Source: Candidatus Saccharimonadota bacterium (GTDB lineage: Bacteria > Patescibacteriota > Saccharimonadia > Saccharimonadales > Saccharimonadaceae). From it: a stretch of DNA of 37,346 nucleotides. The position numbers were made by a program, and so were the translations under genes. The stretch covers positions 1-37,346 of the forward strand of contig JAGCSL010000090.1 in the NCBI GenBank assembly GCA_017964115.1. Reading direction: 5' to 3'. Below are positions 1-37,346 of the stretch, one piece after another. The notes under the pieces were generated by a model. That model saw nothing but the letters and a program-made list of their open reading frames with translations, was not told the DNA's origin and made no database searches. The first letter of the stretch is position 1. Each line of letters starts with the position of its first letter.

Positions 1-1
1 G

Positions 2-1579
2 AAATACATTTTTGTTACAGGGGGCGTGATTTCTGGTGTCGGGAAGGGAATCATGGCAGCAAGTATCGGCGCAATTCTAAAAGCAAAGGGTCTGAAAGTT
101 TCGATGCAGAAATGTGACCCTTATTTTAATGTGGATGCAGGGCTATTAAATCCACGTGAGCACGGAGAATGCTTCGTGACACATGATGGGGCCGAAACTG
201 ATCTCGATTTGGGGCATTATGAGAGGTTCCTCGATGAAGAGATGACGGGCGACTCGATTTGGACATCGGGCAAGTTGTATAAAAAATTGATTGATGCGGA
301 ACGAGCGGGGGAGTTTGGCGGCAAGACAGTACAATTGGTACCTCATGTAACTGGCTTGGTGCAGCAAACTTTCCTCGATAACGCAGCGCATTTTAAATCT
401 GATGTACATATTGTAGAAATCGGTGGTACGATTGGCGATTTGGAAGGTTCACATTTTGTTGAGGCAATTCGTGAATTCGGTTCTAGAGTTGGACGCGAAA
501 ACGTATTGTATGTTCATGTTTGTTATGTGCCATGGCTATCGACTTCACAGGAGTTTAAGACGAAGCCGGCGCAAAATTCATTACGTGATCTGCGTGAATT
601 TGGCATTATTCCAGATATGGTAGTGGCGCGTATGGATGTTGACCGGGTAATTAAGGCACCACAAGTGGCGGCAAAGTTAGCAACCTTCTGTGCAGTTTCG
701 GAAGATGCAGTAGTATTGATGCCGGATGCAAAATCGGTTTATGAAGTGCCTTTGAATGCGGTAAAAGGCGGTGTGTTGGCGCCACTAGAACGCTTTATTG
801 ACCATGGCGATCCAGATATGACGCAATGGGAAGAATTGGTGAAGAAGATAGAATCAAAACCACACAGAGAGACGAAGATTGGTTTAGTGGCGAAATATAT
901 CGATAATACGGATACTTATTTGTCAGTAACAGAGGCCTTGAAGGCGGCCGCCTGGAAAGTGGGAGTGAAGTTAAATACAGTATGGATCGATGCGGAAAAG
1001 GCGACTGAAGAAGATTTTGCAGGCGTGGATGGTATCGTAGTGCCGGGTGGATTTGGAATTCGAGGTATAGAAGGTAAGATTGCGGCTGGTAAATATTGCT
1101 TAGAGCACAATAAACCATATTTGGGACTCTGTCTGGGTCTTCAAACGGCAGTGATTGCGGCAGCACGTAAAGGCGGCGTAAAGGGTGCAAATTCGGAAGA
1201 ATTTGATGCGCCAGCGAATGCGAATGTGGTTTACATTATGGAAGGTCAGAAGGGCAAAGAAAGTACTGGCGGTACCATGCGTTTGGGTGATTACCCAGCA
1301 AAACTGGTGAAAGGAAGCAAAATTGCAGAACTTTACGGAACGGAAAACGTGATAGAACGTCACCGTCACCGCTATGAGGTAAATCAGAAGTTTTTGAAAG
1401 AAATAAAAGAGGGCGGGTTGGTAGTTTCGGGGACTTCGCCAGATGGAAAGTTGGTAGAGTTTGTCGAAGCGCCGAATTGTGACTATTTCGTAGCAACACA
1501 GGCGCACCCAGAGTTTAAGAGTCGACCATATCGGGCGCATCCACTATTTGAAGGATTATTGCGCGCGGCAAGTAAATAA
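2..1579 (+). CDS. pyrG: CTP synthase (5' end cut by window edge; frame runs from nt 2)
   Basis: Frame is open from nt 2 (KYIFVTGGVISGVGKG synthetase N-terminus). C-terminal glutamine amidotransferase motifs GLCLGLQ and HRHRYEVN. TAA stop at 1577-1579. Confidence 0.95.
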   Translation, partial: KYIFVTGGVISGVGKGIMAASIGAILKAKGLKVSMQKCDPYFNVDAGLLNPREHGECFVTHDGAETDLDLGHYERFLDEEMTGDSIWTSGKLYKKLIDAERAGEFGGKTVQLVPHVTGLVQQTFLDNAAHFKSDVHIVEIGGTIGDLEGSHFVEAIREFGSRVGRENVLYVHVCYVPWLSTSQEFKTKPAQNSLRDLREFGIIPDMVVARMDVDRVIKAPQVAAKLATFCAVSEDAVVLMPDAKSVYEVPLNAVKGGVLAPLERFIDHGDPDMTQWEELVKKIESKPHRETKIGLVAKYIDNTDTYLSVTEALKAAAWKVGVKLNTVWIDAEKATEEDFAGVDGIVVPGGFGIRGIEGKIAAGKYCLEHNKPYLGLCLGLQTAVIAAARKGGVKGANSEEFDAPANANVVYIMEGQKGKESTGGTMRLGDYPAKLVKGSKIAELYGTENVIERHRHRYEVNQKFLKEIKEGGLVVSGTSPDGKLVEFVEAPNCDYFVATQAHPEFKSRPYRAHPLFEGLLRAASK

Positions 1580-1599
1580 TTTCTAAAAAAATGAGCATG

Positions 1600-1629
1600 A
1601 AAAAAGGGCGGTCAGTAAACTGGCCGCCC
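1600..1629 (-). terminator. Intrinsic terminator of the 1750-2259 gene (also lies just 3' of pyrG)
   Basis: 10-bp stem GGGCGGTCAG (1606-1615)/CTGGCCGCCC (1620-1629, one G-U) with TAAA loop. The A-run 1600-1605 gives a U-tract on the minus strand only. Confidence 0.7.
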
Positions 1630-1632
1630 TGC

Positions 1633-1743
1633 GCTCTCTCCTCCTTCTGAGAGAGCTAAGCCCCTGGTGGCATCAGGGATGGTCTACTTTTGTCGGCAGA
1701 CCGTCAGGAGGATTACAACGGGTTTGTTAGGCCCGATTGTAAT
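1633..1743 (-). other. Four further stem-loops between the stop codon (1750) and the terminator; structured 3' UTR or small RNA
   Basis: GCTCTCTC(1633-1640)/GAGAGAGC(1649-1656); CCCTG(1662-1666)/CAGGG(1674-1678); GGTCT(1681-1685)/AGACC(1698-1702); ATTACAA+CGGG(1712-1722)/CCCG+a+TTGTAAT(1732-1743). Confidence 0.4.
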
Positions 1744-1749
1744 TTAACG

Positions 1750-2259
1750 TTAGATGGAGGCTGTGGCGTATTCAAAGTCCTCCATTTCGACGTCGTCCTC
1801 ACTGGCGGCTGCCAGCTCCTCGATCTCTTCTTCGAGGGCAGCATTCCGGTGCGGGGCACGAGTCTTATTGGTATGCTTCAGTCGCTCGGCCGCACGCTGG
1901 TTTTCGCCAATCTGGCGGACGATTTCCTGAAGGTGCTTTCTGCCAGTCTGGTCAAGGCCAACATCGTGCAGGCGCTGGATCATTTTGTCGAGTGCTTCCT
2001 GAGCGCGGGCGGTCACCTTGTCCGAATGTTCGGCGCGGCGAGCAGCCTTGATGTAGTCGTTGACGAGACACAGGTTATCGAGGACCATGGCTCTTTCGGT
2101 CAAGCCGCTGTGTTTGGGGTCGAGGCCCCTGGCGGTAAGAGTGCGGCTCAGACAGTTGAGCCGGCGCTTCTCCTCCTTGGGGAGACTTGCCTTGCCGGCG
2201 AGTTCTTTGAATTCGTGAGCAAGCTTGACGGACGCAGGTGCCTTACGTGTTTTGGACAT
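1750..2259 (-). CDS. Hypothetical GC-rich, helical, highly charged protein (169 aa) with acidic C-terminal tail
   Basis: ORF track gives 1750-2265 with a TTG first codon. ATG 2259 is preferred because GGAGG (2272-2268) lies 8 nt upstream. The gene has its own promoter and terminator. No family recognised. Confidence 0.7.
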   Translation of the reverse strand: MSKTRKAPASVKLAHEFKELAGKASLPKEEKRRLNCLSRTLTARGLDPKHSGLTERAMVLDNLCLVNDYIKAARRAEHSDKVTARAQEALDKMIQRLHDVGLDQTGRKHLQEIVRQIGENQRAAERLKHTNKTRAPHRNAALEEEIEELAAASEDDVEMEDFEYATASI

Positions 2260-2389
2260 ACACAATTCCTCCTTTTATGTGAATGTGCGATGCACGGGTG
2301 CATAAAAAGATAAAACTTGGAACTTGGGAAGCTCCTAAAGTTTATCTGTAACTACTTTCACCAAAATACATAGCTCTGTAGCTGTCTAT

Positions 2390-2418
2390 ACTATATCAAA
2401 ATTATTATGTTTTGTCAA
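2390..2418 (-). promoter_or_regulatory. Near-consensus sigma70-type promoter for the 1750-2259 gene
   Basis: Minus strand reads TTGACA (2418-2413) - 17 nt - TGa-TATAGT (-10 at 2395-2390). This predicts a ~125-nt 5' UTR. Confidence 0.6.
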
Positions 2419-2425
2419 GAGTTTA

Positions 2426-2455
2426 TTTGAAACAGGGGTAAAATGATGGTAAAAT
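2426..2455 (+). promoter_or_regulatory. Promoter for argS (extended -10)
   Basis: TTTGAA (2426-2431) - 18 nt - TGg-TAAAAT (2450-2455). A second TAAAAT lies at 2439-2444. Confidence 0.5.
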
Positions 2456-4147
2456 ATGGATATTATGGACAATCTGAAGGAACAAATCAAAGGAGTTATC
2501 AACGATTTATATGGCGTTGATGATGTGACTGTTGATTTTGCGAGCGTGCCGAGCGAAATTGAGGGTGACTATTCGACGAACGTGGCGATGCGTCTTGCGC
2601 GTCAGGCCGGTAAAGCTCCCCGTCAGATTGCCGAAGAAATTATTGAAAAACTAGGAAATAGTGGCTTTGGTTTCTCAATTGCCGGTCCAGGCTTTATTAA
2701 TGTAGTCGTATCTGGAAAATCTCTACAGAGGCAACTCGACGAAGTTTGGTCGGATGATTACGGAAATAACGATTCTGGCAAGGGGCGCTTGGCGATTTCG
2801 GAGTTCCCGAGCACAAATATTGCGAAACCATATTCAGTGGGGCATTTGCGCCCAGGTACGCAAGGTTGGGCGGCCAAAAAGGTGTTGGAAGCGAACGGCT
2901 GGAAGGTCCTGACGGACAATCATTTAGGTGACGTAGGTACGCCTTTTGGGATTTGGGCAGTAGGTTTTATGCGTTCTGGTCTCGATATTGAGGAAGTTAC
3001 GGTTTACGATTTGGGCGATATCTATATTAAGATGAAAGCCGATTTAAAGGCGGAAGAGAAAGTTGGAAAGCACGAATTGGCCGATGAGGTCCAAGAATGG
3101 CTAAAAAAGCTAGAAGCAAAAGATGCCGACGCAGTAAAGCTGTCAAAACATTTTGGCGAAATATCCTTAAAACATACTCATGAGGTGATGGATCGCTTAG
3201 GAATTTCGACAGATATGGAGATGGGGGAGAGCAACTTTGTGGAACTTGGCAAGAAAATGGTCGAAAAATACGCCGATGAGGGGATTTTTGAGCGAAATGA
3301 AGATGGCTCGGTGATTTGTCGCTTGGATGACTATGGAATTGATGTGCCGATGTTAATGCTGAAGAGTAATGGTACGGCCTTATATGCGACGACAGATTTG
3401 GGCTGTTTAACTTATCGCGACGAAAATATCCATCCAGATAAGATTGTGTATGCGGTGGGCGCGGAGCAGAAGTTCTACTTTGAACAGCTCTTTGCGATGG
3501 CAAAAAAGGTAGGAATCAAGTTTGATAATTATCATCTGGTATTCGGGACGATTGACCAGATTTCGCCAGAGGGGAAGCGTGAGAAAATGTCCTCGCGTAA
3601 GGGTGTGGTTTTGATGGAATCACTGCTTGATGACGCCGAAAAGCGGGTACGCGAGAATTTTGGTGCCGATGTAACAGATGAGGATATTGCGAAAATTGCG
3701 GTGGGGGCAATTAAGTTTTCAGATTTTGTAGCAGATCGCAATACGGGGATTTTGTATGATCCAGATAAGATTTTTGCTTTAACTGGTCAATCGGGGCCGT
3801 TTTGTCAGTATGCGTGCGTGAGGATGCGTCGCATTATGGAAAAAAACGCCGATTTTAAGGCGGTAGGCTTTGATGATTATGATTTTGCAGCCGAGAAAGA
3901 AGTTTTGCAAAAATTATTAGAATTTCCAGAGGTAGTTGCGGAAGCTTGTGAAGATTTTCGCATGCACAAAATTGCTGGTTTTGCCTTTGAATTGGCGCAG
4001 GAACTGAACCGATATTACGAGAAGACGCCGATTTCGTCGGCCGCTGATTCTGAGCGTTCAGCGCGTTTATGGCTGATTAAGCGAGCGGATTTCGTGTTAG
4101 CGCGAGCATTGGATTTGTTAGGAATTGAGATTCCAGAGAAGATGTAG
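2456..4147 (+). CDS. argS: Arginine--tRNA ligase
   Basis: 563-aa class I aaRS with an ArgRS-type HIGH variant (PYSVGHLRPG), an N-terminal additional domain and a C-terminal DALR-type anticodon-binding region ending ...EKM. The in-frame ATG at 2465 is an alternative start because the -10 abuts 2456. Confidence 0.93.
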   Translation: MDIMDNLKEQIKGVINDLYGVDDVTVDFASVPSEIEGDYSTNVAMRLARQAGKAPRQIAEEIIEKLGNSGFGFSIAGPGFINVVVSGKSLQRQLDEVWSDDYGNNDSGKGRLAISEFPSTNIAKPYSVGHLRPGTQGWAAKKVLEANGWKVLTDNHLGDVGTPFGIWAVGFMRSGLDIEEVTVYDLGDIYIKMKADLKAEEKVGKHELADEVQEWLKKLEAKDADAVKLSKHFGEISLKHTHEVMDRLGISTDMEMGESNFVELGKKMVEKYADEGIFERNEDGSVICRLDDYGIDVPMLMLKSNGTALYATTDLGCLTYRDENIHPDKIVYAVGAEQKFYFEQLFAMAKKVGIKFDNYHLVFGTIDQISPEGKREKMSSRKGVVLMESLLDDAEKRVRENFGADVTDEDIAKIAVGAIKFSDFVADRNTGILYDPDKIFALTGQSGPFCQYACVRMRRIMEKNADFKAVGFDDYDFAAEKEVLQKLLEFPEVVAEACEDFRMHKIAGFAFELAQELNRYYEKTPISSAADSERSARLWLIKRADFVLARALDLLGIEIPEKM

Positions 4148-4221
4148 ATTTTTTCTAGCTTTGTGAGTGGATATAAGGTGTTATTTTTGGACTAAACGGG
4201 GGCGGAAGCATAAGCGTGCTA

Positions 4222-4250
4222 TTGACTTTTTGATGAATGTGTGCTATAAT
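4222..4250 (+). promoter_or_regulatory. Near-consensus sigma70-type promoter
   Basis: TTGACT (4222-4227) - 17 nt - TGc-TATAAT (-10 at 4245-4250). Confidence 0.65.
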
Positions 4251-4256
4251 CAACAT

Positions 4257-4453
4257 ATTGCGGTTGAAATATGACTGTAAAGCACGTTAAGTGTGATGAA
4301 AATGCTAAGTTTACCTCTTTTATCGGGTTAGCTTCCTGGACTGGTCACGGACGAGTTTAGAAAGCTAGCCCGAGGAACCGCAAGGATTCTAAGGGAATGG
4401 CGGAGTCAAGATTCGCACCCTTGGAGAAGGTGCGGGAAACGGAGGTAGATAAT
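4257..4453 (+). promoter_or_regulatory. Long structured 5' leader (candidate cis-regulatory RNA or sRNA) upstream of the 4454 gene
   Basis: Closing helix TTGCGGTT(4258-4265)/AACCGCAA(4376-4383). 12-bp helix TCGGGTTAGCTT(4323-4334)/AAGCTAGCCCGA(4362-4373). Hairpin CGCACC(4414-4419)/GGTGCG(4429-4434) sits 6 nt before the SD GGAGG (4441-4445). Confidence 0.45.
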
Positions 4454-4942
4454 ATGACTCACTATCCTAATATCGCAGCAGCACAGATTGCTGACGCAAC
4501 CAGAAGCATCGTCAAAAGAGGAGGCCATGTCGTTGATCTGGAAGACCACGATATGCGTCGTCTCGTAGAGATCCTGGAAGATCATCACCAGAGTTCAGAG
4601 CTGTGTCACATGCACGACCTGCCGACTACGGCTATCGATGAACTGGCAGCAGAAGAACTCGCGGAGCTTACCGGTAAACCGAACTATCTGGCGCATTTCG
4701 CTCGTGTTCGTGCGGAGGAATCTGAGTGCCTGAGGGCGCTGACGGATATCCTCGGAGCCAACACTGAGACGGAAAGGCAGCAGATCATCGCCTTCTACAG
4801 CGAAGGGGCATACCCGAGCTTGAAGCAGCTGATACAGACCGCAACATTTGCGGCAGCAGTTGCAGGCGATTATCAGACGGCCTACGAGCTTGTCCAGGGT
4901 GTTCGTGCTACGCCGGAGCTGCACTCGCTGTTTGTTGCATAA
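4454..4942 (+). CDS. Hypothetical GC-rich acidic/helical protein (162 aa)
   Basis: ORF track gives 4397-4942. ATG 4454 is preferred because GGAGG lies 8 nt upstream, and ATG 4397 falls inside the predicted leader. No family recognised. Confidence 0.65.
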   Translation: MTHYPNIAAAQIADATRSIVKRGGHVVDLEDHDMRRLVEILEDHHQSSELCHMHDLPTTAIDELAAEELAELTGKPNYLAHFARVRAEESECLRALTDILGANTETERQQIIAFYSEGAYPSLKQLIQTATFAAAVAGDYQTAYELVQGVRATPELHSLFVA

Positions 4943-4977
4943 TTGCTCATACGCATTTAGCCACCACACAAAAACCA

Positions 4978-5014
4978 GGGTCCACATCGCAAGGTGTGGG
5001 CCCGCTTCCATTTT
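4978..5014 (+). terminator. Stem-loop 3' of the 4454-4942 gene
   Basis: 9-bp stem GGGTCCACA(4978-4986)/TGTGGGCCC(4995-5003, one G-U). The T-run comes only at 5011-5014. A second, weaker hairpin plus T-run lies at 5033-5054. Confidence 0.45.
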
Positions 5015-5063
5015 ATGGGGGGACATCAAAAAACGACCGCGAGGCCGTATTTTTAAAGCAAAG

Positions 5064-5100
5064 AAAAAAGCCCCCAGTGATCATGTAATCGGTGGGGGCT
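5064..5100 (-). terminator. Intrinsic terminator of the 5111-5761 gene
   Basis: 8-bp stem AGCCCCCA(5069-5076)/TGGGGGCT(5093-5100). The upstream A-run (5064-5069) is the U-tract on the minus strand. Confidence 0.65.
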
Positions 5101-5110
5101 TATAAAGTCA

Positions 5111-5761
5111 TCAGGAAAGTTGAACTGGGGTGCGCAGTGCGCGCTGAAGCATGCGCTCATGGCGGCCGGCAATTGCGTAGATAAGGATCGCCTCAGCCTC
5201 GTTCGAGGGATATTTCCCAAAGCGGCTATCGTCTGGGATGGTGTCCACAGCTTTTTCCTTCAAGACTTTGTCCTTTGCGCCACTCACGGAGTTGAGCGCC
5301 GCAAAAGAGTACATGCAGTATGCGAGCATTTGCAGAGAAATATCGCGGTCGGCGTGGCTGTTATACCAGCCGCCGATGATAGTGCCGCGTTCGCAGGTGC
5401 ATGCGATTAGTGAAATGTTGTCGGTTGCCTGTTCTACGAGACACTTGTTGGTGTGTCTCGCGCGAGCGGGTGCGGACTTGGCGAAAGCATTGAGTCGCTC
5501 ATGCAGCTCTTTGCCTGCCGTGTCGTTAGCTACGTCGGGGCTCAAGTTGGAGTTATCCCCCTCGAGCATCCCGTAGAAGAGTGACCTGACACGACCTTTT
5601 TTGTCAACTAGTCTGAAGTCGTACAGATCGGTACTGTGGGCGTGTTTCTTTACATAGAAACTTTCCACAACGAAGTTCTCCAGAATCGCATACCCACAGA
5701 TAGAGGGGATTTCATTTATTCCTCTGATCCTAGAGAACTCGAACACGTTTGCTTTTGTCAC
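5111..5761 (-). CDS. Hypothetical GC-rich protein (216 aa), GTG start
   Basis: ORF track. GTG at 5761 is preceded by a G-rich SD-like run (gaagggggg). The gene has its own promoter and terminator. No family recognised. Confidence 0.65.
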   Translation of the reverse strand: MTKANVFEFSRIRGINEIPSICGYAILENFVVESFYVKKHAHSTDLYDFRLVDKKGRVRSLFYGMLEGDNSNLSPDVANDTAGKELHERLNAFAKSAPARARHTNKCLVEQATDNISLIACTCERGTIIGGWYNSHADRDISLQMLAYCMYSFAALNSVSGAKDKVLKEKAVDTIPDDSRFGKYPSNEAEAILIYAIAGRHERMLQRALRTPVQLS

Positions 5762-5852
5762 GGAGCATCAACCCCCCTTCTTCCTTTCCTTGACTTTTTT
5801 AACGAACGTTGTTTATAGATACAAAAACTTTAGCGGATTACCGCGTAAGTAA

Positions 5853-5881
5853 ATTTTAGCATAGTTTGTTTAATTTGTCAA
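5853..5881 (-). promoter_or_regulatory. Near-consensus promoter for the 5111-5761 gene
   Basis: Minus strand reads TTGACA (5881-5876) - 17 nt - TGc-TAAAAT (-10 at 5858-5853). This predicts a ~85-nt 5' UTR. Confidence 0.6.
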
Positions 5882-5903
5882 TGCTTATTAGGTGTGATAT
5901 AGT
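5875..5903 (+). promoter_or_regulatory. Promoter for mscL
   Basis: TTGTCA (5875-5880) - 17 nt - TGa-TATAGT (5898-5903). SD aagagga lies upstream of ATG 5929. Confidence 0.6.
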
Positions 5904-5928
5904 TAAACTAAGTTAAAAGAGGAATAGT

Positions 5929-6303
5929 ATGGCTGAAGAAAAATCAAAGCACAAAGAATTAGCAAAAGCTGGCCTTGGTAAAGTAAAAGGCGCGAGCAGT
6001 GGATTTATGACTTTTATTAAAGAGCAGAACGTAGTTGGTCTCGCTGTGGGTTTAGTACTTGGTGCCGCCGCTAGTGCATTGGTTAACTCTTTGATTAACA
6101 ATGTAATTATGCCACCTCTTGGCTTCCTATTGGGTAGCGCTGAAGGTATTCGTGGCCTAGCTTTTACGATGGGCACTACTCCATCTGGTGAAGTTGCCGT
6201 GTTGCATTATGGCGAATTTATCAACGATTTAATTAACTTCTTGGTCTTAGCCTTGGTTATTTACTTTGTCGTGAAGGCTTTGAAGCTTGATATCAAGAAA
6301 TAA
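5929..6303 (+). CDS. mscL: Large-conductance mechanosensitive channel
   Basis: 124 aa. TM1 signature FIKEQNVVGLAVGLVLGAA, then NNVIMPPLG and a second TM helix. Lys-rich N-terminal extension of ~25 aa. Confidence 0.9.
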   Translation: MAEEKSKHKELAKAGLGKVKGASSGFMTFIKEQNVVGLAVGLVLGAAASALVNSLINNVIMPPLGFLLGSAEGIRGLAFTMGTTPSGEVAVLHYGEFINDLINFLVLALVIYFVVKALKLDIKK

Positions 6304-6306
6304 TCG

Positions 6307-6843
6307 ATGACGAAAGCTGCGGAAAAAGCTACCTTGTTGTGGGTAGATTTGGAGATGACGGGATTGTCGCCAGAAGTGGATAAGATTCTCGAGGTGGCGG
6401 CAATTGCGACGGACTGGGACTTGAATGAGCTTGATACTTTTACGGCGGTCGTAAAATGCGATGAGAAACTGATGCGAGAGCGCATGGTGGGTGAGTTCTG
6501 GGAGAAGAATAAGGAATCTTTTGATGCTTTGATGGCGCAAAATGCCGACGGGGCGGCGCCAGAGATGGTTGAAAAAGAGCTATTAAAATTCTTGAAAAAG
6601 AATTTTGGCGACGAGGTTTATTTGGCGGGAAATTCAATTCATCAGGATCGCAAGTTTATCGAGCGTGAATGGCCAAAATTGAATGCAAAATTACATTACC
6701 GGATGCTAGATGTGAGTGCGTGGAAAATATATTTCGAAAATGCCTTGCATCGGAGTTTTGCGAAGCCGGAAAATCATCGCGCATTAGACGATATTCGCGG
6801 AAGTATTGAGGAGTTGAAATGGTATCGGAAGATGATATCGTAA
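6307..6843 (+). CDS. orn: Oligoribonuclease (DEDDh 3'-5' exonuclease)
   Basis: LLWVDLEMTGL (Exo I), LAGNSIHQDRKFI (Exo II), HRALDDIRGSIEEL (Exo III). Confidence 0.88.
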   Translation: MTKAAEKATLLWVDLEMTGLSPEVDKILEVAAIATDWDLNELDTFTAVVKCDEKLMRERMVGEFWEKNKESFDALMAQNADGAAPEMVEKELLKFLKKNFGDEVYLAGNSIHQDRKFIEREWPKLNAKLHYRMLDVSAWKIYFENALHRSFAKPENHRALDDIRGSIEELKWYRKMIS

Positions 6844-7139
6844 AATATGCCTTGGGACTAGCGGATGTTTCGGAACGACGCGATGGTGCGCTGCGGATTT
6901 TTACGCGGGGCGAAAAGATATTTTTAGTTATCGAGACCGGCACGGATCCGCTAAGGATAGAAACGCGTTGCGACCGTAGACTAAGCAAAACTTTGCAAGA
7001 GCAGTACGAAAGCGTAATGGAAAGTCGTGCGTTGGGACGCAATGGAATTGAAATTATCTGTAGTGGGCAATTGACAGACGATGAAGTTGTAGATTTAGTG
7101 CGACACAGTTACGAGATTTCTGGACCAGAAGCAGAATAA
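6819..7139 (+). CDS. MmcQ/YjbR-family-like small protein
   Basis: 106 aa. The pattern F..GEKIF......DPLRIETRCD......L...YESV and the C-terminal D.EV..LV..SY resemble YjbR. Overlaps the orn 3' end by 25 nt. Confidence 0.5.
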   Translation: MVSEDDIVKYALGLADVSERRDGALRIFTRGEKIFLVIETGTDPLRIETRCDRRLSKTLQEQYESVMESRALGRNGIEIICSGQLTDDEVVDLVRHSYEISGPEAE

Positions 7140-7170
7140 AAATATCTCCCCGATGGGGAGATATTTTTTT
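7137..7170. terminator. Bidirectional intrinsic terminator between convergent genes
   Basis: 10-bp stem ATATCTCCCC(7142-7151)/GGGGAGATAT(7155-7164) with GAT loop, flanked by an A-run and a T-run. Confidence 0.8.
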
Positions 7171-7180
7171 GTGGTCTGAA

Positions 7181-7798
7181 TTAAAGTGTGTCGTTGAAGT
7201 CGCGGAAGTTTTCGTAGAGGCCTTCAAGATCGCCGAGTGATTGGTTGAGAATATTTTTGAGGGCATCGTTATCGGTCTTGTTGAGCACTTGTTTTTCTAG
7301 GCTGACAATTTGCATGATGCGATTAGCGGTTTGACTGGAGTAATATTCGTCCATTTGGCCGCTTAGAGAAGCGCGCTCGAGCTGCCCCATGTAAGTGTTG
7401 AAGGTCTTAGTCTCCTCGTTTTTGACGTCTTTGGAAATATTATTCTTCTCGACTTTAAGTTTGCCAAGCAAGGCAGTGTAATCTTTAGTGGTGCCAAGAA
7501 GGGAAGTTTCGAGGCGGTTAGCGTGGCTAGCAAGAGTAGAAGAACTGATGAAATCGGCATATTTGCGGTATGGGCCTTTACTGTCGCACATTTGAGAAAT
7601 ACGTAAATATAGGCGCTCATAAGATTGCGTGAGTTTTGCATTGGTATTGCTGACCATAACGCCTACGATAATGATCGTAATAAGCATAATTACGCCGGCA
7701 ATTAACAGCTTTATCATGACCGGGCTAAGAAGCGGCTCGCTGTTAGAAGTATTTTTGCCTTTAACGGCGATCTGATCAAGATAAGATTGGTTGTCCAT
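7181..7798 (-). CDS. Hypothetical single-pass membrane protein (205 aa)
   Basis: ORF track gives 7181-7816. ATG 7798 is preferred because it lies exactly 6 nt after a TGcTATAAT -10. TM helix LLSPVMIKLLIAGVIMLITIIIVGVMV followed by a coiled/helical ectodomain. Confidence 0.7.
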   Translation of the reverse strand: MDNQSYLDQIAVKGKNTSNSEPLLSPVMIKLLIAGVIMLITIIIVGVMVSNTNAKLTQSYERLYLRISQMCDSKGPYRKYADFISSSTLASHANRLETSLLGTTKDYTALLGKLKVEKNNISKDVKNEETKTFNTYMGQLERASLSGQMDEYYSSQTANRIMQIVSLEKQVLNKTDNDALKNILNQSLGDLEGLYENFRDFNDTL

Positions 7799-7804
7799 AA
7801 AAAC

Positions 7805-7813
7805 ATTATAGCA
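7805..7813 (-). promoter_or_regulatory. Extended -10 giving a leaderless transcript for the 7181-7798 gene
   Basis: Minus strand reads TGc-TATAAT (7813-7805), then 6 nt, then ATG (7798). Confidence 0.55.
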
Positions 7814-7886
7814 CAAGCGTAATTAATCAAAATACTAAAAGATGTGGTCGATGGTAGCATATGAGGTCGCATATCTGTTAGCGAGA

Positions 7887-7895
7887 TGGTATAAT
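7887..7895 (+). promoter_or_regulatory. Extended -10 giving a leaderless dnaG transcript
   Basis: TGG-TATAAT (7887-7895), then 6 nt, then ATG 7902. Confidence 0.55.
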
Positions 7896-7901
7896 TTTGG
7901 T

Positions 7902-9524
7902 ATGGAGGATGCCAAAGAGGAGATTCGGGCGAGGTTAGCAGTCGAAGATGTAGTTGGGCAATACATCGAGCTGAAGCGTGCCGGACGAAATTTCAAGGGG
8001 CATTCACCTTGGGGAACAGACAGAACGCCGAGTTTTATGGTTTCGCCAGATAAGGGGATTTGGCATGATTTTTCGAGCAATAAAGGGGGCGACATTTTTA
8101 CTTTCGTGATGGAGATGGAAGGGTGTACTTTTCGCGAGGCGCTAGAGAAGTTGGCACAACAGGCGGGGGTGGAACTAAAGCGCTATTCGTCTGACGACCG
8201 CAAACAGGCGGCGCGAAAGCAGCGGATTCGTGATTGTTTAGAGTTGGCGACAAAATATTTCCAATTTTGCCTGACCAAAAATAAAGCCGTGATGCAATAT
8301 GTGTTTTATAAGCGGAATTTGAATAAGAAAACGGTAGAAAATTTTCGGATTGGTTATGCGCCAAAATCAGGGCGAGCACTGGTGAGTTTTTTGCAAAAGC
8401 GTGGTTTTACGGCGCAAGAAATGGAAGATGCCGGGTTAGTGAATCGTTTTGGTGGAGATTTATTTAAAGGACGAATGACGGTACCTTTAATGGATGTGTC
8501 GGGAAACGTAATTGGTTTTACGGGGCGCATTATTGAGCAGGATGATAATTCGCCGAAATATCTAAATACGCCAGAAACTCTACTCTATAACAAAGGACGA
8601 CATATTTTTGGCTTGTCACAGGCGAAAGATGCAATTCGACGGTCGGATTTTGTGGTAGTGGTAGAGGGGAATATGGATGTGATTTCGTCACATCAGGCCG
8701 GCGTGTGTCAGGCAGTGGCGACGGCAGGTACGGCGATGACTGAGATGCATTTGAAAAGCTTTGCGCGGCTTACGAAAGATATTCGGTTGGCCTATGATGG
8801 CGACGAGGCGGGAGTGCGAGCAGCGGAACGCGCAATTTCGATGGCGTCGAAATTTGGGATTTATTTGTCGGTAATTGATGATTACCATGGCTGTAAGGAT
8901 GCAGACGAATTGATTCAGAAAGATCCGAAGTTGTGGCAAGACGCGGTTGAGAATTATCGGCCGGCACTAGAATGGTTGCTAGAGAAATATGTCGCGAAAT
9001 ATAATTTGAAGACCGAAAAAGGTTTCCAGGAATATACAACCGAGGCGAAGCGCCTGATTGACCAGATTGACCCGGCAGATACGGTACTGCGCGAAAAATA
9101 CGAACGAATCGTGTCGGAGCGATTAGGAATCTCACTGGAGGCGTTTAGGGCGAAAAAAGTGGCTCAGCCAGAGAAGAAGAAACTAAAAAAGACTAATGTT
9201 GTTAAAAACACAACAGTTGTAAGTAGAGCGGAAAAGAATTTGGCGGCTTTGGCGCAATCGGGAAAAGTGGATTTGGGTGATTTTGAGGTGCGCGAATTTG
9301 ACATAGACGAACTAGCCTTCATCTTTGATGAGCGTTACGGTAAGTGGAATGAACCTGATTTACAGCGTGAAGCAAAAGAGTTAATGCAAAAAGTATCTAC
9401 GGAGCGACAAGAAGCGGAGCGGAAAGAGCTCGAAGAGCAGATTCGGGCAGCCGAAAAAGTTGGGGACGAAAAACTTGAAGAAGAATTAATGCTGAAATTA
9501 AGCAAAATATTGCGTCAAAAATAG
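7902..9524 (+). CDS. dnaG: DNA primase
   Basis: N-terminal primase zinc-ribbon-like region (RTPSFMVSPDKGIWHDF..GGD), RNA polymerase core, TOPRIM (VVVVEGNMDVIS ... YDGDEAG) and a charged C-terminal helical domain. ORF track start 7842 was rejected in favour of ATG 7902. Confidence 0.9.
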   Translation: MEDAKEEIRARLAVEDVVGQYIELKRAGRNFKGHSPWGTDRTPSFMVSPDKGIWHDFSSNKGGDIFTFVMEMEGCTFREALEKLAQQAGVELKRYSSDDRKQAARKQRIRDCLELATKYFQFCLTKNKAVMQYVFYKRNLNKKTVENFRIGYAPKSGRALVSFLQKRGFTAQEMEDAGLVNRFGGDLFKGRMTVPLMDVSGNVIGFTGRIIEQDDNSPKYLNTPETLLYNKGRHIFGLSQAKDAIRRSDFVVVVEGNMDVISSHQAGVCQAVATAGTAMTEMHLKSFARLTKDIRLAYDGDEAGVRAAERAISMASKFGIYLSVIDDYHGCKDADELIQKDPKLWQDAVENYRPALEWLLEKYVAKYNLKTEKGFQEYTTEAKRLIDQIDPADTVLREKYERIVSERLGISLEAFRAKKVAQPEKKKLKKTNVVKNTTVVSRAEKNLAALAQSGKVDLGDFEVREFDIDELAFIFDERYGKWNEPDLQREAKELMQKVSTERQEAERKELEEQIRAAEKVGDEKLEEELMLKLSKILRQK

Positions 9525-9686
9525 AACTGTGATATAAAAAATATTAAATCAGCTGGAATAGCGGGCTTATTTTGTTAGTAGCCCTTCCAGGAGAAAAATA
9601 AGATTGGTCAAGAATATACAAAAACTTTCAAACATAAAAACTTGCAAAAGCATGGGGCTTTTGTGTGCTAATTAATAAGGAAAGAC

Positions 9687-10658
9687 ATGGACGAAGACGA
9701 TAAAGATTTGCGCCTAGATGATGAACTCGACGAGCCTACACTTGATGAAATGGGCGAAGAGGGTGAAGAGGATCTCAATATTGACCTAGAAGCAGCTACC
9801 TATGATGAGGTAGCAGACGACTCTGTGAAATTATACTTACGAGAAATTGGTAAGATTCCACTTTTGACGGCTGAAGAAGAATTTGAACTAGCACAGAAGA
9901 TTATTAATGGGACCGAAAAAGAGAAGAAAAAAGCCAAGGATAAAATGGCTGAGTCGAATATGCGTTTAGTAGTATCAATTGCAAAGCGCTATTCTGGTCG
10001 CGGCTTGGATTTCTTGGATTTGATTCAGGAAGGTAATACTGGCCTTTTGCGTGCGGTAGAGAAGTTTGATCCAGATAAAGGCTTTAAATTCTCGACTTAT
10101 GCAACTTGGTGGATTCGCCAGGCAATTACGCGTGCGATTGCAGACCAGGCACGTACGATTCGTATTCCGGTACACATGGTGGAGACGATTAATAAGGTTC
10201 TTCGTACACAGCGCCGTTTAACGCAGGAATTGAACCGTGAGCCATCAACTGAAGAAATTGCAAAGGCGATGGGCATGGAACCAGAGAAGATTGAGTACGT
10301 GATGAAGATTAAGCAAGATATTGCTTCCTTGGATGCTTCGGTTGGTCGCGATGGGGAAGATGACGATTCTTCATTGGGTGATTTTATCGAGGATGAAGAT
10401 CGCGTTTCGCCAGAGGATTCGGCGGCAACGCAACTTTTGAAAGAACAAATTGCGACTATTTTGCAAACTTTGACAGATCGTGAACAAAAGATTATTAAGA
10501 TGCGTTTTGGTATTGGTGGCGGTAAAAGTCATACTTTGGAAGAAGTAGGCGCAGAATTTTCAGTAACGCGCGAACGTATTCGTCAGATTGAAGCGAAGGC
10601 TTTGACGAAATTGCGCAAGAATAAAGATACGAAGAAATTGCACGAGTATTTAAAATAG
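9687..10658 (+). CDS. rpoD: Primary RNA polymerase sigma factor (sigma70 family, compact)
   Basis: Acidic N-terminus. Region 1.2 [14 protein letters not shown], region 2 [32 protein letters not shown], region 4.2 [24 protein letters not shown]. dnaG-rpoD synteny. Confidence 0.93.
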
Positions 10659-10669
10659 CAAAAATAGAT

Positions 10670-10698
10670 TTGATTTTTGCATTAAACATAAGTACAAT
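10670..10698 (+). promoter_or_regulatory. Promoter for pilT-pilC (leaderless)
   Basis: TTGATT (10670-10675) - 17 nt - TACAAT (10693-10698), then 6 nt, then ATG 10705. Confidence 0.55.
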
Positions 10699-10704
10699 AG
10701 TGTT

Positions 10705-11859
10705 ATGGAACAAAGTGGGCAGGTGAATAATTCCGCTCCGATGGATACAAATCCACCGATGAGCAGTACTCCAATATCTTCAGTAACGGTAAGTAATGCT
10801 GAGGTGCGCATCGAGAGTTTACTCGAGGAATGTGTACGCACAAAAGCAAGCGATTTACATTTGCAAGTCGGTTTGCCACCTATTTTGCGTATTGATGGTG
10901 CCTTGCAGCCGGTTTCTGGTTACGGTAACCTGGATGAGCCAACAGTTGAGCGTCTCGTATTTTCCACGCTTGAAGAAGACCAGAAACAGATTCTAATTAA
11001 GGACAAAGAGTTTGACTACTCGTTCTCTTTTGGTGATTTAGGCCGCTTCCGTGTAAACGCGTTCCATGAGAAGGGTAATTTGGCGGGCGCTTTCCGCTTG
11101 ATTCCGAATGAAATTCAGTCAATAAATGAGCTCGGTATGCCAACGGTAGTATCCAGCTTCGCAGATTTTCCGCGTGGTTTAGTATTGGTAACTGGTCCGA
11201 CTGGTTCTGGTAAATCTACCACTTTGGCGGCACTAGTCGATAAGATCAATCGTGAAAAATCTGTTCATATTATTACGATTGAGGATCCAATTGAGTTTAC
11301 GCACAAGTCTTTGCGTTCAGTAGTAGTACAGCGCGAGGTGCACTATGATACCTATTCGTTCTCAGCGGCTTTGCGTTCGGCACTGCGCGAGGACCCGGAC
11401 GTAGTTTTGATTGGTGAGATGCGCGACCTTGAGACGATTTCGGCGGCGATTACAATTGCGGAAACTGGTCACTTGGTATTTGCGACTTTGCACACCAACT
11501 CGGCTTCGCAGAGTATTGACCGTATGATTGACGTGTTCCCGCCACATCAGCAGCCACAGGTGCGTTCGCAGTTGTCGAATATTTTGCAGGCAATTTGCGC
11601 GCAGCGCTTGGTGCCAGCAATTGGTGGTGGCCGCGTGGTAGCAGCAGAAATTTTGATAGCAAATCCAGCCGTTCGTTCGGTGATTCGCGAAGGCAAAACA
11701 CATCAGCTTGATACGATTATTCAGACAGGTGCTGATCAAGGTATGCAGACGATGGACCGCACTTTAGTGAAATTAATTCAGACGGGTGTAATTACTTACG
11801 ATAATGCACGCGAATTTGCAGTTGACTTACAAGAATTTGAAAGGTTAGCTAGAGGATAA
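10705..11859 (+). CDS. pilT: Type IV pilus retraction ATPase PilT family
   Basis: ASDLHLQVGLPPILRIDG, Walker A GPTGSGKSTT, GEMRD, His-box TGHLVFATLHTNSA. At 384 aa it fits PilT size, not PilB. Ser/Pro-rich N-terminal extension of ~35 aa. Confidence 0.85.
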   Translation: MEQSGQVNNSAPMDTNPPMSSTPISSVTVSNAEVRIESLLEECVRTKASDLHLQVGLPPILRIDGALQPVSGYGNLDEPTVERLVFSTLEEDQKQILIKDKEFDYSFSFGDLGRFRVNAFHEKGNLAGAFRLIPNEIQSINELGMPTVVSSFADFPRGLVLVTGPTGSGKSTTLAALVDKINREKSVHIITIEDPIEFTHKSLRSVVVQREVHYDTYSFSAALRSALREDPDVVLIGEMRDLETISAAITIAETGHLVFATLHTNSASQSIDRMIDVFPPHQQPQVRSQLSNILQAICAQRLVPAIGGGRVVAAEILIANPAVRSVIREGKTHQLDTIIQTGADQGMQTMDRTLVKLIQTGVITYDNAREFAVDLQEFERLARG

Positions 11860-11863
11860 TTGA

Positions 11864-13063
11864 ATGAAACGATTTACCTACAAGGCGAAAGAGCAGACTA
11901 CCGGTAAAGTTATTAAGGGTACAATTCAGGCTGAAACCGAACGCGTTGCGGGTAAGTTGTTGGTAGACCGCGGCTATGTGCCAGAGCTCTTGAAGGAAGA
12001 GGGCAGCGGATTAGCCGAAAAGATGAATAAAGTCACGGCGAAAGATCGCATTAACTTTACGCGTCAGTTTGCAACCTTGGTAGGTGCAGGTTTGCCGATC
12101 GCACAGGCATTGCGCACGGTTAGTGAACAGACCGACAATAAGTCGATGAAAGCGATTATTGAAGAGATTTTAGCTGACATTGAGGCCGGTCGTGCATTAA
12201 GTGTAGCGTTTGAGAAACATCCAGATGTATTCGATAAGGTTTATTTATCTTTGATTAAAGCTGGTGAAACTTCTGGTACTTTGGATCAGAGCTTGCGTAG
12301 GATTGCGGATCAGGAAGAGAAAGACCAAAGAATGTTGAGCAAAATTAAGAGTGCGATGGCGATGCCATTGATTACCTTGTTTGTGATTATCGTAGTCTTT
12401 ATCTATATGATGCTCGAAGTTGTTCCGCATGTTGAATCGCTTTATAACGACCTTGGCGAAGAGTTGCCGGTTTTGACCGTTATTATGGTGGGGATTAAAG
12501 ATTTCCTATTGAATTTCTGGTGGTTAGCTCTGATTATCGTTGCGGTCTTTGTAGCCTTCTTTATGCAATGGCGTAAGACTGATGGTGGTATCAGGTCAAT
12601 GGCATTACTAAAGTTGAATGTGCCAATGTTTAATGGTTTGTTTAGGATTCTCTATATGGCACGTTTTTCGAGGATTTCGCAAATTCTACTTTCTACGGGC
12701 GTGGCTGTGCTTGATACGATGAATATTGCGGGCGAATCGACGGCGAATGTGGTTGTGCAAGAGAATGTCAATAAGGCGGCGGAGAAGGTGCAGTCTGGTA
12801 GAACTATGTCGGATGCCTTAAAGGATCAAGAGTATATTATGCCATTGGTGTATCAGATGGCGGCGATTGGCGAGCAGTCTGGTAAGATGGACGAAATGCT
12901 TGGCAAGGCGGCGCAGGTGTTCGAAGATGAGCTAGATGAGAAGATTGCAACAATTTCGGCCATGATTGAGCCATTAATGATGATTATGTTGGCGATCGTA
13001 GCTGGTCTCTTGGTAGGTGGTGTCTTGTTCCCAATCTACTCGTTAGTGAACTCCATCGGTTAA
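11864..13063 (+). CDS. pilC: Type IV pilus platform protein (GspF/PilC family)
   Basis: 399 aa with two T2SS-F repeats (FTRQFATLVGAGLPI..., FSRISQILLSTGVAVLD...) and three TM segments. Starts 5 nt after pilT. Confidence 0.88.
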   Translation: MKRFTYKAKEQTTGKVIKGTIQAETERVAGKLLVDRGYVPELLKEEGSGLAEKMNKVTAKDRINFTRQFATLVGAGLPIAQALRTVSEQTDNKSMKAIIEEILADIEAGRALSVAFEKHPDVFDKVYLSLIKAGETSGTLDQSLRRIADQEEKDQRMLSKIKSAMAMPLITLFVIIVVFIYMMLEVVPHVESLYNDLGEELPVLTVIMVGIKDFLLNFWWLALIIVAVFVAFFMQWRKTDGGIRSMALLKLNVPMFNGLFRILYMARFSRISQILLSTGVAVLDTMNIAGESTANVVVQENVNKAAEKVQSGRTMSDALKDQEYIMPLVYQMAAIGEQSGKMDEMLGKAAQVFEDELDEKIATISAMIEPLMMIMLAIVAGLLVGGVLFPIYSLVNSIG

Positions 13064-13072
13064 AAATTAAGC

Positions 13073-13101
13073 TTGATTTTAGCATAAGAATTATGTATAG
13101 T
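13073..13101 (+). promoter_or_regulatory. Promoter for the pilin gene
   Basis: TTGATT (13073-13078) - 17 nt - TATAGT (13096-13101). Predicts a ~90-nt 5' UTR containing the hairpin ACTGGG/CCCAGT. SD aaggag lies before ATG 13197. Confidence 0.55.
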
Positions 13102-13196
13102 GAGGTTAGATGCAATTTTGCACTCGGTAATAACTGGGTGGGTATCCCAGTAGCCAAAGGGCAATTGCTGGTGCAAAAATAAAAAAGGAGCATAAA

Positions 13197-13814
13197 ATGA
13201 CAACAAAAAATAAAAAAGGCTTTACGATCATCGAGGTAGTCTTGGTGCTTGCAATTGCAGGTCTTATCTTCTTGATGGTGTTCATTGCGCTTCCTGCTTT
13301 GCAGCGTTCGCAACGCAACACTCAGCGTGAGGATGACTTGGCTCGTATCATTACTGGCGTTAACAACTACCAGACAAATAACAACGGTAAGGTGCCATTT
13401 AGGGAGGGTGCTACTGGCACTGAATTAGCGACATTTGTCCAACGCTATATTGACAAGAACTGTAAAACCGTTAAAACTGTGACAACTACTAATGGTAGCG
13501 GCGATAGCGCAACTACGCAATCTTGGACTACTTTCGAATCTTGTGGTGATAGCAACGAGTTTAGAGATCCACAAGGAAATATCTACAAAATTGCTAGTGG
13601 CGGTAAGGCTGTAACTACTACTGGCTCAGGCGACTCAACTTCGACTACTGCTGGTAAAGATGTTGCAAACCTAGTTGCTGAAGAAAGCTTCTTAGGCTTC
13701 TATAATGCTACCTGTGGTGATGAAGGTCATGCCAACGGTGGTACTGGCGATCGTGATGTTGCTGTCTTCATGAAGCTTGAAGGTGGTGCTATTGCTTGTA
13801 ACGATAACCACTAA
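13197..13814 (+). CDS. Type IV (class III signal) pilin
   Basis: MTTKNKKG|FTIIEVVLVLAIAGLIF: Gly-1/Phe+1/Glu+5 prepilin cleavage/methylation motif. Four Cys (probably two disulfides). Monocistronic, with its own promoter and terminator. Confidence 0.9.
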   Translation: MTTKNKKGFTIIEVVLVLAIAGLIFLMVFIALPALQRSQRNTQREDDLARIITGVNNYQTNNNGKVPFREGATGTELATFVQRYIDKNCKTVKTVTTTNGSGDSATTQSWTTFESCGDSNEFRDPQGNIYKIASGGKAVTTTGSGDSTSTTAGKDVANLVAEESFLGFYNATCGDEGHANGGTGDRDVAVFMKLEGGAIACNDNH

Positions 13815-13833
13815 TATCTGCTAGATATTCAAG

Positions 13834-13860
13834 AGGAGCTCCCGAGAGGAGCTCCTTTTT
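13834..13860 (+). terminator. Intrinsic terminator after the pilin gene
   Basis: 9-bp stem AGGAGCTCC(13834-13842)/GGAGCTCCT(13848-13856), followed by a T-run. Confidence 0.85.
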
Positions 13861-13876
13861 GTGGTAATATAGAGTT

Positions 13877-14680
13877 ATGGAAAACATAGGCATAATGATA
13901 TTGTTTTTTATCTTGGGTGCTGCATTAGGATCGTTTGCTTGCTGCCAAGCGTGGAGGATTCATGATAAGGACAAATCGAAATGGTCACATTGTGAGAAAT
14001 GTAAGTATCAGCTAAAATGGTATGACAATATCCCGGTTATTAGTTGGCTGATGTTGGGTGGAAAATGCCGAAAATGTCGGAAGCCTATTGGTTGGGCGGA
14101 ATTTTTGTCTGAAGTGGGATTAGGCATGCTATTTGCGTTAAGTTTTTGGTTTTGGCCGGCAAAAGGCGGGCTGATATGGTCGGATTTTGCCGAAGTGCTG
14201 AAATTTAGCCTATTCTTGGTCGAAGCGGTGATTCTATTAGTTTTGTTCGTATATGATGCAAAGTGGAAAGAGCTGCCAGTAAACATCATGGTTATTGCGG
14301 GGGCGTTGGCGGCGGCATTTTGTAGCGTAGATATTTATATGGCGTTAGGGATGGGGCAAACATATAACTGGTTGAGTTTGGTGGGTGCGCTACTGATTTT
14401 ACCAGGCTTTTATTACTTGATGTATAAAATTAGCAAAGAGTCGTGGGTGGGCGGTGGTGACTGGATTTTATGTATTCCGCTTGCTTTGATATTGCAGAAT
14501 TTTTGGCTAGCGATTTTTGCATTGTTTGCGGCAAATATTATTGGTAGTTTTGTGTCAGTACCAATGTTACTAAAAAAGAAGGGGGCAAAGGCGACGATTC
14601 CGTTTGGGCCGTTTTTGATTTTAGGTTTCTTGGTGGTATTTTTCCTGCAAGCGCAAATTCTTAGTTTAGTGGCAATTTGA
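13877..14680 (+). CDS. pilD: Prepilin peptidase (A24 family)
   Basis: N-terminal CxxC...CxxC (CEKC...CRKC). Aspartyl motifs FVYDAKWKELP and GGGDWIL. Polytopic membrane protein. Confidence 0.88.
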   Translation: MENIGIMILFFILGAALGSFACCQAWRIHDKDKSKWSHCEKCKYQLKWYDNIPVISWLMLGGKCRKCRKPIGWAEFLSEVGLGMLFALSFWFWPAKGGLIWSDFAEVLKFSLFLVEAVILLVLFVYDAKWKELPVNIMVIAGALAAAFCSVDIYMALGMGQTYNWLSLVGALLILPGFYYLMYKISKESWVGGGDWILCIPLALILQNFWLAIFALFAANIIGSFVSVPMLLKKKGAKATIPFGPFLILGFLVVFFLQAQILSLVAI

Positions 14681-15618
14681 TGTACGTATCGGATTTAATT
14701 AACGATTTTCTAGAATCGCTGGAGGTAGAGAACGGGCGCAGTCGTTATACGACGCGTAATTATGAGTTGTATTTGTCGCGGGTGGTGGAATTTAGCCAGG
14801 AGACAAATCCGGAGGATGACTTAAAACCGGCAGATATTACGGCGGAATGGCTGCGAAAGTATCGACTATGGCTGAATCGTTATCAAACGGAGCGAGAAAA
14901 AGGCTTGTCGGTAATGACGCAAAATTATCATTTAATAGCCCTGCGGGGATTTTTGAAGTATTTAGCTAAACGAAATATTAAATCATTAGACCCAGTGTTA
15001 GTAGAGTTGCCGCGTACGCACCGGGCGCAAGTGACGTTTTTGCACGTGGACGAAATTGATCGCATTTTAGCAGAAATACCACTTGATACCGAGGACGGTT
15101 TACGCGATCGGGCAATTTTTGAGTTATTATTCTCAACTGGCTTGCGCGTGTCGGAATTAACGAATCTAAATCGTGACCATGTAAACTTAGAGCGTCGGGA
15201 ATTTATGGTGCGCGGAAAAGGACAAAAGGATCGACCAGTGTTTGTGTCGCAATCGGCGGCCGATGCGGTGAAGGACTATCTAGACGAACGCAAAGATCGC
15301 TTGCCGGCGCTGTTCTTGAATAATTCACGTAATCAGCCAGCAGCGGGTACATCGGGCGATTATCGACGCCTATCGCCACGGAGTATTGAACGGATTATTA
15401 ATAAATATGTGCGCGCAGCGGGAATTACGAAACATGTGACGCCGCATACTTTGCGACACTCATTTGCAACGGATTTGTTGATGAATGGAGCAGATTTGCG
15501 TTCAGTGCAGTCGCTTTTGGGGCATTCGAATATTTCGACTACACAGATTTACACGCACGTGACAGATCCGCATTTAAGAGAGATACACGAAAAATTTCAT
15601 AGTGATGTAGAAAAATAA
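14677..15618 (+). CDS. Tyrosine site-specific recombinase, XerC/XerD family
   Basis: ATGA overlap with the pilD stop. RVSEL, GKGQKDRPV, HTLRHSFATDLL, LLGHSNISTTQIYTHV (catalytic Tyr). Confidence 0.88.
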   Translation: MMYVSDLINDFLESLEVENGRSRYTTRNYELYLSRVVEFSQETNPEDDLKPADITAEWLRKYRLWLNRYQTEREKGLSVMTQNYHLIALRGFLKYLAKRNIKSLDPVLVELPRTHRAQVTFLHVDEIDRILAEIPLDTEDGLRDRAIFELLFSTGLRVSELTNLNRDHVNLERREFMVRGKGQKDRPVFVSQSAADAVKDYLDERKDRLPALFLNNSRNQPAAGTSGDYRRLSPRSIERIINKYVRAAGITKHVTPHTLRHSFATDLLMNGADLRSVQSLLGHSNISTTQIYTHVTDPHLREIHEKFHSDVEK

Positions 15619-15630
15619 AAGGGAGGTAAA

Positions 15631-16338
15631 ATGCAAGATCAACAACAAATGCCCGTAATGCCAGTAAATAAGGCGCCAAAAGATAGTAATAAAAGTTTAG
15701 TCGTGATTTTGATTGTTTTGATTGTAGCGATTATTATCGCAGCAATAGTAGCGGTGATTGTGATAATTAATGTTAATAAAGAAGTAAGAGGCAATGAAGT
15801 AAGCCAGACGAAAGATGCCGTTGAGGCTGAGGATGATAAAGAACCTAAGTCTGAGCCAGAACCAACAGAAAAACCCGAAGAAGAGAAAAAAACTGATCCG
15901 AACGTTTTGATTATTCGCCGTAGAGATGCGCAGAGAGAAGATGACCTGGCGAGAATGATAACTGCGTCTAATATGTATCAAGCCAATAATAATGGAAAGT
16001 TGCCATTTAGTGATGGCGAAATTAATAAAAATTTTATTAAGAGATATATTGATTCAAAGGTTGAAACAACGGATGGGTTGAATGTGACGAAATGTGGCGA
16101 TGAGTTTAAAGACCCGAACGGAAAATGTTATAGCTTTGCGAAGCCAGTGATGTTGAAATCAAATAAAAAAGATGCACTGAAGGGCGTAACGACAGTAAAT
16201 AACAAATTTTATGTGTTTATTCAGGCTATATGTGGCGACAATGGGGAGGTCGAGTATAGAAATGGCACCAGAATTTTCGCGATAATGTACAAATTAGAGA
16301 TGGACAAGGAAACCATTGCCTGCAACGATAATTACTAA
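15631..16338 (+). CDS. Membrane-anchored paralog of the pilin globular domain (no prepilin motif)
   Basis: SD GGGAGG. N-terminal TM helix plus an acidic/Lys-rich linker. From QREDDLARMITASNMYQANNNGKLPF to the C-terminal IACNDNY it parallels the pilin (QREDDLARIITGVNNYQTNNNGKVPF ... IACNDNH). Confidence 0.75.
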   Translation: MQDQQQMPVMPVNKAPKDSNKSLVVILIVLIVAIIIAAIVAVIVIINVNKEVRGNEVSQTKDAVEAEDDKEPKSEPEPTEKPEEEKKTDPNVLIIRRRDAQREDDLARMITASNMYQANNNGKLPFSDGEINKNFIKRYIDSKVETTDGLNVTKCGDEFKDPNGKCYSFAKPVMLKSNKKDALKGVTTVNNKFYVFIQAICGDNGEVEYRNGTRIFAIMYKLEMDKETIACNDNY

Positions 16339-16401
16339 TCTTGACATTTTGGCTTTTCGATGTGTTTTTCTCGGTGTATAATGTGAAAAAGGGAGAAAAA
16401 C

Positions 16402-17016
16402 ATGGCAGATAAAAAAGAAGCCAAAAAGAAAATTGGCAAAGCTACTGCAAAGATTGCGAGCGAGAAGAGCGCAACTGCAGCAAATATCGGTTTTACTAAG
16501 GAAAATAATCCGAATAACTTAATTCAGCGAACGCTGATTGTATTTAAGCCGGATGCTGTACAGCGTGGTATCGTGGGCGAAATTTTGAGTCGCTTTGAGC
16601 GTGTTGGTTTGAAGATTGTCGGCGCAAAGATGGTTAGTCCAGATAAAGACCATTATTATCAGCACTACGAAGGCATTTCGAAGATGATTTCGCGCCGTGG
16701 TCAAAAGACTTTCGACATCACATTGAAGTTCATGACTTCTGGCCCAGTAATTGCAATGGTGCTTGAGGGCGTGGAAGCAGTGCCATTAGTACGCAAGATG
16801 GTTGGTTCGACTGAGCCAATGGCAGCTGATATGGGTACGATTCGTGGCGATTATGCTCACGTCTCATTCGGTTACGCCGATGCGCATGACGAGGCTGTTC
16901 CGAATCTAATTCACGCCTCAGGTAATCCGGAAGAAGCTGAAGCGGAAGTTTCCTACTGGTTTAAGCCAGAAGAAATTCAGATGTATCATACTTTGAGCGA
17001 AAAGTTTACACGCTAA
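16402..17016 (+). CDS. ndk: Nucleoside-diphosphate kinase with N-terminal extension
   Basis: RTLIVFKPDAVQRGIVGEILSRFE, GSTEP...GTIRGDY, active-site His in NLIHASG. SD GGGAG at 16391-16395. Confidence 0.88.
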   Translation: MADKKEAKKKIGKATAKIASEKSATAANIGFTKENNPNNLIQRTLIVFKPDAVQRGIVGEILSRFERVGLKIVGAKMVSPDKDHYYQHYEGISKMISRRGQKTFDITLKFMTSGPVIAMVLEGVEAVPLVRKMVGSTEPMAADMGTIRGDYAHVSFGYADAHDEAVPNLIHASGNPEEAEAEVSYWFKPEEIQMYHTLSEKFTR

Positions 17017-17027
17017 AGGTTTTATAA

Positions 17028-17057
17028 GCGCGCCTCTCTTTAGAGGTGCGCTTTTTT
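17028..17057 (+). terminator. Intrinsic terminator after ndk
   Basis: GCGCGCCTCT(17028-17037)/AGAGGTGCGC(17042-17051), followed by T6. Confidence 0.85.
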
Positions 17058-17058
17058 A

Positions 17059-17067
17059 TGGTAAAAT
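17059..17067 (+). promoter_or_regulatory. Extended -10 for tRNA-Arg
   Basis: TGG-TAAAAT (17059-17067), 10 nt before the mature tRNA 5' end. Confidence 0.5.
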
Positions 17068-17077
17068 ATGGCTACGT

Positions 17078-17153
17078 GGCCCAGTAGCTCAATGGATAGA
17101 GCAGCTCCGTCCTAAGGAGAAGGTTGTGCGTTCGACTCGCTCCTGGGCTACCA
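17078..17153 (+). tRNA. tRNA-Arg (anticodon CCT), CCA encoded
   Basis: Manual cloverleaf: acceptor GGCCCAG/CTGGGCT, D-arm GCTC/GAGC, anticodon loop GTCCTAA, T-loop TTCGACT, 3' ACCA. Confidence 0.85.
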
Positions 17154-17192
17154 AAAAGAAATCACGTACATGTCGCGATTTCTTTTTGTTTT
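17153..17192 (+). terminator. Terminator after tRNA-Arg
   Basis: 11-bp stem AAAAAGAAATC(17153-17163)/GATTTCTTTTT(17177-17187), followed by gttttt. Confidence 0.7.
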
Positions 17193-17234
17193 TATCAGTG
17201 GCGATAGTGGGGTGGGGCGAACAAGAGACGCTTA

Positions 17235-17243
17235 TGGTAAAAT
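17235..17243 (+). promoter_or_regulatory. Extended -10, leaderless start for the 17250 gene
   Basis: TGG-TAAAAT (17235-17243), then 6 nt, then ATG 17250. Confidence 0.55.
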
Positions 17244-17249
17244 ATAGAT

Positions 17250-17738
17250 ATGGCATCGACGTTTGAAGGCCAGAGGAAAGATGAAGAAGTAGTCTATGTT
17301 TTTAGGCGGCATATTTTGACGTCGATTAAAGGTTTTCTATTCCTAGTTTTTATGACGGCCGTGGGCTTCGTGCCGAAGTTAATATGGCCAGATAATCAGA
17401 ATATGGTATTCGTATGGATGGCTTTTGTAATTGTAGGACTATTAGGGTTAGGCTACAGTTATTTGCTGTGGTATTTTAGCTTTTATATTGTAACTAATCA
17501 GAGATTGCGTCAGACGCGACAAAAAGGGCTGTTTAAGAAGACTGTAGTAGATTTGAGTTTAGAAAACATTCAAAGTGCTTCATTTGGAGTGCCGGGGATG
17601 TTTGGTTCAATGTTTAATTATGGGACGATTTTGATTCAGACGGGTGCGGGCGATCTGGTGCTTAGCATGGTGAGCCACCCTGAAACCGTGTATAATGAAA
17701 TAGAGAATGCGCGACACGGCGCGCAACCAAAAGAATAG
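17250..17738 (+). CDS. Bacterial PH-domain (YdbS/YdbT-like) membrane protein
   Basis: Two TM helices followed by TNQRLRQTRQKGLFKKTVVDLSLENIQS...GTILIQT, typical of bPH_2 domains. Confidence 0.7.
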   Translation: MASTFEGQRKDEEVVYVFRRHILTSIKGFLFLVFMTAVGFVPKLIWPDNQNMVFVWMAFVIVGLLGLGYSYLLWYFSFYIVTNQRLRQTRQKGLFKKTVVDLSLENIQSASFGVPGMFGSMFNYGTILIQTGAGDLVLSMVSHPETVYNEIENARHGAQPKE

Positions 17739-17741
17739 ATT

Positions 17742-18833
17742 ATGAGCAAATTTATTGAAAATATTAAAGAGCGTCGCTCGAAGAAAAAGAATATCAATAT
17801 TACGCAGCAAAATCTGGAAGAAAGCCGCGAAGAGATTTTGACGAAAGGGAAGAAATTTAAATATCCTTTTCAGTATGCGAAGCACCGTATTGTAATATCG
17901 GCGATTGCGATTGCGGTGGTGGCGATAGCAACTTTTGTCGGAATTGGTTGGTATCAGCTATATAAGGCACAAAACACTGGCGAAGTAATGTATCGTTTTA
18001 CGAAGGTGTTGGGCTTACCAGTAGCGGAAATTGATGGCCATAAGGTTCTGTATAGTGATTATCTAATGCTTTATCGTAGCAGTATTACTTCGATTGAGCG
18101 TCAGCGTGGTAAACTCGACGATAGCGACGAAGAAATTAAGGCCTTGAAGGTATTTTATAAGCGTCAAGCGCTGAACGATGCGGAAATGTATGCCTATGTT
18201 TTGGCGGAGCTGGAAGCGCGCAATTTAACAGTTTCGGCTTCAGAAATCGATGAGGTGATTGATGGCCATAAGAGCATTGATGGCGAGAAACGCAGCGACG
18301 AAGCCTTTGAGGGTATTGTGCGCGATAATTTTGGCTTGAATATGTCGGAATATCGCCGACTGATTATGCTATCGTTAGCAAAGCGAAAATTATCGGTCGA
18401 AATTGATGAAGATGCCAAGAAGGCCGCGGAAGAGGTGGAAGATGCTTTACGTGCACACGGGAACAATTTTTCTAAAGTGGCAGATATTATGAAGAATAAT
18501 GATCTGATTAGCTATGAGGCGGCGGGTAATGCAGTGGAAGTCTCGAATTTAGATAGTGGACGTGCAGAAGTGGCAATGAAGCTAGAAAAGAAGGGGGATG
18601 TATCGGAGCGCTTCATTTCGAAGAATGGTGATGGGTATTATTATGTGCGTTTGGTGGCTAAAGACGACAAGAAGGTAAGCTATGAGACGATTTCAATTCG
18701 CTTCTCAAAGGTAGATAACGACGTGCAGAAACTGCGCGATGACGGTAAGGTGACTGAGAATATTGAAGTGAAGATTGATGCAAGCGATGAGGAATCGGCA
18801 ACCGAAAGCCCCGATTCAAAAGAAAACGAATAA
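17742..18833 (+). CDS. Membrane-anchored protein, SurA-N/PpiD-like chaperone domain (tentative)
   Basis: Starts 3 nt after the upstream stop. One TM helix, then a helical domain (VAEIDGHKVLYSDYLMLYRS...) resembling SurA N-terminal domains. Acidic tail. Confidence 0.55.
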   Translation: MSKFIENIKERRSKKKNINITQQNLEESREEILTKGKKFKYPFQYAKHRIVISAIAIAVVAIATFVGIGWYQLYKAQNTGEVMYRFTKVLGLPVAEIDGHKVLYSDYLMLYRSSITSIERQRGKLDDSDEEIKALKVFYKRQALNDAEMYAYVLAELEARNLTVSASEIDEVIDGHKSIDGEKRSDEAFEGIVRDNFGLNMSEYRRLIMLSLAKRKLSVEIDEDAKKAAEEVEDALRAHGNNFSKVADIMKNNDLISYEAAGNAVEVSNLDSGRAEVAMKLEKKGDVSERFISKNGDGYYYVRLVAKDDKKVSYETISIRFSKVDNDVQKLRDDGKVTENIEVKIDASDEESATESPDSKENE

Positions 18834-18860
18834 AAAATCCCCCCAAATGGGGGGCTTTTT
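18832..18860. terminator. Bidirectional terminator between convergent genes
   Basis: CCCCCC(18839-18844)/GGGGGG(18849-18854) with AAAT loop, flanked by A6 and T5. Confidence 0.8.
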
Positions 18861-18861
18861 G

Positions 18862-19590
18862 TTACTTCGTGTTGAAATGGTACATAGCGATACTGGCGGC
18901 GACAGATAGATTAAGGCTATCGACTTGTGACGATTGCGGGATAAAAATAGGGGTGGTAATTCGGGCAAAATCCTGTGGAAGGCCAGAAGCTTCGTTGCCA
19001 AAAATAAGAGCGTAGTTGTTGTCTTTGGGCGCTATAGCGTTAAGTGTCTGTGTGCGCTCGTCCAGCATGAATGAGTAGAATTCGCGATTGTCCGATTGAG
19101 TAGCTAGATAATCGTCGAAAGATTGAAACTGCTCAATATTAAGATGGAAGATTGCGCCCATGGATGCGCGGATGGTTTTGGGGTCGTATGGATCGACGGC
19201 AGGAGTGATAATGGCGATATTTCGATAATTGAAAGCAGCAGCGCTACGCATAATGGTACCAAGATTGCCGGCATCAGAAGGATTGACGAGCACGATATGT
19301 GGTGTGTTTGTGTCATGATCTAATTTCGGACTCGGTTTAGCAAACTCGGCGATAAGAAGGCAATTATCCTTAGCGTTAAGAATATTGAAAGCCTTGGATG
19401 ATTCGATGATTTCGAGATGTTTGTGGCGGAATTCAGTAAGAATTTTCTCGAGGTCGTCGCCATGTTTAATGTTTGGGCGCAAAAAGACGCGTTGGATTAA
19501 TAGAGGATTAGTTTTGAGCAGTTCATAGCTAAGAGTGGCGCCGAGAGCGTAAGAAAAAGGAGAATCGTGCTTATAACGAGAAAGCTTCAT
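18862..19590 (-). CDS. SpoU/TrmH-family RNA 2'-O-methyltransferase
   Basis: NPSDAGNLGTIMRSAAAF, LIFGNEASGL, SLNLSVAASIAMYH (SPOUT motifs 1-3). Confidence 0.85.
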   Translation of the reverse strand: MKLSRYKHDSPFSYALGATLSYELLKTNPLLIQRVFLRPNIKHGDDLEKILTEFRHKHLEIIESSKAFNILNAKDNCLLIAEFAKPSPKLDHDTNTPHIVLVNPSDAGNLGTIMRSAAAFNYRNIAIITPAVDPYDPKTIRASMGAIFHLNIEQFQSFDDYLATQSDNREFYSFMLDERTQTLNAIAPKDNNYALIFGNEASGLPQDFARITTPIFIPQSSQVDSLNLSVAASIAMYHFNTK

Positions 19591-19598
19591 ATACTTTA

Positions 19599-19607
19599 AT
19601 TATACCA
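19599..19607 (-). promoter_or_regulatory. Extended -10 for the TrmH-like gene
   Basis: Minus strand reads TGG-TATAAT (19607-19599), then 8 nt, then ATG 19590. Confidence 0.5.
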
Positions 19608-19630
19608 CAAAATGCTTATTTTTGCAATAG

Positions 19631-20626
19631 CTAGTAGCGTGGGAGGGCTTCGGTAGAATCTTCGATGGTGCGGAAGGAACCAGTGACGCGGTAGCTGATA
19701 TTATCAGTACGAACAATGACATATGACCAAGTTGAGACGGTGTAATCTGGGTTACAAGTACCACCATCAGCAACATAGGTTGAGTAAGGGCTTTTCTTGA
19801 GAGCGCAATAGGCAGGGAAATTTGCTGCCTTAGCGGCTTTAATCTGCGTAGCTAATTTTGATTGGTCGAATAGATAGCTATAGGTAGTATCGCAGAGGTA
19901 GCTATCGGCGTTGGTCATTTTCTTGATAGAGTAATCAGCGTGGCAGTAGAAGCGCTCAATGCGAACCTTTTCGAAGTTTGGCGCGTCGGCCTTTTTATTA
20001 GTGTTGAGATAAGTGCTAAGTGCGACTGAAATGTTCGGCATAATTGAATCAAGCTGAAGAGCATCAAAATAAACAGTGGTCTTATTATTGCTCATTTTGT
20101 CGCTGGTTTTGACGAGATAGTCGCCGGTGATCTGGAAGCTTTCGCCGTTGCTGAGCGTGATAGCCTTATCGTTGACGGTATAAGTGCCAGGATCGGTGCT
20201 GGCCTGAAGCTTGAGACGATCTTCGACTGGACTACGATAATATGAGAACTCGTACTTGGATTCACTCGTGAAGGTGATATATTCGTCAAAAGCGGAATTA
20301 ACCGTAAAGGTGCGACCAGCGAGGGTGTTTTTGAGAATATCCGCCTCGGAGCCTTTTGGTATATCGATCTCGGAAAGACGAGTGGAAAGTGGCGCAGTCA
20401 TGACGTGAGTGTCAACTGGCTTGTCTTGCGGTTTCATCTTGTCGATAACGATGAAAATAATTAGCCCCAGGGCAATAACGCCAAATACGATAGCTAGAAT
20501 CATTCCGAGTGGACTAGCTTTTTTGGCGGTAGGCGGAACTGGGGTAGTTTGATAATTCATTGGACTCTGCTGAGGCATCTGATTTGGAGCCATAGCAGGT
20601 TGAGCTTGCATATTATTCGGTTGCAT
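19631..20626 (-). CDS. Hypothetical membrane-anchored protein (331 aa) with Q/P/M-rich N-terminus
   Basis: ORF track runs to 20809 but would overlap tRNA-Gly. ATG 20626 is preceded by TGc-TAAAAT (20645-20637). One TM helix and a Cys-containing ectodomain. Confidence 0.7.
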   Translation of the reverse strand: MQPNNMQAQPAMAPNQMPQQSPMNYQTTPVPPTAKKASPLGMILAIVFGVIALGLIIFIVIDKMKPQDKPVDTHVMTAPLSTRLSEIDIPKGSEADILKNTLAGRTFTVNSAFDEYITFTSESKYEFSYYRSPVEDRLKLQASTDPGTYTVNDKAITLSNGESFQITGDYLVKTSDKMSNNKTTVYFDALQLDSIMPNISVALSTYLNTNKKADAPNFEKVRIERFYCHADYSIKKMTNADSYLCDTTYSYLFDQSKLATQIKAAKAANFPAYCALKKSPYSTYVADGGTCNPDYTVSTWSYVIVRTDNISYRVTGSFRTIEDSTEALPRY

Positions 20627-20702
20627 AATTACCTTTATTTTAGCATAAACGGAATAGAAAAAGTACATGTTTAGGCCGAGAGAGCGCTCTGCTGATGCGA
20701 AG

Positions 20703-20725
20703 AATAAAAAATAACCCGATGGGTT
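20703..20725 (-). terminator. Terminator after tRNA-Gly
   Basis: ATAACCC(20709-20715)/GGGTTAT(20719-20725). The plus-strand A-run 20704-20708 is the U-tract on the minus strand. Confidence 0.65.
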
Positions 20726-20736
20726 ATGTTTTATGC

Positions 20737-20811
20737 TTTGGTGCGGGTGGAGAGAGTCGAACTCTCGTCTCATCCTTGGGAAGGATACATAATAGCCGTT
20801 ATACGACACCC
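20737..20811 (-). tRNA. tRNA-Gly (anticodon CCC), CCA encoded
   Basis: The reverse complement folds as acceptor GCGGGTG/CACCCGC, anticodon loop TTCCCAA, T-arm GAGAG-TTCGACT-CTCTC, 3' ACCA. Confidence 0.85.
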
Positions 20812-20822
20812 GCGCTAGGTAT

Positions 20823-20831
20823 ATTTTAACA
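20823..20831 (-). promoter_or_regulatory. Extended -10 for tRNA-Gly
   Basis: Minus strand reads TGt-TAAAAT, 11 nt before the tRNA 5' end. Confidence 0.45.
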
Positions 20832-20850
20832 CAAAATGCATTAAGGGATT

Positions 20851-20859
20851 TGTTATGAT
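20851..20859 (+). promoter_or_regulatory. Extended -10, leaderless start for the 20866 gene
   Basis: TGt-TATGAT (20851-20859), then 6 nt, then ATG 20866. Confidence 0.5.
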
Positions 20860-20865
20860 AGAAGT

Positions 20866-21375
20866 ATGAGTGAAAAGAAGAAAGAAAGCAACAAACAATT
20901 TAAGATAGCGGCAATAATAATAGGGGCGATTGCGGTCGTAATAGCAATTGTCGCCGTGATAGTGTTTGGAATAGGCTCTTCGAGGCATGAACGAAACGGG
21001 GGGATAGTAAGTTTTTCGTATAGTCATGGTAGTGGGATGGGCGGATATGTTGATTACACGCTTAAGAAGCAAGATAATTTAGCGTTGTATTCGGCAAAAT
21101 GTATGGGCTGTATGATTAATTTTGATGTAAATAAGACAATCGATAGCTCATATTTAGGGAAAATAGCGGACATTGTTAAAAAATATGAGATGGGCAAATG
21201 GGACGGCTTCAATGAAAGCGATGATGGCGTATTGGATGGAAGTGGTTTTACGTTAAAAATCGAATACGATGACGAAAGGAAGATTGAGGCACATGGATAC
21301 ATGAAGTATCCGAGCAATTACCGTGAAGCGACGGAGGAATTGACTAATCTTCTAGACGAAATAAGAGAAGAATAA
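20866..21375 (+). CDS. Hypothetical single-pass membrane protein (169 aa)
   Basis: N-terminal Lys-rich segment plus a TM helix. The ectodomain motif FSYSHGSGMGGYVDYTLKKQDN is shared with the 22684-23118 product. Confidence 0.7.
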   Translation: MSEKKKESNKQFKIAAIIIGAIAVVIAIVAVIVFGIGSSRHERNGGIVSFSYSHGSGMGGYVDYTLKKQDNLALYSAKCMGCMINFDVNKTIDSSYLGKIADIVKKYEMGKWDGFNESDDGVLDGSGFTLKIEYDDERKIEAHGYMKYPSNYREATEELTNLLDEIREE

Positions 21376-21384
21376 TAAAACATT

Positions 21385-21412
21385 AAAAAGATCTCCGCTA
21401 GGAGATTTTTTT
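21385..21412. terminator. Bidirectional terminator (20866 gene / tRNA-Asp)
   Basis: ATCTCC(21391-21396)/GGAGAT(21401-21406) with GCTA loop, extended by flanking A-run and T-run. Confidence 0.75.
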
Positions 21413-21414
21413 AA

Positions 21415-21491
21415 TGGCGGGCCCGACGCGACTCGAACGCGCGACCTCCTCCGTGACAGGGAGGCGCTCTAACCAACTGAGCTACGAGCCC
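21415..21491 (-). tRNA. tRNA-Asp (anticodon GTC), CCA encoded
   Basis: The reverse complement is GGGCTCGTAGCTCAGTTGGTTAGAGCG-CCTCC-CTGTCAC-GGAGG..., with T-loop TTCGAGT and 3' GCCA. Confidence 0.9.
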
Positions 21492-21502
21492 TTGTGTTGA
21501 TA

Positions 21503-21531
21503 AGTATATACGAAAGTGGGCGGAATTGCAA
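21503..21531 (-). promoter_or_regulatory. Promoter for tRNA-Asp
   Basis: Minus strand reads TTGCAA (21531-21526) - 17 nt - TATACT (21508-21503), 11 nt before the tRNA 5' end. Confidence 0.5.
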
Positions 21532-21623
21532 GTGCTTTTGCACTGGTTTGACCTCTGTGGCTAAAGATGAGACAATGAAGTAGCACCTTAAAAACTCCGA
21601 TCTTCGCGAAAGGGGGAATCTAA

Positions 21624-22529
21624 ATGAAGCGAAGTAGATATAAAATAGTTGTGATTATTGTATGCTTGATCTTGGTAGGCATAATGGGGAGGTATTTTGC
21701 TAAAAGGATAACGACGCCAATTGCATCGATTCGAGTCGACGAGATGACGCCGCTAGCCTTAGAGCTAGTTTATAGGGGGAATAAACCGCAGGGAATAAGC
21801 TCAGTGCAGAGTATGGCGGCAACCGATGATTATTATATTATCGCGGGGAGGCCGTTTGGTACGAAAAAGCAGGGCGGTGAGACGAACAATAAGCTGATTA
21901 TCATTGATCGAAAAGAGTCGCGTGACGTAACGGAGGATTTTTTGAGCTCAGATGCAACTTTTGAGCTTGGACATGCGAACGGGATGACCTATGATCCTAT
22001 AAATAACGAGTTGATTGTGGTTGGAATTCGAAATGAGCAAGACGAATGCGATGGTGTAGCACGGATAGATGTAGAAAGTTTTGCGGAACGTGGACAGTGG
22101 AGTTTACCTTGTGTAGGAAATGGAATTGCTTATAACAATGTAGACGATACGTTCGTTGTGCGAGACGGTAAGAATTTGAGCGTATTGGACCGTGGTTTCT
22201 CGAAGGTATTGTTCGAGTATGAAGTAGCGACCGATCTGACAAACCAAGATATTTGTTACTATGACGGATGTCTATATTTGGTAAATTGGGCCTACGACGG
22301 TCAAGCGGCGCGTTCGGTGGGGATAAAAACTAACCAGAACGTGATATATCAGGTTGATATGCGCAATAATTGCGCTGTCCGTGCGTTTGTAGTATGTGAG
22401 CCGAGATTAGAGATGGAAAGTATGATTTTCGTAGACGGCGAAGCCTACGTATTATTCAATGGCGGAGGCAGTAGATACTGGTATTTCTATATCTATCGAG
22501 TATTGTTTAATGAGAATGACCTGAAGTGA
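21624..22529 (+). CDS. Hypothetical membrane-anchored protein, probable beta-propeller-like ectodomain (301 aa)
   Basis: SD aggggga. N-terminal TM helix. Repeated strand-like blocks (DDYYIIAG, GMTYDPINNELIVVG, GIAYNNVDDTFVVRDG, CYYDGCLYLVNW). TGA stop followed by a hairpin. Confidence 0.65.
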   Translation: MKRSRYKIVVIIVCLILVGIMGRYFAKRITTPIASIRVDEMTPLALELVYRGNKPQGISSVQSMAATDDYYIIAGRPFGTKKQGGETNNKLIIIDRKESRDVTEDFLSSDATFELGHANGMTYDPINNELIVVGIRNEQDECDGVARIDVESFAERGQWSLPCVGNGIAYNNVDDTFVVRDGKNLSVLDRGFSKVLFEYEVATDLTNQDICYYDGCLYLVNWAYDGQAARSVGIKTNQNVIYQVDMRNNCAVRAFVVCEPRLEMESMIFVDGEAYVLFNGGGSRYWYFYIYRVLFNENDLK

Positions 22530-22539
22530 GGAGTTGGAG

Positions 22540-22567
22540 AGAGCCTAGCATAGCGCTAGGCTCTTTA
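22540..22567 (+). terminator. Stem-loop after the 21624-22529 gene
   Basis: AGAGCCTAGC(22540-22549)/GCTAGGCTCT(22555-22564), followed by a short T-run. Confidence 0.6.
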
Positions 22568-22576
22568 TCTTGAATG

Positions 22577-22585
22577 TGTTATAAT
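22577..22585 (+). promoter_or_regulatory. Extended -10 for tRNA-Thr
   Basis: TGt-TATAAT (22577-22585), 13 nt before the tRNA 5' end. Confidence 0.5.
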
Positions 22586-22598
22586 CATTGGTACGGAC

Positions 22599-22674
22599 GC
22601 CGTTGTAGCTCAGCTGGCAGAGCAGCTCATTCGTAACGAGCAGGTCGCTGGTTCGATCCCAGTCAACGGCTCCA
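22599..22674 (+). tRNA. tRNA-Thr (anticodon CGT), CCA encoded
   Basis: Acceptor GCCGTTG/CAACGGC, D-arm GCTC/GAGC, anticodon loop TTCGTAA, T-arm GCTGG-TTCGATC-CCAGT, 3' TCCA followed by a T-run. Confidence 0.9.
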
Positions 22675-22683
22675 TTTTTTTGT

Positions 22684-23118
22684 TTAGTCCATTAAGAACA
22701 TTGGCATAAATTCTTCGATAGAATAAGTTTTGTCGCTATTTGGTATTGTGACAAATGAGTAGGCGTTGTTTTCTTTAGCGACCGTAAATACATTGTCCGT
22801 CCACTGAACCGAGCCACGTTTAGTGATCTTATGAACCCATTCGCTGCTCCCCCATTCTTTAGTGGTGCTGGTAACGTTTATATAATCAAAACCAGAGTTG
22901 GCGTGGCCGTTGTCTTGCTTGTAAATATATGTTTCGTAGGTTCTTTCACCAGAGCCGCCATGAAAAATGGCAATGTAATTATCTGGAATCGTATCACTAG
23001 TTTGGCTATTCTTGCTATTAATTATAAAAAAAGCAGCAATGACGGCGCCGATAATAGCAAGGATGGCAATGACTATCCAAATGATTATCTTATTATTCTT
23101 TTTTGATGTACGTTTCAT
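22684..23118 (-). CDS. Hypothetical single-pass membrane protein (144 aa)
   Basis: Lys-rich N-terminus plus a TM helix. IFHGGSGERTYETYIYKQDN resembles the 20866 product. The start abuts the upstream stop (TAA-ATG). Confidence 0.7.
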   Translation of the reverse strand: MKRTSKKNNKIIIWIVIAILAIIGAVIAAFFIINSKNSQTSDTIPDNYIAIFHGGSGERTYETYIYKQDNGHANSGFDYINVTSTTKEWGSSEWVHKITKRGSVQWTDNVFTVAKENNAYSFVTIPNSDKTYSIEEFMPMFLMD

Positions 23119-23628
23119 TTAATTACTCCTATTATTTTCTATATTAGTTGGCGTTTCCCAATCAGATAGATTGAGATTTTTGAGCTTTTCTCTTGGAATA
23201 ATAGCAACAAAATACCAGAAGGCCATATCGTCAGTGCCGATTTCTGGTGAGTCTGTTTTAATTTCGAAATTGACGGTGTCATGGTCGAAATTGACGGCGG
23301 ACAGTTGGTGCTGGACGCTACCGGAATTGGCCGGTTGTACCATAATAAAAATGTCATTTGCGTTTAAATAACTAGCATCAAGACTTAGCGTATCTGAATA
23401 GAGCGCATAAAAAGCATCGAGATCGACAGTGGATCTGATGCGATATTTTGTGGTAGCCGGCGCATTTTCGAAGTATTCATGGGTCTGCAATTCGTATTTA
23501 ATGATTTTACTGTCGGTTTTAGGAAGATTGAGGCCGCTGTAATGATAATAAAGCCAAGCGGAACATCCGCCGATGACAATTAATAATATTACGGCGATGA
23601 TAGCAGTGATTTTTTGATTAATCCGCAT
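23119..23628 (-). CDS. Hypothetical membrane-anchored or lipoprotein-like protein (169 aa)
   Basis: N-terminal hydrophobic helix ending in the lipobox-like VIGGC. Beta-rich ectodomain. First gene of a 2-gene minus-strand unit. Confidence 0.7.
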   Translation of the reverse strand: MRINQKITAIIAVILLIVIGGCSAWLYYHYSGLNLPKTDSKIIKYELQTHEYFENAPATTKYRIRSTVDLDAFYALYSDTLSLDASYLNANDIFIMVQPANSGSVQHQLSAVNFDHDTVNFEIKTDSPEIGTDDMAFWYFVAIIPREKLKNLNLSDWETPTNIENNRSN

Positions 23629-23634
23629 AACTGT

Positions 23635-23643
23635 ATTTTAACA
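23635..23643 (-). promoter_or_regulatory. Extended -10, leaderless start for the 23628 gene
   Basis: Minus strand reads TGt-TAAAAT (23643-23635), then 6 nt, then ATG 23628. Confidence 0.5.
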
Positions 23644-23675
23644 TAAGCGATTGGCTATTATATAATATAGGTATT

Positions 23676-25271
23676 GTGAGTAGAGAAGAAAACGCTAATT
23701 ACGATTATTATAATGTGCCGAAATTGACGGATTTGTGGGACTTGGTTTGTTTGCGAAAAGATTCTAAGAAAACTGCTTTTTCTTGGCGTGAAAATGGCAA
23801 ATTGTGTCATAAAAGTTTCGCGGATTTTTATGAAGAAGTGAACATTTTGAGTGCCTATTTTTATGCAAATTACCAGGGTAAAAATATTGCCTTAATTGGC
23901 GAGGACAGCTATGCATGGGTGCTAGTTGCTTTGGCGATTGTGATAAGCGGTAATGTTTGTGTGGCTTTAGATAAGGATACCGATGCAGAATTGTTGAAAA
24001 AGCAGCTAAAACAAGTGGACGTAAAAGCGGTTTATTATTCGTTAAATTATTGTGAGAATATGGGCGAAATATTCCGAGAAAGTTATCCGCTTGAAGACTT
24101 GGATGATTATTTAAATATTGGGCGTAAATTGCATAATAAAAATATTCAGGATGCAGACAAAGATGCAATGATTTTCTTTACGTCGGGTACGACTGGATAT
24201 AGTAAGGCAGTGGTCTTATCGCAGAAAAATATAGTAGCGGATATTTACGGCGCATCGTCGCTTTATACGCCAGATAAACGAGCGGCAAGCTTTTTGCCAT
24301 ATCATCATGCGTTTGGCTTCGTGACGTCATTATTGATGCCTTTTTATTATGGTTGCGATACTTTTATTTCGAACAGCCTGAAACATCTAATGGACGACTT
24401 TAAGGACGGTAAGCCGGATGTTATTTTTGCGGTGCCGATGGTAGTAGAAACAATGTATCGTCAAATTTGGCGTACGGCACGACGCGAAAAACGCGAAAAG
24501 AAATTGGCGCGAGCCGTTAAAATTAGCGACGCGCTACGTAAAATTGGAATTGATTGGCGACAAAAGTTTTTCAAGTCAATTTTGGATGAATTTGGCGGAG
24601 AAGTAAAATATATTATCTGTGGCGGAGCGGCACTCGACGTAAAATATGTAGAATGGTTCAGAAGTATTGGTATCGAGGTATTGGTCGGCTATGGCATTAC
24701 AGAATGTTCGCCAGTTGTGGCGGTAAATCGTAACCATTATAAACGTGATGGCAGTGTAGGGCAGATTTGCCGAGACGTTGATGTGAAAATTGTAGACGAT
24801 GAAGTTGTTGTGAGTGGTGATATTGTCATGAAAGGGTACTATAAAGACCGAAAGGCGACAGAAGAAGTTCTTTCGAATGGTCATTTTCACACTGGCGATT
24901 TAGGCAAGATAGACGAAGATGGTTTTCTGTTTATAACAGGACGTAAAAAGAACTTAATTATTCTGAGTAATGGCGAAAATGTGAGCCCAGAAGAAATTGA
25001 AACTGAGTTAGCACGCGATGATGGTGTGGCGGAAGTTTTGGCTTATGACGATAACAATAGAATAGTAGTGACGATTTTCCCGAATAAGGGATACTTAGGT
25101 GATCAAGAATATTTTGATGAACTTGTGGGCGAGTATAATAAAGGCAGGCCAAAGAATCGTCAGATTGCTTTTGTGCGTTTGCGTGATAGCGAATTTCCAC
25201 GTAATAACAACGGCAAAGTTTTAAGAGATAAATTAATAGAGGAAGAAATAAATGGAAAAGGAAGTATTTAA
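23676..25271 (+). CDS. AMP-forming acyl ligase (ANL superfamily; fatty acyl-CoA/ACP synthetase-like)
   Basis: GTG start. AMP-binding core TSGTTGYSK (24180-24206), GYGITE, TGDLGKIDEDGFLFITGRKK, C-terminal NGKV. 531 aa. Confidence 0.82.
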   Translation: MSREENANYDYYNVPKLTDLWDLVCLRKDSKKTAFSWRENGKLCHKSFADFYEEVNILSAYFYANYQGKNIALIGEDSYAWVLVALAIVISGNVCVALDKDTDAELLKKQLKQVDVKAVYYSLNYCENMGEIFRESYPLEDLDDYLNIGRKLHNKNIQDADKDAMIFFTSGTTGYSKAVVLSQKNIVADIYGASSLYTPDKRAASFLPYHHAFGFVTSLLMPFYYGCDTFISNSLKHLMDDFKDGKPDVIFAVPMVVETMYRQIWRTARREKREKKLARAVKISDALRKIGIDWRQKFFKSILDEFGGEVKYIICGGAALDVKYVEWFRSIGIEVLVGYGITECSPVVAVNRNHYKRDGSVGQICRDVDVKIVDDEVVVSGDIVMKGYYKDRKATEEVLSNGHFHTGDLGKIDEDGFLFITGRKKNLIILSNGENVSPEEIETELARDDGVAEVLAYDDNNRIVVTIFPNKGYLGDQEYFDELVGEYNKGRPKNRQIAFVRLRDSEFPRNNNGKVLRDKLIEEEINGKGSI

Positions 25272-25479
25272 ATTAATCGCGGACACATTAGAAGTAGACG
25301 AAAAGAAGATTACGCTTGAGACGGACTTTCTGAATGATCTCGATGTCGAATCTTTGGATTTGGTAGATTTGGTGACCGCTTTTGAAGATAAGTATGATGT
25401 TGAAATAGCTGACAAGGATGTAAAAAATTTGCATACGGTTGGAGATGTAATTGATTACATCAAGGAACGCCAAAAATAA
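25252..25479 (+). CDS. Acyl carrier protein
   Basis: 75 aa. The pattern LNDLDVESLDLVDLVTAFEDKYDVEI places the phosphopantetheine Ser at 25351-25353. Overlaps the ligase 3' end by 20 nt. Confidence 0.85.
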   Translation: MEKEVFKLIADTLEVDEKKITLETDFLNDLDVESLDLVDLVTAFEDKYDVEIADKDVKNLHTVGDVIDYIKERQK

Positions 25480-25512
25480 ACTTAAGGGTAAATGGCGAGT
25501 TTTTAAGCTTTT

Positions 25513-25521
25513 TGGTATAAT
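25513..25521 (+). promoter_or_regulatory. Possible internal extended -10 before the GT8 genes
   Basis: TGG-TATAAT (25513-25521), 13 nt before ATG 25535. Confidence 0.4.
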
Positions 25522-25534
25522 CTAGAAAGTTGTT

Positions 25535-26347
25535 ATGAATATTTTGTATTGTGGCGACAGAAACATTCTGGATGGGTTGATTATTTCAACCCTATCTCTT
25601 GCTAAACATACATCGAGACCGCTTTCTATCTATGTGCTTACGATGCGCCTGAAGGGATATAAAGAAATACCAGCAAGCGCAATCGAAAATCTTGAGAAAA
25701 TTTTAAAGACGAAGGATGAGCGTCACTCAATTAAGTTAATTGATGCGACGGAAGCCTTTAATTCTGATATGCCGCGGGCAAATCTAAAAACCTTTTTCAC
25801 GCCGTATTGTTTGCTAAGGCTTTATGCTGATTTGATTAAAGAATTGCCGAAAAAATTACTATATCTTGATACGGATGTGGTCGCGTTGCGTGATCCGTAT
25901 GAGCTGTACAAGATGAATAACGACGAATATGAATTGATTGGGGCGGTGGATTATTATGGCCAACATTGGATTCGTACGAGCCTTTTCGAAAAAACTTATA
26001 TGAATTCAGGAGTTCTTTTGATGAATATGGATTTAATACGTCAATCGGGCTTGTTTAGAAGGACACGTCGACGCGTGGCACATACGAAGATGTTGCTGCC
26101 AGACCAAACTTCGTTAAATTTGTACTCAAGACGCAAAAAGATAGTTGATCGTAAGTTTAACGAACAAAAGCGCGAAACTGAAGATACGGTATTTAGGCAT
26201 TTTTCGACAACGTTCAGATTTTGGCCAATGTTTCATACGCAAAAGATTAAGCCTTGGGATATCGAGAAGTTGCATGATGTGTTGAAATGTCATGCTTTCG
26301 ATGACGTGCTGGATGAATATCTAAAAGTTAGAAAAAAGGTGAGATAA
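25535..26347 (+). CDS. Glycosyltransferase family 8 (retaining, LgtC/RfaJ-like)
   Basis: NILYCGD..., DxD in LLYLDTDVVAL, NSGVLLMNMDLIR. Confidence 0.8.
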   Translation: MNILYCGDRNILDGLIISTLSLAKHTSRPLSIYVLTMRLKGYKEIPASAIENLEKILKTKDERHSIKLIDATEAFNSDMPRANLKTFFTPYCLLRLYADLIKELPKKLLYLDTDVVALRDPYELYKMNNDEYELIGAVDYYGQHWIRTSLFEKTYMNSGVLLMNMDLIRQSGLFRRTRRRVAHTKMLLPDQTSLNLYSRRKKIVDRKFNEQKRETEDTVFRHFSTTFRFWPMFHTQKIKPWDIEKLHDVLKCHAFDDVLDEYLKVRKKVR

Positions 26348-26348
26348 G

Positions 26349-27305
26349 ATGAGCAAGCTAACTGTGCCAGTATTCTTTTCCGTCGACGAAAAATATGCGC
26401 CATATCTTGGTATTGCGATGGCCTCTCTGATAGAGCATACGAATAAAGAATATAATTACGAAATTCATGTCGTGCATAATAATACGAAAAAACGTACGAT
26501 GCAAAAGATTAAAAATCTTAGCAAAGGCCACGACAACGTGAAGATTATTTTGACCGAAATGAAAGATAAATTACGTGGAATTTCGGATCGAAAGGAAACG
26601 CGCTTGAAGGGTGATTACTTTACGCCGACGATTTATTACCGGATTTTCTTGCCAGAAATGTTCCCAGATTATGATAAAGGCATTTATCTTGATAGTGACA
26701 TCGTAGTGCTGGGTGACGTCGCAGAATTATTTAAGACTGATTTAGGTGATAATTTGATAGGCGCTTGTTCGGATATTTCGGCGAATAATAACCAGCTGTT
26801 TTGTGATTATTTTGAGCGCGTTGTGGGCGTGAAGAGTAAGAAATATATCAATTCCGGTGTGCTATTGATGAATTTCAAAAAAATGCGCGACGAAGAATTC
26901 GTGGAGCGTTTCTTGTATTTACTGAATACCTATGATTTCGATACGGTTGCGCCAGATCAAGATTACTTAAATTCGATGTGCGATGGCCGCATTATGCATC
27001 TAGACCAGATTTGGAATGCAATGCCGACACCTACGCAAAAATTTGTGCGTAATCCGATGATAGTGCATTATAATATGTTCTTTAAACCGTGGCATTATGA
27101 CGGTACGATGTATGAAGAGCATTTCTGGAAGTATGCTAATGAGTCAGTTTTTTTGAAGGATATTCAACGTGAAAAGAAATCGTTTACGCGGTGGGATAAA
27201 AAAGGCGATGAGAAACGCTTGCAATGGATGGCCGATCGCGTTACGGAGATTCTCGGAAACGAGATGACGTTTCGAACAGTTTTACGTAAAGAAGAGAAAA
27301 GATGA
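26349..27305 (+). CDS. Glycosyltransferase family 8 (second copy)
   Basis: VFFSVDEKYAPYLGIAMASL, DxD in IYLDSDIVVLGD, INSGVLLMNFKKMR. Starts 1 nt after the upstream stop. Confidence 0.8.
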   Translation: MSKLTVPVFFSVDEKYAPYLGIAMASLIEHTNKEYNYEIHVVHNNTKKRTMQKIKNLSKGHDNVKIILTEMKDKLRGISDRKETRLKGDYFTPTIYYRIFLPEMFPDYDKGIYLDSDIVVLGDVAELFKTDLGDNLIGACSDISANNNQLFCDYFERVVGVKSKKYINSGVLLMNFKKMRDEEFVERFLYLLNTYDFDTVAPDQDYLNSMCDGRIMHLDQIWNAMPTPTQKFVRNPMIVHYNMFFKPWHYDGTMYEEHFWKYANESVFLKDIQREKKSFTRWDKKGDEKRLQWMADRVTEILGNEMTFRTVLRKEEKR

Positions 27306-28168
27306 TTATTGGTGGCGATAAAACTCCGGTTATTGAAAATATTAAGAAGAACATCAAAAACGAGGAGTTTAACAAAAAAGTTGAAGTTGATGACCCGACA
27401 ATGTCGGACGAAGAGGCTGAGCGCGCAATCAATGAATTCAAAGATTTTCGCAATAATCATAAGTTTAAATTTTTCTGGCGCCGTAGGGGAGCAGTTGCAA
27501 TTCAGAGAATTATGGGCGGAGTAATGAGCCCCTCAATTAGAATCGATGGAATTGAGAAGCTGGACACAATCAAGAAGGGCGCTATTGTCACAAGCAATCA
27601 TTTTAATCATTGCGATAGTATGTGCGCACGCAAAGTTATTCGCAAAAAATTTCATAAAACACCATACATTGTGATTCAAGAAACGAACGTAGCGATGCCG
27701 GGTATTATTGGTTATTTAATGAATAATTTAAACACTTTACCGCTCAGAAAGGGTCCAAACTATATAACAAAAGAATTTGTACCTGAATTGAAGGAACTGA
27801 CTGATAGAGGTGAATTTGTCTTAATATATCCAGAAGAGGAGATGTGGTACAACTACCGTAAACCACGCCCATGCAAACGTGGTAGTTATATGTTTGCTGC
27901 GATGGCGAATGTTCCGGTGGTGCCGATTTTTGTGGAAATAATTGATTCGGGCAAGAAGGATAATGATCAGTTTAATTTATTGAAATTTGTTGCGCATGTA
28001 TTAGACCCAATTTATCCAGATTCGGAAAAAACCGTCAAAGAAAATAGTCGCGAAATGGCAGAAAAAGATTATGCGGAAAGGGTTGAGGCTTATGAGAAAG
28101 CCTATGGCGAAAAGTTGAATTATAAGTTTTCCGCAAAAGATATAGTAGGGTTGAGAACTAAGATTTAG
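27302..28168 (+). CDS. Lysophospholipid/glycerolipid acyltransferase (PlsC/LPLAT family)
   Basis: HX4D block HFNHCD at 27599-27616 and an IYPEEE block (FPEGT-like). 4-nt overlap with the upstream GT8. Confidence 0.75.
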   Translation: MIIGGDKTPVIENIKKNIKNEEFNKKVEVDDPTMSDEEAERAINEFKDFRNNHKFKFFWRRRGAVAIQRIMGGVMSPSIRIDGIEKLDTIKKGAIVTSNHFNHCDSMCARKVIRKKFHKTPYIVIQETNVAMPGIIGYLMNNLNTLPLRKGPNYITKEFVPELKELTDRGEFVLIYPEEEMWYNYRKPRPCKRGSYMFAAMANVPVVPIFVEIIDSGKKDNDQFNLLKFVAHVLDPIYPDSEKTVKENSREMAEKDYAERVEAYEKAYGEKLNYKFSAKDIVGLRTKI

Positions 28169-28919
28169 GCTTATATTCTATGTAGGCGTAGTTGCTGAGA
28201 TTGGCGCGTCGTTGCATGGTCTCGGTGATTTTTTCTTGATAGTAATGAGTCTTGTCTTTGCGCGGCAAATCTTTCGGTGCGCGAATTGGGCCATCGACAT
28301 AGATAGTTATTTTTGGTTTCTTATGAAACTTTGATTTTTGATAGGTTGTCGTGGCGACGAAAACGGGAGCGTTAATTGTTGCGGGGTAATGAAAAGCGGC
28401 CGTGTTCATAGGGCGAATGCCGGTATACCATGGCCAAACGTGAGCTTCTGGATAGGTGACAATCACTTTTTTCTGTTGAATACGAGTTTTTATTGCAGAG
28501 TTAAACTGTTGAAGTTGATGGATATTGTCTGGGATAGGCAAAGCGCCCATTAATGGCAACTGTCGACCGATTGCGACAATGCCAAGATTGGCTGGACTGC
28601 AAATTAGATAAGGATGAGTTGGAAAAGTTGTGATGAAATGATTTACGACATCTCCGAAAACTTGAGTATGGCTGGAATAGAGGAAATAGCCTTGTTTTTT
28701 GGCCTTTTTAAGGACTTTTTTATTGACGATTTTGACGTGGGCGTAGAACTTTTGATAGCAAAATACAAAAATAATGATAATCGGATAGAGTAGAGCAGAG
28801 ATAATGCGATGAGATAGTTTTGGATTAATCCACTGATAGTCATCGGGGAGTTTATAGTCCTGCTGTTTGCTTTCGGAAAAGTCTTGGTCAAAAGACTTGT
28901 AGTATTTTACGTGGTTCAT
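28158..28919 (-). CDS. Putative membrane-associated acyltransferase (LPLAT-like, divergent)
   Basis: N-terminal TM helix. SSHTQVFGD (His...Asp block with non-canonical spacing) and TYPEAHVWP (PEG-like block). Last gene of the zur-znu operon (4-nt overlap with znuB). Confidence 0.5.
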   Translation of the reverse strand: MNHVKYYKSFDQDFSESKQQDYKLPDDYQWINPKLSHRIISALLYPIIIIFVFCYQKFYAHVKIVNKKVLKKAKKQGYFLYSSHTQVFGDVVNHFITTFPTHPYLICSPANLGIVAIGRQLPLMGALPIPDNIHQLQQFNSAIKTRIQQKKVIVTYPEAHVWPWYTGIRPMNTAAFHYPATINAPVFVATTTYQKSKFHKKPKITIYVDGPIRAPKDLPRKDKTHYYQEKITETMQRRANLSNYAYIEYKPKS

Positions 28920-29728
28920 CTTAGCTTATTATATATCCAACAAAGAATGAGCATGATTAGGTTTGTTAGAACAATAGTTGCGCCGGTTGGAGCGTTAAAT
29001 GCATAAGACATTGTAAAACCAATAATAAAACAGACGACAGATATTATTAGAGAAATGATGATATTTTGGTGATAGTTTTTACTGAGATAGAGCGCAGATA
29101 GACTGGGGAAGATTATTAGGCTTGAAATAAGCAGTGCCCCCAACATACGCATACCGACAACAACGATGAGCGCACAGAGAATGGCAAGAATAGTATTGTA
29201 TAGTTCAGTTTTTAGACCAATGGCCTTAGCGAACTTTTCGTCAAATGTAATAGCAAAAATTTGGCGGCGGAGGCATAAATAAATTGCAACTACAATGAAC
29301 CCTAAGATGGCGCAAATAATTAAATCGTGTTGACCGATAGCGAGAATGCTACCAAATAAGTAAGCGTTTAGATCGATGTTTGTGCCACGATTAACAGATA
29401 TGAGGAATGTACCAAGAGCGAGAGCGGATGCAGACAGTACGGCAATGGCAGCATCTCCGTTGATTTTTGAGTTTTGGTTTAAACGCAATATAAGAATTGC
29501 TGCAATAATAACGATTGGGATTGAAAATTCTATCGGTGCGAGGTCGAGGATAGTTGCGATGGCGGCAGAACCGAATGCAACGTGAGATAAACCGTCGCCA
29601 ATCATGGATTGTTTGCGCAAAACGAGACTTGAGCCAATAAGGGCGGAGCAGATTGCAATGATGATTCCGGCTAAAAATGCGCGCAGGATGAAATTATAGT
29701 TAAGCATCTCGATGAAACTACTCAGCAT
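28916..29728 (-). CDS. znuB: Metal (Zn/Mn) ABC transporter permease, ABC-3 family
   Basis: 270 aa, polytopic. Typical ABC-3 blocks (GDGLSHVAFGS, ...FDEKFAKAIG...). Confidence 0.82.
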   Translation of the reverse strand: MLSSFIEMLNYNFILRAFLAGIIIAICSALIGSSLVLRKQSMIGDGLSHVAFGSAAIATILDLAPIEFSIPIVIIAAILILRLNQNSKINGDAAIAVLSASALALGTFLISVNRGTNIDLNAYLFGSILAIGQHDLIICAILGFIVVAIYLCLRRQIFAITFDEKFAKAIGLKTELYNTILAILCALIVVVGMRMLGALLISSLIIFPSLSALYLSKNYHQNIIISLIISVVCFIIGFTMSYAFNAPTGATIVLTNLIMLILCWIYNKLR

Positions 29729-30386
29729 GAATCCTCCTTACATAATCGGAAGTGCTACCAAAAAATGGAAGATTCGGGTCAAGAGACAGAATTTTATTAC
29801 CGATGAGATTGTGGTGGTCGAGGTCGTGAGTAACCATGAGAATAGTGGTAGTTTGATTAAGTTTTTTCAGGATTTTATAAAAATCTTGCTTAGATTTGTA
29901 ATCAAGATTATTAGACGGCTCGTCAAGGATTAGAATATCTGTGCTGGCGACTAAGGCGCGAGCGAGTAGAACGCGTTGACGTTGGCCGCCGGATAGCTCC
30001 TGAAATGATTTATTTTTTAGAGTATTTAGCTGAAGTGTTTCGAGAACGGAGCTAATTTTAGCTTTTGGATAAGGAGTAAATGGGCCGATTTGATTAAGAG
30101 CACCAGATGCAACGATTTCGTAGACTGAAGCGGGGAAGATGGGATTTAGTTCGGTGTTTTGAGGCAAGTAGCCGATATGGTGATTTTTAGAACCATTTTT
30201 AAAGAGAATTTTTCCTGAACTTGGCTTTATCTCGCCAAGAATGCATTTGAGAAGAGTGGATTTTCCTGAGCCATTTGGCCCAACAATGCAAAGGAAATCT
30301 TTATCTTCTACAGTGAAAGAGAGATTTTTGAATACAAAATGATGGCCATAACGAAGACTTAGGTGCTTAGCCTGCAGTGCGGTCAT
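29718..30386 (-). CDS. znuC: Metal ABC transporter ATP-binding protein
   Basis: Walker A GPNGSGKST, signature LSGGQRQRVLLARAL, Walker B ILILDEP. Confidence 0.88.
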   Translation of the reverse strand: MTALQAKHLSLRYGHHFVFKNLSFTVEDKDFLCIVGPNGSGKSTLLKCILGEIKPSSGKILFKNGSKNHHIGYLPQNTELNPIFPASVYEIVASGALNQIGPFTPYPKAKISSVLETLQLNTLKNKSFQELSGGQRQRVLLARALVASTDILILDEPSNNLDYKSKQDFYKILKKLNQTTTILMVTHDLDHHNLIGNKILSLDPNLPFFGSTSDYVRRIHAE

Positions 30387-31332
30387 GAAGAGCCTCGCCT
30401 AAGTTTTTTAGATTCTCCTGCATAAAATCGAGATACGTTTTGCCAGCATCGAAATCGGCTTGAGAAAGATTATGGACGGAATGCCAGGTAAGAACAGTGG
30501 CTTTAGTAGATTTTGAAACAGTTTGGGCGATTTTGCCGTTCGATAACTCTAGTTTGAAAATAATTTTATTTGAACTATCTTTGGTAGCTTTAATGAGTTC
30601 AGCAACGGTTTTGGCGGAAGCCTCAGTTTGCTCGGAACAGCCAGGAAAGGCGGCTAAATAATTGAAGCCATACTCGTTGGTGAAATAAAGAAAAGGGAAA
30701 CGGTCGGCAATGATAATGGTACCAGTTTTTTGCGACGCTAGACTACGAAAGCTTTCGTCGAGTTTTTCGAGATCGGTTTTGAATTGATCAAGATTGCGCT
30801 GAATAGTTGATGTATTGTCTGGCGCGTGGTTCTTGATAGCTTGCGCGATAGCTTCAGAAATTTTTATGACATTATTGGGATTAGTCCAAACGTGTTCATC
30901 GTAATCTGTTTCGGTTTTTATATCATTACTCTTTGCGTTGAGGATATTGTCTAGAGATTCTTCTTTTAGCTCTACGGAATCCATCATACGGACAATTACA
31001 GTATTATCTTTATCAATTTCGTTAAGAATACTATTTATCCAACTTTCAGATTCGCCACCATTATAAATAAAGATATTTGATTCTTTAATAGCGATAATAT
31101 CTTGTGGGGTAGGCTCGTAGCTATGCAAATCAGCGCCAGGCTTAATGAGCATTTTAATTTCGGTATTGGTATCCTTGCTGATTGTGCGTGCGAAATCATA
31201 GGCCGGGAAGATAGTGGTGACTATTTTAGTTTGCTCAACTTCTGGTGTTTGGTTACTGATGGGAAGGAAGAATAGAGTAGAAAAAGTGGCGATGAGGGCA
31301 AGGAAGAAAATGATTTTGAGAATAGTTCTCAT
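30367..31332 (-). CDS. znuA: Metal ABC transporter substrate-binding protein (ZnuA/TroA family)
   Basis: Signal/anchor MRTILKIIFFLALIATF. HSYEPTP and DEHVW metal-ligand blocks. ATG 31332 is preferred over 31359 because it lies 1 nt after the zur stop. Confidence 0.82.
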   Translation of the reverse strand: MRTILKIIFFLALIATFSTLFFLPISNQTPEVEQTKIVTTIFPAYDFARTISKDTNTEIKMLIKPGADLHSYEPTPQDIIAIKESNIFIYNGGESESWINSILNEIDKDNTVIVRMMDSVELKEESLDNILNAKSNDIKTETDYDEHVWTNPNNVIKISEAIAQAIKNHAPDNTSTIQRNLDQFKTDLEKLDESFRSLASQKTGTIIIADRFPFLYFTNEYGFNYLAAFPGCSEQTEASAKTVAELIKATKDSSNKIIFKLELSNGKIAQTVSKSTKATVLTWHSVHNLSQADFDAGKTYLDFMQENLKNLGEALHDRTAG

Positions 31333-31333
31333 A

Positions 31334-31744
31334 TTAAGCCTTCTTTGCGCAGTCGGCACAGGTGCCAGTTAAAACTAGACTATAATTTGAAACTTTAAAA
31401 TCATGCTTCTTGGATAGATGTTTGGAAAAATTTTTGAGATGGCGACAGTCGATATGAGTCATGCGATGACACTTTTCGCATTCAAGATAGAAATGGTTTT
31501 CATCAGTGCAGGGTTTGAAATAAAAGTATTTAGTAGTATTATTATCGCCGATAATTTTACGAATAGTACCATCGGAGGAAAATTCATCTAAGAAACGATA
31601 GACTGTGCTGGTGCCCATGGGGTTTTCATCTTCTTTAAGACGTTCTAGGACTTCTTTAGCCGTGAAAGGCTTGCGGAAAGTTTGAATTGTTTGCAGAAAA
31701 TAGTTGCGATTAATTGTGTTGTATTTCATTTTATAACTCTTCAC
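31334..31744 (-). CDS. zur: Fur-family metalloregulator, probably Zur
   Basis: 136 aa. Winged helix (STVYRFLDEF), structural Zn sites CEKC and CADC. First gene of the metal-uptake operon. Confidence 0.75.
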   Translation of the reverse strand: MKSYKMKYNTINRNYFLQTIQTFRKPFTAKEVLERLKEDENPMGTSTVYRFLDEFSSDGTIRKIIGDNNTTKYFYFKPCTDENHFYLECEKCHRMTHIDCRHLKNFSKHLSKKHDFKVSNYSLVLTGTCADCAKKA

Positions 31745-31750
31745 TTCTTG

Positions 31751-31773
31751 AATTTGGGAATGATTTCCAAATT
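31751..31773. promoter_or_regulatory. Candidate Zur/Fur operator (23-bp imperfect palindrome)
   Basis: AATTTGGgaatgatttCCAAATT has perfect 7-bp arms around an AT-rich core. It lies 7 nt upstream of the zur start. Confidence 0.55.
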
Positions 31774-31878
31774 AGTATAGTATATATACGCTAATTAGTA
31801 AAGTACTAAAATGGTGCTTGTGCTTTGGTTTGCAGTATGATTAAATGGATATCAGGAAAAAGGAGTTAGTGGAGTTTT

Positions 31879-33396
31879 ATGTGTAGGAGTTATAAAGCTA
31901 TTTTTGGCGTTATGTTAACGCTTGGGATGGGTTTTATAATTGCTGGAACGACAAGTGCGGAGAGCCTACTCGGTTACGAGATTATTAACGGTGAGAATGG
32001 TGGAAGCTTCTTGCCGGCTGCAAATAAGATTATTATCAGCGGTGGAGAAGTTACGATATCTGGCACCTCTAAGGTGCCTTTAAATATTATTGGTGATGTT
32101 AAGTTGACATTGAAAGATGTGACGATTAATTCGGCAAAAGGGGCGGGCATTTCGATTGATAGTGGCGTAAAGGCTGAAATTATTCTTGAAGGAAAAAATA
32201 AAGTTGTTGGCGAAGGCGTAGGCGCGGGGATTAGCGTGGGATACGCTGGCAATGGCAATATGGCTACGTTAACCATCGATGGCGATGGTGAGCTTAATGT
32301 TACTGGTGGCAATGATGGCGGCGCCGGGATTGGTGGCAATGGTACGAAGACAATCAGCGCGATTAATGGAAAGATTATCATTAACGGTGGAAACATTGTA
32401 GCGGCTGCACAGGCAAATAGCGCGGGGATTGGTGGTGGCACTGGTTCTAGCGCATTGGCTAATAAAGACTATAAAGCTGGCTTAATTACGATTAACGGTG
32501 GTAGCGTTTCCGCGACGGGTAAGGCCGGTAGCGCTGGTATAGGTGGGGGAAATTATATTAATACGAATATAAAAGTTAATAATGGCGAATTAAACTCGAT
32601 TCAGGGCGGTGACTTTGCGGCTGGGATTGGTGGCGGTAACTGTAGTGCGAGTGTGAATATCAAGATCGAAGGCGGTAGCTTTAATGACATTCGCGGTTAT
32701 GAAAGTGATGCTGATGAAGCTTTGGGCGGTGCGGCAATCGGCTCTGGCGCAAAGGTGTGCGACGTTGATACGAAAGTTAAATTAAATATCATAAATGGTG
32801 TAGTAAAAAATGCCGTGGCAGGTTGGGGTGCTGCCGGTATTGGCAATGGCGCAGGTAGTGAGATAGAAAGCGTCGTAAAAATTGGTAAAGATGCACAAAT
32901 TACGCGCCTATATACCGACGGTGAAAGAATGCCGCTTGAAGAGAATGCGAATATTGAAGGTAATTTATTGCAGGTTGCTTTCTCGGAAGCGGCGGATACA
33001 AGTTCAGAAGAAAGCCTTGAGGTCGTCAACTATGATGACGAAAGTGAAGCGTATAAGATTGAATTGCCAAAAGGATATCGTGCTTTCGCGACGACGGTCA
33101 AGAAGGAGGCTGATTACTCGGTGCGTGGTTCAAAATACTATGCCGAGAAAGAGGAAAGTGAAAAGGACTCTGAGCAGAAGATTAAGCTTAATGTCGAAAG
33201 TGGCGTGGTGTTGGCGCACAGTAATTTATATCCAGTAGAGAGCGTGCCTGAGCGTAAGCTAAGTACGGCCGAGGATAATGACGGGAACTGGTTATTAAAA
33301 ATTGTGTTCATGGCGAGTGGAGCGGTAATTGCGGTAGCAATCACGGGCTATGCCGTATCATTAAGTGCCTTAATTAAGGCGAGAAGAAATCGTTAA
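31879..33396 (+). CDS. Surface protein with beta-helix-type xAGIGGG repeats and a C-terminal TM anchor
   Basis: Signal peptide ...AGTTSA|ES. About 8 repeats of (I/V)x(I/V)xGG.(V/I)xA....(S/A)AGIGGG at 30-36 aa spacing. Acidic stalk. C-terminal TM helix plus KARRNR. Confidence 0.75.
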   Translation: MCRSYKAIFGVMLTLGMGFIIAGTTSAESLLGYEIINGENGGSFLPAANKIIISGGEVTISGTSKVPLNIIGDVKLTLKDVTINSAKGAGISIDSGVKAEIILEGKNKVVGEGVGAGISVGYAGNGNMATLTIDGDGELNVTGGNDGGAGIGGNGTKTISAINGKIIINGGNIVAAAQANSAGIGGGTGSSALANKDYKAGLITINGGSVSATGKAGSAGIGGGNYINTNIKVNNGELNSIQGGDFAAGIGGGNCSASVNIKIEGGSFNDIRGYESDADEALGGAAIGSGAKVCDVDTKVKLNIINGVVKNAVAGWGAAGIGNGAGSEIESVVKIGKDAQITRLYTDGERMPLEENANIEGNLLQVAFSEAADTSSEESLEVVNYDDESEAYKIELPKGYRAFATTVKKEADYSVRGSKYYAEKEESEKDSEQKIKLNVESGVVLAHSNLYPVESVPERKLSTAEDNDGNWLLKIVFMASGAVIAVAITGYAVSLSALIKARRNR

Positions 33397-33414
33397 TAGA
33401 TTAATTACGATACA

Positions 33415-33450
33415 AACACCAAAAACTAGTGAATGCGAGTTTTTGGTGTT
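33415..33450 (+). terminator. Stem-loop after the repeat protein
   Basis: 12-bp stem AACACCAAAAAC(33415-33426)/GTTTTTGGTGTT(33439-33450). Confidence 0.65.
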
Positions 33451-33452
33451 TA

Positions 33453-33461
33453 TGGTAGAAT
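33453..33461 (+). promoter_or_regulatory. Extended -10 for the 33473-35461 unit
   Basis: TGG-TAGAAT (33453-33461), 11 nt before ATG 33473. Confidence 0.45.
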
Positions 33462-33472
33462 AAGATAAAGCT

Positions 33473-33838
33473 ATGAAAGAATTGGCCGAAGATTATAAGG
33501 CGATTTGGAAGAAAGATCGCAGCTTGTTATGGTGGATGGCGGTAAATTTTCTGCTCAATCTATGGCTATTTTTGGTGCCAATTATCAATTTTAATCCAGC
33601 TCATCCAAAAATCTGGGCACGTTACTCTGATGTTAGCCGAGGGTATGAGCAGAGTGAGTGGTGGTATCTGTTTTCCTTCTCGTTAATAGCATTAGCAATA
33701 GGCATAGGGCATACGATTATTAGTGCGCGCTTATTTACGAAGCGTGGAAAAGATATCGCCAGACTATTTTTGGGCGTAAGCGTAGCGATCACGATTATCG
33801 CGTTGCGCTTTTTGATGAGTATTCTCGGAGAAGGGTAA
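33473..33838 (+). CDS. Small polytopic membrane protein (121 aa), partner of the GT2 synthase
   Basis: Three or four hydrophobic helices. Stop TAA directly abuts ATG 33839. Confidence 0.7.
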   Translation: MKELAEDYKAIWKKDRSLLWWMAVNFLLNLWLFLVPIINFNPAHPKIWARYSDVSRGYEQSEWWYLFSFSLIALAIGIGHTIISARLFTKRGKDIARLFLGVSVAITIIALRFLMSILGEG

Positions 33839-35461
33839 ATGTCTAAAGTAATTGAGATACCGGTGGGCAAGAGGACACCGCTGTATCGTTTTTTTGAAAT
33901 TTTGCCTGGTCTATTGAGTTACGGCATGATTATTTTACTGTTCGTGCTGTCGGCTGTTAATCCGGTCTTGGGATCCTGCTATATTTTGCTAATCGTTATT
34001 ATTAATTTAGTCAAGGCTGTTGGGATTGCTTTTAGGACAGTACAAGGATACAAGATGACACAAAAGTGTTCGAAGGTAAACTGGTCAAAACGCCTTAATG
34101 AACTCGAAAACGCTCAGGACAGTTACGATCGCTTAGCGGGAACGAAAAAAACTTCGTATGATTACGATCAACATTTGCGTAATCTTTGTATGGTGGCTGC
34201 AGCGGAGGAAGGATATTTTCCGAAACCGAGTGAAATTTATCATGCGGTCATTGTTACTATGTATAACGAGTCATTGGACGTGTTGGTGCCGACGATGGAG
34301 TCACTGTTAAAGACTACCTATCCGAAAGAACGGATGATAATAGTGATTGCCTATGAAGAAAGGGGCGGTGAAGAAGGCGAGAAGGTCGCTAAAACGCTCG
34401 AGAAGAACTATAAGAAACGGTTCGGGCACTTTATCTTGGCAAAGCATCCGGATGGTATAAAGCATGAAGTAATCGGTAAGGGCGGGAATATCACTAATGC
34501 AGGATATGTGTTGCAAGAATATGTGAAAGAGAAGGATATTCGTTACAGCAACGTGATTGTGACAACACTAGACTGCGATAACAGACCAGACAAGTGCTAC
34601 TTTGACATAGTTGCTTATGAATATGTCGTGCATGAAGACCGCAAGCGTTTAAGCTATCAACCAGTTTCGCTATTTACGAACAATATTTGGGATGCACCGG
34701 CCGTGACGCGCGTGGTGGCTTCTACAAACTCGTTCTGGAATTTAATTTGTACGATGCGCCCACATACTTTGCGCAATTTTGCGTCGCATTCTCAGTCGCT
34801 AGACGCGCTAGTTGAAATGGGTTTCTGGAGTACGCGTACGATTGTAGAAGATGGCCATCAATACTGGCGAAGCTTGTTCTATTTTGATGGAGATTACGAG
34901 GTTTTGCCGATTCGTGCGCCAATTTATCAAGACGCCGTGTTGTCGGATACTTTATGGAAAACTCTGAAAGCTCAGTGGGTGCAATTGAGAAGGTGGGATT
35001 ATGGTGCGAGTGATGTCGCTTATGTGGGAACTTACATGTTCTCGAAAAAGAGGACGGTTAAATGGGGCGTGATTATTCCGAAATTTATCCGTTTGTTAGA
35101 TGGACACGTGACACTAGCGGCGATGGCGCCGATTATCGCTTTTGGCGGTTGGATTCCACTAATATTCCATTATGATACGCGTGATTTACTATCGCATAAT
35201 TTGCCAATGGTTGTAAGTTACATCCAAACTGTTGCCGCGATTGGTTTATTTGTATCGTTGATATTATCTCTTAGGATGTTACCACCTCGCCCAGCACGTT
35301 ATAAAAAGAGTAAAAAGATTTGGATGGCGGTACAGTGGATAATTGCACCTGTAATTGCAATTGTGTATTCGTCGGCTTGCGCATTTTATTCTCAAACGAG
35401 ATTGTTGTTAGCTCTATATATGGAGAAATTCGACGTTACTGATAAAGCAGTAAAAAAATAA
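33839..35461 (+). CDS. Processive family-2 glycosyltransferase (cellulose/chitin/PNAG-synthase-like membrane synthase)
   Basis: VIVTMYNES, KGGNITNAG, DxD in TTLDCDN, TED-like IVEDGH, and Q(Q/R)xRW as QLRRW (34982-34996). N- and C-terminal TM bundles. Confidence 0.82.
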   Translation: MSKVIEIPVGKRTPLYRFFEILPGLLSYGMIILLFVLSAVNPVLGSCYILLIVIINLVKAVGIAFRTVQGYKMTQKCSKVNWSKRLNELENAQDSYDRLAGTKKTSYDYDQHLRNLCMVAAAEEGYFPKPSEIYHAVIVTMYNESLDVLVPTMESLLKTTYPKERMIIVIAYEERGGEEGEKVAKTLEKNYKKRFGHFILAKHPDGIKHEVIGKGGNITNAGYVLQEYVKEKDIRYSNVIVTTLDCDNRPDKCYFDIVAYEYVVHEDRKRLSYQPVSLFTNNIWDAPAVTRVVASTNSFWNLICTMRPHTLRNFASHSQSLDALVEMGFWSTRTIVEDGHQYWRSLFYFDGDYEVLPIRAPIYQDAVLSDTLWKTLKAQWVQLRRWDYGASDVAYVGTYMFSKKRTVKWGVIIPKFIRLLDGHVTLAAMAPIIAFGGWIPLIFHYDTRDLLSHNLPMVVSYIQTVAAIGLFVSLILSLRMLPPRPARYKKSKKIWMAVQWIIAPVIAIVYSSACAFYSQTRLLLALYMEKFDVTDKAVKK

Positions 35462-35586
35462 TTGTACTCATGCTTTAGAAGGGTGCTTTTTTGTTCTAAA
35501 TTAAAAACAAATCAATAATTTGGAGGTGAGTATGAAATCTGGACCGTGATTTTTTGTGGGCTTTTAAAAAACTAAGTGGAGGAAAT

Positions 35587-35703
35587 ATGAGGAAAATAAT
35601 TAGAATTGGGGCAATTTTAAGTGTTTTATGCGCGTCAGTTCTACTATCAACAGCACATGCTACTAGTACGAGTTTAGCAGATAATCCTGATAGTACGAGC
35701 TGA
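35587..35703 (+). other. Orphaned signal-peptide ORF ending in a TGA in frame with the next CDS
   Basis: SD GGAGG. MRKIIRIGAILSVLCASVLLSTAHA|TSTSLADNPDSTS then TGA (35701-35703). ATG 35704 is in the same frame. Confidence 0.6.
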
Positions 35704-36666
35704 ATGGACATTACGCGAGTAGTGCACGGTGCGAAAAACCATGTTAACAACACCTTCTACTATTCGTTAATACAAGATACGAGCAATCCTGCAGTAGTGG
35801 CTGACATACCGAGCGAATTCGAGATTGAAGTTGACGGAAATCCTGACGAAAATGGCGATGTGGTTGCATATAGCGGACCGAATTTGATGGATCAAGAATT
35901 TACGGCTTTGGGAGATTACAAGTTTATAGTGAGAGAAACAGGTTCACAAGATGCGACAAATTATCCGGTAGACAGCGAAAAAGAATATTATTTTTATGTT
36001 AGCGTGCGAAATAGACTAGATAATAATGGTCAGCCGACTGGTGAATATATTGCAACAATGTCAGAGCAAGTTAAAAATCATGATACAGGCGATAAGCTAT
36101 ACGCTCTGTTTGAGTCGACGGCCGAACGTAGTCACGTCGAAGTAACAAACGCGGTGAGTGGTAATTTAGCAAATGTAGATGATTATTTTAAGTATAAAGT
36201 TATAATAAATGGTGCGAATAATGGCGATGTATTTACCGTTTATGGACAAGATGCTGTAGTGAATTATGGTGGCTCAACTGTCGCTACCGTAAATACAGTA
36301 ACAATTGATGACACCGATGATTATATCTATCTAAAGCATGGCCAAACGGTGCTTATAGGCTACGATGGCGAGAATGATGAGTTGCCAATTGGCGTGACAT
36401 ATAGCCTAGTTGAGGTTGATGCGAACGGTTATGTGCAATATGTTGATAATGTTGCAGGAAATACTTCCGAGACTAAAACCGTTGAGGCGGATGTTACGTC
36501 GGCGAGCAATAGGGTTGACTTCTTAAACCATAAAGAAGGAAACGTTTTAACAGGTATCATAATTAATACGATGCCATACTTGCTGGCAGTGGTTACGATT
36601 GGAACGATTTTGGCGATTGGCTGCGTGTATAAAAGAAAACAGCGAAAGACAAAATGCTCAAAATAA
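35704..36666 (+). CDS. Sortase-substrate surface protein with pilin/CnaB-like domains (lacks its own signal peptide; possibly a pseudogene or read-through gene spanning 35587-36666)
   Basis: YKFIVRETGSQDATNYPVDSEKEYYFYVSV pilin-repeat-like block. E-box-like YSLVEVDANGY (36400-36432). C-terminal NVLTG (36541-36555) plus a hydrophobic helix plus KRKQRKTK. Confidence 0.65.
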   Translation: MDITRVVHGAKNHVNNTFYYSLIQDTSNPAVVADIPSEFEIEVDGNPDENGDVVAYSGPNLMDQEFTALGDYKFIVRETGSQDATNYPVDSEKEYYFYVSVRNRLDNNGQPTGEYIATMSEQVKNHDTGDKLYALFESTAERSHVEVTNAVSGNLANVDDYFKYKVIINGANNGDVFTVYGQDAVVNYGGSTVATVNTVTIDDTDDYIYLKHGQTVLIGYDGENDELPIGVTYSLVEVDANGYVQYVDNVAGNTSETKTVEADVTSASNRVDFLNHKEGNVLTGIIINTMPYLLAVVTIGTILAIGCVYKRKQRKTKCSK

Positions 36667-36956
36667 AGCGAAAAAAATGGCGCGGGTGGGGGCGCCTATT
36701 TTTGAAAGGCGGTTCGATTGCTTGTGCTTTTTATATAATATTTGGTGTTTTATTTGGGGTGACGCGCTGCGTCGGAGAGATGGATGGCGATTTGGTACTG
36801 TTTTGCAGAATATGCAAAGAGTATAGGATTGGGGACGTAATGTTGATGGATAATGGGGTAGTATCCGAGTTTGGACAAGAGAGGGGCGGTACGATACTTG
36901 GTAAAGTAATTGCAAGATTAAGCGTACGAGGTTTTATGGATGAGAGTAGCGAATAA
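36654..36956 (+). CDS. Small membrane protein with a degenerate S24/S26 (signal-peptidase-like) pattern
   Basis: Basic N-terminus plus a TM helix. VGEMDGDLVLF...YRIGDVMLM resembles the S26 core but has Glu where the catalytic Ser is expected. Overlaps both neighbours by a few nt. Confidence 0.4.
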   Translation: MLKIKRKKWRGWGRLFLKGGSIACAFYIIFGVLFGVTRCVGEMDGDLVLFCRICKEYRIGDVMLMDNGVVSEFGQERGGTILGKVIARLSVRGFMDESSE

Positions 36957-37346
36957 AATACTGGATTTATTGTTTTATACGCTGATTGTGCCAATTTTAG
37001 GGGTCAGCGTATATGCGATGATTGACGCTAATATAGTGTCGAAGAGTGCAGCTTTGAGTGTAGATGTGCAGGAATATGCCGCAAAGGATGGCGATGAGGT
37101 TTTGGACGAGCTAGATGACGACTCTAAATATATAATTGCATGGTTGCGGATAGATGACACGAATATTAACTATCCGGTAGTCCAAGGCGAAGATAATGCA
37201 TGGTTTCTAAATCGTAACTACAAGGGGGAATTTGCATCGGCGGGGAGTTTGTTTTTGGACTATCGAAATAATGATGGTTTTATGGACCGTTTCTCGATTA
37301 TTTATGGCCATCGAATGGGTAACGGTGAGATGTTCTCGGATATTCA
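36940..37346 (+). CDS. srtB: Class B sortase (3' end cut by window edge)
   Basis: Not in the ORF track because it runs off the end. N-terminal TM helix, then IIAWLRIDDTNINYPVVQGEDNAWFLNRNYKGEFASAGSLFLDYRNN...IIYGHRMGNGEMF, the typical SrtB N-terminal half. Confidence 0.8.
   Translation, partial: MRVANKILDLLFYTLIVPILGVSVYAMIDANIVSKSAALSVDVQEYAAKDGDEVLDELDDDSKYIIAWLRIDDTNINYPVVQGEDNAWFLNRNYKGEFASAGSLFLDYRNNDGFMDRFSIIYGHRMGNGEMFSDI

Follow-up and report, generated by a model that had tools for sequence, protein, structure and literature searches.

Three genes located around argS in the window (the whole stretch of 37,346 nucleotides that was analysed) are probably fast-diverging, self-expressed accessory genes of a single Saccharibacteria family, two of which would constitute a module gated by a structured leader RNA. 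The genes were labelled A (1750-2259, minus strand, 169 amino acids), B (4454-4942, plus strand, 162 amino acids, with a start backed by the N-termini of its orthologues and by a Shine-Dalgarno (SD) sequence) and C (5111-5761, minus strand, 216 amino acids, GTG start). The genomes of Saccharibacteria, like those of other Patescibacteria, are tiny and much of their gene content is uncharacterised; A, B and C are genes likely to be relevant to the lineage-specific lifestyle. The compositional anomaly found here corresponded to lineage-restricted, strongly signalled, fast-diverging genes at fixed slots and not to foreign DNA, a result that corrects the tempting mis-annotation of these genes as a horizontally acquired island.

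Results

Composition and Codon Usage of A, B, and C

The preliminary description had judged by eye that the three genes were GC-richer than their surroundings, and the computed values bore this out. GC content and GC3 were 0.58 and 0.68 in A, 0.54 and 0.56 in B, and 0.52 and 0.62 in C, in a 37-kb window with a GC content of 0.428 whose remaining 37 genes ranged between 0.37 and 0.47 in GC and between 0.36 and 0.52 in GC3, none of them reaching A, B or C. Codon usage was deviant as well, since the synonymous-codon likelihoods of A, B and C under the codon usage of the window were the lowest three of all genes. The elevated GC3 stemmed from C-ending codons and from CTC, CTG and ATC: NNC was preferred over NNT at a proportion of 0.65 in A, B and C versus 0.32, ATC usage was 0.72 versus 0.21, and TTA was absent from the three genes. 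A C-specific enrichment was observed at the four-fold sites of A (C 0.59, G 0.08), and those of B were not enriched at all.

Long ORFs had also been reported on the opposite strand. The one at 1690-2313 (plus strand) exists, but that given as 5120-5576 was really two ORFs, 5120-5410 and 5238-5576. Gene B also has a shadow ORF, at 4595-5029 (minus strand). These ORFs are present because A, B and C avoid TTA, CTA and TCA, the complements of which are stop codons. It is extremely improbable that the GC-rich blocks encode structured non-coding RNAs and that their ORFs are compositional artefacts. Such a reading would account for GC-rich islands in an AT-rich genome with strong promoters and terminators, for long ORFs on both strands and for the truly structured leader of B; it is opposed by the codon-position pattern of the three genes (GC1 > GC2 < GC3), by amino-acid motifs that are conserved and indels whose lengths are multiples of three, by dN/dS values well below 1 with saturated synonymous sites and conserved proteins, by the absence of any Rfam match over the three ORFs, and by the codon avoidance that accounts for the shadow ORFs.

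Distribution, Synteny, and Origin

The order pyrG-A-argS-B-C-mscL was kept in approximately 25-38 related Saccharibacteria species, and an identical layout was found in contigs of 60, 68 and 57 kb (L001, L004 and L007, among the loci showing A, B and C). When 77 GTDB species loci were compared, the A family comprised 32 syntenic members (by iterative HMM search), the B family 25 (by single-linkage clustering) and the C family 38, and 16 homologues were recorded for C. The slots were empty in loci L026, L044 and L063, and the B/C slot was empty in L016, L017, L019 and L020. The genes would hold fixed slots between housekeeping genes, A between pyrG and argS and the pair B and C between argS and mscL, which are kept in many species and empty in some. 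The A family was restricted to Saccharibacteria and always lay between pyrG and argS on the opposite strand, B was always convergent to C, and C was always divergent to the adjoining mscL. B and C co-occurred, in convergent orientation, in 34 of 35 loci.

Searches with A, B and C against 5.8 billion clustered proteins returned Saccharibacteria-type matches only. An exhaustive search with C retrieved only 28 (small) clusters among 1.84 billion protein representatives, and no relatives of C were found in the viral contigs of IMG/VR. The family holding the three genes is labelled Nanosyncoccaceae in some records, and comes from rumen, gut and oral samples.

The horizontal acquisition from a high-GC (actinobacterial) donor proposed in the preliminary description was contradicted by these results. 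A recent transfer of this kind, for instance from an actinobacterial host and with the incoming genes brought under strong native promoters, is very improbable. Composition and codon usage strongly deviant in the window, in genes lacking any known family match, would be expected from it; however, A, B and C had unchanged syntenic positions in dozens of relatives, all the homologues found came from Saccharibacteria-type contigs, and promoters and leaders were conserved together with the genes. Nor were mobility genes, tRNA junctions or repeats found at their borders: the nearest integrase-family gene (xerC-like, 14677-15618) was 9 kb away and tRNAs lay beyond 17 kb. Furthermore, the GC3 excess was common to the orthologues and independent of the backbone GC. 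The GC3 of A exceeded that of the backbone by +0.156, and was the higher of the two in 27 of 28 species; the corresponding excess was +0.17 in B and +0.06 in C. There was no correlation between the excess and the GC3 of the backbone (r = -0.07 in A and 0.21 in C).

As judged from the orthologous sequences, the high GC3 appears to be an old, intrinsic property of these genes, decoupled from the GC of the backbone, and we infer that it is not the signature of a foreign donor. Its most likely causes would be selection linked to expression or to the stability of the mRNA, spread of the cassettes from genome to genome, and a GC bias that comes with recombination, alone or in combination. The pilin gene of the window (13197-13814) had a GC3 of 0.38, which speaks weakly against expression and GC3 being linked in general.

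Promoters, Leaders, and Terminators

A, B and C would each be expressed as an independent monocistronic unit, with an extended -10 promoter and a strong SD, a leader that has a hairpin at its 5' end, and terminators that are structured or in tandem. The near-consensus promoters listed in the preliminary description were found exactly where it had placed them and with the same sequences: TTGACA-17-TGaTATAGT at 2418-2390 on the minus strand for A (TTGACA 2418-2413, TG-TATAGT 2398-2390), TTGACT-17-TGcTATAAT at 4222-4250 on the plus strand for B, and TTGACA-17-TGcTAAAAT at 5881-5853 on the minus strand for C (TTGACA 5881-5876, TG-TAAAAT 5861-5853). These were the sole 11/12 matches with an extended -10 TG across the 37-kb window. 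The promoter of mscL (5875-5903, plus strand) overlapped that of C back-to-back. A promoter with at least 10/12 matches preceded 22 of 31 A orthologues, one of the B-type architecture was located directly downstream of argS in the 30 loci examined (30/30), and a comparable promoter was present upstream of nearly all C orthologues.

The long 5' UTRs that had been predicted could be read from the sequence, with leaders of ~123 nt for A (promoter and leader region 2260-2418, minus strand, GGAGG SD), ~197 nt for B and ~85 nt for C (promoter and leader region 5762-5881, minus strand), each having a GGAGG or G-rich SD. The leaders of A, B and C may have a grammar in common, which would consist of the strong extended -10 promoter, a 5'-end hairpin and a GYAC-N-TTWA box. 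The claim that neighbouring genes are leaderless was borne out only in part: two genes start 9-10 nt after a -10 (23676 and 19590), and mscL had a 26-nt leader with an SD. The start of argS is probably the ATG at 2465.

An own hairpin terminator was also found for each gene. That of A (GGGCGGCCAG..CUGACCGCCC followed by U6, ~1631-1600) was the last of five hairpins in a 3' UTR (1585-1749, minus strand) that folded with an MFE of -60.8 kcal/mol (z = -4.64, with 0 of 200 shuffles as good). The convergent terminator region between B and C (4943-5110) contained three hairpins, namely the B terminator at 4978-5003 and a tandem pair serving C at ~5101-5052 and 5048-5023 (z = -5.11 for the folding of the C-strand pair). 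To judge from the consensus matches, the combined signals of the three units predict abundant and stable mRNAs.

The Structured Leader RNA of B

The leader of B (4257-4453, plus strand) had been described only as long; its length was right, and what had been missed was that it is a conserved structured RNA. It comprised a 5'-end hairpin, a conserved long hairpin, more hairpins and a CCUCU tract (4314-4318), and its folding had an MFE of -79.5 kcal/mol (z = -6.99). The core hairpin (4318-4378, plus strand, 18-19 bp) was conserved and covarying, with compensatory double changes in 16 of its 18 pairs. In the alignment 95.6% of the cells were paired versus 81% in shuffles, none of 500 shuffles reaching 95.6%, and the pairing was only 28-60% in slid controls. 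This core is a long near-perfect helix, capped in most species by an apical loop rich in purines (GGGGAG).

A covariance model of the hairpin detected exactly one copy per locus and a single match in the whole window. The copies always lay downstream of the post-argS promoter and upstream of the gene in the B slot, and loci without the B/C module gave no match to the model. The nucleotide sequence of the leader was conserved where the B proteins were only 25-50% identical; the leader is thus more conserved than B itself. No match to Rfam (4227 families) was found over 1500-6000 at the gathering threshold or at E <= 1, nor over the leaders of four other species. The hairpin appears to be a conserved RNA element that had not been described before.

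The CCUCU tract was predicted to pair with the GGAGG SD of B, a pairing kept in 9 of 10 close relatives. The pairing probability of the SD was above 0.9 in the clade of the window and 0.2-1.0 across other species, and its sequestration was clear in about half of 31 species. The structured leader is predicted to gate the synthesis of B, with the closing helix sequestering the SD. Rather than a pocket for a ligand, the conserved core helix resembles a site recognised by a protein or by RNase III, or else a decoy of the SD.

Divergence, Selection, and Exchange of the Genes

Flanking proteins were mostly 90-98% identical between species, the lineage-specific neighbours h106 and h205 being 72-93% identical, and in the same comparisons the identities were 43-59% for A, 29-53% for B and 52-60% for C. 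The fastest-evolving gene was B, whose orthologues reached only these 29-53% where ArgS was 90-91% identical. At equal ArgS identity the identity of the families varied widely (0.34-0.91 for C at an ArgS identity of 0.90-0.95). Within one species, A, B and C were as conserved as their flanks (97-100%). The dN/dS of the three genes was 0.07-0.42 in every informative pair (0.14-0.42 for A and 0.15-0.33 for B) and never exceeded 1, which indicates that all three genuinely code for protein and that purifying selection on them is relaxed. The proteins would accordingly diverge several-fold faster than their neighbours under this relaxed regime.

A different pattern was obtained when the window was compared with L086 and L087, two short Logan contigs from a single sample (SRR17035161) for which a chimeric assembly is possible. 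The flanks had a nucleotide identity of 74-82% and a dS of 1.0-2.5, versus 95% for the B leader, 89% for B, 98% for the spacer and 95.5% for C, with a dS of 0.13-0.29 in the cassette. This mosaic suggests a transfer of the B-C cassette from one species to another, which would have occurred by recombination in the conserved flanks. Among the species-representative pairs, none had a family identity above that of ArgS. The view of B and C as a two-gene module, previously put forward as a possibility, fits both the co-occurrence and the apparent joint exchange, and B-C appears to be a conserved module.

The elevated GC3 might also be a side effect of gene conversion that favours GC and acts at slots prone to recombination, instead of a consequence of selection for expression, a reading that is doubtful although it deserves some weight. 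Mosaic identity marks recombination exactly at the borders of the cassette, divergence is heterogeneous at equal backbone distance and GC3 is decoupled from the backbone, as gene conversion would have it; but the C-specific four-fold sites of A and the unenriched ones of B do not correspond to the symmetric gain of G+C that it should produce, and there was no excess of diversity within species.

Predicted Proteins and Possible Functions

In agreement with the preliminary description, A, B and C belonged to no recognisable family, with no significant Pfam, NCBIfam, PHROG or PADLOC match, and no transmembrane helix or signal peptide was apparent (maximum Kyte-Doolittle value over 19 residues <= 1.19). 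PDB, Pfam and PADLOC gave no functional support for any of them; the PADLOC-DB defence profiles yielded only partial matches (E = 0.006-0.027) with no system context. The other possibility raised at the outset, that the genes encode lineage-specific, strongly expressed cytoplasmic proteins, is consistent with the sequence data.

Protein A was all-helical and charged, with an acidic C-terminal tail, and its AF2 model was helical with residues 10-60 at a pLDDT of ~90. No Foldseek, PDB profile or Pfam match was obtained (best Foldseek E = 0.21). The pattern L..L.A.GL.P....L..RA is SAP-like by eye, but a SAP/HeH/Rho_N assignment found no support in these same search results.

Protein B was acidic and helical. 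Of 33 proteins of the B slot, 18 had Ala as the last residue and 26 had A, G or V. Protein C was of the alpha/beta type, with the invariant motifs GTIIGGWYNS..D.D..QMLA and IPxDxRFxK. In its AF2 model (mean pLDDT 63.5, with N- and C-terminal thirds of low confidence) a core at residues 40-155 had a pLDDT of 75-93 and the topology a-b-b-a-b-b-b-a. Foldseek returned weak matches of this model to longin, roadblock and YeeU folds; the best had E = 9.5e-4 with TM 0.28/0.38 and was the only one with E < 1e-3, and TM-scores were mostly below 0.5, the highest being 0.54 (MglC). No PDB sequence-profile match and no Pfam match, Robl_LC7 included, was found for C. The core of C is possibly roadblock/longin-like; its motifs GGWYNS and IPxDxRF are not known as signatures of roadblock proteins. 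As a working guess, and the least certain step of our proposal, B-C may act inside the cell as a module of the regulatory or conflict type, with C as a roadblock/longin-like interactor and B as its small acidic partner, and A may be a separate helical factor, apart from B-C.

It is unlikely that B-C, possibly with A, is specifically an anti-phage defence or toxin-antitoxin-like conflict module, in which B would be a labile neutraliser and C an effector or sensor. Fast divergence, patchy presence and inter-species exchange would then reflect an arms race. The several-fold faster divergence relative to the flanks, the presence or absence across species, the apparent exchange of the cassette and the tight co-occurrence of B and C argue for this reading, as do the small hydrophobic C-terminal residues (-LSA) of many B orthologues, which resemble a C-terminal degron, and a weak resemblance of C to the YeeU/CbeA antitoxin fold (Foldseek E = 1.3e-2). 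Nevertheless, no PADLOC, Pfam or PHROG match was found, B (plus strand) and C (minus strand) are convergent with separate promoters and do not form an operon, dN/dS never exceeded 1 and the genes were not hypervariable within species, they do not lie in a defence island, and the fold of C appears regulatory and not enzymatic or toxic.

It is less plausible still, and indeed quite improbable, that the three proteins are effectors exported to the bacterial host independently of a signal peptide, for instance by type IV secretion, with the interaction of host and epibiont driving their evolution. They are lineage-specific, fast-evolving and predicted to be strongly expressed, and the disordered, acidic C-terminus of A resembles the Glu-rich C-terminal signals of type IV effectors; in addition, the related contig L001 has a weak T4SS_pilin Pfam match ~4 kb past pyrG. 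However, signal peptides, transmembrane segments and secretion-related domains were absent from A, B and C, no linkage to secretion genes was found in the window, and C has a compact, roadblock-like predicted fold of a kind typical of cytoplasmic regulators.

Discussion

We know of very few regulatory RNAs from Patescibacteria, and the covarying hairpin of the B leader is a candidate new cis-regulatory RNA in the phylum. The exchange of B-C, if true, would be evidence for gene flow by homologous recombination among uncultivated episymbionts. In a broader reading, which taken as a whole has a rather low probability, the B leader would be a new Saccharibacteria regulatory RNA gating a horizontally circulating B-C conflict module within a regulon shared by A, B and C. 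The leader could in that case be a riboswitch or a sensing element for a protein or RNase, B-C would serve the conflict of the epibiont with phages or with its bacterial host, and the common leader grammar would define a small co-regulated regulon of high expression.

The leader of B, conserved, multi-hairpin and strongly covarying, is comparable to the 5' UTRs that sequester the SD, such as translational riboswitches and the leaders of ribosomal-protein genes, and its closing helix is predicted to pair a CU-rich tract with the SD. It differs from the known ones in having no Rfam match and in that SD sequestration was not evident in every species.

The model topology of C is like that of Roadblock/LC7-longin (MglB-like) proteins, the best matches being TRAPP sedlin/longin subunits, MglB, MglC and LC7. 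In contrast to these, C had no Pfam Robl_LC7 match and its TM-scores were at most 0.54, below 0.5 save for MglC; no MglA-type GTPase gene adjoins it.

B and C also recall type II toxin-antitoxin pairs, since they are small, adjacent, co-occurring, fast-evolving and apparently exchanged between genomes. Unlike such pairs, they are convergent, each with its own promoter and terminator, and no toxin or antitoxin domain was detected; in structure, C resembles the YeeU/CbeA antitoxin fold weakly (Foldseek E only 1.3e-2).

Finally, A, B and C are similar to phage "morons" and other autonomous cassettes in carrying their own strong promoter and terminator, in their atypical composition, and in being inserted between conserved genes with a presence that varies among genomes. 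Unlike morons, they are part of a chromosomal housekeeping backbone, with no phage genes nearby and no IMG/VR relatives, and are kept at the same positions in dozens of species together with their promoters and leaders.

Results

The three GC-rich genes of the pyrG-argS-mscL region, A (1750-2259, - strand), B (4454-4942, + strand) and C (5111-5761, - strand), were first examined for their coding status, since in an AT-rich genome a GC-rich island with a strong promoter may also be a structured RNA. No match was obtained in 1500-6000 with Rfam, either at the gathering threshold or at E ≤ 1, and the only Rfam matches in the window were four tRNAs, all located elsewhere. The ORFs displayed the codon-position pattern GC1 > GC2 < GC3, amino-acid motifs were kept across the orthologues of all three, and dN/dS was 0.07-0.42 wherever dS was measurable, so that the RNA-gene reading of the ORFs was ruled out. 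Positive selection was not seen at these dN/dS values (≤ 0.42). Hence, A, B and C are protein-coding genes. C is annotated in the public entries P0049, P0050 and P0053 as a 185-aa protein with an internal Met start; the Shine-Dalgarno sequence (SD), together with the 30 N-terminal residues, which are kept in orthologues, favours a putative 216-aa product starting at GTG 5761. Elsewhere in the window, the longest ORF (19631-20809, - strand) overlaps tRNA-Gly (20739-20813, - strand) by about 70 nt, and its true start must therefore lie further downstream.

The preliminary description had judged by eye that these genes were richer in GC than their surroundings, and the computed composition agreed. 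The mean GC of the window was 42.8%, and sliding windows reached 55-59% over 1650-2250 and 51-56% over 4350-5700. The GC and GC3 values were 0.58 and 0.68 for A, 0.54 and 0.56 for B, and 0.52 and 0.62 for C, against 0.37-0.47 and 0.36-0.52 for the 37 other ORFs of the window, and the three lowest synonymous-codon likelihoods, scored on the window's own usage, were those of A, B and C. In these genes NNC was used over NNT at 0.65 versus 0.32, the ATC fraction of the Ile codons was 0.72 versus 0.21 in the background, and Leu was encoded by CTC and CTG instead of TTA and TTG. The long opposite-strand shadow ORFs that had been noted were also present, because A, B and C hardly use TTA, CTA and TCA, the codons complementary to stop codons. 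The GC skew of the + strand, strongly positive (0.2-0.37) nearly throughout positions 1-12000, fell to 0.03-0.13, and briefly below zero, precisely over the three genes, B included though it lies on the + strand.

From this composition the preliminary description had preferred an import from a high-GC donor, such as an actinobacterial host. For C, protein searches retrieved 16 relatives, for A a single one, and for B nothing beyond near-identical copies; wherever a source was named or the contig could be recovered, the relative was from Saccharibacteria, and none carried a Pfam domain. The 57-68 kb contigs containing C relatives had a layout identical to that of the window: pyrG, an opposite-strand gene of 161-162 aa, argS, a gene of 132-164 aa, a gene of 214-221 aa, and mscL-orn. 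An ArgS scan of the GTDB species representatives yielded 77 loci, nearly all from Saccharibacteria of rumen, gut and other habitats, some of them labelled Nanosyncoccaceae. Iterative HMM searches of the ORFs in these slots gave 32 members of the A family and 38 of the C family, constant in position and orientation. Single-linkage clustering of the ORFs between argS and C (B-slot genes) placed B in a family of 25; for the B-slot proteins outside this main cluster, no link to B was found with hhalign (probabilities ≤ 11%). B and C were convergent and occurred together in 34 of 35 complete loci. Among 1.84 billion representatives, an exhaustive C profile search identified no more than 28 clusters, each of about 200 aa, and a scan of IMG/VR viral contigs with the same profile found no relatives.

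The GC3 excess over the backbone was common to the orthologues (A +0.156, in 27 of 28 species; B +0.17; C +0.06) and did not track backbone GC3, which varied between 0.40 and 0.59 across species (A, r = -0.07; C, r = 0.21). The property therefore belongs to the genes themselves and is old. These data point to lineage-restricted families held in synteny rather than recent imports, and the high-GC foreign origin was rejected, syntenic orthologues across the lineage being the result that the preliminary description had itself named as refuting it. That statement had envisaged orthologues of a known family; the synteny was found, and the orthologues proved to be as devoid of a known family as the window's genes. 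Its secondary ideas, among them lineage-specific proteins and a convergent two-gene module, were supported.

Genes are gained and lost in one slot independently of the others. They were empty in three loci (L026, L044 and L063), where pyrG, argS and mscL abut, and four others (L016, L017, L019 and L020) had neither B nor C. In two of the latter the pyrG-argS slot was enlarged and contained two tandem A paralogues (L016, 1686-3264; L017, 1667-3178), and the argS-mscL gap was 51 nt.

The families diverge much faster than their neighbours. Compared with three relatives whose PyrG, ArgS, MscL, Orn, DnaG and RpoD share 89-98% identity with those of the window, protein identity was 43-59% for A, 29-53% for B and 52-60% for C, and 72-93% for the nearby hypothetical genes h106 and h205. 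Across species pairs, family identity correlated weakly with ArgS identity (r = 0.43-0.48), with a wide spread at equal backbone distance (C 0.34-0.91 at ArgS 0.90-0.95). Within one species (L088, L097 and L100; 97-99.8% nucleotide identity), A, B and C were as conserved as their flanks and hypervariability was not seen, so the divergence is not a population-level hypervariability. The "hypervariation" described in Gracilibacteria affects a repeat locus and is no parallel case (PMC6851277).

The opposite pattern, a mosaic of identity, was observed between window positions 2143-7793 and two contigs of SRR17035161, L086 (1-2775) and L087 (1-2818). The nucleotide identity was 74-82% in argS, mscL, orn, h106 and h205 (dS 1.0-2.5 for argS, mscL, orn and h106), and rose to 95% in the B leader (4257-4453, + strand), 89% in B (dS 0.29), 98% in the B-C spacer and 95.5% in C (dS 0.13). 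The switch points coincided with the B and C promoters. A chimeric assembly could also give such a mosaic, and L086 and L087 are indeed short Logan contigs. The simplest reading, suggested by the identity pattern, is that the whole B-C cassette moved between species by recombination in conserved flanks.

If such cassettes circulate among genomes of differing GC, this would be another way to uncouple composition from the backbone. The four-fold sites of A were rich in C (0.59) and poor in G (0.08), an asymmetry more easily reconciled with selection on codons or mRNA than with a symmetric, GC-biased conversion; those of B showed no shift whatever. The GC3 of the pilin gene of the window was only 0.38.

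The three near-consensus promoters proposed for A, B and C were recovered exactly as described, and they were the only 11/12 matches with an extended -10 TG in the whole window. The promoter TTGAC[AT]-17-TGnTAnAAT was found upstream of nearly all A and C orthologues and of all B-slot genes, and the orthologue leaders carried a hairpin at the 5' end and a strong SD at the 3' end. With these predicted signals conserved, the portrayal of each gene as an autonomous, strongly signalled cassette is correct and extends to the orthologues. Each gene also had the hairpin terminator attributed to it. The 3' UTR of A (1585-1749, - strand) is unusually long, about 165-168 nt, and contains five hairpins, the canonical terminator being the last (z = -4.6); B is followed by a hairpin at 4978-5003, and C by a tandem pair on the - strand (z = -5.1).

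The contrast drawn with leaderless housekeeping neighbours stood only in part: two genes start 9-10 nt past a -10, argS probably at ATG 2465, but mscL is preceded by a 26-nt leader that carries an SD. In the argS promoter (2427-2465) the -10 ends at 2455 and directly abuts the first ATG (2456), so the in-frame ATG 2465 (Met4) is the likelier, leaderless start. Distant ArgS orthologues align only from residue 3-4 on, in agreement with this start. The promoters of C (- strand) and mscL (+ strand) stand back to back at 5853-5903 with overlapping -35 hexamers (TTGACA, 5881-5876, and TTGTCA, 5875-5880), and they may be rivals for RNA polymerase.

A box G[TC]AC-N-TT[AT]A was found in the leaders of A (2260-2383, - strand), B and C (5762-5846, - strand) and of their orthologues, as in GCACGTTAAG (B), GCACATTCA (A) and AACGTTCGTTAA (C). 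Where shuffles lead one to expect about 1-2 occurrences, the observed counts, inflated by relatedness, were 6 of 22 leaders for A, 10 of 29 for B and 14 of 36 for C. This box may serve the three families as a common operator, or mark an RNase site or a translation signal.

The leader of B, of 197 nt, was more conserved than the protein, its nucleotide sequence being kept where the B proteins were only 25-50% identical. RNAalifold analysis of 31 species identified an 18-bp hairpin at 4318-4378 (+ strand) with compensatory double changes in 16 of the 18 pairs. Paired cells amounted to 95.6%, against 81% in column shuffles, none of 500 shuffles reaching this value, and to 28-60% when the partners were slid by one to three columns. 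A covariance model of the hairpin, which also matched loci outside its training set, placed it once at each locus, in about 45 species, and in every case upstream of the B-slot ORF, even where the B-slot protein has no detectable kinship to B; the 37-kb window had a single copy, and loci without the B-C module gave no match. Two further copies in the same context came from a metagenome pattern scan. The leader of the window folded at -79.5 kcal/mol (z = -7.0), and a CCUCU tract at 4314-4318 was predicted to pair with the SD; this pairing was retained by 9 of 10 close relatives and is predicted for about half of the full species set. The apical loop is purine-rich (GGGGAG) in most species and is replaced by an extended stem in the clade of the window. 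Rfam searches, including the leaders of four other species, returned nothing relevant. The B leader is read as a new cis-regulatory element that would gate B translation; it might respond to a metabolite, to RNase III or to a protein, A, B and C among the candidates.

As anticipated, the proteins belonged to no recognised family, with only sub-threshold noise in Pfam, NCBIfam, PHROGs and PADLOC, and had no hydrophobic segment corresponding to a TM helix or signal peptide. PDB sequence-profile searches with the A, B and C alignments gave nothing below E = 0.03. The model of C had a confident core (residues 40-155, pLDDT 75-93) with the topology a-b-b-a-b-b-b-a, and the motifs GTIIGGWYNS..D.D..QMLA and IPxDxRFxK were invariant. 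Foldseek returned weak matches to longin/roadblock proteins (TRAPP sedlin, MglB, MglC and LC7), to LuxR-type ligand-binding domains and to YeeU (best E 9.5e-4, TM-scores ≤ 0.54), and nothing below 1e-3 among the BFVD viral structures. A, modelled from two sequences only, was helical throughout, a confidently predicted N-terminal region of three helices being accompanied by a basic stretch and by an acidic tail that is disordered. A SAP/HeH identity considered for A was dropped, with no Pfam or PDB-profile support and a best Foldseek E of 0.21 against the PDB. B is acidic and helical, and in many orthologues the C-terminal residues are small and hydrophobic, most commonly -LSA; its matches to colicin immunity proteins (E about 1) were set aside as noise. 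It is possible, though rather doubtful, that B and C form a two-protein module acting inside the cell in regulation or conflict and that A is an independent helical factor.

Discussion

The region thus contains three uncharacterised, lineage-specific and fast-diverging families with conserved high-expression signals, together with a possible exchange of cassettes between species and a well-supported new RNA structure. No description of A, B, C or the leader RNA was found in the literature searched on Saccharibacteria/Nanosyncoccaceae.

When known systems were considered, membership in TA, defence and HGT-island classes failed in each case on at least one of the defining features tested. C may share the roadblock/longin fold, as its predicted structure suggests. 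The B leader is predicted to work like the SD-sequestering riboregulators, but it belongs to no Rfam family. Finally, the A, B and C cassettes resemble phage morons in being promoter-gene-terminator units of deviant composition, and differ from them in being chromosomal, syntenic and old.

Follow-up and report, generated by a model that had tools for sequence, protein, structure and literature searches.

The genes that surround the ABC exporter gene horA in beer-spoilage Lactobacillaceae have been noted for about 20 years with no biochemical function assigned to them; they are constant companions of horA, are specific to beer spoilers, and show high transcript levels in beer (PMC4394401, PMC6533708, PMC3765258). 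Specifically, the horA-flanking core is specific to beer-spoiler plasmids (PMC6533708) and its transcripts in beer exceed the horA level more than 3 times (PMC3765258). In a separately described pathway, the GT8-type protein SqdD acts with SqdB and SqdC to yield sulfoquinovosyl-glycerol, which is acylated by SqdA, an enzyme with a strictly conserved HX5D motif that depends strictly on acyl-AcpP (10.1101/2022.08.18.504050). Saccharibacteria are reported to lack fatty-acid synthesis (PMC11665869; 10.1101/2023.05.02.539146), and they have no known route for taking up or assembling lipids (PMC11665869). The locus described here belongs to a gut or rumen Saccharibacterium that is Nanosyncoccaceae-like, and it combines orthologues of all four core proteins of the horA-flanking set of Pediococcus claussenii plasmid pPECL-8 (PECL_1950-1954) with a ligase and a carrier protein.

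Six genes make up the cluster within the window, by which is meant the whole stretch of 37,346 nucleotides that was analysed. An initial annotation made from the sequence had described these six ORFs, and their positions and motifs were recovered as given there, the motif of the last gene being HX5D rather than HX4D. The first gene, LIG (23676..25271, + strand), encodes a 531-aa ANL-superfamily ligase (PF00501, E 3.5e-53) whose translated ORF displays the motif FFTSGTTGYSK and a C-terminal GK (A10). The best NCBIfam model for LIG is that of the long-chain-fatty-acid--CoA ligase PRK06187, with Aas models scoring about 122 bits, and the closest PDB entry is FadD13. Over 475 aa, LIG shares 27% identity with E. 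coli FadD (127 bits); its identity to the ligase domain of E. coli Aas is 26%, at a lower score (100 bits). Saccharibacteria and 'Bacilli' MAGs supply its homologues, which are 50-86% identical. LIG is thus assigned, on its sequence, to the long-chain fatty-acid type of ANL ligases, with a putative role as an acyl-ACP synthetase. We infer that the acceptor would be ACP rather than CoA; family membership alone separates neither, and the fact that the nearest characterised relatives are CoA ligases counts against this choice. A promoter-like site, TTAACA-17-TATAAT (23638..23666, + strand), is the best in the region at 11 of 12 consensus positions, but is a consensus match only, and such sites are as numerous in the region as expected from shuffling. 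The site stops 9 nt short of the GTG start of LIG, so the mRNA may have little or no leader.

The second gene, ACP (25252..25479, + strand; 75 aa; PF00550), starts inside LIG with an overlap of exactly 20 nt, is preceded by a GAGGA Shine-Dalgarno sequence, and is translationally coupled to LIG through this overlap. Both the overlap and the serine site at 25351-25353 had been pointed out in the initial annotation and were found again here; the codon is TCT and specifies Ser34, the phosphopantetheine-attachment residue. The (E/D)SLD motif is invariant across 27 distinct orthologues. The protein exceeds the curated cut-offs of two NCBIfam acyl carrier protein models (82.9 versus 71 and 76.0 versus 70.45), has 39% identity to E. 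coli AcpP, and, among the best 60 of 65 PDB matches, retrieves exclusively entries deposited under the name of (meromycolate/mitochondrial) acyl carrier protein and no D-alanyl carrier.

Two glycosyltransferase genes follow. GT8a (25535..26347, + strand; 270 aa; PF01501 at 2.7e-17) encodes a short, divergent retaining family-8 glycosyltransferase with DTD and KIKPW motifs, for which a sequence search retrieved no PDB relative. GT8b (26349..27305, + strand; PF01501 at 7e-47) encodes an LgtC-like retaining family-8 glycosyltransferase with a DSD motif, a KPW motif, and a basic C-terminal tail, and its PDB matches include LgtC (2.3e-22), the WbbM GT8 domain, and 3tzt. Their initial description as tandem GT8 enzymes with DxD motifs is therefore borne out. 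AT5 (27302..28168, + strand) encodes an LPLAT/PlsC-family acyltransferase (PF01553 at 2.4e-15) with a conserved N-terminal extension of 45 aa and the invariant motifs NHFNxxD (a canonical HX4D), YPEEEMW, and PRPCKRG; a Lys near block II is nearly invariant. The AF2 model of AT5 (pLDDT 89.2) is closest in fold to PlsC (5kym), followed by PatA and GPATs, and hhalign assigns it a probability of 73% against E. coli PlsC.

AT6 (28158..28919, - strand) converges on AT5 with an overlap of 11 nt; it is the final gene of a zur-znuACB operon on the minus strand, where it shares 4 nt with znuB. AT6 itself has no Pfam or NCBIfam match, and PF01553 is present in many of its homologues. It contains one N-terminal hydrophobic helix and the invariant motifs NHTQxxGD and YPEAHVW; the HX4D motif that the initial annotation gave for the first acyltransferase holds for AT5, whereas the motif of AT6 is HX5D. 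The AF2 model of AT6 (pLDDT 86.9) matches the folds of PlsC, LpxM, PatA, and GPAT1, with a TM-score of 0.57 to PlsC versus 0.49 to PatA, and these matches, together with the PF01553 domains of the homologues, agree with its description as a second, divergent LPLAT-like enzyme. The hhalign probability of AT6 is 98% with AT5 and 78% with E. coli PlsC, and the mutual similarity of AT5 and AT6 (E 5e-14) exceeds that of either to PlsC. In both proteins the EGTR sequence of PlsC block III is replaced by E(A/E)(H/E)xW. Furthermore, the AT6 residue aligned to the block II Arg of PlsC is a non-conserved Asp, which speaks against AT6 having an acceptor that is phosphorylated.

The same six genes in the same order, but with different flanking genes, were found in 29 loci including the window, and the core of GT8a, GT8b, AT5, and AT6 occurs without the ligase and ACP in 35 further loci (Clostridia and plasmids). 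The six-gene arrangement is far beyond chance, and the co-conservation on which the initial annotation had made its proposal depend is thereby established. In gut Clostridia, the core forms a tightly co-conserved four-gene operon, and the AT6 family is present in 462 GTDB species genomes. LIG and ACP are limited to one branch of the module, comprising Saccharibacteria and reduced 'Bacilli' MAGs, and are missing from Clostridia; in a tree of the concatenated core, the forms that carry both are monophyletic. AT6 is fused to GT8a in three proteins (P0401, P0444, and P0494; the GT8a of the window is 43% identical to that of P0401) and to a GT4 in some organisms, and such fusions tie acyltransferases and glycosyltransferases to one pathway. 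In one relative (L047), a single open frame holds AT5 and AT6. Immediately 3' of ACP, a PPTase gene (ACPS) is encoded in the Saccharibacteria locus L014, in L094, and in 17 loci of 'Bacilli', which shows that the genes for ligase, ACP, and PPTase move together as one unit for the supply of acyl donors. When the ACPS of a relative was used as phmmer query, no PPTase was identified in the window, so that formation of holo-ACP would rely on a gene outside it. The initial suggestion of a self-contained route consequently does not hold for the window, whereas the seven-gene relatives do carry a PPTase. Pfam scans of the window's larger ORFs likewise detected no FAS-II, MBOAT, DltD, or PlsX/PlsY domains, in keeping with what the initial annotation had noted for FAS-II, PPTase, and MBOAT/DltD. 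None of the cluster's domains occurs in Southlakia, an oral model Saccharibacterium, and this absence marks the cluster as a lineage-specific acquisition; it is an accessory trait rather than a general feature of Saccharibacteria and was probably acquired horizontally.

With somewhat better than even confidence, the cluster is read here as a two-layer lipid-assembly module that would turn scavenged fatty acids into a diacylated glycosyl-glycerol lipid. The analysis supports the original proposal of fatty-acid salvage onto an ACP coupled to the building of an acylated glycoconjugate. The first layer (LIG and ACP) would be a fatty-acid salvage kit following the logic of AasS and Aas, in which LIG adenylates a free long-chain fatty acid of host or gut origin and passes the acyl chain on to the phosphopantetheine group of ACP, giving acyl-ACP. 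The second layer (GT8a, GT8b, AT5, and AT6) would act as an autonomous operon for building a glycolipid from this acyl-ACP, with the two retaining GT8 enzymes attaching two alpha-linked hexoses from nucleotide sugars and the two membrane-associated LPLATs attaching two acyl chains. The predicted product, a diacylated (di)glycosyl-glycerol lipid, would reside in the cytoplasmic membrane or envelope. The order of steps that we prefer is offered tentatively, with more doubt than conviction: GT8a may first add a sugar to a small acceptor derived from glycerol, the glycosyl-glycerol may next be acylated by AT5 (HX4D) and afterwards by AT6 (HX5D), and GT8b may attach the second sugar last. Such an order would mirror the SqdD/SqdA route and bypass phosphatidic acid. 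Neither an SqdC-like reductase nor a phosphatase is present in the cluster, so that it offers no evident source of its own for a glycosyl-glycerol acceptor, a point against this reading. In evolutionary terms, the branch of Saccharibacteria and reduced 'Bacilli' would have gained the ligase, the ACP, and, ancestrally, the PPTase; those Firmicutes that make their own acyl-ACP would need the second layer only.

Two other readings retain the LPLATs as lipid-building enzymes and change their acceptor. AT5 and AT6 could be acyl-ACP-dependent acyltransferases of glycerol 3-phosphate (sn-1) and lysophosphatidic acid (sn-2), with an unlinked phosphatase freeing diacylglycerol (DAG), GT8a and GT8b converting it to mono- and dihexosyl-DAG, and the phosphatidic acid (PA) also serving all phospholipids of Saccharibacteria. 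The canonical HX4D of AT5, its N-terminus of two helices as in PlsC, its top fold match to PlsC 5kym, the nearly invariant Lys close to block II, the GPAT structures among the fold matches of both proteins, and the HAD hydrolase/phosphatase that adjoins LIG in a single relative (L094) are all consistent with this route. Southlakia, moreover, has a CDP-alcohol phosphatidyltransferase yet neither PlsC nor PlsY, which implies that some Saccharibacteria need PA or DAG from outside. Such a PA route is nonetheless unlikely: Clostridia and lactobacilli own PlsX/PlsY/PlsC and yet keep both acyltransferases locked to GT8 genes, AT6 is fused to GT8a or GT4, EGTR is absent from both proteins and the phosphate-binding block II Arg from AT6, and BLASTP gave no match at E <= 1e-3 for AT5 or AT6 among the ORFs encoded at the E. 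coli plsC and aas loci. Alternatively, and with a probability that we regard as low but appreciable, the LPLATs might O-acylate sugar hydroxyls, as PatA does, on an existing glycosyl-DAG or lipoglycan/LTA anchor that is self-made or host-derived and extended by the GT8 enzymes, yielding a tri- or tetra-acylated product that tightens the envelope. PatA and LpxM rank beside PlsC in the fold searches, the GT4 parts of the GT4-AT6 fusions have weak best NCBIfam matches that include the IagA/BgsA LTA-anchor glycosyltransferase, and a less permeable envelope would suit the link to hop tolerance. The adjacency and fusion of GT4 and LPLAT also recall pimA and patA. In lactobacilli, 6-O-acyl diglycosyl-DAGs are known LTA anchors, a further point in favour of decoration. 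Conversely, the family that matches AT5 and the AT6 homologues is PF01553 and not the PatA/LpxL family PF03279, AT6 is closer in fold to PlsC than to PatA, and Saccharibacteria would still require a source of DAG lipid.

Readings that detach the glycosyltransferases from the acyl chemistry, or replace the fatty acid, are less probable. LIG, ACP, and the LPLATs could constitute a split Aas that re-acylates host lysophospholipids in a Lands-type repair cycle, modelled on E. coli Aas-LplT and Chlamydia AasC-CT775, with the GT8 enzymes acting independently on a wall glycan or protein. E. coli Aas indeed fuses an LPLAT to an acyl-ACP synthetase whose ligase domain is 26% identical to LIG, Chlamydia is reported to offer a precedent (PMC5693948), and lysolipids are reported, in the account that PMC11665869 gives of Probst 2020, to be enriched in CPR bacteria. 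We judge this repair scheme quite improbable, as the acyltransferases are linked to GT8 genes rather than to a ligase in the 35 loci without ligase and ACP, AT6 is fused to GT8a and lacks the phosphate-binding Arg, and no LplT-like MFS gene occurs in the window. Still more improbable is that LIG loads an amino, hydroxy, or aryl acid for decoration of a wall polymer or for a secreted acyl-sugar natural product. A ligase beside a small carrier does resemble DltA/DltC and FAAL-ACP starters, and the generic amino-acid-adenylation model TIGR01733 is matched at 112 bits, far under its cut-off of 317. The top families of LIG, however, are fatty-acyl CoA ligases, its carrier scores above the AcpP model cut-offs and, in its best 60 of 65 PDB matches, finds acyl carrier proteins, and DltB/MBOAT, DltD, condensation, and KS domains are absent from the window. 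The substrate-pocket region of LIG reads LPYHHAFGF, which is the acyl-CoA synthetase pattern, and the Asp that contacts an alpha-amino group in A-domain codes is missing from it. An activator of D-alanine or another amino acid, the outcome that the initial annotation had named as fatal to its proposal, is thereby strongly disfavoured on the matches to fatty-acyl or aryl CoA ligases, the AcpP-type carrier, and the missing DltB and DltD.

Compared with known systems, the locus shares with DltA/DltC an ANL ligase of about 500 aa followed by a carrier of about 80 aa and an association with envelope modification, but its carrier is AcpP-type, its ligase is of the fatty-acid type, and DltB and DltD are missing. 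The PimA/PatA pair of mycobacterial phosphatidylinositol mannoside synthesis likewise co-encodes a glycosyltransferase and an LPLAT-fold acyltransferase for one glycolipid, and the best fold matches of AT5 and AT6 include PatA; however, PatA is an enzyme of the LpxL/HtrB-type family that takes its acyl chain from acyl-CoA and places it on a mannose of a phospholipid, and PimA is a GT4 rather than a GT8. In Aas-type systems (E. coli Aas-LplT, Chlamydia AasC, and Vibrio harveyi AasS), as would be the case here, an ANL ligase charges ACP with exogenous fatty acid, and an LPLAT is then supplied with the acyl-ACP. In the reduced genome of Chlamydia, AasC (CT776) and the LPLAT CT775 are reported to be separate adjacent genes (PMC5693948). 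E. coli Aas, by comparison, is one fused protein working with the housekeeping ACP and the LplT transporter, whereas the window has a dedicated ACP and a ligase that scores higher with FadD-type CoA ligases than with the ligase domain of Aas, its relatives have their own PPTase, and its LPLATs are tied to GT8 genes.

The SqdD/SqdA pathway of Rhizobiales and Rhodobacterales is the closest mechanistic precedent, albeit a partial one. It shares a GT8/glycogenin-like transferase paired with an HX5D acyltransferase of the PlsC superfamily, and SqdA depends on acyl-ACP, as is predicted for the window; it builds its glycolipid by acylating a glycosyl-glycerol rather than by glycosylating DAG, and permits the use of exogenous glycosyl-glycerol. 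The window differs in phylum, has two GT8 enzymes and two LPLATs in place of one of each, and lacks the UDP-sulfoquinovose synthase SqdB and the reductase SqdC. It should be noted that the likeness of AT6 to SqdA, OlsF, and SalA is a resemblance of the HX5D motif and not a phylogenetic placement. The initial remark that no system of exactly this composition was known thus stands only in part, given this partial precedent and a four-gene core that is, by sequence orthology, the already known but uncharacterised horA-flanking set of beer-spoilage Lactobacillaceae plasmids. The proteins of the window are 39% (GT8a), 40% (GT8b), 36% (AT5), and 36% (AT6) identical to their pPECL-8 orthologues, and the AT6-GT8b-AT5 order of the plasmid set is also seen in Clostridia. 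In the plasmid set, horA is inserted between GT8a and AT6 and there is no ligase or ACP, whereas the window has both of the latter and no horA. By analogy, the linkage of the core to horA, its specificity to beer spoilers, and its expression in beer can be counted as an envelope-related phenotype, which would support the assembly of a diacylated glycosyl-glycerol lipid.

Every one of the six open reading frames of the cluster was found where the initial annotation had placed it, and its readings of the ligase, the carrier protein and the tandem glycosyltransferases held up in domain and motif searches. The first gene (23676-25271, plus strand) encodes LIG, a ligase that matches PF00501 at E 3.5e-53 and has a C-terminal domain in addition; its translation contains the expected TSGTTGYSK along with the hinge sequence TGDLG...GRKKNLI and PRNNNGKVLR with the C-terminal catalytic Lys, all features of the ANL superfamily. 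The top PDB sequence match of LIG is the CoA ligase FadD13. No entry among its nine PDB sequence matches at E <= 1e-20 carries the name of a FAAL, and its best 25 NCBIfam matches include neither a FAAL model nor a DltA model, such that a check for a D-alanine activator gave no sign of one. Further, LIG is not closer to the ligase domain of Aas than to FadD. The best promoter-like site of the region (TTAACA-17-TATAAT, in 23638-23675) ends only 9 nt upstream of the LIG GTG, which suggests that the LIG transcript is leaderless or nearly so.

The second gene (25252-25479, plus strand) overlaps LIG by the 20 nt originally described, has its own GAGGA ribosome-binding site, and encodes an acyl carrier protein (ACP) with its carrier Ser34 codon at 25351-25353. 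ACP is of the AcpP type: it has a DSL-type Ser, exceeds the curated NCBIfam cut-offs for 'acyl carrier protein' (NF002148, 82.9 versus 71; TIGR00517, 76.0 versus 70.45), and shares 39% identity with E. coli AcpP. All of its listed PDB matches were deposited as acyl carrier proteins, meromycolate-extension and mitochondrial ACPs included, and no D-alanyl carrier is among those listed. The ESLD motif at the Ser is invariant among orthologues. A phmmer search of the 37-kb window at E <= 1e-3 found no homologue of the phosphopantetheinyl transferase (PPTase) ACPS, in agreement with the initial annotation. Among relatives, 17 'Bacilli' loci, L094, and the Saccharibacteria locus L014 have a PPTase gene (PF01648) immediately after that of ACP, and a seven-gene form exists with the order LIG-ACP-ACPS-GT8a-GT8b-AT5 and a convergent AT6. 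The in-cluster copies of PF01648 (loci L014, L024-L055, L072, L080, and L094) are located after ACP, or between it and GT8a. The PPTase gene is absent from the cluster of the window and from those of its nearest relatives, and has been lost or relocated in this lineage; that the Ser motif of ACP nonetheless stays invariant argues for a carrier that is still in use. LIG, ACP, and ACPS travel together in relatives, and LIG and ACP are missing where the organism carrying the module makes its own acyl-ACP. Together with the overlap of the two genes, this context makes LIG a candidate acyl-ACP synthetase of the AasS/Aas type.

The tandem glycosyltransferases are both retaining GT-A enzymes of family 8, with PF01501, a DxD motif and a KPW-type motif in each. 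GT8a (25535-26347) matches PF01501 at 2.7e-17 and has DTD and KIKPW, and GT8b (26349-27305) matches it at 7e-47, has DSD and FFKPW, and matches LgtC at 2.3e-22. An extended -10-like element, TGGTATAAT, lies immediately upstream of GT8a at 25512-25521.

The remaining two genes encode acyltransferases, AT5 (27302-28168) and AT6 (28158-28919, minus strand). AT5 matches PF01553 at 2.4e-15, has an invariant NHFNxxD as well as YPEEE, and matches the fold of PlsC (5kym) at E 4e-7. AT6 has no Pfam match itself, PF01553 being found in many of its orthologues, and its AF2 model (pLDDT 86.9) has an LPLAT fold that matches PlsC (TMq 0.57), LpxM, PatA, and GPAT1. Sequence searches of the PDB with AT5, AT6, and GT8a returned nothing significant, and the folds of the two acyltransferases are therefore those predicted by model. 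Both proteins have the features of the LPLAT/PlsC superfamily, save that the dyad of AT6 is HX5D: its NHTQxxGD is invariant in 19 diverse orthologues and is one residue longer in hhalign than the NHQNNYD of E. coli PlsC. At the motif level, AT6 thereby agrees with the HX5D lyso-lipid O-acyltransferases (SqdA, the OlsF N-domain, and SalA). In hhalign, the match of AT5 with AT6 (probability 98%, E 5e-14) is closer than that of either protein with PlsC (73-78%). Neither could be assigned to PlsC sensu stricto (1-acyl-G3P acyltransferase), since EGTR is replaced in the hhalign alignment with E. coli PlsC by EAHVW in AT6 and by EEEMW in AT5, the Arg of the block II 'IDR' is aligned to a variable Asp in AT6 and has no Arg counterpart there, and the TIGR00530 score falls far short of its cut-off (34 versus 103). 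The block II Arg and the block III EGTR of PlsC are described in the literature as binding the glycerol-phosphate acceptor (Heath & Rock; Lewin et al.; both cited in 10.1101/2022.08.18.504050). Because AT5 and AT6 lack the block III EGTR and AT6 lacks the block II Arg, their sequences would fit a non-phosphorylated acceptor.

The start codon of AT6 overlaps the stop of znuB by 4 nt (28916-31744, minus strand), placing AT6 at the end of a zur (FUR family)-znuA-znuC-znuB operon. L008-L013 and L021 retain this junction, and the Saccharibacteria loci L001-L003, which are more distant, do not. Zinc-regulated expression of just one of two acyltransferases would be odd. In six Erysipelotrichaceae loci (L006, L007, L017, L019, L020, and L022), AT6 occurs alone, without GT8 genes or AT5, and in L006 and L007 it is followed by a 174-aa ORF without a Pfam match.

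A total of 462 GTDB species genomes contain the AT6 family. When the six proteins of the window were scored against the loci compared, the six genes were found together, in the arrangement of the window, in 29 loci (the window included), and the core of GT8a, GT8b, AT5, and AT6 was found without ligase or ACP in another form at 35 loci, indicating that the genes are co-conserved. Six-gene carriers are Saccharibacteria and MAGs with a 'Bacilli' or 'Bacillales' label; sporulation genes are present in one of these MAGs (L094). Four-gene carriers are Lachnospiraceae, Oscillospiraceae, Muricomes intestini DSM 29489, Clostridium sp. CAG:411, and two plasmids, one from Roseburia and the other the horA plasmid pPECL-8. 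Both in Clostridia chromosomes and on the Roseburia plasmid, these genes share one strand and, as a rule, overlap. Flanking genes differ between lineages, indicating that the module moves as a unit. In a neighbour-joining tree of the concatenated core, Clostridia are separate from a clade of 'Bacilli' and Saccharibacteria, and every form with ligase and ACP falls inside that clade. The oral saccharibacterium Southlakia epibionticum rules out a universal presence in Saccharibacteria, as its complete annotation tables contain no instance of PF00501, PF00550, PF01501, PF01553, PF01648, or PF02660; the cluster is hence accessory and specific to certain lineages. In the window, G+C is 0.37-0.41 over 23-32 kb versus 0.42-0.50 upstream, which fits a compositionally distinct segment that was possibly acquired. 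Given this lower G+C and a core that is widespread in Firmicutes, acquisition of the cluster from Firmicutes would be the parsimonious explanation.

Fusions were sought by a profile search over 1.8 billion representative proteins. AT6 is fused to GT8a in P0401 (whose GT8 part is 43% identical to GT8a of the window), P0444, and P0494, and to a GT4-type glycosyltransferase in P0511, P0526, and P0499, while L047 has AT5 and AT6 within a single open reading frame. Together with the conservation of the operon, these natural fusions link the acyltransferases with the transfer of sugars and not with phospholipid synthesis in general, and point to four core proteins that would work in one pathway on a glycoconjugate. 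An interface between AT6 and GT8a is likewise predicted from the fusions. P0454 (1079 aa) is a P-type ATPase (E1-E2 ATPase and HAD domain) whose C-terminus carries an entire AT6 domain, and may be either a true fusion or an error of gene calling. A variant of the core in Clostridia (L032, L035, L046, L048, L057, and L075) has AT6, then GT8a split into two ORFs, and then GT8b wherever the contig reaches; AT5 was not detected in these six loci. All-vs-all clustering of flanking ORFs did not yield a consistent extra neighbour (flippase, phosphatase, or reductase): the one large cluster obtained consisted of mixed ABC ATPases, among them znuC of Saccharibacteria, and a HAD hydrolase was near the cluster in 1 locus only. 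A PF06541 ('ABC_trans_CmpB') membrane protein adjoins the cluster in 8 loci (L001-L003, L014, L015, L025, L033, and L094), is fused once to an AT6 domain (P0420), and is missing from the window; a role as a partner transporter or flippase is possible.

The other larger ORFs of the window comprise housekeeping genes (pyrG, argS, mscL, dnaG, rpoD, type IV pilus genes, xerC, and ndk), in addition to the Zur-ZnuACB operon and unannotated proteins. Pfam scans of the larger ORFs found no FAS-II, PlsX/PlsY, MBOAT, or DltD, which bears out the initial claim that FAS-II and MBOAT/DltB-DltD genes are absent from the window. GC skew is positive in all 1-kb bins of 1-37346 whatever the orientation of the genes, which fits a location on the leading strand. 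A 505-aa Gly-rich protein (31879-33396, plus strand) with a signal-peptide-like N-terminus, GGxGxG-type repeats, a C-terminal hydrophobic anchor, and only a sub-threshold Beta_helix_3 match is probably a surface protein. Upstream of the cluster, 19631-23628 contains tRNA genes Gly-CCC, Asp-GTC, and Thr-CGT among small ORFs with a hydrophobic segment near the N-terminus and without a match to any family, and a fourth tRNA, Arg-CCT, lies further upstream; the ORF at 19631-20809 runs into tRNA-Gly as listed, and its true start must therefore be internal. Homologues of LIG at 60-86% identity are labelled Candidatus Saccharibacteria, and the nearest genome loci are those of Saccharibacteria and Nanosyncoccaceae MAGs (phylum Saccharimonadota), several of them from gut samples of goat, roe deer, or other ruminants. 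Saccharibacteria as a group are without de novo synthesis of fatty acids, amino acids, and nucleotides, and no mechanism of lipid uptake or assembly is known for them (PMC11665869; 10.1101/2023.05.02.539146). The searchable literature contained no description of the module, or of these gene types, in Saccharibacteria.

The core is also found in beer-spoilage bacteria. In tblastn searches of plasmids, full-length orthologues of AT6 and GT8a were recovered from brewery plasmids of Levilactobacillus brevis, Pediococcus damnosus, P. claussenii, P. inopinatus, Loigolactobacillus backii, Secundilactobacillus paracollinoides, and Fructilactobacillus lindneri. For all four core proteins of the window, the best plasmid matches are the set flanking horA, at 36-40% identity over their full length; on pPECL-8 of P. 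claussenii (L092) the order is GT8a, horA on the opposite strand, AT6, GT8b, and AT5. The window thus shares with the horA cluster its set of two glycosyltransferases and two LPLATs but not the exporter, which is a feature of the brewery plasmids: BLASTP against all window ORFs of at least 40 aa found no HorA homologue. HorA is an MsbA/LmrA-type ABC exporter encoded within the module on those plasmids, and similar half-transporters occur near a few Clostridia and 'Bacilli' cores, HorA/MsbA-type exporters being near the core in 6 of 91 loci (L092, L036, L041, L045, L085, and L086). HorA may natively export the lipid product of the module, an association too sparse at 6 of 91 loci to serve as evidence. 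Hop iso-alpha-acids are membrane ionophores, and an association with hop tolerance is consequently consistent with an envelope-lipid product. Previous studies describe horA as 'consistently' surrounded by these genes (PMC4394401), report transcription of the flanking genes in beer at >3 times the level of horA (PMC3765258), and list the four as plasmid-borne, specific to beer-spoiling L. brevis, and identical in their pattern of presence (PMC6533708, Table 6).

We lean, with slightly better than even confidence, toward a module for making a glycolipid out of scavenged fatty acids. In this scheme, free fatty acids that have been scavenged would be turned into acyl-ACP by LIG and ACP, with a PPTase encoded elsewhere, and the four-gene core would combine acyl-ACP with nucleotide sugars to form a diacylated (di)glycosyl-glycerol lipid. 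Within this proposal, the sub-route that we prefer, acylation of a glycosyl-glycerol in the manner of SqdD and SqdA, is put forward tentatively by analogy. PatA-like acylation of a sugar on an existing glycolipid or LTA anchor, with PatA among the fold matches of AT6, is rather unlikely. Synthesis of PA followed by glycosylation of DAG would draw on the same PlsC-like folds, and is unlikely when these are set beside the non-phosphorylated acceptor that the motifs would fit.

A ligase encoded beside LPLAT-type enzymes also recalls lysophospholipid repair by Aas, with the GT8 genes unrelated to it. In E. coli, however, Aas-LplT consists of a fused LPLAT-ligase and the MFS transporter LplT, whereas the ligase and acyltransferases of the window are separate genes and no MFS gene was found there; such repair is quite improbable. 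Least credible, and very unlikely, is a Dlt-like or natural-product system, to which the pairing of an ANL ligase with a carrier might otherwise be likened. The DltA/DltC system has a D-Ala ligase, a DltC-type carrier, DltB (an MBOAT), and DltD; the carrier of the window is instead of the AcpP type, and the Dlt-like reading was rejected on its AcpP scores together with the missing DltA, MBOAT, and DltD matches.

A bolder form of the glycolipid proposal, which we regard as possible but doubtful, would make the module the first membrane-lipid assembly line of CPR/Patescibacteria, one that bypasses PA: free fatty acids from the host or gut, loaded on a dedicated ACP, and a glycerol-derived acceptor glycosylated by GT8 enzymes would be joined through HX4D/HX5D acylation into a bilayer-forming glycolipid. 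Were this the case, the four-gene core would be a widespread glycolipid pathway of gut Firmicutes as well as the companion, so far unaccounted for, of horA in hop resistance, and the core with its ligase/ACP/PPTase kit would represent, in Saccharibacteria, an upgrade in lipid autonomy through cross-phylum transfer. The supply of membrane lipids to Patescibacteria is an acknowledged open question, for which the cluster provides a testable set of genes in at least one animal-gut lineage. As an accessory capacity that probably came from Firmicutes, it bears on the host range of Saccharibacteria and their adaptation to the gut. The cluster also joins three previously unconnected observations: the four-gene operon of gut Clostridia, abundant but unnamed; the genes surrounding horA, used for two decades as brewers' spoilage markers with their role unexplained and for which a function is now suggested; and the HX5D/GT8 logic of SQDG synthesis. 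Since some carriers of the core are already in culture (Muricomes intestini DSM 29489, Roseburia sp. 831b, and horA-plasmid strains of L. brevis and Pediococcus), its product is open to direct determination.

In Sinorhizobium and Rhodobacter, sulfoquinovosyl-diacylglycerol (SQDG) is not made via glycosylation of DAG; the glycogenin-like GT8 enzyme SqdD transfers the sugar to a C3 acceptor, reduction by SqdC yields sulfoquinovosyl-glycerol (SQGro), and SqdA, a member of the PlsC superfamily, acylates the glycosyl-glycerol and its monoacyl form (10.1101/2022.08.18.504050). HX5D is strictly conserved in SqdA and acyl-AcpP is strictly required by it, and the other characterised HX5D enzymes, the OlsF N-domain and SalA, acylate lyso forms of non-phospholipids (10.1101/2022.08.18.504050). 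AT6 shares the HX5D of SqdA, and the resemblance to SqdA and SqdD is one of motif and logic only. No gene like sqdB (UDP-sulfoquinovose synthase; epimerase/dehydratase-type) or sqdC (reductase) is in the cluster or consistently adjacent to it in the 91 loci, and tblastn of AT6 and GT8a against plasmids for SqdA and SqdD gave no matches beyond the Firmicutes module and GT8 genes of no relation, with Firmicutes alone matching AT6 and a Rhizobium GT8 match that is not within an sqd operon. By analogy, the cluster may work like the SQGro acylation pathway, but it is no member of the SQDG pathway. Its composition of a dedicated ligase, ACP, PPTase (in relatives), two GT8 enzymes, and an HX4D/HX5D pair of LPLATs is without a characterised equivalent; each component is from a known family, and both the salvage of fatty acids onto ACP and the building of glycolipids by glycosyltransferases with LPLATs have precedents.
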